From NCBI GenBank assembly GCA_005882215.1, contig VBCK01000116.1, positions 114,678 through 138,677 of the forward strand: a stretch of 24,000 nt of DNA, read 5' to 3'. Made by a program: the position numbers and the translations under genes. This DNA comes from Betaproteobacteria bacterium (GTDB taxonomy: Bacteria; Pseudomonadota; Gammaproteobacteria; Burkholderiales; Burkholderiaceae_F). The notes below the pieces were generated by a model, which did not search any database, was not told where the DNA came from, and was given only the letters and a program-made list of their open reading frames with translations. Positions 1 to 24,000 of the stretch are shown one piece after another (within the stretch, counting starts at the first letter, position 1; every line of letters starts with the position of its first letter).

Positions 1-131
1 CCACCTAACTTGCGCCGCGTTGAGCGAATAGAATCGCGTCGCGGCAGCCCGTGCCGCGATGCGCGCATTCACAGGCCCCGTCGCAGGTATTTTTCGTACT
101 ATTTGCACCGATCGGGATTTACGGGATCACC

Positions 132-893
132 ATGCGCGCCGTCATTCTGGCAGCGGGCTGCGGCTCACGTCTTCAGCAGGCGCAGGATCGGCAATTGCCC
201 AAGTGTCTGTTGCGATTTGGTGGCCCGACCCTGCTCCAGCGGCATCTGCACTTGCTGAAGAGGGTGGGCGTCGATGAGATCGTGCTGGCGCTCGGCTTTC
301 GACACGAACTCGTCAGGGCCGAGCTCGACCGCCTGGTCTGGCGACCGAGGCCCGAAATTATGCTGAACGATCGCTATGAGCTCGGAAGTGTGCTGACGGT
401 CCATACCGTCGCAGAAGCCATGACGCGCGGCGGTGATATCTTGCTCATGGACGCGGATGTGTTATATGACGAGCGCATCCTGACCGCCCTGGTTGCGGGC
501 CGAGGGCCGGTTAACCGCCTGTTGATCGATCGCGATTTCGAGGCCGGTGACGAGCCCGTCAAAGTGTGCATGCGGGATGGCCTACCGATCGAAATGCGCA
601 AGCAAATTCCGCCCGAGCTGAAATATGACTTCATCGGCGAGTCGGTCGGGTTCTTTCGCTTCGATGAGGCCGGCGCGCGCCGGCTTGCGGTCCTGGCGGC
701 AGCTTATGTTGAAGGCGCGCGCACCTTTGCGCCGCACGAGGAAGCTCTGCGCGATCTGCTGCTGGAGCGCAGCCAGATCTTCGACGTCGCCGACGTCACA
801 GGAGCACCGTGGATCGAGATCGATTTTCCGGATGATGTAGCACGGGCGTCGCTTGACGTGCTGCCGCAACTTCAGCCGCTCCCACCAGCATGA
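132..893 (+). CDS. Stand-alone nucleotidyltransferase (LicC/PntC-like phospho-alcohol/phosphonate cytidylyltransferase family)
   Basis: ORF 51..893 is trimmed to the ATG at 132, so the protein starts [14 protein letters not shown]. That glycine-rich NTP-binding loop sits at the extreme N-terminus in this fold. The DADVLYD and IEIDFPDD segments are typical of the family. The stop overlaps the next start (ATGA at 890-893). The substrate cannot be read from sequence. Confidence 0.8.
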
Positions 894-2668
894 AAATGAA
901 CGTGTCCGGTATTACCGGTGCCTCTGCGTGTGACAGGGCCGCCAGCGAGCAGGTCAACGCGACCCGCAGCGGAAGACTGCGCCAAATGCTTCGGAGCGAG
1001 CGGCTTGAGTTTCTTATGGAAGCGCACAATGGCTTGTCCGCGCGGATCGCCTGCGAGGCGGGATTTGACGGGATCTGGGCTTCCGGACTTGCAATCTCGG
1101 CTCAATTCGGTGTGCGCGACAACAACGAGGCGAGCTGGACGCAGGTCGTGGACATGCTGGAGTTCATGGCCGATGCCAGCGATCTGCCGATCCTGCTCGA
1201 CGGCGATACGGGCTACGGCAATTTCAACAACATGCGGCGCCTGGTGCGCAAGCTCGAACAGCGCGGGATTGCGGGCGTCTGCATTGAGGACAAGCAGTTT
1301 CCCAAAGCCAACAGTTTCTTGAACGGGGAACGCCAGCCGCTGGCCGATATTGGGGAGTTCTGCGGCAAGATAGCCGCCGGCAAGGACACCCAGATCGACC
1401 CGAACTTTTCGGTCGTCGCGCGAGTCGAAGCGCTGATCGCCGGTTGGAGCATGGATGAGGCACTGCGGCGAGCCGAAGCGTACCGACTGGCGGGTGCGGA
1501 CGCCATCCTGATCCACAGCAAACTTTCGAAGCCGGACGAAATCCTGACTTTTGCTCGGGAATGGGCGCGCCGCGCGCCGCTGGTGATCGTTCCGACGCGT
1601 TACTACAGCACACCGACCGACGTGTTTCGCGAAGCCGGAATCAGCGTCGTGATCTGGGCAAATCACCTGGTGCGCGCAGCCGCCGCCGCCATGCAGAGCG
1701 TGGCGAAGGAGATTTGCCAAAGCCAGACACTGGTGAACGTCGAGGATCGAATTGCATCGGTGGAAGAGATCTTCCGTCTGCAGAATGCCGAGGAGTATGC
1801 CGCTGCCGAACGTCTGTACCTGTCCGCCCGCTGCGCCACTCGGTCCGCGGTGGTCCTGGCCGCAAGTCGGGGCCAGGGACTCGAGTCGCTCACCACCGAT
1901 CGTCCGAAAGTCATGCTGCCTATCGCCGGAAGGCCATTGTTGCGCTGGCTGGTCGACAGCTTCAAGAAAGAGAACATTCACGACATCACGGTGGTCGGCG
2001 GTTATTGCGCCGGTGCGATCGATACGACCGGGATCAGGCTGGTCGTGAATGAGCGCTACGCCTGCACCGGGGAACTCGCATCATTGGCGTGTGCGCTCGA
2101 TGCGCTCGAATCGGAAACCGTGATCTCCTACGGCGACCTTCTGTATCGCAGTTACGTACTGCGCAATTTGGTCGATAGCCAGGCCGATTTCGCCGTGATC
2201 GTGGACTCGTCCCCTACCGGCGTCAGCAATCACACGGTGCGCGATTTCGCCTGTTGCTCCCGCAACGACGACCGCGGCTTGTTCGGAACGCCGGTACTTC
2301 TGCAACGCATCACCAGCGCGCCACCCGCGAAGCGCGAAGCATTCGAGGCGGCCGCGGAGCAGGACCCGCTCCAAGGCCGGTGGATCGGCCTGCTGAAAGT
2401 GAGCGATCGGGGACTGACTAAGCTTAAGAGCGTGTTGGCCGCGATGCAGGCGCGGGCGGACTTTGACGCGCTCGACGTGCCGGCACTACTGAACGCACTG
2501 GTGGCAGACGGCGCGGCGATCGAGGTCTTGTATGTGCATGGCCATTGGCGTGGCGTCAACGATCTCGAAGAATTTCATCGCGCCGTGGATTTTGCGCACG
2601 AGCAAATGCCGTTCGGACTCTCGGCGGACACTGCGTCGCCGGACGCAGGCAATGATTCAAGCGCATGA
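890..2668 (+). CDS. pepM: Phosphoenolpyruvate phosphomutase fused to a C-terminal nucleotidyltransferase domain
   Basis: The N-terminal ~295 aa match the PEP mutase/isocitrate lyase fold ([31 protein letters not shown]). They carry the PepM-diagnostic EDKxxxxxNS motif ([10 protein letters not shown], nt 1286-1315). The C-terminal ~290 aa begin [32 protein letters not shown], a nucleotidyltransferase signature. The ATG at 890 overlaps the upstream stop. Confidence 0.93.
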
Positions 2669-3845
2669 CTTCGTCGAGGCGGCGCGGCGGCGGCGCTTCG
2701 ACTGGTACGCCGGTGTTCCATGCTCATACCTGTCGCCATTCATCAACTATGCGCTGCAGGACCCGTCGCTGCGCTATTTGTCCATGGCCAATGAAGGCGA
2801 TGCGGTTGCGTTGATCGCGGGAGTTGCACTCGCGGGCGCCGGCGGCTTGCCCTTTGGGCGCGGCATCTCGATGATGCAGAACTCCGGGCTCGGCAATGCC
2901 GTCAGCCCGCTGACCTCCCTGACTTGGACCTTCCGCCTTCCCCAGCTGCTGATCGTTACCTGGCGTGGTCAGCCGGGTGTTCCTGACGAGCCCCAGCATT
3001 CCCTGATGGGTGCAATTACTCCGGCCATCCTTCGGGCCATGGAGATTCCTTGGGAATTGTTTCCGAGCGAAGTCGATGCGATCGGGCCGGCGCTGGATCG
3101 CGCCACGGCGCATATGGATGACAGTGGCCTGCCGTACGCTCTCCTGATGCAGAAGGGCACCGTCACCCCGTATCCGGTCAAGCCCGGGGCTTTCGCCGCC
3201 CCGGTGCGGCGGTCGGCAGCGCCAGCGGCTGTACTCATGCCTCACCGCGTTGCGCCGGAGGCGAGGCCGTCAAGACATGATGCCTTGCGCGTGGTCGTGG
3301 ACCGTTCGCCCGTCGCGACGAGCGTCGTGTTGGCGTCGACTGGATTTTGCGGGCGCGAACTGTATTCCGTCAACGATCGTCCAAATCACCTCTACATGGT
3401 CGGCTCTATGGGCTGCGTCGTGCCGTTGGCGCTCGGATTGGCTCTGGCTCGCCCGGATCTGCGGGTGATTGCACTGGATGGCGACGGTGCAGCATTGATG
3501 CGGATGGGGGCGTTCGGCAGCGTAGGCGCGTATGGCCCACCGAATCTGCTGCATCTGTTATTGGACAACGGAGTGCACGAATCGACCGGCGGCCAGGCAA
3601 CGGTGTCTCCCCTCGTTTCGTTTGCCGAAGTGGCTGCGGCCTGCGGCTATGCCTCGGCGCTCGAAACGGATGATCTGGCGCAAGTGGCTGCATGGCTGGA
3701 TGCTCCGCCGCTCGATGGATCAAGGTTCGCCCGCTTGCTGACGCGCGCGGCTCGGTCTGACGACCTGCCGCGTCCGTCCATAAGACCCGTCGAGGTCAAG
3801 ACGCGCTTGATGCAACACTTCGCCCCTGCCGCCGGCATCCGGTGA
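2652..3845 (+). CDS. ppd: Phosphonopyruvate decarboxylase (ThDP-dependent)
   Basis: ORF 2532..3845 is trimmed to the ATG at 2652 ([27 protein letters not shown]), which matches the family N-terminus. A ThDP-binding motif is present (GDGAALM...[14 protein letters not shown]). The start overlaps the pepM 3' end by 17 nt. The gene sits directly after pepM, as in characterised AEP clusters. Confidence 0.9.
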
Positions 3846-4921
3846 TGCTCCTGCTCAATCCCGGGCCCGTCACGCTGACGGAACGTGTGCGCCGAAGTCT
3901 GACGCAACCGGATTTGTGTCATCGCGAAGGCGAGTTTTTTGACTTGCAGGATGAAGCCCGCGAGCGGCTTTTGGCGACTTATGCGCTTGACCCGGTCGAA
4001 TGGAGTGCCGTGTTGATGACGGCGTCCGGTACCGGAGCGGTTGAAAGCATGCTGGCGGCCCTGGTGCCTGAGTCGGGTCGTTTGCTGGTTGTCGAAAACG
4101 GCGTGTATGGCGAGCGGATCGCTGAAATTTGTGCGCAGTACCGGCTTGCGTACGCTCGAACGGCTGGCCCCTGGATGAAGCCGCTCGACCTCGATGCAAT
4201 CCGCTCGTACCTCGATGTGCCGAGCGGGAAGGCACGATTCACGCACATGGCCGTCGTGCACCATGAGACCACGACGGGAAGGCTCAATGACCTGAGGCCG
4301 CTGGGCCAGCTGTGCCGGGCGCACGGAATGAACTTGCTCGTGGACGGCGTCAGCAGTTTCGGCGCTGAAGCGCTCGATTTTACCGACAGCAGCCTGTTGG
4401 CAGTGGCGGCCACTGCGAACAAATGTTTGCATGGAGTGCCAGGCGCCTCGTTTGTCATCGTCCGGCGCAGTGCCCTTGCTCAGGCAACCCGGCGCACCTA
4501 TTACCTCGATCTTGGCCGCCTCTCGCGTCTGCAAGATCAGCGCGATACGCCATTCACGCCGGCAGTGCACGCATATTATGGTTTAGTCGAGGCCTTGCGC
4601 GAGTTCGCAGAGCAAGGTGGCCGCCTCGCGCGCTATCGACATTATGCGGCGCTGGCCGAGCAGGTACGCTCAGGGCTTGCAGCGTTAGGAGTCGAATCGG
4701 CACTCCCCGCTGGGCAGTGGTCGGTCGTTTTGCGCGCGTATCGCTTACCGCCCGGCCTCAGCTATGCCACGCTGCATGATGGCTTGAAGGCCGAAGGCTT
4801 CGTGATTTACGCGGGCCAGGGGGATTTGTCGCAGACATTGTTTCGTATCTCGACGATGGGCAATCTGACCTCGGCCGACATGGACCGGTTCCTGAAGTGC
4901 TTTAGCCGGCTGCTGCGGTGA
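3842..4921 (+). CDS. phnW: 2-aminoethylphosphonate:pyruvate aminotransferase (class V PLP aminotransferase)
   Basis: The N-terminus LLLNPGPVTLTERVRRSL and the PLP-lysine context ATANKCLHGVPG are typical of PhnW/AEP transaminases. The start is GTG 3842 or ATG 3845, and both overlap the ppd stop (GTGATG). It is the third step of the pepM-ppd-transaminase trio. Confidence 0.88.
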   Translation: MMLLLNPGPVTLTERVRRSLTQPDLCHREGEFFDLQDEARERLLATYALDPVEWSAVLMTASGTGAVESMLAALVPESGRLLVVENGVYGERIAEICAQYRLAYARTAGPWMKPLDLDAIRSYLDVPSGKARFTHMAVVHHETTTGRLNDLRPLGQLCRAHGMNLLVDGVSSFGAEALDFTDSSLLAVAATANKCLHGVPGASFVIVRRSALAQATRRTYYLDLGRLSRLQDQRDTPFTPAVHAYYGLVEALREFAEQGGRLARYRHYAALAEQVRSGLAALGVESALPAGQWSVVLRAYRLPPGLSYATLHDGLKAEGFVIYAGQGDLSQTLFRISTMGNLTSADMDRFLKCFSRLLR

Positions 4922-4988
4922 CGCGAGCCGTTCGCAACGGTGTCATCCGCTGCGGTCGGCGCGCACCATCACCGGAAGTGGCTGAGCG

Positions 4989-6332
4989 ATGCCCCGTGAT
5001 CTGACGCCTCGAGCCAAATGCCGCAGCGCGGCCGCTTTTTCGTTCGATCTATTCCGGGCTTATCTGGCCACGCTGGTGATGGCGGCCCCCTGCTGGTCGG
5101 AGCCCACGGGACCCGCCGCGGATGTGCACGGACCGGAGGCAAGCGGTGCGCAGCCTTCTGCGCCTTCCGCCGGCTTCTGGAAGTGGTTCGATCCGGAAAC
5201 CGCGCCGTTCCTTCCTGTTCCCGAGATCGCGACCAATCCAAACGGCGGCACGACGATTGGCATTCTTCCGGTCTGGCTGCGCACCGATGAACATCACGTC
5301 ATCCGTCGAATCATCGCGCCGGATTTTCTGCACAGTCCCTATTTCGGGTTTGGCTTCCATGCGCGCATGTATTCCTACCCCTCCCAGGACGAGCAGTGGT
5401 CCCTGCTGGCAGGGGCTAAGCAGCGAGTCGAACGCGAGTTCGACGCCGAGTACCAGAGCGGACGCTCGCGCAAGGAACGCTGGTCCTTTGCCGGCAGCCT
5501 GATTTACGACCGAGACGGGACGCCTCGCTTCTATGGAATCGGCAATGAATCGCCTCAAAGCGAGCAAACGAGCTTCACCGAGGAACAGAGCCTGGTGCAG
5601 GCGCAGATTGGTCTGAACCTCAGCAACGCCTGGCAGCTGCTTTACACGGGACGCGTGCGCATCGTCGATGTGCTACCGGGCACACTGCCGGGCATCCCTT
5701 CGCTCGAGAGTCGATTCGGAAGCATTGAGCTGGGCACCAGCCACGAAGCGCTCAATCGCCTGTCCATCGTCTATGACACCCGGAATGACTTGACGGTACC
5801 CAATCGAGGGACAAAATGGATTGCCTATGGGGGCGTTGCCAGTCGAGGGGGTGTGCTCAACGATTCTCTGTACAGTGAAGCGGGCATCGACGGCCGTGCC
5901 TTCTTGCCGATTGCACGCGAAACCATCCTGGTGGCACATCTGTCTTTGCGCTATTTGCCGACCGCGATTGACCCACCCTTTTGGGCGCTCAGCAGCCTCG
6001 GCGGAGCCCGAAGCGAAACAGGAGGCGAGCAGCCGTTGCGCGGTTTTGGCGCGGGCCGGTTTTACGATCGCAATTCCTTTTCCTCCAGCGTCGAGGTGCG
6101 ACAAAGGGCGTGGGAGTTCAACGCGGTCTCCACTCATGTCGAGTTGGAAGTGGCGCCATTCGTCGATGTCGGCCGGGTATTCGCGATGGGCGCGTCGCCC
6201 GTTGCACAGCTGCACAAGGTCGGCGGCCTGGCCTTCCGCGCAATCGCACGGCCTTTTGTCGTCGGCTACGTCGATATCGGCTTTGGCAGTGAGGGCCCGG
6301 CCGTGTTCAGCGGTATCTACTACCCGTTTTGA
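4989..6332 (+). CDS. Omp85/BamA-family (bacterial surface antigen) outer-membrane beta-barrel, no POTRA domains evident
   Basis: Barrel-family segments are present: YDTRNDLTVPNRG, LGGARSETGGEQPLRGFGAGRF and VAPFVDVGRVF. The C-terminus ends ...GIYYPF, an aromatic terminal residue typical of OMPs. The hydrophobic N-terminal region is not a textbook signal peptide, so the start is uncertain. Only ~70 aa precede the barrel-like region. Confidence 0.72.
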   Translation: MPRDLTPRAKCRSAAAFSFDLFRAYLATLVMAAPCWSEPTGPAADVHGPEASGAQPSAPSAGFWKWFDPETAPFLPVPEIATNPNGGTTIGILPVWLRTDEHHVIRRIIAPDFLHSPYFGFGFHARMYSYPSQDEQWSLLAGAKQRVEREFDAEYQSGRSRKERWSFAGSLIYDRDGTPRFYGIGNESPQSEQTSFTEEQSLVQAQIGLNLSNAWQLLYTGRVRIVDVLPGTLPGIPSLESRFGSIELGTSHEALNRLSIVYDTRNDLTVPNRGTKWIAYGGVASRGGVLNDSLYSEAGIDGRAFLPIARETILVAHLSLRYLPTAIDPPFWALSSLGGARSETGGEQPLRGFGAGRFYDRNSFSSSVEVRQRAWEFNAVSTHVELEVAPFVDVGRVFAMGASPVAQLHKVGGLAFRAIARPFVVGYVDIGFGSEGPAVFSGIYYPF

Positions 6333-6490
6333 TATGGCCGTTCGTGTCAAGAGGGGATAGAGTGAAGAACAATGCCAGTAGAATTAAAAACCCACAAAAA
6401 CAACCCCCACCCGGTGGCTGCTTCTGCCCGCGGCTACGACCGGGATCCCAAAGACCACTGTCCGAGATCTGACTCGCAACGATCAGAAAC

Positions 6491-7630
6491 ATGCCTGCAT
6501 TCGTCGCCCATGCCGGTGTGGCGCTGGCCGTCATCGCCGCTGCGTATTCGACCTGCGCCGCACTGCTGCTGTTCCGCTGTCGTGAGACCTTGACGGCTTC
6601 GGGCCCCGAGCGTCCAGCCGTGTCGATCCTGAAGCCACTGTGCGGCGCCGAGCCGCGCCTGCTGGATTGTCTGCGTTCGTTCGCACGCCAGGATTACCCG
6701 CACATGCAGATCGTGTTCGGCGTGCGCGAGGCGGCCGACCCGGCCGTCGAGGTCGTCCGGCAGCTGCAGCGCGAATTTCCCGCGCTGGATGCCGCGCTGG
6801 TCGTCGATCCCGGCGTGCACGGCGAGAACCTGAAGGCGAGCAACCTGATCAACATGCTGCCGCATGCGCGTCATTCGGTCCTGGTGATCTCGGACAGCGA
6901 TGTGCGGGTCGCGCCGGGTTACCTCGAGGCGACGGTCGCGGCGCTGGCGCCGGCGCAGGTCGGCGCGGTGACCTGCCTGTACCGGGGGCGCGCCGGAACC
7001 GGGCTGTGGTCGCGGGTGGCGACGCTGTTCATCAACGACTGGTACTTCCCGGCGGTGCTGATCTCACTGGCGCTAGGCGACCGCTCGTTCGCCTCGGGCG
7101 TCACGATCGCCCTGCGCCGTCAGACGCTGGAGGCGATCGGGGGCTTGCAGGTGACAGCGGACCACGTGGCGGACGACTGGCTGATCGGCGAGCGGGTAAG
7201 GCGGCTTGGACTGAAAACCGTTCTGAGCCCGGTCGTGGTCCAGACCGAAGTGGCGGACGAGGGTTTTCGCGCTCACGCGCATCGCGAGCTGCGCTGGATG
7301 CGAACGATCCGCGCGGTGGCCCCGCTCGGCTACGCATTCATGGGCTTTTCGATCTTTCTGCCGATCGCGCTGCTTGGCGTGCTGCTCGCCTGGCCTTCTC
7401 CGTGGGCCTTGGGGCTGGGCATTTTGGCCCTCGTAAACCGGGTAGGTATTCACTGGGTGCAGCGGCGCCGCGGCGCAGCGAGACTGGGGTACGATTGGAT
7501 CCTGATCCCGCCCCGCGACGGCCTGCTGGTGGCGGTGTGGGTCGCTGGATTCCTGGGCCGGGGCATCACTTGGCGGGGCCGGCGGTATCGTGTGCGCGGC
7601 GGCGGAGCCTTGAGGCTGCTCGGCGGCTGA
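6491..7630 (+). CDS. hpnI: Hopanoid-associated family-2 glycosyltransferase HpnI (ceramide-glucosyltransferase-like)
   Basis: An N-terminal TM helix is followed by VSILKPLCGAEPRLLDCLRSFARQDYPHMQIVFGV and ISDSDV (DxD-like). C-terminal TM segments follow. It lies immediately upstream of hpnJ/K/L homologues, which supports the specific call. Confidence 0.85.
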   Translation: MPAFVAHAGVALAVIAAAYSTCAALLLFRCRETLTASGPERPAVSILKPLCGAEPRLLDCLRSFARQDYPHMQIVFGVREAADPAVEVVRQLQREFPALDAALVVDPGVHGENLKASNLINMLPHARHSVLVISDSDVRVAPGYLEATVAALAPAQVGAVTCLYRGRAGTGLWSRVATLFINDWYFPAVLISLALGDRSFASGVTIALRRQTLEAIGGLQVTADHVADDWLIGERVRRLGLKTVLSPVVVQTEVADEGFRAHAHRELRWMRTIRAVAPLGYAFMGFSIFLPIALLGVLLAWPSPWALGLGILALVNRVGIHWVQRRRGAARLGYDWILIPPRDGLLVAVWVAGFLGRGITWRGRRYRVRGGGALRLLGG

Positions 7631-7681
7631 AGAAAAACCGATGGCCGGGCCATTCTGCCGGCCGCTGCTGGACTGAATCCG

Positions 7682-9109
7682 ATGGCACTGAAGACCGTAT
7701 TTCTGCACCCCCCCTCGTTCGACGGCTTCGACGGCGGCGCCGGGGCGCGCTATCAGGCCAAACGCGAGGTGCGCTCGTTCTGGTTTCCGACCTGGCTTGC
7801 CCAGCCGGCCGCGCTGGTGCCCGACAGCGTGCTGATCGACGCGCCAACCGACGGGCTGTCACTCGAGGACGTGATGCCGCGTGTGAAGGATGCGGACCTG
7901 GTGATCATGCACACCAGCTCGCCGTCGTTCGCCAGCGATGCGAGGGTCGCCGAGCAGCTGAAGGCCGCCAATCCGCAGATGATGATCGGCCTGGTGGGCG
8001 CCAAGGTGGCGGTCGATCCGGACGGCTCGCTCGAGACCGCGCCCGCCGTGGACTTCGTGTGTCGCGAGGAGTTCGACTACACCTGCCTGGAGGTGTCCGA
8101 GGGCAAGCCGCTCGGGCAGATCGCCGGACTGTGCTATCGCGGCGCCGACGGCAAGCTGATCCATACGCCGCCGCGTGCCCCGATCGAGGACATGGACGCG
8201 CTGCCGTGGGTGACGCCGGTGTACCGGCGCGATCTGAAAGTCGAGAACTACTTCATCGGCTACCTGAAGCATCCCTACGTGTCGTTCTACACCGGCCGCG
8301 GATGCAAGTCGCGTTGCACGTTCTGCCTGTGGCCGCAGACGGTCGGCGGCCATCGCTACCGGGTGCGCAGCCCCGCCAGCGTGATCGAGGAGGTCGCCTG
8401 GATCCAGAAAAACATGCCGCAGGTGCGCGAGATCTTTTTCGACGACGACACCTTCACCGACCTGCTTCCCCGCGCCGAGGAGATCGCGCGCGGCCTGGGC
8501 AAGCTGGGCGTGACCTGGTCGTGCAACGCCAAGGCCAATGTTCCTTACGACACGCTGAAAGTGATGCGCGACAACGGACTGCGGCTGCTGTTGGTCGGCT
8601 ACGAAACCGGGTCAGACCAGATCCTTCGCAACATCAAGAAGGGAATGCGCACGGATTTTGCGCGCCGCTTCACGCGCGATTGCCGCGAGCTGGGCATCAC
8701 GATTCACGGCACTTTCATCCTGGGTCTGCCGGGCGAGACGCGCGAGACGATCGAGCAGACGATCCGCTTCGCCAAGGAGATCAATCCGCACACGATCCAG
8801 GTCTCGCTGGCCGCCCCGTATCCGGGTACCGAGCTGTACCGGGATGCGGTCGCCAACGGGTGGCTCAGCAGCCCGGATCCTTCGCAACTGGTCGATTCGT
8901 CCGGCACGCAGTTGATCCCGCTGAGCTACCCGCATCTGAAGGCCGACGAGATCTACCACGCGCTGGAGCGCTTCTACAAGAGCTTCTATTTCCGGCCCGG
9001 CAAGATCATCGAACTGGTCGCCGAGATGTCCACCAGCTGGGAGATGACGCAACGCCGCCTGCGCGAGGGGGTGGAGTTCATGCGCTTCCTGCACCGCCGC
9101 GCCGTCTGA
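7682..9109 (+). CDS. hpnJ: Hopanoid-associated B12-binding radical SAM protein HpnJ
   Basis: The N-terminus is MALKTVFLHPPSFDGFDGGAGARYQAKREVRSFWFPTWLA. The radical-SAM cluster motif is CKSRCTFC (CX3CX2C). At 475 aa the length fits the family, and the hpnI/K/L context agrees. Confidence 0.88.
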   Translation: MALKTVFLHPPSFDGFDGGAGARYQAKREVRSFWFPTWLAQPAALVPDSVLIDAPTDGLSLEDVMPRVKDADLVIMHTSSPSFASDARVAEQLKAANPQMMIGLVGAKVAVDPDGSLETAPAVDFVCREEFDYTCLEVSEGKPLGQIAGLCYRGADGKLIHTPPRAPIEDMDALPWVTPVYRRDLKVENYFIGYLKHPYVSFYTGRGCKSRCTFCLWPQTVGGHRYRVRSPASVIEEVAWIQKNMPQVREIFFDDDTFTDLLPRAEEIARGLGKLGVTWSCNAKANVPYDTLKVMRDNGLRLLLVGYETGSDQILRNIKKGMRTDFARRFTRDCRELGITIHGTFILGLPGETRETIEQTIRFAKEINPHTIQVSLAAPYPGTELYRDAVANGWLSSPDPSQLVDSSGTQLIPLSYPHLKADEIYHALERFYKSFYFRPGKIIELVAEMSTSWEMTQRRLREGVEFMRFLHRRAV

Positions 9110-9185
9110 CTCTGACTGGCGTATAAGTGCGCGGGGCTCGATCGCCCCTCGCCCGCGCAGCGGGACAGGGGGCGGAGGCGGGGTT

Positions 9186-9238
9186 GCGCGAAGCACTGCT
9201 TCGCGCCGCCGGAGCCGGCGCGCCTTGCAAGGCGCGCC
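9186..9238. repeat. Two adjacent perfect GC-rich palindromes/hairpins in the hpnJ-hpnK spacer
   Basis: 9186-9206 is GCGCGAAGCA-C-TGCTTCGCGC (10-nt arms). 9217-9238 is GGCGCGCCTTGCAAGGCGCGCC, a 22-nt perfect palindrome. I verified both by hand reverse-complementing. A weaker GGGGC-N6-GCCCC hairpin lies at 9133-9148. No T-tract follows any of them. Confidence 0.7.
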
Positions 9239-9254
9239 GTGGGCGGGGGTAAAG

Positions 9255-10151
9255 GTGGCGGCCACGCGGCACCTGATCATCACCGCCGACGATTTCGGCC
9301 TGGACCTGGCGATCAATGAGGCGGTCGAGCAGGCCTACACCGGAGGCGTGCTGACGGCTGCCAGCTTGATGGTGGGACAGCCGGCCGCTGGCGACGCGGT
9401 CGAGCGCGCGCGACGCCTTCCGGGTTTGCGAATCGGTCTGCACGTGACGCTGACCGGCGCGCGCCCGCTGCTGGCGCCGCAGCAGCTTCCCGACCTGGTC
9501 GATGCTGCCGGCCGCTTGCCCGCGGACCTGGCCGGACTCGGCTGGCGGTTGGCGGCAAGTCCGCGGGCGCGCCACCAGGCCGAGCAGGAGATCGGTGCGC
9601 AATTTCAGGCGTTCGCCAACGCCGGGCTGGCGCTCGATCACGTCAACGCGCATCAGCACTACCACCTGCATCCGTTCGTGCTGGACCGGATCCTGAGCAT
9701 CGGCCGCGGTTTCGGCATGCGCGCGGTGCGCGTGCCATTCGAACCGCTGTGGCTGGCGCGCGCGGTCCCGGCCAGCGCCTCCCGTGCGGGGCGGGTGTCG
9801 GCGCTCGGCTGGGCGCTGGGCACGGGCTGGATGCGGCGCCGGCTGCTTCGCGCGGGGCTGGCCTGCAACGATGTGCTGTTCGGGCTGCGCTGCAGCGGGC
9901 GTCTGGATGAGGCGACGCTGTGCGACGCGCTGGAACGGCTGCGGCCGGGAATTGCCGAGGTGTACTTGCACCCCGCGACACGCTGCGGTCCGCGCGAACA
10001 GTCGGCCGGCGTCGGGCCGCACGCGAGCGAGGAACTCGAGGCCTTGATGAGTCCGCGGGTGCGGCAACGGCTGCAGGCGCTGAACGCCTCGGCGGGCGGT
10101 TTCTCGGACATTCCGGGCGAAGCGCCCGCGCTGCGCGGAGCGGCGGCGTGA
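9255..10151 (+). CDS. hpnK: YdjC-family carbohydrate deacetylase, hopanoid-associated HpnK
   Basis: HLIITADDFGLDLAINEAVEQAYTGGVLTAASLMV is the YdjC N-terminal signature. I prefer the GTG at 9255 (preceded by GGGGG at 9244-9248) over the track's TTG at 9225. The TTG lies inside a 22-bp perfect palindrome. The start is therefore uncertain by ~30 nt. The stop overlaps the hpnL start (GTGA at 10148-10151). Confidence 0.8.
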   Translation: MAATRHLIITADDFGLDLAINEAVEQAYTGGVLTAASLMVGQPAAGDAVERARRLPGLRIGLHVTLTGARPLLAPQQLPDLVDAAGRLPADLAGLGWRLAASPRARHQAEQEIGAQFQAFANAGLALDHVNAHQHYHLHPFVLDRILSIGRGFGMRAVRVPFEPLWLARAVPASASRAGRVSALGWALGTGWMRRRLLRAGLACNDVLFGLRCSGRLDEATLCDALERLRPGIAEVYLHPATRCGPREQSAGVGPHASEELEALMSPRVRQRLQALNASAGGFSDIPGEAPALRGAAA

Positions 10152-11149
10152 AACGCATCGCCTATGTGCTCGGCCTGGCCGGCCTGGCCGCGGCCATCGC
10201 GCTGGTTGCGCGCGCTGGCTGGCATGCGGTACTGGATGCCCTTGCGGCCGCTGGCTTGCCGTTGCTGTGGCTGGTGCCGCTGCGCGTGATCCCGATCGCG
10301 TTGGATGCGATGGGGTGGCGCGTGCTGCTCGCGCCGCGCGACGTGCACCATCGCGCCCGCTGGCCGGTGCTGGTGGCAACGGCGATGGTGCGCGAGGCGG
10401 TCAATCGCCTGTTGCCGGTCGCCGGGGTCGGCGGCGAGCTGGTCGGGATCCGGATCCTGGTTCGCCGCGGGCTGGAACCGGCGCCGGTGACGTCGAGCGT
10501 GATCGCCGAGGTGGTGCTGACATTGCTGAGCCTGGTGCTGTTCGCCGCGCTTGGCCTCGCGCTGCTGGGGGTGTCGACCGGGGGAGCGGGCTCGCTCGAC
10601 TCGATCATCATCAGCGTTTTACTGGCCTTGCCGCTTCCGCTGGCTGGCCTGTGGCTGATCAGCGAAGGACGCCTCGTCGCCTGGCTGCGGCGCCTTGCTT
10701 ACCTGGTGACCGGCAGCACCGGCCTGGCACCGCCGTGGCTGCAGTCGATGCCGGCGTTCGAGACAGAATTGTCGGCGCTGGCGCGGCGCCGGGGCCGGCT
10801 GGTGCTGACCATGTTGTTCCAGTTGGCCGCAATGACGGCGGGCGCCTCGGAAGTGTGGCTTGCGCTAAGACTGCTCGGCCACCCGGTCGGTTTCGAGACC
10901 GCGCTGATCATCGAAAGCGTCGTGCTGTTCGTGCGCAACCTGGCCTTCGCGGTTCCGGCCGCGCTTGGCGCACAGGAGGCCGGCATCGTGCTGATCTGCG
11001 CGGCCGTCGGTCTGGATCAGGAGGTGGCGATCGGCCTGGCCCTGGCCAAGCGGATGCGCGAAGTGCTGTTCGGCCTGCCGGCGCTGCTGGGCTGGAATCT
11101 GTGGGAAAGCATGCAAGCTTCGCCGGCGGTCGCCGGGCGTTCGAAGTAA
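10148..11149 (+). CDS. hpnL: Hopanoid-associated polytopic membrane protein HpnL (UPF0104 / lysyl-PG-synthase TM-region, flippase-like family)
   Basis: ORF 9920..11149 is trimmed to the GTG at 10148 (VKRIAYVLGLAGLAAAIALVARAGW...). The protein has multiple hydrophobic helices, and the LPVAGVGGELVGIRIL segment is typical of the family. It is translationally coupled to hpnK. Confidence 0.78.
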   Translation: MKRIAYVLGLAGLAAAIALVARAGWHAVLDALAAAGLPLLWLVPLRVIPIALDAMGWRVLLAPRDVHHRARWPVLVATAMVREAVNRLLPVAGVGGELVGIRILVRRGLEPAPVTSSVIAEVVLTLLSLVLFAALGLALLGVSTGGAGSLDSIIISVLLALPLPLAGLWLISEGRLVAWLRRLAYLVTGSTGLAPPWLQSMPAFETELSALARRRGRLVLTMLFQLAAMTAGASEVWLALRLLGHPVGFETALIIESVVLFVRNLAFAVPAALGAQEAGIVLICAAVGLDQEVAIGLALAKRMREVLFGLPALLGWNLWESMQASPAVAGRSK

Positions 11150-11165
11150 ACCCTCGGGATCCGGC

Positions 11166-11933
11166 TCAAGGCCGAACAGCTGGGGATTCCAGCGCCATGC
11201 CCCGCGCGCGCCACATCAGGAACAGTTCGAGGTTCACGAGTTCCGGTGCTCCGTAGTCGTAGGGCTCGGAGCGCACGCCGCTGATGCAGGCGCGCAGCCT
11301 GCGCTGCAGCGAGCCCAGCCCCTGCCACTCAAGCCGATAGAGCGGATATCCGGTCGGATGGGCTTGGGGAATCAGGCTGCCCGCCAGGTGCTTGCCCCAG
11401 TTGTCGTCGTGGCACTGGTTGCAGGCGAGATTGAGCTGGCCGCGGCGGCGCTGGAATTGCTCGCGGCCGGCGGCCAGAAACGGCTCGCTGCGTGGGTCAG
11501 CGCCGATTTCGATCCGCAGGCCGCGCGATTGCTGCGCGACGTAAGCGGTGATCGCCAGCAGTTGCCGGCTTTCGAACGCGAATGCAGAGGCGCGCTGTCG
11601 AATCGTGCGACACAGGTTGATGCGCTGCTCCAGGTCGAGGGGGCGTCCGGCCGCGACCTCGAACGCGGGGTAACGGGCGGCGACCCCCTTCATGCTGACG
11701 CCGGCGTCACCGTGGCAGTCCGCGCAAGCGCGCGCACCCGGGTTGGGTCGCTCGTTCCAAAGGCCCTTGCCCTCCATCACCCAGAGCATCGCCGGATTGG
11801 CGGCGTCATCGTCCTGGATAGCCCGCGTCTCCGGCCTCATCAATTCGTAGCCCGAATGGCGCTCGGACGGCGGGATCTCGCCGGCGATGGCGGCAAGGGC
11901 AAAGGCGAATACAGAGAAGCCGGCGAGCCGCAT
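11166..11933 (-). CDS. soxA: Dihaem c-type cytochrome SoxA
   Basis: ORF 11166..11990 is trimmed to the ATG at 11933 (MRLAGFSVFAFALAAIAG signal peptide), which overlaps the soxZ stop (TAATG). There are two CxxCH motifs (CADCH, CNQCH) and the conserved distal Cys context RLRACISGVRSEPY. The C-terminus LELFLMWRARGMALESPAVRP is SoxA-like. Confidence 0.88.
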   Translation of the reverse strand: MRLAGFSVFAFALAAIAGEIPPSERHSGYELMRPETRAIQDDDAANPAMLWVMEGKGLWNERPNPGARACADCHGDAGVSMKGVAARYPAFEVAAGRPLDLEQRINLCRTIRQRASAFAFESRQLLAITAYVAQQSRGLRIEIGADPRSEPFLAAGREQFQRRRGQLNLACNQCHDDNWGKHLAGSLIPQAHPTGYPLYRLEWQGLGSLQRRLRACISGVRSEPYDYGAPELVNLELFLMWRARGMALESPAVRP

Positions 11934-12253
11934 TATTCGACTCTGATCGCCACCGACTCGGTCGCCGAAAAGCCGTTGTCCCCCGTCCATGTGAAAACGA
12001 GGGTGCCGCTTTCGGTCGCGATCGTATTGAAGGCGAAGTACGGGTTGGCCGCTATGGCCGGGTGGATCTCGGCGCGGAACACTTCCTCGCCGTTATAGGA
12101 GCAGACGAACAGGCGCAGGATATCGCGGGGAATGACCGCACCCAGCGAGGTACGGCGATAGCCGGTTTCCATCACGTGCGAGATCAGCGTCTTGATCTGA
12201 ATGATCTCGCCGCGCCTGGCGCTGGGGGGAACGTTGATCAGAGCGCTGGCCAT
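11933..12253 (-). CDS. soxZ: SoxZ-type sulfur-carrier complex subunit
   Basis: The 106-aa protein reads RGEIIQIKTLISHVMETGYRRTSLGAVIPRDILRLFVCSYNGEEVFRAEIHPAIAANPYFAF, matching the SoxZ signature. Its start overlaps the stop of the upstream SoxY-like gene (TAATG at 12251-12255). Confidence 0.88.
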   Translation of the reverse strand: MASALINVPPSARRGEIIQIKTLISHVMETGYRRTSLGAVIPRDILRLFVCSYNGEEVFRAEIHPAIAANPYFAFNTIATESGTLVFTWTGDNGFSATESVAIRVE

Positions 12254-12705
12254 TACGACGACGGCTCCGTGCAGGCTGCGAGGGTAACCACGGATTCCGC
12301 CGATCCGGACCAGAATGAGCCGTCGCTCATCTGGCAGACGGCGACGACCGTCTGCGAGTCGGCGAGCCGGATGCGGGTCGACACGCTCGCACGGCCGGCG
12401 CGCGGGCCAAGGTGCAATGACGCCACATACGGCTGCGGATTCTTTTCCACGAACACGTGGACCGCCTTCACGTGGTCAGCCACCGTCATCGGGCTGTCCA
12501 CGCGGATAGTCAGGGGGACCGAATTCCCGTTCTCCACCAGCGGCGGCAGGTCGAGTGTCACCCGGCCAGCGGTGACGCGGGCCGTGCCCGTGAGCTGCAG
12601 GATCGCCTCCTTCACCTCGGCGGGAGTCGCGCGAACTGCTGCCGCTCCGAGTCCAAATGCCGCGCCGATCGCGCCGCCAACGGCCAGAAAGTCGCGCCGC
12701 TTCAC
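12253..12705 (-). CDS. SoxY-related carrier protein with a non-canonical C-terminal arm (ends ...VVTLAACTEPSS instead of ...GGCGG)
   Basis: A twin-arginine signal is present (MKRRDFLAVGGAIGAAFGLGAAAVRA). The SoxY core segments are LDLPPLVENGNSVPLTIRV and STRIRLADSQTVVAVCQMSDGSFW. I hand-translated the C-terminus from nt 12279->12253: GCA GCC TGC ACG GAG CCG TCG TCG TAA = AACTEPSS*. The GTG start at 12705 abuts the soxX stop. Confidence 0.85.
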   Translation of the reverse strand: MKRRDFLAVGGAIGAAFGLGAAAVRATPAEVKEAILQLTGTARVTAGRVTLDLPPLVENGNSVPLTIRVDSPMTVADHVKAVHVFVEKNPQPYVASLHLGPRAGRASVSTRIRLADSQTVVAVCQMSDGSFWSGSAESVVTLAACTEPSS

Positions 12706-13116
12706 TCAGTCACGCAGGGTCGCCAGAAACGCGACCACGTCCTCGATCTGTTGCGGGGTGAGCAGCGTCCGCCCTCGGAACGCCGGAGCAACGCGCCAGA
12801 GTCCTTCGGACCTGCCATAGGCCGGCATGATCGTGGCCGGGTTCAGGCGCATCGGATCGATGATGCGCAGGCGAAGCTGTGCCTCGGTCCAGCGCGTGCC
12901 CGCACCCCGCAGATCCGGTGCGAGGTCGCCTTGTGACGGCTCCTCCGGAAACGGGCCGCTATGGCAGAGCAGGCACAACCCGGTCTGGCGATCGGCGACG
13001 ATCGCACGCCCGCGAGCAGGGTCGCCCCTTTGCCCGGTGAGCGGATTGGGCAGGGACTCCTGCGCGACGTTGCAGGCCGAGAAGCCCGCCAGCAGCACCG
13101 CGAGAACGGCCTTCAC
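12706..13116 (-). CDS. soxX: Monohaem c-type cytochrome SoxX
   Basis: There is a signal peptide (MKAVLAVLLAGFSAC..., possibly a weak lipobox) and a single CLLCH haem motif. The segments GDLAPDLRG, TIMPAYG and the C-terminal LLTPQQIEDVVAFLATLRD match the SoxX pattern. The GTG start overlaps the stop of the upstream flavoprotein gene (GTGA at 13113-13116). Confidence 0.82.
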   Translation of the reverse strand: MKAVLAVLLAGFSACNVAQESLPNPLTGQRGDPARGRAIVADRQTGLCLLCHSGPFPEEPSQGDLAPDLRGAGTRWTEAQLRLRIIDPMRLNPATIMPAYGRSEGLWRVAPAFRGRTLLTPQQIEDVVAFLATLRD

Positions 13117-14372
13117 TCGAAGACCTCCGCGGTCAGCGTGCGGAAGGCTGCCTCGGCATTGCTGGCTTCGAGAGCGCGCGCGGCGCCCGGCGAGTCGGCA
13201 GCACCCGCAGCGCCCGATTCGGCCACCTCTGCAAACTCCCCGCCCTCCGGACGATAGATCCCCGCCATCGAAATGCCGTAATCCGGCGCGACCAGGCTGT
13301 AGCAGGCGTTGATCAGCCTGGGTGAGGCGGGCTCACGACCGGCCAGCAGCGCCGCCACCGCCAACGCGCAGCTCTTGGCCTCGGTGTTGGCGCCGAAGGC
13401 CGATTTCGGCATCGCGCCGGTGATCGCCGCATCGCCGATGACATGGATGTTCGGCTGCAGCCTCGATTCGAAGGTCACCGGGTCGATCGGGCACCAGCCG
13501 CTGCGGTCGGCCACACCGGCGGCCCCGGCGATCCGGCCCGCCTTCTGCGGCGCGATCACGTTGGCGACGGCGGCGCGGTACCGATCGAAATCGGTGACCA
13601 GCGTGCGAGTCGTCGGCTCGACCGAGACGACCCCGCCGCCGCGCGAAAGAGGCACCCACTCGATCAGGCCGGGGTAGAGCTCGCTCCAGGCGCTGAGGAA
13701 GAGCTGCTGCTTCGGGAACTTGTCCTTCGCATCCAGCACGATCACTTTCGAGCGTGGCTTGTGCGCCTTCAAGTAATGGGCGATCAGGCTGGCCCGCTCG
13801 TAGGGCCCCGGCGGGCAGCGATACGGACCGGCCGGCGCCGAGATGACCACCAGTGCGCCGTCTTGCATGGCCTGCAGTTGTCGGCGCAGCAGCAGGGTTT
13901 GCTCGCCCGCCTGCCAAGCGTGCGGCATCTGCTGGGCGGCCGCCTCGTCGTAGCCCGGCAACGCGTCCCAACGGATGTCGATGCCGGGCGCGAGAACCAG
14001 CCGGTCGTAGCCCAGGCGGGTGCCGTCCGACAGCGCGACGCGGCGGGCGCGGGGGTCGATCGCGGTTGCGGCGAGCGGCGCAAGCGCCACCCCGTCGGCT
14101 CGCAAGGCGGCGTAGGTAAACTGCTGCCGGTCCATCTCGCGCAGACCGGCGATCACCGCATTGCTCATCGGACAGGCGTGAAAGACCGCGTTTTGCTCGA
14201 CCAGCGTCACGGCGATCCGCGGGTCGGCTTTCTTTAGAGCTCGGGCGCAACTCGCGCCTGCGAAGCCGCCCCCGACGACCGTCACCCGCCGGGCCGATGC
14301 CTGCCCGTGCAAGACCTGTGCCGGAAGCGCCGCGGTTGCGGCCGCGGCGCCCAGGAAGACCCTGCGCTCCAC
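13113..14372 (-). CDS. Flavocytochrome-c sulfide dehydrogenase-type flavoprotein (FccB/SoxF-like), Tat-exported
   Basis: The Tat motif is MERRVFLGAAAATAAL, and the FAD dinucleotide fold is VTVVGGGFAGAS. Three cysteine contexts of FCSD flavoproteins are retained: FHACPMSN (FAD-linking Cys position), GPYRCPPGPYERAS and INACYSLV (redox disulfide positions). The GTG start at 14372 directly abuts the stop of the Mo-subunit gene (TGAGTG). Confidence 0.85.
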   Translation of the reverse strand: MERRVFLGAAAATAALPAQVLHGQASARRVTVVGGGFAGASCARALKKADPRIAVTLVEQNAVFHACPMSNAVIAGLREMDRQQFTYAALRADGVALAPLAATAIDPRARRVALSDGTRLGYDRLVLAPGIDIRWDALPGYDEAAAQQMPHAWQAGEQTLLLRRQLQAMQDGALVVISAPAGPYRCPPGPYERASLIAHYLKAHKPRSKVIVLDAKDKFPKQQLFLSAWSELYPGLIEWVPLSRGGGVVSVEPTTRTLVTDFDRYRAAVANVIAPQKAGRIAGAAGVADRSGWCPIDPVTFESRLQPNIHVIGDAAITGAMPKSAFGANTEAKSCALAVAALLAGREPASPRLINACYSLVAPDYGISMAGIYRPEGGEFAEVAESGAAGAADSPGAARALEASNAEAAFRTLTAEVFE

Positions 14373-16595
14373 TCAGACCAGTTCGAAGCCGCTATTTTTC
14401 AGCGGGAACGAGCGGATGCGCTTTCCCGTCGCCCGGCATAGCGCGTTCAGGACGGCCGGCGCCGCCACGGCGATCGTGGGCTCCCCGACGCCGCCCCAGA
14501 AGCCGCCAGAGGGCATGATGATCGATTCGACCTTCGGCATCTGACTGATCCGCATCGAGTCGTAGGTGTTGAAGTTTTCCTGCTCGATGCGCCCATCCTT
14601 GACGGTGCACTGCTCCATGAACAGAGCCGACAACCCATAGACGAACGAGCCGGCAACCTGGCGATCGATCTGCGCCGGGTTAACGGCATAGCCGGGGTCG
14701 GTGCCACCGACGATCCGGTGGATCTTGACCTTGCTGCCACCGGTCACTGAGACCTCCGCGCAGGCCGCCACGTAGCTGCCGAACGCTCTGAAGTGGGCGA
14801 TTCCGCGGTGCACTCCGGCGGCTGCCGGCTTGCCCCAGCCTCCCTTTTCGGCCACGGCATTCAGGAGCGCAAGCGACTTCGGATGCGCTGCCATCAACTT
14901 GCGCCGGAACTCCAGCGCATCCTGCCCGGCCGCTTCCGCCAACTCATCCATGAAGCATTCCAGGAAGATGGCGTTCTGGTTGACGTTGACGCCGCGCCAG
15001 AATCCGGGCGGCACATGCGGATTTCGCATGGCATGGTCGATCAACAGGTTCGGGATCGTGTATTCCAGCGAATGCTCGCCGGTGGGCCAGTAGCCTTGAA
15101 ACGTCAGCGGGTCCTTGCCCTTGTCCAGCCCCTCCGGGCGGGCCGAGGCGAGGATCGACTGCCCGGAGAGGCGGATCCGAAGGCCGGTCAGGTTGCCGCC
15201 GGCATCGAGCGCCCCGATCAGCCGAGCCTGCATCACCGGATGGTACTTGCCGTGCAGCATGTCCTCCTCGCGGGACCACAGCAGCTTCACCGGTGTTCCG
15301 GGCATCAGCTTGGCGATCGCGACCGCCTGGCGCACATAGTCGGTGAACCCGCGTCGGCCGAAGCCACCGCCCAAGAAGGTCTTGTGGACGTCGCATTGAG
15401 CCACCGGCAGCCCCGAGGCCTCGGCGGTCGCCGCCAGCGCGGCCTCGCCGTTCTGGGTCGGGCACCAGACCTCGCAACGATCGCTCGTGTAGAGCGCGGT
15501 CGCGTTCATCGGCTCCATCGTGGCGTGGTTCTGGTAGGGGTAGCTGTAGACCGCCTCGACTTTCTTCGCCGCCGACTCGATGGCGGCCTTCACGTCCCCG
15601 GCCTCGTTGTGCACGAACGCCTGTTCCGCATCCAGGCCGGCAGCCAGCGTCTGCGCGATCGTGGCGCTCGAGACGGTGGCGTTCTCCCCACCATCCCATT
15701 CGATCGCGACCGCATCGAGCGCCGTCTTGGCATGCCACCAGGTGTCGGCGACGACGGCGATCGCGCTATCGCCGACGCGCACGACTCTTTTCACGCCCGG
15801 CATGGCCTCGGATTTGGTCGCGTCATAGGTCTTCACCTTGCCGCCGAACACCGGGCAGTCCTTGATGGCGGCGTTCAGCATCCCGGGCAGGTGCAGGTCG
15901 GCGCCGTAGACCAGCTTGCCGGTTACCTTGTCCAGCGTGTCCAGCCGCTTCAGCGGCTTGCCGACGATTTGCCATTGCGCCGGGTCCTTGAGCGGCACGT
16001 CCTTCGGCGCTTCGAGCTTTGCCGCCGCATCCGCCACCTGGCCGTAGGTCGTGCGTCGCTTGGACGGGGCGTGGGTAATGACGCCCTTTGCCACGCTGCA
16101 CTCGGCCACCGGCACTTTCCAATCGTCGGCCGCGGCCTGAACCAGCATCATGCGTGCGGCAGCGCCGCCCTTCCGTACGTACTCCTGCGAAGCGCGGATG
16201 CCGCGGCTGCCGGCGGTAAAGTAATCGCCCCACACGCGCTTGCGCGCCAGGTTCTCCCCGGGAGTCGGAAATTCGGTCGTGACCCTGGCCCAGTCGCACT
16301 CGAGCTCCTCGGCGACGAGCTGGGCCAGGCCGGTCATCGTTCCCTGCCCCATTTCCGATCGCGCGATCCGGATCACGACTGTGTCGTCGGGGCGAATTAC
16401 GACCCACGCGTTGACTTCAGCGCCGGCCTCCACGGCGAAAGACTGCTTCGGTCCGCCGAAAGGGATCCTGAATCCGAGCGCGAGCCCGCCCCCGACCGCG
16501 GCGGTGCGGACCAGGAACGAGCGCCTATCCATCTTCGCAGCGTCGATCATCATCGCAAGTCCTTCCTCGGCCTCATTCTCACGCTCATCTGTCAT
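14373..16595 (-). CDS. Xanthine-dehydrogenase-family molybdopterin-binding subunit (IorB / aldehyde oxidoreductase large-subunit type), Tat-exported
   Basis: ORF 14373..16976 is trimmed to the ATG at 16595 (MTDERENE...[20 protein letters not shown], a Tat signal). That start overlaps the [2Fe-2S] subunit stop (ATGA). The 5' 381 nt of the track ORF is an out-of-frame read through the upstream gene. The remaining ~740 aa include [19 protein letters not shown] and GGGFGRRG, typical of Mo-hydroxylase large subunits. An alternative start is [13 protein letters not shown], about 14 codons downstream. Confidence 0.85.
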
Positions 16596-17041
16596 GACCT
16601 GGCGGCAGCGTGGATGGCCTCGCGCACCTGTTGATAGGTGCCGCAGCGGCAGATGTTGGTAATGGCGGCGTCGATGTCGGCGTCGGTGGGATTGGGCTTT
16701 TCCTTCAGCAGCGCCGCGACGGCCATGATCATGCCGGACTGGCAGTAGCCGCACTGGGGGACGTCGTGCTCGAGCCAGGCCTGTTGTACACGGCTCAGCT
16801 TGCCCTCGACTGCCAGCCCCTCGATGGTGGTGATCTTCTTGCCCTGCGCTGCCTCGACGGGCATCACGCAGGAACGCACCGCCCTGCCGTCGATGTGCAC
16901 CGTGCAGGCCCCGCATTGCGCGATCCCGCAGCCGTACTTGGTCCCAGTGAGGCCGACCTGCTCCCGGATCGCCCACAGCAGCGGGGTCCCCGGGTCCACA
17001 TCGACGTCGACCGTCTTGCCATTGATCGTAAGGCGTGCCAT
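16592..17041 (-). CDS. (2Fe-2S)-binding small subunit of a Mo-hydroxylase (IorA type)
   Basis: The 149-aa protein carries both cluster motifs: [11 protein letters not shown] (plant-ferredoxin-like) and [10 protein letters not shown]...CRCGTY. It is the first gene of the minus-strand operon and is preceded by a 158-nt divergent intergenic region. Confidence 0.9.
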
Positions 17042-17199
17042 CTGTGTCTCCCGGTCATCCGGCGTCGGGTTCCAAATATCCTACGCTCACACGGCTGTTC
17101 ACACCCCGGTTCCGGCTCAGGCGATCACGTGTCGCGTTCGGGGTCTATATTGAGGGCCTTCCGAAGCGTTGTGCCGCAGCCCGGGAGCGCATTCGACGG
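17042..17199. promoter_or_regulatory. Divergent intergenic region expected to hold promoters for the Mo/Sox-like operon (-) and the beta-eliminating lyase gene (+)
   Basis: This is the only non-coding DNA upstream of both divergent start codons. It contains a direct TCACAC...TCACAC repeat, a CACGTG-centred imperfect palindrome (GATCACGTGTC) and a TATATT hexamer. None of these is verified as functional. Confidence 0.35.
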
Positions 17200-18606
<1,407 letters not shown>

Positions 18607-19157
18607 CTAGCGCCGCACGCCAGCCAGCACGACGAGGCCGGCAGGAAGCGCCTCTGCGCCGAACGAGGCGCGCTCACGCGCATCGACGCCTTCACCTCGC
18701 AGAATGCGCAAGGCCTCGTCGACGTCGAACGTCACGTTGCGGTGGTGCTCGTCGCTGCGCCGCCAGTTTCCGCCATCACGCCGGAAAACCGTGATCGCCC
18801 GATCGAAGCGTGTCCGGTCGACACGACGGCATCGGACTCGCGCAAGGCCCCATTCGATCCCGGCGGCAGGCCGGTGGGCAGCCGGACTAGCTCGAAATCA
18901 GCGCCTCGTTCGTACTCGCGCGCCAGCTCGATCATCGCCGGCGACGCATCGACACCGCGCACCGCAAATCCGGCGGCACACAGCTCTCGGGCCAGCAGAC
19001 CGCTGCCGCAGCCGACGTCCGGCACGCGGGCGCCGGCGCCCATGCCACTGTCGCGCAACAGCTGGACGATGCCAGGTCCGGTCCGTTCGACATGGTGAGA
19101 ATAGCCGGCGTGGTGAACCCACGCGAGGTCGTCCTGGTAGTAAGCCTGCCTTGCCAT
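18607..19157 (-). pseudogene. Class I SAM-dependent methyltransferase, frameshifted and probably internally deleted
   Basis: Frame A (19157 -> ~18812) reads [22 protein letters not shown]...[36 protein letters not shown]...DAVVSTGH. It then runs into nonsense and stops at 18732. A second frame, from ~18811 to the TAG at 18607-18609, reads [67 protein letters not shown]. That is a plausible C-terminus for this methyltransferase family. The segment normally lying between the two parts appears to be missing. Confidence 0.6.
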
Positions 19158-19336
19158 CGTGGCAACATACCACGCAGGTCCGCAACGCTTTCGAGTCTGG
19201 GCGGCCACCGCCGGACCAGGAAAAGAGCCAGCGCCAGCAGCGAGCCGCCCGGCAGCAGCAGTTCCAGCATCAGATAAGGTCCCAGCTGCCTTCCGACCCG
19301 ACGCAGCGTCGCTACAAGCCCGGTGATGACATCCAT
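18932..19336 (-). CDS. Hypothetical small membrane protein ORF (only the first ~45 codons look protein-like)
   Basis: The ATG at 19334-19336 is preceded by a strong AAGGAG, 8 nt upstream. The N-terminus [43 protein letters not shown] contains one clear TM helix. The frame then stays open for ~90 more codons, out of frame across the methyltransferase 5' region. The true 3' end is therefore unknown. Confidence 0.3.
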
Positions 19337-19513
19337 TTGGCGTGCTCCTTTCAATACATAGTCGTTTGGGCCGCCTCGAAATCGACAGTGGATTGCCACA
19401 ATCGCGGAGGTGGTGATCGGCACGGGTGCGGCCGATACACTTGCGCCAAAATGCACTCACCACCAATCGGGTTTCGGGCCGCGTGCGGCTCGAACTACGG
19501 CCGCGAGGTCCAG

Positions 19514-20713
19514 ATGAATTCCGCCTTTGTCCAGCACGTACAAGCCGAACTCGCAGGCCTGCGCGAATCGGGCTTCTTCAAGCCCGAGCGCGTGATCGCC
19601 AGCCATCAGCGCGCGGACATCAGGCTGCGCGACGGCCGGGAGGTGTTGAACTTTTGCGCCAATAACTACCTGGGCCTGGCCGACGACCCGCGGCTGATCG
19701 AGGCCGCGAAGAGGGGCTTGGACGCCTACGGCTACGGCGTCGCCTCGGTGCGCTTCATCTGCGGCACGCAGGCGGTACACAAGGAGCTTGAAGCGGCGCT
19801 TTCGCGTTTCCTGGGCACCGAGGACACGCTGCTGTACTCGAGCTGCTTCGATGCCAACGGCGGCGTTTTCGAGACGCTGCTGGGCGAACAGGATGCAGTA
19901 ATTTCCGATGAGCTCAATCATGCATCGATCATCGACGGTATCCGCCTGAGCAAGGCGCAGCGCTACCGGTACCGCAACCGCGATGCCGCGGATCTGCAGG
20001 TGCAGTTGCAGGCTGCGGAGACCGCGGGCGCCCGCTTCAAGCTGATCGTCACGGACGGCGTGTTCTCGATGGACGGGACCATTGCCGATCTGGCGGCCAT
20101 CTGCGAGCTGGCCGACCGCCACGATGCGCTGGTGATGGTCGATGACTCTCACGCGGTGGGGGTCCTGGGCCAACACGGCCGTGGGACGCCGGAGCACTGC
20201 GGCGTTGCCCAGCGCGTGGACCTGAGCAGCGGCACCCTGGGCAAGGCGCTGGGCGGCGCCAGTGGCGGCTATGTTGCCGGCCGCGGTCCGATCATCGAGC
20301 TGCTGAGGCAGCGGTCGCGCCCTTACCTGTTTTCCAATTCGCTTGCGCCATCGATCGCGGCCGCCAGCCTGGAGGTGCTGCGATTGCTCGAGCGTGAAGG
20401 GGCGCAATTGAGGTCGCGACTGCGGGCCAACGCGCAGCGCTTCCGTAGCGCGATGGCGGCCGCCGGGTTTGCCTTGGCCGACGGCGAACACCCGATCGTT
20501 CCGGTGCTGCTGGGAGATGCCGCAGTCGCCGGCACGATGGCGCAACGGCTGCTTGAGCAGGGCATCTACGTGGTCGGCTTCTCCTTTCCCGTGGTGCCGA
20601 AGGGAAGGGCGCGCATCCGCACGCAGATGAGCGCCGCCCATGCGCCCGGGCATATCGATCGGGCGGTGGCCGCGTTCACGAGCGTCGGGCGCGAGCTCGG
20701 CGTGATCGCTTGA
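19514..20713 (+). CDS. kbl: 2-amino-3-ketobutyrate CoA ligase (glycine C-acetyltransferase)
   Basis: ORF 18704..20713 is trimmed to the ATG at 19514 (GAGG lies 5 nt upstream). The protein [28 protein letters not shown]...[41 protein letters not shown]...[17 protein letters not shown] matches Kbl. Adjacent tdh supports the call. Confidence 0.92.
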
Positions 20714-20762
20714 GCTCGAGCGGCGCGAGCGGGATGGCTGTGATGACGAGGACCCGACAACG

Positions 20763-21794
20763 ATGAGAGCGCTCGTGAAGGCCGAGGCCGGCCCCGGATT
20801 GGACCTGCAGCGGGTCAAGAAACCGGAAGTCGGCCACAACGATCTGCTGATCAAGATCCGCAAGACGGCAATCTGCGGCACCGACGTCCACATCTGGAAC
20901 TGGGACGAGTGGGCGCGTCGAACGATCCCGGTCGGGATGCACGTCGGACACGAATACGTGGGAGAGGTGGTCGGGATGGGTTCGGAGGTGCGCGGTTTCC
21001 GGATCGGCGATCGCGTATCGGGCGAGGGCCACGTGACGTGCGGGTATTGCCGCAATTGCCGCGCCGGCCGGCGTCACTTGTGCCGCAACACGGTCGGCGT
21101 CGGCGTGAACCGCGAAGGAGCATTTGCCGAGTTCCTGATGATCCCCGCCTTCAATGCGTTCAAGATTCCCGATGACATCTCCGATGAGGTCGCCTCGATC
21201 CTGGACCCGCTGGGCAACGCCGCCCATACGGCTCTGAGCTTCGACCTCGTCGGGGAAGACGTGCTGATCACCGGGGCCGGGCCGATCGGCATCATGGCCG
21301 CGGCGATAAGCCGCCACGTCGGCGCAAGGCATATCGTCGTGACCGACGTGAACGACTATCGGCTGGACCTGGCACTTAAGATGGGTGCCAGCCGGGCGGT
21401 CAATGTCGCCCGGCAGGATCTGCAGTCGGTGATGGGAGAGCTGGGGATGACCGAGGGCTTCGATGTCGGGATGGAGATGTCGGGCAGCCCGCAGGCGCTG
21501 CGCAGCATGCTCGGGTCGATGAATCACGGCGGGAAAGTCGCACTGCTCGGGATTCCCCCGGGCGACGTCGCGATCGACTGGAACCAGGTGATCTTCAAGG
21601 GGCTCGTGATCAAGGGTATCTACGGTCGCGAGATGTTCGAGACCTGGTACAAGATGATCGCGATGTTGCAATCCGGTCTGGACGTCACGCCGGTGATCAC
21701 GCATCGGTTCGCGATCGACGCCTACGTCACCGGCTTCGAGACGATGTTGTCGGGCCAGTCCGGCAAGATCCTGCTGGACTGGACGGCGGGCTGA
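20763..21794 (+). CDS. tdh: L-threonine 3-dehydrogenase (Zn-dependent MDR family)
   Basis: [70 protein letters not shown] and the structural-zinc Cys cluster [15 protein letters not shown] match Tdh. GAGGA lies ~10 nt upstream. This is the canonical kbl-tdh pair. Confidence 0.93.
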
Positions 21795-21804
21795 GGCATC
21801 GATC

Positions 21805-23232
21805 GTGAATTTCGTGCGTGCTCCGCTTCTTGCCGCAATCGGTTTCTTTTGCGCGAACGCCGCCGCGGAGCAGGGTCCGTCCGCGCCACGCGTGGTCGCA
21901 ATCGTGGACGCCACGGTCGTGCACCCCGACCGGGACGGGGCCGATGCGATTCGTCCTCACACGACGGTCGTGATCGAAGGTTCCCGCATCTCCCAGGTCG
22001 GTCCGAGTTCCTCCACGCCGGTTCCCAAGGGAGCGCAGGTGGTCGATGGTGCCGGCAAGTGGCTGATCCCCGGTTTGATCGACGGCCATGTGCATTTCTT
22101 CCAGTCGGGAAACTTTTATACCCGTCCCGACGGACTGGACCTGACGAAGCGGGTTCCGTACGCGAGCGAGGTGGCTCGCAACAAGGCGCGCCTTGCCGCC
22201 ACTTTCAAAGTATGGATCGCGAGCGGCGTGACCACGGTCGTCGACGTCGGAGGGCCGCTGTGGAATTTCGAGGTGCGCAAGGCGGCACAAGCCTCCGAGG
22301 CGGCACCCCACGTCGCGGTCGCGGGCCCGCTCGTTTCGATGGTGGCCGATCCCAAGCTCGAGCTCGACGATCCCCCGATCATCAAGGCCGCCACCGCAGA
22401 GGAAGGCGTTCGTCTGGTCGCGCGGCAGCTGCCCTACCAGCCCGATTACATCAAGGTCTGGTTCATTCACGAACAGGGGACCGATCTGGCCGCTCAGGAG
22501 GCGATCGTCCGAGCTGTCGGCGAGACTGCCCACACGGCGGGCGTCCCCCTGGCCGTGCACGCCACCGAGCTCGTTACCGCGAAGGCCGCGCTGCGCGCGG
22601 GCGCGGACTACCTGGTGCACTCCGTCGGCGACGAACCGGTCGACGCCGAGTTCCTTGACCTGGCCAAGCGCAACAAGGCGCTGTACTGCCCCACGCTATG
22701 GGTCATTTCGGGCTATCGATACGCGTTCGCCGGCCTTTGGCGCCCGACGCAGGCCGAGCAGCGCCTGGCCGACCCGCAGATTCTGGCGATGATGCGGGAC
22801 CTGGAGCGCATTCCGAAGGAGGAGCTTCCCCCTCGGATCGTGGAGCGGATGGCCGAGGCCAAGACACCTCCGCCCCCGACGATGATGCTGCGTAATCTGA
22901 AGTCGGTGCACGACGCCGGAGTGCCGGTCGTGATGGGCACGGACGCGGGCAACATCGGAACGCTTCACGGCCCCTCGGTATTCCGTGAAATGGCTCTGAT
23001 GCAGGAGGCCGGGTTGACGCCGCTGCAGGTTTTGCGTGCGGCGACCGTCAATGGCGCGCGGGCCGCGCGGCGCGAATCGACGGTTGGAACAATCGCTCCC
23101 GGTGCGGCGGCCGACCTCGTGTTGCTGACTGCCGATCCTACGGTCGACATCAACAACGCAGCCCGCATCTATCGTGTGTTCCGCAAAGGCAGGATGTTCG
23201 ACCCGGACGAGTTGATCGTGTCGATCCGCTAG
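21805..23232 (+). CDS. Secreted metal-dependent amidohydrolase-superfamily protein
   Basis: The start is GTG. The signal peptide is MNFVRAPLLAAIGFFCANAAAEQ. Metal-ligand contexts are GLIDGHVHF (HxH), LAVHA and VVMGTDAGN. The C-terminal GTIAPGAAADLVLL is typical of the composite domain. The substrate is unknown. Confidence 0.8.
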   Translation: MNFVRAPLLAAIGFFCANAAAEQGPSAPRVVAIVDATVVHPDRDGADAIRPHTTVVIEGSRISQVGPSSSTPVPKGAQVVDGAGKWLIPGLIDGHVHFFQSGNFYTRPDGLDLTKRVPYASEVARNKARLAATFKVWIASGVTTVVDVGGPLWNFEVRKAAQASEAAPHVAVAGPLVSMVADPKLELDDPPIIKAATAEEGVRLVARQLPYQPDYIKVWFIHEQGTDLAAQEAIVRAVGETAHTAGVPLAVHATELVTAKAALRAGADYLVHSVGDEPVDAEFLDLAKRNKALYCPTLWVISGYRYAFAGLWRPTQAEQRLADPQILAMMRDLERIPKEELPPRIVERMAEAKTPPPPTMMLRNLKSVHDAGVPVVMGTDAGNIGTLHGPSVFREMALMQEAGLTPLQVLRAATVNGARAARRESTVGTIAPGAAADLVLLTADPTVDINNAARIYRVFRKGRMFDPDELIVSIR

Positions 23233-23619
23233 TTCGGGCACAAACGCAGAGGCGGAATCGAGGTCGGCGCAAGCGGGTTGACGTCGCAGATCTGACCCCG
23301 CAGTTGCGCGCAATCGGCCTGGGCGCACCGATGACACCCGCGGAGCTCGACGCGTGGGTGCGCGGCTCGGTCGCGCTGTTTATCGACGGGTACACCGGCA
23401 TCGCGAAACGCGGCGCGAGTTCAGTGCGGAACTGATGCGCGGCCCTCGAGTTTCCGATTCTTGAACTGCGGACTTCACACCAGCGACGGTCCAATCCGCT
23501 ACAGTTCGAAGCATGCCCGCGTTGTCACCTTCGCGAACGCTGGATCGTCAACGGCGAGGTGTCCGAACCAGCGCTGTTTGGCTTGCTTAGAAGCGACTTC
23601 GTCGCGTGAAAGGAACAAC

Positions 23620-24000
23620 ATGCCGCTCGTCAGGATCGATCTTTCCGAGGAAGCCGCCGAGACGCTAGGGCAGGACATCGGCGAACTGGTCTACCAGGCG
23701 ATGGTCGACGTGATCAACGTGCCGCGCGACGACAAATTCCAGATCATCACCTGGCACGGCTGGCACCAGCTCGTTCACCCGGAGAAATACCTTGGAATCG
23801 AGTACTCGCCGGGGATCGTGTTCATCCAGATCACGCTGAACCAGGGACGCTCGGTGGAAATGAAGAAGGCGTTCTACCGCAGAGTCGCGGACGACCTGCA
23901 CTCGAAGCTCGGCGTGCGGCTGCAAGACATCGTGATCAACCTGGTCGAGGTGCCGAAGGAAAACTGGTCGTTCGGCAACGGCGAGATGCAGTACGCCTGA
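23620..24000 (+). CDS. Tautomerase-family protein (4-oxalocrotonate tautomerase superfamily, long ~126-aa form)
   Basis: ORF 23461..24000 is trimmed to the ATG at 23620 (AAAGGA upstream). The protein then starts MPLVRIDL, giving Pro-1 after Met removal, which is the catalytic hallmark of the superfamily. The C-terminal VEVPKENWSFGNGEMQYA is typical. The stop TGA falls exactly at the window end (23998-24000). Confidence 0.75.
   Translation: MPLVRIDLSEEAAETLGQDIGELVYQAMVDVINVPRDDKFQIITWHGWHQLVHPEKYLGIEYSPGIVFIQITLNQGRSVEMKKAFYRRVADDLHSKLGVRLQDIVINLVEVPKENWSFGNGEMQYA

Follow-up and report, generated by a model that had tools for sequence, protein, structure and literature searches.

A foreign phosphonate cassette beside hpnIJKL and the possible capping of an extended hopanoid with a phosphonate head group

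In the window (the whole stretch of 24,000 nucleotides that was analysed) and directly upstream of it, two separate lipid head-group modules seem to stand in tandem, a phosphonate cassette and the hopanoid side-chain module hpnIJKL. We lean, with some reserve, towards a reading in which the cassette caps an extended hopanoid, an acceptor that we infer. The cassette is almost confined to hopanoid producers, and therefore it may produce a hopanoid lipid capped with a phosphonate. It comprises eight genes, largely translationally coupled, and is complete and self-contained. Nine intact genes on the + strand, all as originally predicted, run through the window from the nucleotidyltransferase via PepM-PntC, Ppd, the transaminase and Omp85 to hpnI-J-K-L. 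The features are as follows, negative positions lying upstream of the window.

-2435..-1785 (contig C283:112242-112892), + strand: CDP-alcohol phosphotransferase
about -1704..-964, + strand: putative 2OG/Fe(II) hydroxylase
-967..31 (contig C283:113710-114708), + strand: cassette HpnL-family flippase-like gene, its final 31 nt in the window at 1..31
132..893, + strand: free-standing PntC-like cytidylyltransferase (NTP_transf_3)
890..2668, + strand: PEP mutase with a C-terminal PntC nucleotidyltransferase domain, the PepM-PntC fusion (TIGR02320, 398 bits)
2652..3845, + strand: Ppd, phosphonopyruvate decarboxylase (TIGR03297, 409 bits)
3842..4921, + strand: 2-aminoethylphosphonate (AEP) aminotransferase (TIGR03301, 359.1 bits, 1.7 bits short of the curated cut-off of 360.8)
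4989..6332, + strand: POTRA-less outer-membrane barrel of the Omp85 superfamily, last cassette gene (PF01103)
6491..7630, + strand: HpnI, bacteriohopanetetrol N-acetylglucosamine glycosyltransferase (TIGR03472, 407.9 bits, cut-off 310)
7682..9109, + strand: HpnJ, B12-binding radical SAM enzyme for the cyclitol ether (TIGR03471, 795.7 bits, cut-off 577.6)
9225..10151, + strand: HpnK, YdjC-type deacetylase (TIGR03473, 317.4 bits, cut-off 232.6)
10148..11149, + strand: canonical HpnL, flippase-like membrane protein (TIGR03476, 268.8 bits, cut-off 195.65)

The start of pepM-pntC overlaps the preceding nucleotidyltransferase stop by 4 nt, the ppd start overlaps the PepM stop by 17 nt, and the transaminase gene overlaps ppd by 4 nt. 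Of the gaps given earlier, those of 67 nt (before the Omp85 gene), 158 nt (before hpnI) and 51 nt (between hpnI and hpnJ) are correct. The gap between hpnJ and hpnK, put at ~145 nt, measures 115-145 nt depending on the hpnK start chosen, which is uncertain (TTG at 9225 or a more downstream one). Canonical hpnL has a GTG start and overlaps the hpnK stop. PepM has the motif EDKxxxxxNS at residue 133 and PF12804 at residues 320-440, and is matched by PDB 1m1b at 421 bits. Among solved structures, the Treponema denticola PntC fusion 6pd1 comes closest to the free PntC-like protein (full length, E 3e-8); the free protein itself is only 24% identical to the PntC domain fused to PepM.

Where is the enzyme that would transfer AEP? 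The original prediction saw no AEP transferase in the window, which is literally true, but 1.8-2.4 kb upstream of it the same strand carries the gene of a CDP-alcohol phosphatidyltransferase. The accompanying guess of an upstream gene outside the window was right, for the cassette's CDP-alcohol phosphotransferase was found there, followed by the 2OG oxygenase and the HpnL paralogue. The family motif of the phosphotransferase (PF01066), D-x2-D-G-x2-A-R-x8-G-x3-D-x3-D, is intact (DHTDGELARISGKSSRIGHWYDLASD at residue 69). Its donor and acceptor are deduced from context, the former from the two PntC genes and the latter from the hopanoid linkage. In the 2OG oxygenase, W-H-Y-D stands where the BesD halogenase has W-H-W-G, and the distal His is conserved, in a weak alignment (E 0.29). 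The H-x-G/A that replaces the carboxylate ligand of the iron triad in BesD/HalD radical halogenases was not found in it. As it has H-Y-D and not the H-W-G of BesD, we read it as a hydroxylase.

HpnL had also been named as possibly involved in AEP transfer, and this suggestion was not borne out. Canonical HpnL holds only the MprF-type transmembrane (flippase-like) domain PF03706 without a synthase or transferase domain, so it is not a plausible AEP transferase, and the cassette brings its own transferase together with its own HpnL paralogue. That paralogue scores 290.8 bits on TIGR03476 (cut-off 195.65), has PF03706 as its sole domain, and is 31% identical to canonical HpnL. The function of HpnL has never been put to the test, according to bioRxiv 10.1101/2025.07.29.667474.

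As for the Omp85 protein, its AF2 model (pLDDT 65.8) has a signal helix, about 40 disordered residues and an all-beta barrel at 75-443, and Foldseek matches it to the barrels of BamA, TamA and Sam50 (E 5e-9 to 1e-7). On the NCBIfam model Omp85_fam it scores 96.7, below the cut-off of 200. No POTRA domain was found by Pfam in the protein, and none precedes the barrel in the AF2 model. A BamA/TamA-type insertase, with N-terminal POTRA before a 16-stranded barrel, was thus rejected. The gene is missing along with the cassette in congeners, and is linked to the CDP-OH core in four other loci (L021, L022, L136 and L138). It is part of the phosphonate cassette, not of hpn.

The cassette is a block of foreign origin, acquired horizontally and inserted as an indel. 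In three congeners (G001, G004 and G006) RACo directly joins hpnI, while in G000 and G002 the eight cassette genes lie between the two. On the PepM tree, G000 and G002 nest in a clade of 26 rows with support 100/100, whose other rows are Steroidobacteraceae or uncultured Gamma-/Proteobacteria and which stands away from the other Burkholderiaceae; the tree puts the present copy among Steroidobacteraceae. The GC content of the cassette is 0.628, against 0.687-0.692 in the flanks. HpnI, HpnJ, HpnK and HpnL each exceed their curated NCBIfam cut-offs, and their genes are present unchanged in congeners without the cassette. On the contig of the window there are also shc (777 bits), hpnH (529 bits), hpnG, hpnA and hpnB. 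The genes hpnIJKL make up a glucosamine/cyclitol-ether module found throughout the genus, with an HpnL of its own, that borders on the cassette and is not a step of the same pathway.

Is the neighbourhood peculiar to this genome? In other genomes, too, the cassette lies next to hopanoid genes far more often than chance would give. Among 80 related loci, 32 have SHC (squalene-hopene cyclase) or HpnA/B/H/I/J/K within 10 kb, and in 20 of those 32 a hopanoid gene sits in the cassette or no more than 500 bp away from it; for a random locus, about 2% would be expected by a rough analytic estimate. The other 48 have no hopanoid gene within 10 kb, many of them being cut by contig ends. Seven different junction types were seen, varying by lineage. 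They include shc-hpnG-hpnA upstream of the cassette in Steroidobacteraceae; ispH-hpnH downstream in Pandoraea and Pararobbsia; hpnH, hpnA and hpnB upstream in Ralstonia; and hpnJ-hpnK-hpnI immediately upstream of the CDP-OH gene in Nostocales (L093, L102, L087). One closed gammaproteobacterial chromosome has the cassette and the hopanoid cluster completely interleaved, in the order sqs-hpnG-CDPOH-hpnA-hpnL-2OG-NTP-PepM-Ppd-AEPT-dxs-hpnH-hpnB-hpnM. The original prediction had staked itself on pepM and hpn genes being co-localised beyond this genome, and such co-localisation is widespread, as in the Nostocales.

The cassette also follows hopanoid synthesis through whole genomes. SHC occurs in 76 of 80 carrier genomes and HpnH in 48 of 50, against a background of 32 SHC-positive genomes in a phylum sample of 300 (11%); the carrier lineages are related to one another, so these counts overstate independence. 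The four SHC-negative carriers are MAGs of 2.1-3.9 Mb, two of which have hpnH, hpnA and hpnB beside the cassette. In the same sample of 300, both cassette-type clusters sit in SHC-positive genomes, and SHC is present in just two of the 12 genomes whose pepM clusters are of other types. Within the family of the source bacterium, SHC, hpnJ and the cassette are found in its genus only.

What might the cassette do? From their strong family matches, PepM, Ppd and the transaminase would make AEP, a probable substrate for hydroxylation by the HxD 2OG oxygenase. Judging by homology to characterised PntC, CMP-AEP would come from one PntC cytidylyltransferase or from both, and the small DIPPS/AF2299-like CDP-alcohol phosphotransferase may pass the phosphonyl head group from CMP-AEP to a lipid hydroxyl. 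The cassette HpnL paralogue, by analogy with the flippase domain of MprF, would bring the product to the inner membrane's outer leaflet, and one may speculate on a task for the POTRA-less Omp85 barrel at the outer membrane, a role without precedent. The comparison of genomes suggests an extended hopanoid as the acceptor; in the simplest case the head group would go onto the terminal hydroxyl of bacteriohopanetetrol, and the product would be an AEP-bacteriohopanepolyol. No phosphorus-containing hopanoid was found in the literature searched. To our knowledge, there is no report of one from Burkholderia, a well-studied group. A variant of the cassette core without pepM exists, so the core is not strictly a phosphonate device.

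There is a further question of concern, whether diacylglycerol could be the acceptor. The cassette may make an ordinary phosphonolipid, the phosphonate counterpart of phosphatidylethanolamine with AEP on diacylglycerol, with only a functional or regulatory link to hopanoids, both remodelling the same membrane. A paper in Microb Genom 2022 (PMC8942020) identifies the 'Burkholderiales_CDP-OH' pepM gene-cluster families with the 'Group 1 phosphonolipids' described by Yu et al. 2013, and AEP on diacylglycerol is the published prediction for this cluster type; the phosphonolipids of the group are, however, not yet characterised or isolated for any member according to that paper, which makes no mention of hopanoids. 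Lipid-forming members of the transferase's family use glycerolipid substrates, and the 48 loci without a nearby hopanoid gene also fit. CDP-alcohol phosphotransferases with a CDP-head-group donor normally take diacylglycerol or small alcohols as acceptor. Yet diacylglycerol is present in every bacterium, and the cassette keeps, in 76 of 80 cases, to SHC-positive genomes (background 11%); it is interleaved in several lineages with the side-chain genes hpnG, hpnA, hpnH and hpnB, and its flippase-like gene belongs to the HpnL family. We therefore regard an ordinary phosphonolipid as possible but rather doubtful.

Two other explanations have less in their favour. A mobile block may have landed here by accident, its product decorating a glycan, lipopolysaccharide or protein unrelated to hopanoids; the block is indeed an indel of foreign origin, and many pepM clusters elsewhere make phosphonoglycans. 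This is improbable, as accident does not predict seven hopanoid junction types and 95% co-occurrence with SHC, and no LicD-type, sulfatase-type or cassette-encoded glycosyl transferase was found in the window and 3 kb of upstream cassette. The original prediction itself would put AEP on hydroxyls of the glucosamine or cyclitol that HpnI/K/J supply in this genome, possibly with help of HpnL. The cassette does directly adjoin hpnI here and in congener G002, and the Nostocales junction agrees with it. But HpnJ occurs in only 25 of 50 carrier genomes, so that these amino-sugar and cyclitol products cannot be the general acceptor; carriers lacking it include complete or high-quality Ralstonia pickettii, Pandoraea and Cupriavidus and a 5.7-Mb closed gammaproteobacterial chromosome. 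The junction partners in other lineages are shc, hpnG, hpnA, hpnH and hpnB, and both the lack of a transferase domain in HpnL and the unchanged hpnIJKL of cassette-free congeners speak against it. We give this version very little chance; with an extended hopanoid as the preferred acceptor, bacteriohopanetetrol is the better guess.

Judged by gene content, the cassette can be assigned to the published Group 1 phosphonolipid or Burkholderiales_CDP-OH cluster type, with an added Omp85 gene. It has the PepM-PntC fusion with adjacent Ppd and AEP transaminase, and a second PntC, 2OG/Fe(II) oxygenase, CDP-alcohol phosphatidyltransferase and LPG_synthase_TM, three of these last four upstream of the window. 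This seven-gene core is shared with the type, and the gene order is as in Pandoraea, Cupriavidus, Ralstonia and Caballeronia. The copy here differs in its eighth gene, the POTRA-less Omp85, common only to Steroidobacteraceae-type copies, and in adjoining hpnIJKL. With the eukaryotic and Treponema CDP-choline/ethanolamine:diacylglycerol phosphotransferases and the archaeal IPCT/DIPPS (PDB 4mnd, 4o6m) it shares the pairing of a cytidylyltransferase with a CDP-alcohol phosphotransferase and a CMP-borne head group. AF2299 and IPCT-DIPPS are the nearest solved structures to the cassette's phosphotransferase, whose signature motif is intact, at low similarity (35 bits). In contrast to those systems, the proposed donor is a phosphonate (CMP-AEP) and the proposed acceptor a triterpenoid polyol in place of diacylglycerol or inositol phosphate.

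The HpnL proteins resemble MprF (lysyl-phosphatidylglycerol synthase/flippase) in that PF03706 is its flippase part and in adjoining an enzyme that adds an amine-bearing head group; they differ in having no synthase domain. The Omp85 protein shares the barrel fold and PF01103 with BamA, TamA and Sam50, but it has no POTRA, is only 10-13% identical to them, and is encoded in a lipid head-group operon. An hpnI-hpnJ-hpnK(-hpnL) hopanoid side-chain module is known from Burkholderia cenocepacia (Schmerk et al. 2015, as cited in PMC5462960). The window genes at 6491-11149, which pass the HpnI/J/K/L models, form an ordinary module of this kind; what is new is the cassette as its neighbour and the second HpnL paralogue.

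The nine-gene run on the plus strand of the window was confirmed by an ORF listing and profile searches, which supplied the gene calls used here, and the intergenic gaps quoted in the original prediction are correct. Three further genes of the same strand were found in the 3 kb upstream of the window, which occupies 114678-138677 of contig C283 of this genome (G000). The genes are as follows.

Upstream of the window, + strand: CDP-alcohol phosphatidyltransferase (CDP-OH transferase), 216 aa, motif DHTDGELARISGKSSRIGHWYDLASD intact
Upstream of the window, + strand: 2OG/Fe(II) oxygenase of BesD/HalD fold, H-Y-D against H-W-G in the halogenase BesD
Upstream of the window, + strand: membrane protein with PF03706 only, 290.8 bits to the NCBIfam HpnL model (cut-off 195.65)
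132-893, + strand: free MobA-type nucleotidyltransferase
890-2668, + strand: PEP mutase fused to a second nucleotidyltransferase domain (PepM-PntC), TIGR02320 398 bits, diagnostic motif present, mussel PEP mutase 1m1b 421 bits
2652-3845, + strand: phosphonopyruvate decarboxylase (Ppd), start as read
3842-4921, + strand: 2-aminoethylphosphonate (AEP) aminotransferase, 359.1 bits, 1.7 below the curated cut-off
4989-6332, + strand: Omp85-family protein
6491-7630, + strand: HpnI, above the curated cut-off
7682-9109, + strand: HpnJ, above the curated cut-off
9225-10151, + strand: HpnK, above the curated cut-off
10148-11149, + strand: HpnL, above the curated cut-off

Several genes of the phosphonate part overlap by 4-17 nt, and these overlaps suggest translational coupling. 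When positions 1-11400 were scanned for promoter and terminator consensus, the 67-nt and 158-nt gaps gave nothing beyond shuffled expectation. A Sox-like operon on the opposite strand follows hpnIJKL.

What does the phosphonate unit consist of? The closest solved structures of the CDP-OH transferase are AF2299 (4o6m) and IPCT-DIPPS (4mnd). The canonical HpnL encoded in the window reaches 268.8 bits on the HpnL model, less than the upstream membrane protein, and the two are 31% identical. The free nucleotidyltransferase most resembles the structurally characterised PntC of Treponema denticola (6pd1) and shares only 24% identity with the PepM-fused domain; PntC activity on AEP is established for the Treponema and Atopobium enzymes (PMC6697681). 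Counting the three upstream genes, the phosphonate unit is thus a cassette of eight, which supplies an enzyme to form the donor, a transferase, a flippase-like protein and a barrel for the outer membrane. With H-Y-D in place of the H-W-G of BesD, the oxygenase is probably a hydroxylase, although this call depends on a weak alignment (BesD, E 0.29), and solved relatives gave marginal matches only. The composition varies among the loci fetched for comparison (L-numbers). By tblastn there is no AEP transaminase after Ppd in three Steroidobacteraceae-type loci (L028, L046, L059), where the Omp85 gene directly follows Ppd, and in two of Caballeronia (L049, L057); either the transaminase was replaced or a different phosphonate is made. 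In L072, L078, L079, L092 and L097 the PepM match is about 2.39 kb long and abutted by a free PntC match, suggesting PntC-PepM-PntC triple fusions.

Is the neighbourhood of phosphonate and hopanoid genes peculiar to this genome? The best 80 loci with relatives of this PepM-PntC were collected from species-representative genomes with up to 10 kb of flank each, and were scanned with the hopanoid proteins of G000 itself. At least one of squalene-hopene cyclase (SHC) or HpnA/B/H/I/J/K was found in the flank of 32 of the 80 loci, against about 2% expected per locus by a rough analytic estimate (assuming some three hopanoid clusters in a 5-Mb genome and a capture span of 30 kb), so co-localisation does extend beyond this genome. 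At 20 of the 32 the hopanoid gene is embedded in the cassette or no more than 500 bp away, and many of the other 48 loci end at contig ends. The junctions take several forms. In Steroidobacteraceae shc-hpnG-hpnA runs into the cassette; in Pandoraea and Pararobbsia ispH-hpnH stands about 7 kb after it; upstream of it are hpnH, ispH, hpnA and hpnB in Ralstonia pickettii, hpnG and hpnH in a Beijerinckiaceae MAG, and hpnJ-hpnK-hpnI, immediately, in Nostocales; and in this genus the cassette leads into hpnIJKL. In a set of uncultured Gammaproteobacteria it is fully interleaved with hopanoid genes, as on a closed 5.7-Mb chromosome with the order squalene synthase-hpnG-CDP-OH transferase-hpnA-hpnL-like-oxygenase-PntC-PepM-PntC-Ppd-AEPT-dxs-hpnH-hpnB-hpnM-mlaA (AEPT, AEP transaminase). 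The gene most closely tied to that of the CDP-OH transferase is hpnA (L073:5727-7324; L024, L028, L046, L022, L138), which in the gammaproteobacterial set follows it immediately, overlapping it by 4 nt, and in Steroidobacteraceae immediately precedes it. HpnA may prepare the acceptor; a fusion of the two proteins, sought with the HpnA of L073, whose gene is translationally coupled to that of the transferase, was not seen, PF01066 occurring in none of the best 120 homologues. The remaining hopanoid genes of G000 lie on the same contig, where the 58-97 kb region was annotated by GC3-guided gene calling.

C283, 61.7-64.3 kb: ispH-hpnH
C283, 77.7-84.2 kb: hpnA-hpnB-shc-hpnG

In this part of the contig, upstream of the window (C283:58-89 kb; L109, L110), H4MPT-linked C1 genes (mch, fae, TIGR03123) lie scattered among them, and two Ser/Thr kinase genes stand immediately 3' of hpnH.

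The association also holds at the level of whole genomes. SHC is present in 76 of the 80 genomes carrying the cassette-type PepM-PntC locus, compared with 32 of 300 (11%) in a background sample drawn evenly from the phylum, each genome at least 90% complete; the carrier lineages are not independent samples, and no p-value is given. The four carriers lacking the cyclase are MAGs of 2.1-3.9 Mb, and two of these have hpnH, hpnA and hpnB next to the cassette. HpnH, the enzyme that initiates the C35 side chain, was found in 48 of 50 carriers, with a split copy in one more. The 300-genome sample holds only two cassette-type clusters, both in cyclase-positive genomes, and of the 12 genomes whose pepM clusters are of other kinds only two have the cyclase, in line with the background. 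In 19 sampled genera of its own family, this genus alone has the cyclase, and it is also the only one among those sampled with the cassette. The pattern is consistent over Gammaproteobacteria (including Burkholderiales), Alphaproteobacteria and Cyanobacteria. One apparent counter-example, a genome with fusion-type PepM and no SHC (G249), was rejected because its two clusters lack CDP-OH, HpnL, oxygenase and free PntC genes. Its two PepM-PntC fusion genes (contigs C23 and C177; L130, L131) are about 49% identical to the window copy and cluster with B12-radical-SAM genes; this is a different type of phosphonate cluster, possibly a P-methylating one. Taken together, the adjacency and the cyclase counts bear out the core idea of the original prediction, a functional link between phosphonate and hopanoid genes; its details on the acceptor, on HpnL and on which module owns the barrel are wrong or lack support.

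How did the cassette come to stand beside hpnIJKL? All seven species of the genus have HpnJ, and only two (G000 and its congener G002) have the PepM fusion. In the congeners G001, G004 and G006, hpnI directly follows the gene of a RACo-type corrinoid activation protein; in G000 and G002 eight genes, including the Omp85 gene, are inserted between the two. The barrel gene thus comes and goes with the cassette and is part of it, not of the hpn module. Aligned with the three cassette-free congeners, homology breaks off between genes at either junction, where neither repeats nor a tRNA or integrase turned up. The RACo-type gene at the left border (C283:109847-111943; L002:13848-15944) encodes Fer2, RACo linker, middle and C-terminal domains and is 91-94% conserved in congeners. 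The GC content of the cassette is 0.628, compared with 0.687-0.692 in its flanks and 0.662 ± 0.020 on average in 8.8-kb windows of the genome. In an unrooted maximum-likelihood tree of PepM (80 rows), G000 and its congener fall within a 26-row clade (support 100/100) whose remaining rows are Steroidobacteraceae or uncultured Gamma-/Proteobacteria, apart from the other Burkholderiaceae (Pandoraea, Cupriavidus, Ralstonia, Caballeronia, Pararobbsia). Among the 80 fetched loci, only Steroidobacteraceae-type copies carry the Omp85 gene outside this genus. On these grounds the cassette is taken as an accessory block of foreign origin. The natural reading would be transfer from a Steroidobacteraceae-like lineage, of which an unrooted tree does not prove the direction. 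The block is not a recent arrival in the genus but an old one: its two copies share 68-84% protein identity, much the same divergence as in hpnI, hpnK and hpnL beside it (71-84%).

There is a further question of which lipid receives the phosphonate. The original prediction had pointed to the amino-sugar and cyclitol hydroxyls of extended hopanoids. HpnJ was found in only 25 of 50 carriers; those in which it was not found include Ralstonia pickettii, Pandoraea horticolens, two Cupriavidus, the closed gammaproteobacterial chromosome and several Nostoc and Tolypothrix genomes. Therefore glucosamine and cyclitol-ether hopanoids cannot be the general acceptor; in this genome and in Nostocales the products of HpnIJK are possibly decorated further. 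The constant companions of the cassette are shc and hpnH. Judged from gene context, the simplest chemical reading is that the phosphonyl group of CMP-AEP would be transferred to a side-chain hydroxyl of bacteriohopanetetrol, whose terminal polyol resembles glycerol. The participation of HpnL in AEP attachment, also proposed, finds no support. Both paralogues have PF03706 only, the transmembrane (flippase) part that they share with MprF, and lack the synthase domain of the latter; each comes after enzymes for an amine-bearing head group (HpnI/K/J or the CDP-OH transferase). For these reasons we infer that they are translocators of head-group-modified hopanoids, one per module.

The role of the barrel is more speculative. 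Its AF2 model, of medium confidence (pLDDT 65.8, pTM 0.63), begins with a signal helix, continues through a short disordered linker into an all-beta barrel, lacks POTRA domains, and matches the barrels of BamA, TamA and Sam50 in fold at 10-13% identity. The family is highly conserved (60-78% identity, more than 1800 homologues), and its gene adjoins the CDP-OH/oxygenase/HpnL/PntC core in six of the eight contexts examined. Two of these six, the metagenome contigs L021 (5338-11308) and L136 (5695-11302), have the five-gene core of CDP-OH transferase, HalD-like oxygenase, HpnL-like, PntC-like and Omp85 genes, with no pepM, ppd or transaminase. A Rieske/VanA_C oxygenase gene stands 5' of the core in both, and in L137 a Rieske gene and an Omp85 gene stand alone, side by side. 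An oxygenase search of the 300 phylum genomes for further pepM-less cores returned only one full cassette, already known. Speculatively, the barrel could handle lipid at the outer membrane.

The cassette type corresponds to the 'Burkholderiales_CDP-OH' pepM gene-cluster families, which have a seven-gene core, account for 318 neighbourhoods (36% of the surveyed RefSeq pepM neighbourhoods) and have been equated with what Yu et al. 2013 called Group 1 phosphonolipids; by that survey's account the group lacks a characterised phosphonolipid, and hopanoids go unmentioned in it (PMC8942020). We tentatively propose, as a reading that falls somewhat short of probable, that this family, the commonest of the uncharacterised phosphonate clusters, makes bacteriohopanepolyols esterified with AEP or 1-hydroxy-AEP rather than a glycerophosphonolipid, that the HpnL proteins are flippases of amine-headed hopanoids, and that Omp85 handles the lipid at the outer membrane in the Steroidobacteraceae type. 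A new class of phosphonate-bearing hopanoid lipids is strongly supported but unproven. Why would it have gone unseen? A zwitterionic phosphonate hopanoid may well escape hopanoid work-ups based on acetylation or periodate, which could explain it. A full-text literature search for aminoethylphosphonate with bacteriohopane gave nothing relevant. Two recent hopanoid surveys, from which the word-stem "phosphon" is absent, leave the functions of hpnA, hpnB and hpnL unestablished (bioRxiv 10.1101/2025.07.29.667474; PMC12583986); the first of them, a synteny study, finds HpnL enriched near shc with unclear function. A genome survey of Acetobacteraceae reported terpenoid genes often linked to the mutase gene and suggested, in one sentence, an undiscovered terpene-phosphonate (PMC8776678).

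If real, the product would be a new class of membrane lipid and a phosphatase-resistant phosphorus sink, and could be a new biomarker precursor. The link joins phosphonate clusters without a product to hopanoid genes without an assignment, and is testable in both fields. This genus offers a natural experiment, in that a cassette from another class has settled beside the hopanoid genes of the only hopanoid-producing genus in the family sample. The gene set itself is a known, product-less cluster type; compared with the Burkholderiales_CDP-OH clusters, what is new in the window copy is the added Omp85 barrel, a previously unremarked partner of the cassette, and its position next to hpnIJKL.

Follow-up and report, generated by a model that had tools for sequence, protein, structure and literature searches.

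[quoted passage not shown] The question is raised by seven intact open reading frames, iorA, iorB, fccB, soxX, soxY*, soxZ and soxA, which occupy positions 11166-17041 on the minus strand of the window, the whole stretch of 24,000 nucleotides that was analysed. An earlier note on this DNA had seen no soxB or soxCD in the operon, and both are missing from the window. The features are as follows.

17042..17199, no strand: intergenic stretch from which iorA and a beta-eliminating lyase gene diverge, as placed by gene calls on contig L081 (99-100% identical)
16592..17041, minus strand: iorA, small subunit of 149 aa that carries two [2Fe-2S] clusters and lacks a signal peptide (Pfam Fer2 and Fer2_2)
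14373..16595, minus strand: iorB, large subunit, which binds molybdopterin and bears a twin-arginine signal, 740 aa from ATG 16595 (Pfam MoCoBD_1 and MoCoBD_2)
13113..14372, minus strand: fccB (soxF-like), the flavoprotein of a flavocytochrome c sulfide dehydrogenase, 419 aa with a twin-arginine signal (Pfam FCSD_central at 156 bits, FCSD-flav_bind)
12706..13116, minus strand: soxX, monohaem cytochrome c of 136 aa (TIGR04485 at 79.3 bits, cut-off 61)
12253..12705, minus strand: soxY*, variant sulfur carrier of 150 aa with a twin-arginine signal and the C-terminus ...VVTLAACTEPSS (TIGR04487 at 202.8 bits, cut-off 172)
12265..12282, minus strand: carrier-arm codons L142-A-A-C145-T-E147, a conserved C-terminal motif
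11933..12253, minus strand: soxZ, carrier partner of 106 aa that lacks a signal peptide (TIGR04490 at 82.2 bits, cut-off 76)
11166..11933, minus strand: soxA, type 1 dihaem cytochrome c of 255 aa (TIGR04484 at 214.6 bits, cut-off 110)

The genes are closely packed. The junction strings all lie where they had been reported: ATGA at 16592-16595, TGAGTG at 14370-14375, GTGA at 13113-13116, TGAGTG at 12703-12708, and TAATG at 12251-12255 and 11931-11935. Likewise, 16 bp separate the soxA stop (last base 11166) from the stop, at 11149, of an LPG_synthase_TM (hpnL-like) gene that runs towards it. The claim of tight coupling stands for the abutting or overlapping reading frames, except that the ATGA overlap of iorA and iorB may not mark the true start. 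Alignments of IorB orthologues begin only at about residue 14-16, and an ATG at 16553 has GAGGAAGGA 6 nt upstream. This ATG, 42 nt downstream of ATG 16595, is probably the true start of iorB. The gap after the iorA stop would then be 38 nt, still tight but with no overlap. A search for terminator-like sites on the minus strand within the operon found none, and the seven genes presumably form a single transcript. The region 17042..17199 is presumed to hold the promoter; no match to the sigma-70 consensus was found in it.

Twin-arginine motifs are seen in all three proteins for which they had been claimed, namely IorB (MDRRSFLV), FccB (ERRVFL) and SoxY* (KRRDFL). On inspection, SoxX and SoxA have hydrophobic N-termini. 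No signal peptide is visible in IorA or SoxZ, so these two would need to travel with IorB and SoxY; in SoxYZ, SoxZ is exported together with SoxY. All products of the operon are thus predicted to reach the periplasm, by their own signal or with an exported partner.

The carrier was thought to be a variant of SoxY, and it does belong to a family apart. It passes TIGR04487, the NCBIfam model “SoxY-related AACIE arm protein”, and misses the canonical SoxY model TIGR04488 (108.6 bits, under the cut-off of 125), and its arm cysteine, Cys145, is invariant (97/97 sequences). The arm of canonical SoxY reads GGCGG, whereas that of SoxY* reads AAC(T/L/V/I)E. Across sequences the motif is [LIV][AGSP]AC[LTVIAS][ED], and 3-7 more residues follow, counting from the cysteine; the tail is longer than that of canonical SoxY. 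The acidic residue two positions past the cysteine is Glu in all motifs except one. An AlphaFold model of SoxY* matches Paracoccus SoxY (2OXG_Y) with a target-normalised TM-score of 0.84, and residues 143-149 have pLDDT below 50, which fits a flexible arm. Judged by sequence and predicted structure, SoxY* has probably retained its function as a carrier and altered its partner specificity.

The remaining Sox proteins are closer to the familiar ones. SoxZ matches 2OX5_Z (E 6.5e-22). The CLLCH cysteines of SoxX are kept in 111/111 sequences. SoxA (E 2e-44 against 1H31_A) has both haem motifs, CADCH and CNQCH, and its distal Cys216 (RLRACISG) aligns with RFRGCIRD; the haem-motif and distal cysteines are conserved in 109/110 sequences. 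SoxXA thus looks catalytically canonical for S-S bond formation. FccB matches the solved structure 5N1T_A (E 8e-135) and retains the aligned cysteines of CP(M/F)SN, RCPPGPYERA and CYSLV. Its Cys186 and Cys357 are conserved in 91/91 sequences. By these alignments FccB is a close relative of the solved sulfide dehydrogenases, with the catalytic cysteines intact. No gene for its cytochrome partner is found in the window.

IorA keeps all eight cluster cysteines in 95/95 orthologues and scores under the cut-off of every NCBIfam equivalog model. The best solved relative of IorB is 8GY3_C (E 8e-70, full length), the large subunit of the membrane-bound aldehyde dehydrogenase of Gluconobacter (G. oxydans). 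The GGGFGRR and GxGEP motifs align, including the family's catalytic GEP glutamate. IorB was searched for obvious adaptations, such as an invariant cysteine specific to its clade, and none was found.

The idea that this adjacency is confined to one genome is clearly rejected by a synteny survey, in which it recurs widely. Of the genome loci seeded with SoxY* that extend 4.9 kb or more upstream, 60/60 have iorAB upstream of soxY*; of the metagenome loci seeded with IorB that extend 2.6 kb or more downstream, 41/43 have soxY* downstream of iorB. Since these loci are independent, the gene order is beyond chance. At one locus, L121, the 5.6 kb downstream of the IorAB orthologue are free of sox genes.

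The description as a seven-gene set is correct in the window, but elsewhere there are usually eight genes, and seven is a lineage-specific reduction. The eighth is fccA, for a small cytochrome c, which the window's lineage lacks. In a betaproteobacterial subset of loci fccAB is wholly missing, and the only haem proteins always present are SoxX and SoxA. The core unit consists of IorA-IorB with SoxX, SoxY*, SoxZ and SoxA; FccB often accompanies it, in most cases together with FccA. Among the first 82 related loci no gene family was found to be conserved in the flanks, which makes the module self-contained, and the flank families that do recur include no second Sox set. Sox-related Pfam families are absent among called neighbours on L081 and L082, as are SoxB/SoxCD names in the PGAP annotation of L083 and L084. 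With its recurrence and the lack of conserved flank families, the earlier view of a distinct module is borne out.

The tightest unit within the module is, from sequence comparison, IorAB with SoxY*Z*. Pairwise distances of IorA/IorB correlate with those of SoxY/SoxZ at r 0.53-0.70, against r 0.35-0.53 for SoxX/SoxA. In two rearranged loci (L026 and L050) soxY*Z* still directly follows iorAB, and soxX and soxA are merely 47-52% identical to those of the window.

The composition is not new. The earlier note knew of no such system, a claim refuted by the second sox cluster of Starkeya novella, reported in 2013 (PMC3797975). This cluster, Snov_1975-1982, encodes an XO-family Mo enzyme, a SoxF-like flavocytochrome and SoxXYZA, with no SoxB/SoxCD (PMC3797975). 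The likeness is one of gene content; its SoxY2 may carry the AACxE arm. Kappler and Nouwens (2013) described it as a truncated second sox cluster and attributed no function to it; expression was very low in every condition tested, with no induction by thiosulfate (PMC3797975). The carrier, too, already has a curated NCBI model, TIGR04487.

How the parts work together can be proposed. It is plausible that the Mo enzyme acts on a carrier-bound adduct, or that the Sox haems are its outlet. The favoured scheme, held tentatively and as possible rather than probable, is that SoxXA loads the AAC(T/L/V)E arm with a sulfur species and that IorAB, in place of SoxB/SoxCD, acts on the resulting adduct. 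The module would be a horizontally mobile periplasmic carrier-protein oxidation unit, a paralogue of the Sox system rather than a fragment. SoxXA, with its canonical active site, would couple a sulfur nucleophile oxidatively to Cys145 of SoxY*, releasing two electrons. The nucleophile would most likely be sulfide, polysulfide or thiosulfate; a thiol or thiocyanate is possible. FccB, if present, would oxidise sulfide and may pass sulfane sulfur to the arm. IorAB would add oxygen taken from water and so release the carrier, for instance by four-electron oxidation of a persulfide to an S-sulfinate that breaks down to sulfite. Electrons would run from the [2Fe-2S] clusters of IorA through the c-type haems of SoxX, SoxA or FccA and so reach the respiratory chain. 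In this scheme both the substrate and the reaction at molybdenum are guesses.

This scheme is favoured because IorAB and soxY* are linked in both directions, the module is complete, the arm cysteine is invariant, the catalytic features are intact and the products are predicted to be exported. The arm sequence changed as SoxB and SoxCD were lost, so IorAB would be the enzyme acting on the arm-bound adduct. Against it, we know of no XO-family enzyme that acts on sulfur or on a protein-tethered substrate, and the usual mechanism of the family requires hydride to pass to Mo=S from an electrophilic C-H carbon. The module also lacks a hydrolase that would release the product from the SoxY* arm. The scheme is further weakened by the aldehyde dehydrogenase as nearest solved relative, the lack of clade-specific adaptation in IorB, the locus without sox genes and the very low expression in S. 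novella.

An unlikely alternative is that IorAB works as a conventional dehydrogenase of the periplasm whose substrate is a free aldehyde or N-heterocycle, with SoxX, SoxA or FccA merely carrying its electrons off, in place of the dedicated multihaem cytochrome c subunit normal in two-subunit relatives. The sulfur reactions of SoxXA, SoxYZ* and FccB would then run in parallel under the same regulation. The Gluconobacter enzyme is a three-subunit enzyme with a cytochrome c subunit; the module encodes no such subunit, and SoxX and SoxA are its sole constant haem proteins. Several alphaproteobacterial loci carry 2-3 tandem iorAB pairs ahead of one fccAB-soxXYZA set, as if the dehydrogenases shared one outlet. 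However, this leaves unexplained why SoxY*Z* accompanies IorAB in 60/60 loci, why it stays beside iorAB where soxX and soxA have moved or been replaced, and why the arm cysteine is invariant. It gives no reason for the changed arm sequence, and SoxA, which retains its catalytic distal cysteine, has not decayed to a plain electron carrier.

Alternatively, the arm thiol may hold an aldehyde such as formaldehyde as a hemithioacetal for IorAB, with SoxXA recycling or protecting the thiol. This is improbable, although it has a parallel in other variant SoxYZ carriers beside PQQ alcohol/methanol dehydrogenases: NCBIfam TIGR04557 is a “quinoprotein dehydrogenase-associated SoxYZ-like carrier”, and SoxYZ variants are linked with alcohol, methanol and formate dehydrogenases (PMC11237559). 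The kinship of IorB with an aldehyde dehydrogenase also speaks for it, as does the L050 cluster, which joins iorAB-soxY*Z* to two PQQ dehydrogenases of the methanol/ethanol family (TIGR03075, 602 bits) and to another variant carrier, with a SACLD arm. Yet PQQ dehydrogenases lie near the module in 1 of about 160 loci examined, a sulfide dehydrogenase flavoprotein is beside it in most, SoxXA looks made for S-S bonds, and XO-family aldehyde oxidation proceeds without a thiol.

Could the sox genes instead be isoenzymes of the ordinary thiosulfate pathway, using SoxB/SoxCD from another locus, with the Mo enzyme an unrelated co-regulated passenger? SoxX, SoxZ and SoxA do score above the NCBI cut-offs for “true” Sox equivalogs. 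S. novella and B. diazoefficiens have complete sox clusters as well (PMC3797975, PMC5748708), and a 2026 survey of genomes with complete clusters counted about 1,000-1,300 extra soxA, soxX, soxY and soxZ copies against 65 extra soxB (PMC13500833). Nevertheless the proposal is quite improbable. SoxY* falls under the canonical cut-off and has a different arm. In B. diazoefficiens soxY1 alone is essential for thiosulfate oxidation and soxY2, whose product may carry the AACxE arm, is no substitute (PMC5748708). Because of this, and because thiosulfate does not induce the S. novella copy (PMC3797975), the module does not appear to be a spare part for thiosulfate oxidation. A passenger Mo enzyme, moreover, would not persist, tightly spaced, in 60/60 loci across phyla.

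A highly improbable last alternative is that the Sox/Fcc proteins build a SoxY* persulfide that restores the labile Mo=S of exported IorAB, beyond the reach of cytoplasmic sulfurases: XO-family enzymes are inactive unless they have the sulfido ligand, which chemical treatment with sulfide can put back, no XdhC/PaoD-type maturation gene occurs in the module, its conserved flank families or the called neighbours on L081/L082 (Pfam), and several iorAB pairs share one Sox set in some loci, but 5-6 genes including two redox enzymes are a heavy cost for repair without precedent, cytoplasmic maturation before Tat export suffices for other exported XO-family enzymes, and no sequence feature specifically indicates such a role.

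The module is found in Burkholderiales, Methylomirabilota, Alphaproteobacteria, Gammaproteobacteria and one Acidobacteriota MAG. The PGAP annotation of cultured Methylobacterium labels this cluster too, as does that of Neorhizobium except for the Mo-subunit gene (unlisted in the PLSDB table). The hosts are soil bacteria from several phyla.

The seven-gene operon on the minus strand at 11166-17041 (iorA, iorB, fccB, soxX, soxY*, soxZ and soxA) belongs to a gene cluster whose occurrence is far beyond chance. Diverse homologues of SoxY*, the variant SoxY carrier, were aligned, and one genome per species was then scanned. The SoxY*-seeded count covers the 80 best loci and four fetched separately, and 60 of these extend 4.9 kb or more beyond soxY* on its upstream side. 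In all 60, iorB lies upstream of soxY* in the same orientation and order. The reverse test, a metagenome scan seeded with IorB, finds soxY* downstream in 41 of the 43 loci with enough sequence. The synteny for which the earlier note had proposed a survey is therefore recurrent in genomes and metagenomes alike. The two exceptions, among related loci numbered with an L, are L105, a tandem iorAB array truncated by the contig end, and L121, which has no sox genes. Only L121 is a clear exception to the linkage: the 5.6 kb downstream of its IorAB orthologue (3738-6375; 71% and 82% identity) contain neither sox nor fcc genes.

According to their records, the hosts include Burkholderiaceae and other Betaproteobacteria, many Methylomirabilota/Rokubacteria (megabase contigs among them), Xanthobacteraceae, Microvirga, Methylobacteriaceae, Luteimonas and one Candidatus Acidoferrum MAG. 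The soxX-soxY*-soxZ-soxA part is also present on a Gemmatimonadales contig (L049), which begins within soxX, so that the genes upstream are out of view. In cultured Neorhizobium galegae VafX2 (LZK73_24395-24425) and Methylobacterium sp. NMS14P (LOK46_RS32150-32185), the cluster is located on a chromid or plasmid. PGAP names its parts one by one in these organisms, although the PLSDB table of the Neorhizobium record does not list the gene for the Mo subunit. The IorB encoded on L085, a 107-kb soil-metagenome contig, is 100% identical to that of the window.

All seven ORFs of the operon are intact, and each assignment is confirmed by profile searches. SoxX, SoxZ and SoxA exceed the NCBI curated cut-offs for "true" Sox proteins. 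The profile evidence for five of the products is as follows.

Profile evidence for products of the operon (window 11166-17041, minus strand)
IorA: two [2Fe-2S] domains, PF00111 and PF01799; eight cysteines kept in 95 of 95 sequences
IorB: molybdopterin-binding domains PF02738 (117 bits) and PF20256 (103 bits)
FccB: both FCSD-specific domains, PF21706 (156 bits) and PF09242 (65 bits)
SoxX: TIGR04485, 79.3 bits against a cut-off of 61
SoxA: TIGR04484, 214.6 bits against a cut-off of 110

The six junction strings described in the earlier note are each found exactly where it placed them, and soxA indeed ends with 16 bp between it and the hpnL-like gene that converges on it. The export signals also agree with that reading, with twin-arginine motifs in IorB, FccB and SoxY* and hydrophobic N-termini in SoxX and SoxA. 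On inspection of the sequences, IorA and SoxZ have no visible export signal. The ATGA string is present at the iorA/iorB junction, but it is probably not the initiation site of iorB, because the alignment of IorB orthologues begins only at about residue 14-16 and the ATG at 16553 is preceded by GAGGAAGGA, a far better ribosome-binding site. The first 14 codons of the annotated gene (16551-16595) are acidic, unconserved in orthologues and without a good ribosome-binding site. The start is probably the ATG at 16553, which would leave a gap of 38 nt between iorA and iorB. A search for a useful sigma-70 promoter or an internal terminator found neither.

Clustering of the flanking ORFs in the first 82 related loci yields no conserved neighbour, whether regulator, transporter, soxB or maturation factor. 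The module is therefore self-contained. The operon has no gene after soxA, and the absence of soxB and soxCD noted earlier holds for the window. By gene calls and annotation, neither SoxB nor SoxCD is encoded near the module on L081-L084 (L081 being a contig 99-100% identical to the window). The reading of the operon as a distinct module is supported by this self-contained, recurrent gene set, whose co-inherited proteins have export signals or an exported partner, and intact catalytic motifs.

The architecture of the cluster varies around a constant core. In most loci an eighth gene stands between iorB and fccB; its product is an FccA-like monohaem cytochrome c (about 95 aa, CSGCH motif). In some Alphaproteobacteria, iorAB is present as two or three pairs in tandem ahead of one fccAB-soxXYZA set.

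Examples of variant architecture
L004 8007-8330: FccA-like gene between iorB and fccB
L084 6850-7143: FccA-like gene between iorB and fccB
L039 1-7834: tandem iorAB
L055 11-7839: tandem iorAB
L105 76-7964: tandem iorAB
L075: tandem iorAB
L051: tandem iorAB

The seven-gene set of the window is thus a slightly reduced one. In the window and its closest Burkholderiaceae relatives the FccA gene is missing; in the window, the iorB stop abuts the fccB start (14370-14375), and tblastn with an FccA-like query matched only the haem domain of SoxA. As read from sequence, these genomes have lost the small cytochrome gene, and the flavoprotein is left without a dedicated cytochrome. A betaproteobacterial subset is missing both fccA and fccB. 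In the tandem loci, the pair next to fccA is about 50% identical to the window's IorB and the pairs upstream 72-74%. Because the presence of fccA and fccB and the copy number of iorAB vary, the invariable core consists of IorAB, SoxXA and SoxY*Z*.

Two rearranged loci, L026 (7277-12077) and L050 (7183-19745), have soxY*Z* directly after iorAB, followed by a more distant soxX; their soxX and soxA are just 47-52% identical to those of the window. Pairwise distances across 45 complete loci correlate at r 0.53-0.70 between IorA/IorB and SoxY/SoxZ, and at r 0.35-0.53 between IorA/IorB and SoxX/SoxA. Together, this arrangement and these correlations give modest support to IorAB and the carrier SoxY*Z* as the tightest pair of the module.

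Two apparent links between iorB and fccB were rejected. A public gene call at L082 5841-9587 (1,248 aa) looked like a Rosetta-stone fusion of IorB and FccB, but the DNA has a stop codon at the end of iorB, and the iorB-fccB gap holds a small cytochrome gene of its own. The merged IorB-cytochrome-FccB call appears to be an artefact that probably arose from frameshifts in a long-read assembly. Translation reading on in frame from iorB to fccB was also considered; 14 loci have no stop in the fccB frame between the iorB stop and fccB, about one third, as expected by chance in high-GC DNA.

The earlier note regarded this composition as undescribed. However, a second, smaller sox cluster in Starkeya novella (Snov_1975-1982) was described by Kappler and Nouwens in 2013 (PMC3797975). 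It includes an XO-family (xanthine oxidase family) Mo enzyme, Snov_1975/1976, and is without SoxB and SoxCD; its expression was very low on glucose, methanol and thiosulfate, and its function was left open (PMC3797975). Like the window, it combines a two-gene Mo enzyme, a SoxF-like flavocytochrome and SoxX/SoxY/SoxZ/SoxA, with no SoxB or SoxCD, and its SoxA, Snov_1982, is of the type 1 dihaem form (PMC4003848), as in the window. The order of locus tags fits iorA-iorB-fccA-fccB-soxX-Y-Z-A. The S. novella flavocytochrome has two subunits, whereas the window is without the cytochrome subunit, and the SoxY2 arm is presumably the same as that of SoxY*. The operon is a further, slightly reduced member of this cluster type, which NCBI has partly catalogued, with TIGR04487 as the model for the carrier. 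A literature search on the cluster returned only the S. novella paper and a phylogeny note, and none of the papers searched assigns a function to the module. A 2026 survey counted roughly a thousand additional copies of soxA, soxX, soxY and soxZ that lie outside complete clusters, and did not analyse them (PMC13500833).

The carrier SoxY* reaches 202.8 bits against TIGR04487 ("SoxY-related AACIE arm protein"; cut-off 172), aligning to the full profile (1-146), and 108.6 bits against the canonical TIGR04488, under the cut-off of 125. Its C-terminus is LAACTEPSS, and the GGCGG arm is not present. The arm cysteine, Cys145 in the window, is kept in 97 of 97 SoxY* sequences, in motifs such as LAACLE, LAACTE, LAACVE and similar. 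The general form is [LIV][AGSP]AC[LTVIAS][ED], with 3-7 residues after the cysteine compared with two in GGCGG. Judged by its residues, the arm differs from the one used by SoxB and SoxCD. A predicted model of moderate confidence (pLDDT 66; C-terminal arm low-confidence) gives a target-normalised TM-score of 0.84 against Paracoccus SoxY (2OXG_Y). Two candidate partner cysteines were set aside: position 124 of SoxY*, a possible resolving cysteine, occurs in only 33 of 97 sequences, and SoxZ Cys51 is also found in Paracoccus SoxZ.

The canonical soxXYZABCD system of Paracoccus pantotrophus shares with the window the SoxXA haem motifs and distal cysteine, the SoxYZ fold, a C-terminal cysteine arm, a periplasmic location (predicted for the window) and a SoxF-type flavoprotein nearby. 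The arm is AACTEPSS in the window and GGCGG in the canonical system. Canonical Sox has the hydrolase SoxB and SoxCD, a sulfite-oxidase-family Mo enzyme; the sole Mo enzyme of the operon belongs instead to the XO family.

When SoxA is aligned to Rhodovulum SoxA (1H31_A), the two haem motifs match and so does the distal cysteine; these cysteines are kept in 109 of 110 sequences. FccB is close to FCSD (5N1T, 3VRD, 1FCD) and SoxF, with E values from 8e-135 (5N1T_A) to 1e-114; the cysteines align, and the redox pair Cys186 and Cys357 is kept in 91 of 91 sequences. Unlike FCSD, the window and its closest relatives have no cytochrome subunit gene, and fccAB is dispensable in the betaproteobacterial subset.

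The nearest solved relative of IorB is 8GY3_C, the large subunit of a membrane aldehyde dehydrogenase from Gluconobacter oxydans (E 8e-70, full length), although identity is only around 30%. GVGEP in IorB aligns with GLGEP in 8GY3_C; the Glu of this motif is the catalytic base in the family. In common with this enzyme and other IorAB-type two-subunit Mo hydroxylases, the window has a large Mo subunit, alignable from end to end, with a twin-arginine signal, two [2Fe-2S] clusters in the small subunit and no FAD subunit. The operon contains no gene for an FAD subunit or a multihaem cytochrome. All NCBIfam equivalogs score far under their cut-offs (best 175.7 bits against 780), and "IorAB" is here a name for an architecture, not for a substrate. 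A clade-specific active-site cysteine for exchange with the arm was sought in IorB, and none is invariant among orthologues; 77% of them have Cys at position 709, four residues past the catalytic Glu, where the window has Ala.

The favoured, though tentative, explanation for the module is that SoxXA would load a sulfur nucleophile onto Cys145, FccB would supply or oxidise sulfide, and IorAB would act in place of SoxB/SoxCD as the arm-processing enzyme, passing electrons to the haems. The known mechanism of XO-family enzymes is attack on C-H carbons, not sulfur, and no release hydrolase is present in the module. For these two reasons the explanation is held at somewhat less than an even chance. 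A broader proposal is unlikely, though not negligibly so: that IorAB would be the first XO-family Mo enzyme with a protein-tethered substrate, the arm-cysteine adduct of SoxY*, and would form with SoxXA a SoxB/SoxCD-free route by which sulfide, polysulfide or an organosulfur compound is oxidised. Such a route would occur widely among the Methylomirabilota, Burkholderiales and Alphaproteobacteria of soils.

Another model is that SoxX, SoxA and FccA simply drain electrons from IorAB. The Gluconobacter dehydrogenase includes a multihaem cytochrome c subunit. The window is without one, and the only nearby haem proteins are SoxX and SoxA (FccA in relatives). This model is judged unlikely.

In a third model, the arm thiol binds an aldehyde for IorAB. 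Further downstream, L050 encodes another SoxY variant, whose arm reads SACLD, then SoxZ and SoxA, a pair of PQQ dehydrogenases of the methanol/ethanol family, a small cytochrome c and a PQQ-associated beta-propeller protein. This locus, which holds both SoxY* and a dehydrogenase-linked variant, joins the module to PQQ dehydrogenases and favours the model weakly; it remains improbable. Other variant SoxY(Z) carriers linked to PQQ, methanol and formate dehydrogenases were reported in 2024 (PMC11237559). TIGR04557 and SoxYZ-S2/SoxYZ-S4 resemble the module in having an altered-arm carrier tied genetically to a periplasmic dehydrogenase and not to SoxB. They are SoxY-SoxZ fusions with PQQ, XoxF or formate dehydrogenases and no reported neighbouring SoxXA (PMC11237559), whereas the window-type module has unfused SoxY and SoxZ, invariably includes SoxXA and has a Mo enzyme as the partner.

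The genes might also be isoenzymes of the ordinary thiosulfate pathway, which is quite improbable. Bradyrhizobium diazoefficiens has two soxY genes, of which soxY1 alone is essential when thiosulfate is oxidised (PMC5748708); soxY2 may be a SoxY*-type carrier. Going by the indirect evidence of this soxY2 and the barely expressed S. novella cluster, the module apparently does not support thiosulfate oxidation. Least probable is that a SoxY* persulfide restores the Mo=S of IorAB.

Surveys that score soxX/soxY/soxZ/soxA as thiosulfate oxidation overcall it, because SoxX, SoxZ and SoxA of the module pass the "true" Sox models. Should the module function independently, the oxidative sulfur cycle of ordinary oxic soils would gain a pathway, and XO-family chemistry would extend to a protein-tethered, possibly sulfur, substrate. 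The breadth of its conservation makes it a worthwhile and tractable target, and it is found in cultured, genetically tractable bacteria (Starkeya, Neorhizobium and Methylobacterium).

The rest of the window holds two further observations. The plus-strand gene run at 890-11149, upstream of the operon's 3' end, encodes a PEP mutase-nucleotidyltransferase fusion, a TPP enzyme and a class V aminotransferase (phosphonate biosynthesis-type), together with an Omp85 protein and a hopanoid-type hpnI/J/K/L-like set (GT2, B12 radical SAM, YdjC and LPG_synthase_TM). Its gene content suggests a phosphonate-decorated envelope lipid or glycan. On the minus strand, a SAM-dependent methyltransferase-like ORF (18732-19466) lies between a lyase gene and a kbl-like aminotransferase gene. 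It may be a decaying gene, because the gene calls on the near-identical contig L081 (3699-4099) include only fragments of it, 91 aa and 42 aa in length.

Follow-up and report, generated by a model that had tools for sequence, protein, structure and literature searches.

The window analysed here, a stretch of 24 kb, contains on its minus strand a seven-gene operon that encodes, in this order, a [2Fe-2S] subunit, a molybdenum (Mo) subunit, an FCSD flavoprotein, SoxX, a SoxY homologue (called here SoxY′), SoxZ and SoxA. The gene boundaries across the operon all overlap or abut and the genes are translationally coupled: the stop of soxY′ overlaps the start of soxZ in the sequence TAATG, the stop of soxZ overlaps the start of soxA in the same manner, the GTG start of soxY′ directly follows the soxX stop, and the stop of the Mo subunit gene abuts the start of the FCSD gene. 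A scan of positions 10900-17400 returned no promoter-like site and a single terminator-like site, where 3.3 were expected by chance.

The [2Fe-2S] small subunit (16592-17041, minus strand, 149 aa) is recognised by the Pfam families Fer2_2 (E 5.9e-29) and Fer2. As it carries no signal peptide, it is presumably exported together with the Tat-targeted large subunit. The latter (14373-16553, minus strand, 726 aa; Tat signal MDRRSFLV) is a predicted molybdopterin-binding protein of the xanthine-oxidase family, IorB/AldH type. It contains the Pfam domains MoCoBD_1 and MoCoBD_2, and it is the combination of these domains with a partner bearing two [2Fe-2S] domains that places the 14373-16553/16592-17041 pair in this family. 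Its sequence includes GGGFGRRG and GVGEP, which may correspond to the cofactor-binding loop and the catalytic-glutamate motif (G-x-G-E), respectively. The best solved relative, aligned over the full length, is 8gy3_C, described as the large subunit of aldehyde dehydrogenase (E 5e-69). None of the NCBIfam equivalogs compared (XdhA, PaoC, CoxL, 4-HBCR, glyceraldehyde dehydrogenase and others) was passed, the best score being 176 bits for cut-offs of 780-1180. Like the aldehyde dehydrogenase of acetic acid bacteria (8gy3) and the IorAB-type Mo hydroxylases, the enzyme has a separate subunit with two [2Fe-2S] clusters, no FAD subunit and Tat export, and its electrons would be expected to reach c-type cytochromes. 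Unlike 8gy3, it has no dedicated trihaem cytochrome subunit and is encoded beside SoxXA, SoxY′Z and FCSD. The conserved cysteines of the Mo subunit, examined as possible module-specific relays of sulfur to the arm, are found in the tandem paralogues too and so do not discriminate.

The next gene encodes an FCSD/SoxF-type flavoprotein (13113-14372, minus strand, 419 aa) with a Tat signal and matches to Pfam FCSD_central (E 4.5e-46) and FCSD-flav_bind (E 1.1e-17). It has in common with FccAB and SoxF both FCSD domains (central and flavin-binding) and the three characteristic cysteines, namely the FAD-linking Cys and the redox-active pair, found here in FHAC66PMS, YRC186PPGPYER and NAC357YS. It differs from FccAB in that no FccA gene adjoins it, a feature also of SoxF-type flavoproteins; an FccA-like cytochrome gene beside FCSD was absent from the window and from its closest relatives (L001 and L081). 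A gene for a small monohaem cytochrome c (CSGCH) directly precedes FCSD in 37 of 89 related loci, the arrangement known from FccA-FccB. At one locus (L082) the Mo subunit and FCSD seemed to be fused within a single 1248-aa open reading frame. This candidate was rejected as an assembly indel artefact: translation showed that the C-terminal region of the Mo subunit and the cytochrome are both read there in the wrong frame, across GC-rich DNA free of stops, the cytochrome gene of L006 ends at a normal stop, and the fused appearance is seen in only 1 of 69 loci.

The three Sox proteins surrounding SoxY′ all pass their NCBIfam models. SoxX (12706-13116, minus strand, 136 aa) is a monohaem cytochrome c with the haem motif CLLCH, which scored 79.3 bits with TIGR04485 (cut-off 61). 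SoxZ (11933-12253, minus strand, 106 aa) scored 82.2 bits with TIGR04490 SoxZ_true (cut-off 76) and matches Pfam SoxZ (E 7e-26). SoxA (11166-11933, minus strand, 255 aa from the ATG at 11933) starts with the Sec signal MRLAGFSVFAFALAAIAG and scored 214 bits with TIGR04484 (cut-off 110); it contains two CxxCH haem motifs and a distal Cys in RLRACISG, and two CxxCH together with R[LF]RxC are present in each of the 15 commonest SoxA patterns across the related loci. Judging from these motifs, SoxA (both haem motifs and the active-site Cys), FCSD (three Cys) and the Mo subunit look competent.

SoxY′ itself (12253-12705, minus strand, 150 aa) is composed of a Tat signal, a SoxY Ig-like core and the C-terminal arm VTLAAC(145)TEPSS. 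The translated open reading frame ends in SAESVVTLAACTEPSS followed by the stop, and direct translation of 12253-12279 gives Ala-Ala-Cys-Thr-Glu-Pro-Ser-Ser-stop, with Ala143 at 12279-12277, Ala144 at 12276-12274, Cys145 at 12273-12271 and the TAA stop at 12255-12253. The AACTEPSS terminus announced by the sequence-only reading, which had examined the letters and their open reading frames, is thereby confirmed. The SoxY core that it had also recognised was recovered by Pfam (SoxY, E 3.7e-32), by NCBIfam and by an AF2 model (pLDDT 87 overall and >95 in the core), which Foldseek superimposed on 2oxg_Y (TM 0.88, rmsd 1.9 Å, E 9e-11). Its Tat assignment likewise stands: the N-terminus MKRRDFLAVGG contains a twin-arginine motif, RR occupies this position in 70 of 83 homologues, and the Pfam TAT_signal match is below threshold (16.4 vs 22.7 bits). 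The last ~10 residues were modelled with a pLDDT of about 60, a value consistent with a flexible arm.

SoxY′ scored 202.8 bits with NCBIfam TIGR04487 (cut-off 172, E 2e-60), its residues 2-147 covering positions 1-146 of the 146 in the profile, whereas it remained under the cut-off of the canonical SoxY model TIGR04488 (108.6 vs 125 bits). Since it passes the first model and fails the second, SoxY′ is, on the evidence of its sequence, a real, intact and ordinary member of the large, curated and publicly annotated family TIGR04487. The label for SoxY relatives with an AAC(I/T)E arm that was brought up in the sequence-only reading does exist: "SoxY-related AACIE arm protein" is the PGAP name given to orthologues in Neorhizobium galegae, Methylobacterium sp. 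NMS14P and MAGs. Compared to TIGR04487, also named SoxY_para_1, SoxY′ has the same AAC-x-E arm and an adjoining SoxZ, with nothing essential different; the Thr instead of Ile after the Cys and the PSS tail are both within the family range. TIGR04487 is a sequence label to which no function is attached. In agreement with the earlier statement that no biochemical characterisation was known, the searchable literature yielded no published characterisation of the family, no paper pairing AACIE with SoxY and none tying iorA/iorB to soxY.

With canonical SoxY (TIGR04488; Paracoccus pantotrophus, 2ox5/2oxg; Thermus SoxB-SoxYZ, 4uwq), SoxY′ shares the Ig-like fold, the Tat signal and the presence of SoxZ, SoxX and SoxA encoded alongside. 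It is 36% identical to the Paracoccus protein, whose carrier Cys is aligned in register with Cys145 (VTIGGC vs VTLAAC), both falling in one alignment column where the last strand ends. By contrast, the arm reads A-A-C-T-E-x3 where the canonical protein has G-G-C-G(G), and the SoxY′ loci differ from canonical sox clusters in having no SoxB nearby and a Mo enzyme of the xanthine-oxidase family instead.

This arm turned out to be widespread. Tabulation of the C-terminal motifs, one of the checks proposed with the sequence-only reading, showed that AAC[LTVA]E (in a few cases GAC or ASC), followed by 0-5 variable residues, ends 120 of the 120 best homologues and that GGC ends none of them; the exact end AACTEPSS is found in 2 clusters among these 120. 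Among representatives at 50% clustering, [ASGT]AC-x-[ED] is present in about 96 of the 122 that bear a tail. The consensus of the arm is (V/I)T(L/I)-A-A-C-(T/L/V/I)-(E/D), and the AAC-arm family amounts to 60 clusters (50% identity) with E <1e-30, a few of which have a GGC-type arm or are truncated. Glu or Asp is conserved two residues after the Cys while the remainder of the tail varies in length and sequence, so that the five-residue tail which had been singled out is reduced to one conserved acidic position, PSS not being conserved. The canonical relatives end in GGCGG, GGCG, GGCGA, GGCGK, GGCS, GGCST or GGCRT; GGC alone is constant among them, and the "invariant GGCGG" of the sequence-only reading was too strong. 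Nor is the arm an oddity of this window, since it defines a very large named family. That reading had also considered that the AAC end might prove to be a common and already characterised equivalent of GGCGG: common it is, a characterised equivalent it is not. The conservation of the arm suggests that it is under selection.

Nothing was found in favour of the view that the AAC end arises from a frameshift, a sequencing error or the decay of a paralogue, and we reject it as practically impossible. The identical 150-aa protein is encoded on 13 independent metagenome contigs from different assemblies, which, together with the retention of the arm in all the best homologues, rules against a frameshift. 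A shift restoring GGCGG, the event that would have undone the original observation, was looked for and not found, as GGCGG is not encodable in either of the other frames over 12253-12290. Decay is further opposed by the maintenance of the AAC motif in hundreds of clusters across phyla, by the translational coupling of soxY′ to its neighbours and by the high confidence with which the core is modelled.

The survey of genes neighbouring AAC-arm proteins, also proposed earlier, revealed the recurrence of the whole module. Among the 69 genome loci with enough upstream DNA, the FeS subunit is present in 67, the Mo subunit in 67, FCSD in 66 and SoxX in 67; at the 75 loci testable for the downstream genes, SoxZ was found in 75 and SoxA in 71. 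The Mo and FeS subunits are the best conserved, with median identities of 70.5% and 77%, respectively, compared to 61-65% for FCSD and the Sox proteins. Hosts of the module include Burkholderiaceae, Rokubacteria/Methylomirabilota, Bradyrhizobium, Methylobacterium, Microvirga, Vineibacter and Neorhizobium. In Roseomonas marmotae the genes are arranged in the order FeS, Mo, SoxX, SoxY (ending GACVETG), SoxZ, SoxA, cytochrome c, FCSD, and in two betaproteobacterial MAGs the module is reduced to FeS, Mo, SoxY′ and SoxZ, with neither SoxXA nor FCSD. The linkage between Mo/FeS and SoxY′Z thus withstands rearrangement and gene loss. Two loci (L053 and L079) have no Mo enzyme within 10 kb, and the distant AAC-type representatives P0137 and P0126 show SoxX, SoxY′, SoxZ and SoxA on short contigs. 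No further gene family was common to the loci, the recurrences in the flanks being generic (ABC, MFS, TctC, isochorismatase) and including no sulfur enzymes.

SoxB was not detected in the 24-kb window or within 10 kb of about 90 AAC loci, truncated contigs included, although the search recovered its positive control (L097), and no SoxCD-like family was common to the window and the homologous loci. By contrast, the closest relative with a GGC arm whose contig spans a full cluster (P0238, ending GGCGG), which is the single locus available for this comparison, carries soxXYZA-soxB-dsbD-trx and no Mo enzyme. The different partner enzymes that the sequence-only reading anticipated, from a putative change in the flexibility and charge of the arm, are therefore found in the gene neighbourhoods, the Mo/FeS enzyme accompanying the AAC arm and SoxB the GGC arm.

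From the sequences and their context, we propose that SoxY′ is a functional TIGR04487 carrier belonging to a separate periplasmic module in which the Mo enzyme, rather than SoxB and SoxCD, processes the cargo; in our estimation this is as apt to be right as wrong. SoxY′Z would act as a periplasmic carrier holding its cargo on Cys145 of the flexible C-terminal arm, outside the canonical SoxB/SoxCD thiosulfate pathway and as part of a self-contained seven-gene operon. The arm cysteine would receive reduced sulfur in an oxidative step carried out by the dedicated SoxXA, the FCSD-type sulfide dehydrogenase or both. The Tat-exported Mo/FeS enzyme, taking the place of SoxCD and SoxB, would admit the bulkier and acidic AAC-x-E arm and oxidise the tethered group with oxygen from water, and c-type cytochromes would carry the electrons away. 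It should be noted that, to our knowledge, the characterised enzymes of the xanthine-oxidase family all hydroxylate carbon or oxidise CO, the oxidation of protein-bound sulfur being unprecedented there. The module also contains no hydrolase equivalent to SoxB, which leaves the release of the product unexplained.

The first of these two points could be answered if the cargo contained carbon. Bound to the arm Cys there might be a thiol adduct or C-S compound, such as thiocyanate or methanethiol in a mixed disulfide made by SoxXA, or else an aldehyde in the form of a hemithioacetal. Hydroxylation of the carbon would then fall to the Mo enzyme, while FCSD would handle the leftover sulfide or sulfane. 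Such a cargo suits a family known only to attack carbon and a Mo subunit whose closest solved relative, 8gy3_C, is a periplasmic aldehyde dehydrogenase. It also agrees with the minimal FeS-Mo-SoxY′-SoxZ modules, which imply that the core pair can do without the sulfur-specific loaders. A parallel is provided by TIGR04557, the quinoprotein dehydrogenase-associated SoxYZ-like carrier, which also descends from SoxY and SoxZ and whose genomic partner is a periplasmic dehydrogenase of the alcohol type instead of SoxB; it differs, however, in being a fused SoxY-SoxZ with a PQQ dehydrogenase partner, and SoxY′ matches it weakly (68 bits vs 140, E 6e-19). Yet SoxXA and FCSD, whose known chemistry is that of inorganic sulfur, belong to the module at 66-67 of 69 loci, the conserved neighbours include no cyanase, formaldehyde-handling or organosulfur gene, and no data point to any particular substrate. 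We consider a carbon-containing cargo unlikely. A cargo of either kind would be processed by the Mo enzyme; the operon might instead be a redundant or alternative entry to the ordinary Sox pathway, in which its own SoxXA loads thiosulfate onto SoxY′Z and SoxB and SoxCD encoded elsewhere in the genome finish the reaction, AAC-x-E being equivalent to GGCGG and the Mo enzyme an unrelated dehydrogenase that shares the cytochromes. SoxX, SoxZ and SoxA do pass the NCBIfam cut-offs for true Sox equivalogs, and the order FCSD-X-Y-Z-A resembles that of sox clusters in green sulfur bacteria. Against this, TIGR04487 was built as an NCBIfam exception model precisely so that such proteins would not be named SoxY, and SoxY′ fails TIGR04488. 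SoxB, which adjoins the genes of the GGC-armed relative, is missing around the AAC loci, and the Mo/FeS genes are the best conserved and most tightly linked, even in the reduced modules. The arm channel in the SoxB-SoxYZ complex (4uwq) is narrow, and by analogy the fit of two alanines in it seems doubtful. A soxY2 mutant is said to have been described by Masuda et al. in 2010. Bradyrhizobium, whose genomes include the AAC module, also has a complete sox locus elsewhere, as a shared pathway would need; but in B. diazoefficiens thiosulfate oxidation requires only soxY1 from that locus and does not depend on soxY2 (PMC5748708), which may be the AAC-type gene. Taken together, these observations make an ordinary Sox role for SoxY′ distinctly improbable.

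The tight linkage between the Mo enzyme and SoxY′Z, the tightest in the module, could also mean that the carrier serves the enzyme rather than being served by it. Xanthine-oxidase-family enzymes depend on a terminal sulfido ligand that they normally acquire in the cytoplasm and can lose; SoxY′Z might renew this cyanolysable Mo=S ligand by delivering persulfide sulfur that FCSD or SoxXA has generated. However, other periplasmic enzymes of the family work with no such system, five accessory genes would be a costly means of repair, and nothing in the data specifically favours this role. A sulfur-donor function of SoxY′Z is thus, in our opinion, very hard to credit.

In textbook accounts of bacterial thiosulfate oxidation the carrier is SoxYZ, whose paralogues tend to be dismissed as noise. 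A recent survey of SoxY removed all sequences without "GGC" as poor quality (PMC11237559), and another retained only clusters containing soxB, which is included in the minimal functional Sox set (PMC13500833). Returning to the proposal that the Mo enzyme processes the cargo, we tentatively extend it, as a possibility that we rate below even odds, to the AAC-x-E arm being the tether that presents the cargo to a Mo enzyme of the xanthine-oxidase family. This would be the first protein-tethered substrate of that family, within a widespread route by which soil bacteria (Bradyrhizobium, Methylobacterium, Burkholderiaceae and Rokubacteria) would oxidise sulfur or C-S compounds in the periplasm without SoxB and SoxCD, and surveys would have missed it because they discarded SoxY proteins lacking GGC or clusters lacking soxB.

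The AAC-arm family is common in soil and plant-associated bacteria and already named, with no function assigned. What is new here is its gene context, a fixed module in which a Mo hydroxylase, a sulfide dehydrogenase and a dedicated SoxXA come together and SoxB is missing. An odd C-terminus thereby becomes a specific hypothesis, open to knock-out experiments in Bradyrhizobium, Methylobacterium and Neorhizobium galegae, all of them cultured and genetically tractable. If the Mo enzyme does not act on the carrier, the finding is that of a correctly annotated paralogue; if it does act on a carrier-bound group, both the Sox paradigm and the scope of the xanthine-oxidase family would widen.

The soxY* gene, encoding the SoxY paralogue with an AAC arm, lies at 12253-12705 on the minus strand, and translation gives a 150-residue product ending in ...SAESVVTLAACTEPSS, with TAA at 12255-12253 as stop codon and Cys145 encoded by nt 12273-12271. 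The ORF begins with a GTG immediately after the stop codon of the preceding cytochrome gene (soxX), and the TAA overlaps the start codon of the gene downstream (TAATG). GGCGG cannot be read in either of the other frames over the final 40 nt of the ORF, and gene calls on 13 independent contigs, drawn from different metagenome assemblies, gave an identical protein. The unusual end is therefore not a sequencing error, nor does a frameshift near the arm hide a canonical one. The product matched Pfam SoxY (E 3.7e-32), confirming the AAC-type end on a SoxY homologue, and its N-terminus carries a twin-arginine motif (MKRRDFLAVGG...), with RR at the corresponding position in 70 of 83 homologues, as expected from the Tat signal proposed in the sequence-only reading. 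In an AlphaFold2 model built from a 57-sequence alignment, pLDDT exceeded 95 across the beta-sandwich and was about 60 over the last ten residues. The closest structural match was Paracoccus pantotrophus SoxY (2oxg_Y; E 9e-11, TM 0.88, rmsd 1.9 Å), and the alignment placed Cys145 in register with the Paracoccus carrier cysteine (VTLAAC versus VTIGGC). These results establish the SoxY core noted earlier and demonstrate that SoxY* presents a conserved flexible Cys arm on the SoxY fold.

To the sequence-only reading the AAC arm was a departure from an invariant GGCGG, and a labelled family of SoxY-related proteins with such an arm was suspected. That label is real: SoxY* matched NCBIfam TIGR04487, "SoxY-related AACIE arm protein", end to end with 202.8 bits (curated cut-off 172), and did not reach the canonical model TIGR04488 ("SoxY_true_GGCGG"; 108.6 bits, cut-off 125). 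In a search of 5.8 billion proteins, the C-termini of all 120 best matches read AAC[LTVA]E, with GAC or ASC in rare cases, plus a variable tail of 0-5 residues; several of these proteins were already labelled as AACIE arm proteins by their sources. When representatives clustered at 50% identity were searched exhaustively, 2201 clusters matched at E ≤1e-3 and 60 at E ≤1e-30. A tail Cys was present in 122 of the best 150 representatives; about 96 of these 122 read [A/S/G/T]-A-C-x-[E/D], and a minority of 18 were GGC-type with varied ends (GGCGG, GGCG, GGCGA, GGCGK, GGCS, GGCST, GGCRT). The tabulation of C-terminal motifs thus indicates three conserved features: the Cys is preceded by Ala and followed by Thr or a hydrophobic residue, and position Cys+2 is acidic. 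The PSS tail of the window's SoxY* is not conserved. One representative (P0201) has a hybrid GGCLD arm, and five others (P0147, P0165, P0180, P0216 and P0250) end in AACVV(L), AACVI(Q) or AACIVM, without the acidic Cys+2. SoxY* is a typical further member of a known, named, functionally uncharacterised family, and AAC arms of this kind are common and were already known. The earlier interpretation is thus supported in part, including the family label and the idea of different partners.

In the window, soxY* comes fifth in a tightly coupled set of seven minus-strand genes, which encode a [2Fe-2S] small subunit (FeS, 16592-17041), a Tat-exported molybdopterin-binding large subunit of the xanthine-oxidase family (Mo, 14373-16553), an FCSD/SoxF-type flavoprotein (13113-14372), SoxX (12706-13116), SoxY*, SoxZ (11933-12253) and a dihaem SoxA with its active-site Cys (11166-11933). 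Gene borders abut or overlap by 1-4 nt, except that 38 nt separate the FeS and Mo genes. Among solved structures, the Mo subunit is closest to the large subunit of a periplasmic aldehyde dehydrogenase (8gy3, E 5e-69), and no NCBIfam equivalog passed its cut-off for this protein. SoxZ, SoxX and SoxA are thus dedicated partners of SoxY* whose catalytic motifs are intact, and its FCSD partner has all three hallmark cysteines. Neither soxB nor soxCD was found in the 24-kb window. The SoxX signal peptide ends in ...LLAGFSAC-NVAQ, which is loosely lipobox-like, and SoxX might be lipid-anchored.

The flanks are unrelated to the operon. On one side, a complete hopanoid side-chain cluster (6491-11149, plus strand; hpnI TIGR03472, hpnJ TIGR03471 with 796 bits, hpnK TIGR03473, hpnL TIGR03476) converges on soxA and also flanks the module in the close relatives L081 and L002; beyond it, a phosphonate-type cluster (51-6332, plus strand) encodes a nucleotidyltransferase, a PEP mutase fused to a MobA-like NTP-transferase domain, a TPP-dependent decarboxylase-like protein and a class-V aminotransferase, followed by an Omp85-family protein. 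On the other side, a divergent tryptophanase/tyrosine phenol-lyase-family gene (17035-18606, plus strand) matched the subfamily model NF009709 (674 bits) and did not reach the TnaA and TPL equivalog cut-offs; an N-terminal extension of about 60 residues in the listed ORF is probably not translated.

Relatives of the module were sought in one genome per species, and the best 80 of more than 277 loci were examined. Their hosts included Burkholderiaceae MAGs, of which those at 83% and 77% identity are probable relatives of the source organism, Rokubacteria/Methylomirabilota, many Bradyrhizobium, Methylobacterium, Microvirga, Vineibacter and others. For 69 loci the sequence extended 5.2 kb or more upstream; of these, 67 had the FeS subunit, 67 the Mo subunit, 67 SoxX and 66 FCSD. 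Downstream, SoxZ was present at all 75 loci counted and SoxA at 71. Conservation is highest for the FeS and Mo subunits, whose median identities to the window copies are 77% and 70.5%, compared with 61-65% for FCSD and the Sox proteins. All-against-all clustering of flank ORFs revealed no further widely shared family, the rest being shadow ORFs or generic transporters, and no AAC locus gave a tblastn match to a bona fide SoxB query at a distance of up to 10 kb. In the cultured strains Methylobacterium sp. NMS14P and Neorhizobium galegae, PGAP annotates the series (2Fe-2S)-binding protein, molybdopterin cofactor-binding domain-containing protein, cytochrome C, NAD(P)/FAD-dependent oxidoreductase, SoxX, SoxY-related AACIE arm protein, SoxZ and SoxA. 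These results demonstrate that the SoxY* carrier and a Tat-exported Mo/FeS enzyme are inherited together and that SoxB is absent nearby.

At 37 of 89 related loci (for example L083, 8059-8337; L085, 8005-8295; L094, 6850-7143), the Mo-subunit and FCSD genes are separated by a gene for a small monohaem cytochrome c (about 93 aa, CSGCH, signal peptide), which together with FCSD forms an FccA/FccB-like pair. The cytochrome gene is missing in the window (14372/14373) and in its closest relatives, L001 and L081, in which the Mo-subunit stop abuts the FCSD start. An apparent Mo subunit-cytochrome-FCSD fusion (L082, 5841-9587, one 1248-aa product) was rejected as an assembly indel artefact because its translation shows frameshifted, stop-free GC-rich sequence. 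Five loci (L021, L031, L047, L063 and L078) carry one or two extra tandem FeS/Mo pairs directly upstream of the module's own pair, about 50% identical to the window's Mo subunit. On Roseomonas marmotae plasmid p1318-3 (L095, 4793-10942) the gene content is unchanged but rearranged to FeS-Mo-SoxX-SoxY-SoxZ-SoxA-cytochrome c-FCSD, and the arm is GACVETG; PGAP calls this carrier plain "SoxY", probably a misannotation at the family boundary. Two betaproteobacterial MAGs (L072, 7265-10788; L069, 3-1281) hold only FeS-Mo-SoxY*-SoxZ, with an AACLEEL... arm and then TctC/TauD genes, and no SoxXA or FCSD nearby. One locus has FeS-Mo-X-Y*-Z-A without FCSD, and the Mo enzyme is missing within 10 kb at two. 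From these reduced and rearranged loci, the closest coupling is that of the carrier with the molybdenum enzyme. The GGCGG-armed relative P0238 lies in soxX-Y-Z-A-soxB-dsbD-thioredoxin without a Mo enzyme, and a second GGC-type relative adjoins only a DsrE-like gene. The suggestion of different partner enzymes is thus borne out, arm type tracking partner set in the cases examined, which cover only two GGC-type contexts. A further SoxY variant, ending in ...VAVATNGCL and common on Sinorhizobium megaplasmids, is followed on S. meliloti pSymA (L096, 7905-10346) by SoxZ, a c-type cytochrome and an FCSD-like flavoprotein, without SoxXA or a Mo enzyme.

We give an even chance to the general proposal of a self-contained periplasmic module that uses SoxY*Z as its carrier, with the cargo bound to Cys145. 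Reduced sulfur would be loaded oxidatively on SoxY* by SoxXA and/or FCSD, the tethered group would be acted on by the Mo enzyme in place of SoxCD/SoxB, and electrons would exit via c-type cytochromes. In favour of this sulfur-carrier scheme, the acidic Cys+2 may, to judge from the arm residues, stand in for the free C-terminal carboxylate two residues past the Cys in GGCGG arms. Its weaknesses are that it gives no account of product release and that, to our knowledge, no xanthine-oxidase-family enzyme oxidises sulfur. The main alternative, which we consider unlikely, is a carbon-containing cargo that the Mo enzyme hydroxylates at carbon in its customary way.

That the module instead feeds a canonical SoxB/SoxCD pathway encoded elsewhere in the genome is improbable, in view of the "exception" status of TIGR04487, the failure of SoxY* against TIGR04488 and the universal absence of SoxB within 10 kb of AAC loci. 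The AAC module is present in Bradyrhizobium genomes, and according to one report on B. diazoefficiens (PMC5748708), thiosulfate oxidation depends on just soxY1 from the complete sox locus and does not require soxY2, which may be the AAC gene; this would also argue against such a supply role.

Our literature searches found no paper pairing "AACIE" with SoxY, no discussion of non-GGC SoxY arms and no paper linking iorAB-type genes with soxY. A 2024 study of SoxY family expansion discarded sequences without the "GGC" motif as poor quality (PMC11237559), and a 2026 evolutionary study kept only soxB-containing clusters and set paralogues aside (PMC13500833). The AACIE arm family therefore seems annotated but unstudied. 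Its conserved tie to two enzymes, a sulfide dehydrogenase and a molybdenum hydroxylase, in the absence of SoxB provides a specific hypothesis that is testable in cultured bacteria.
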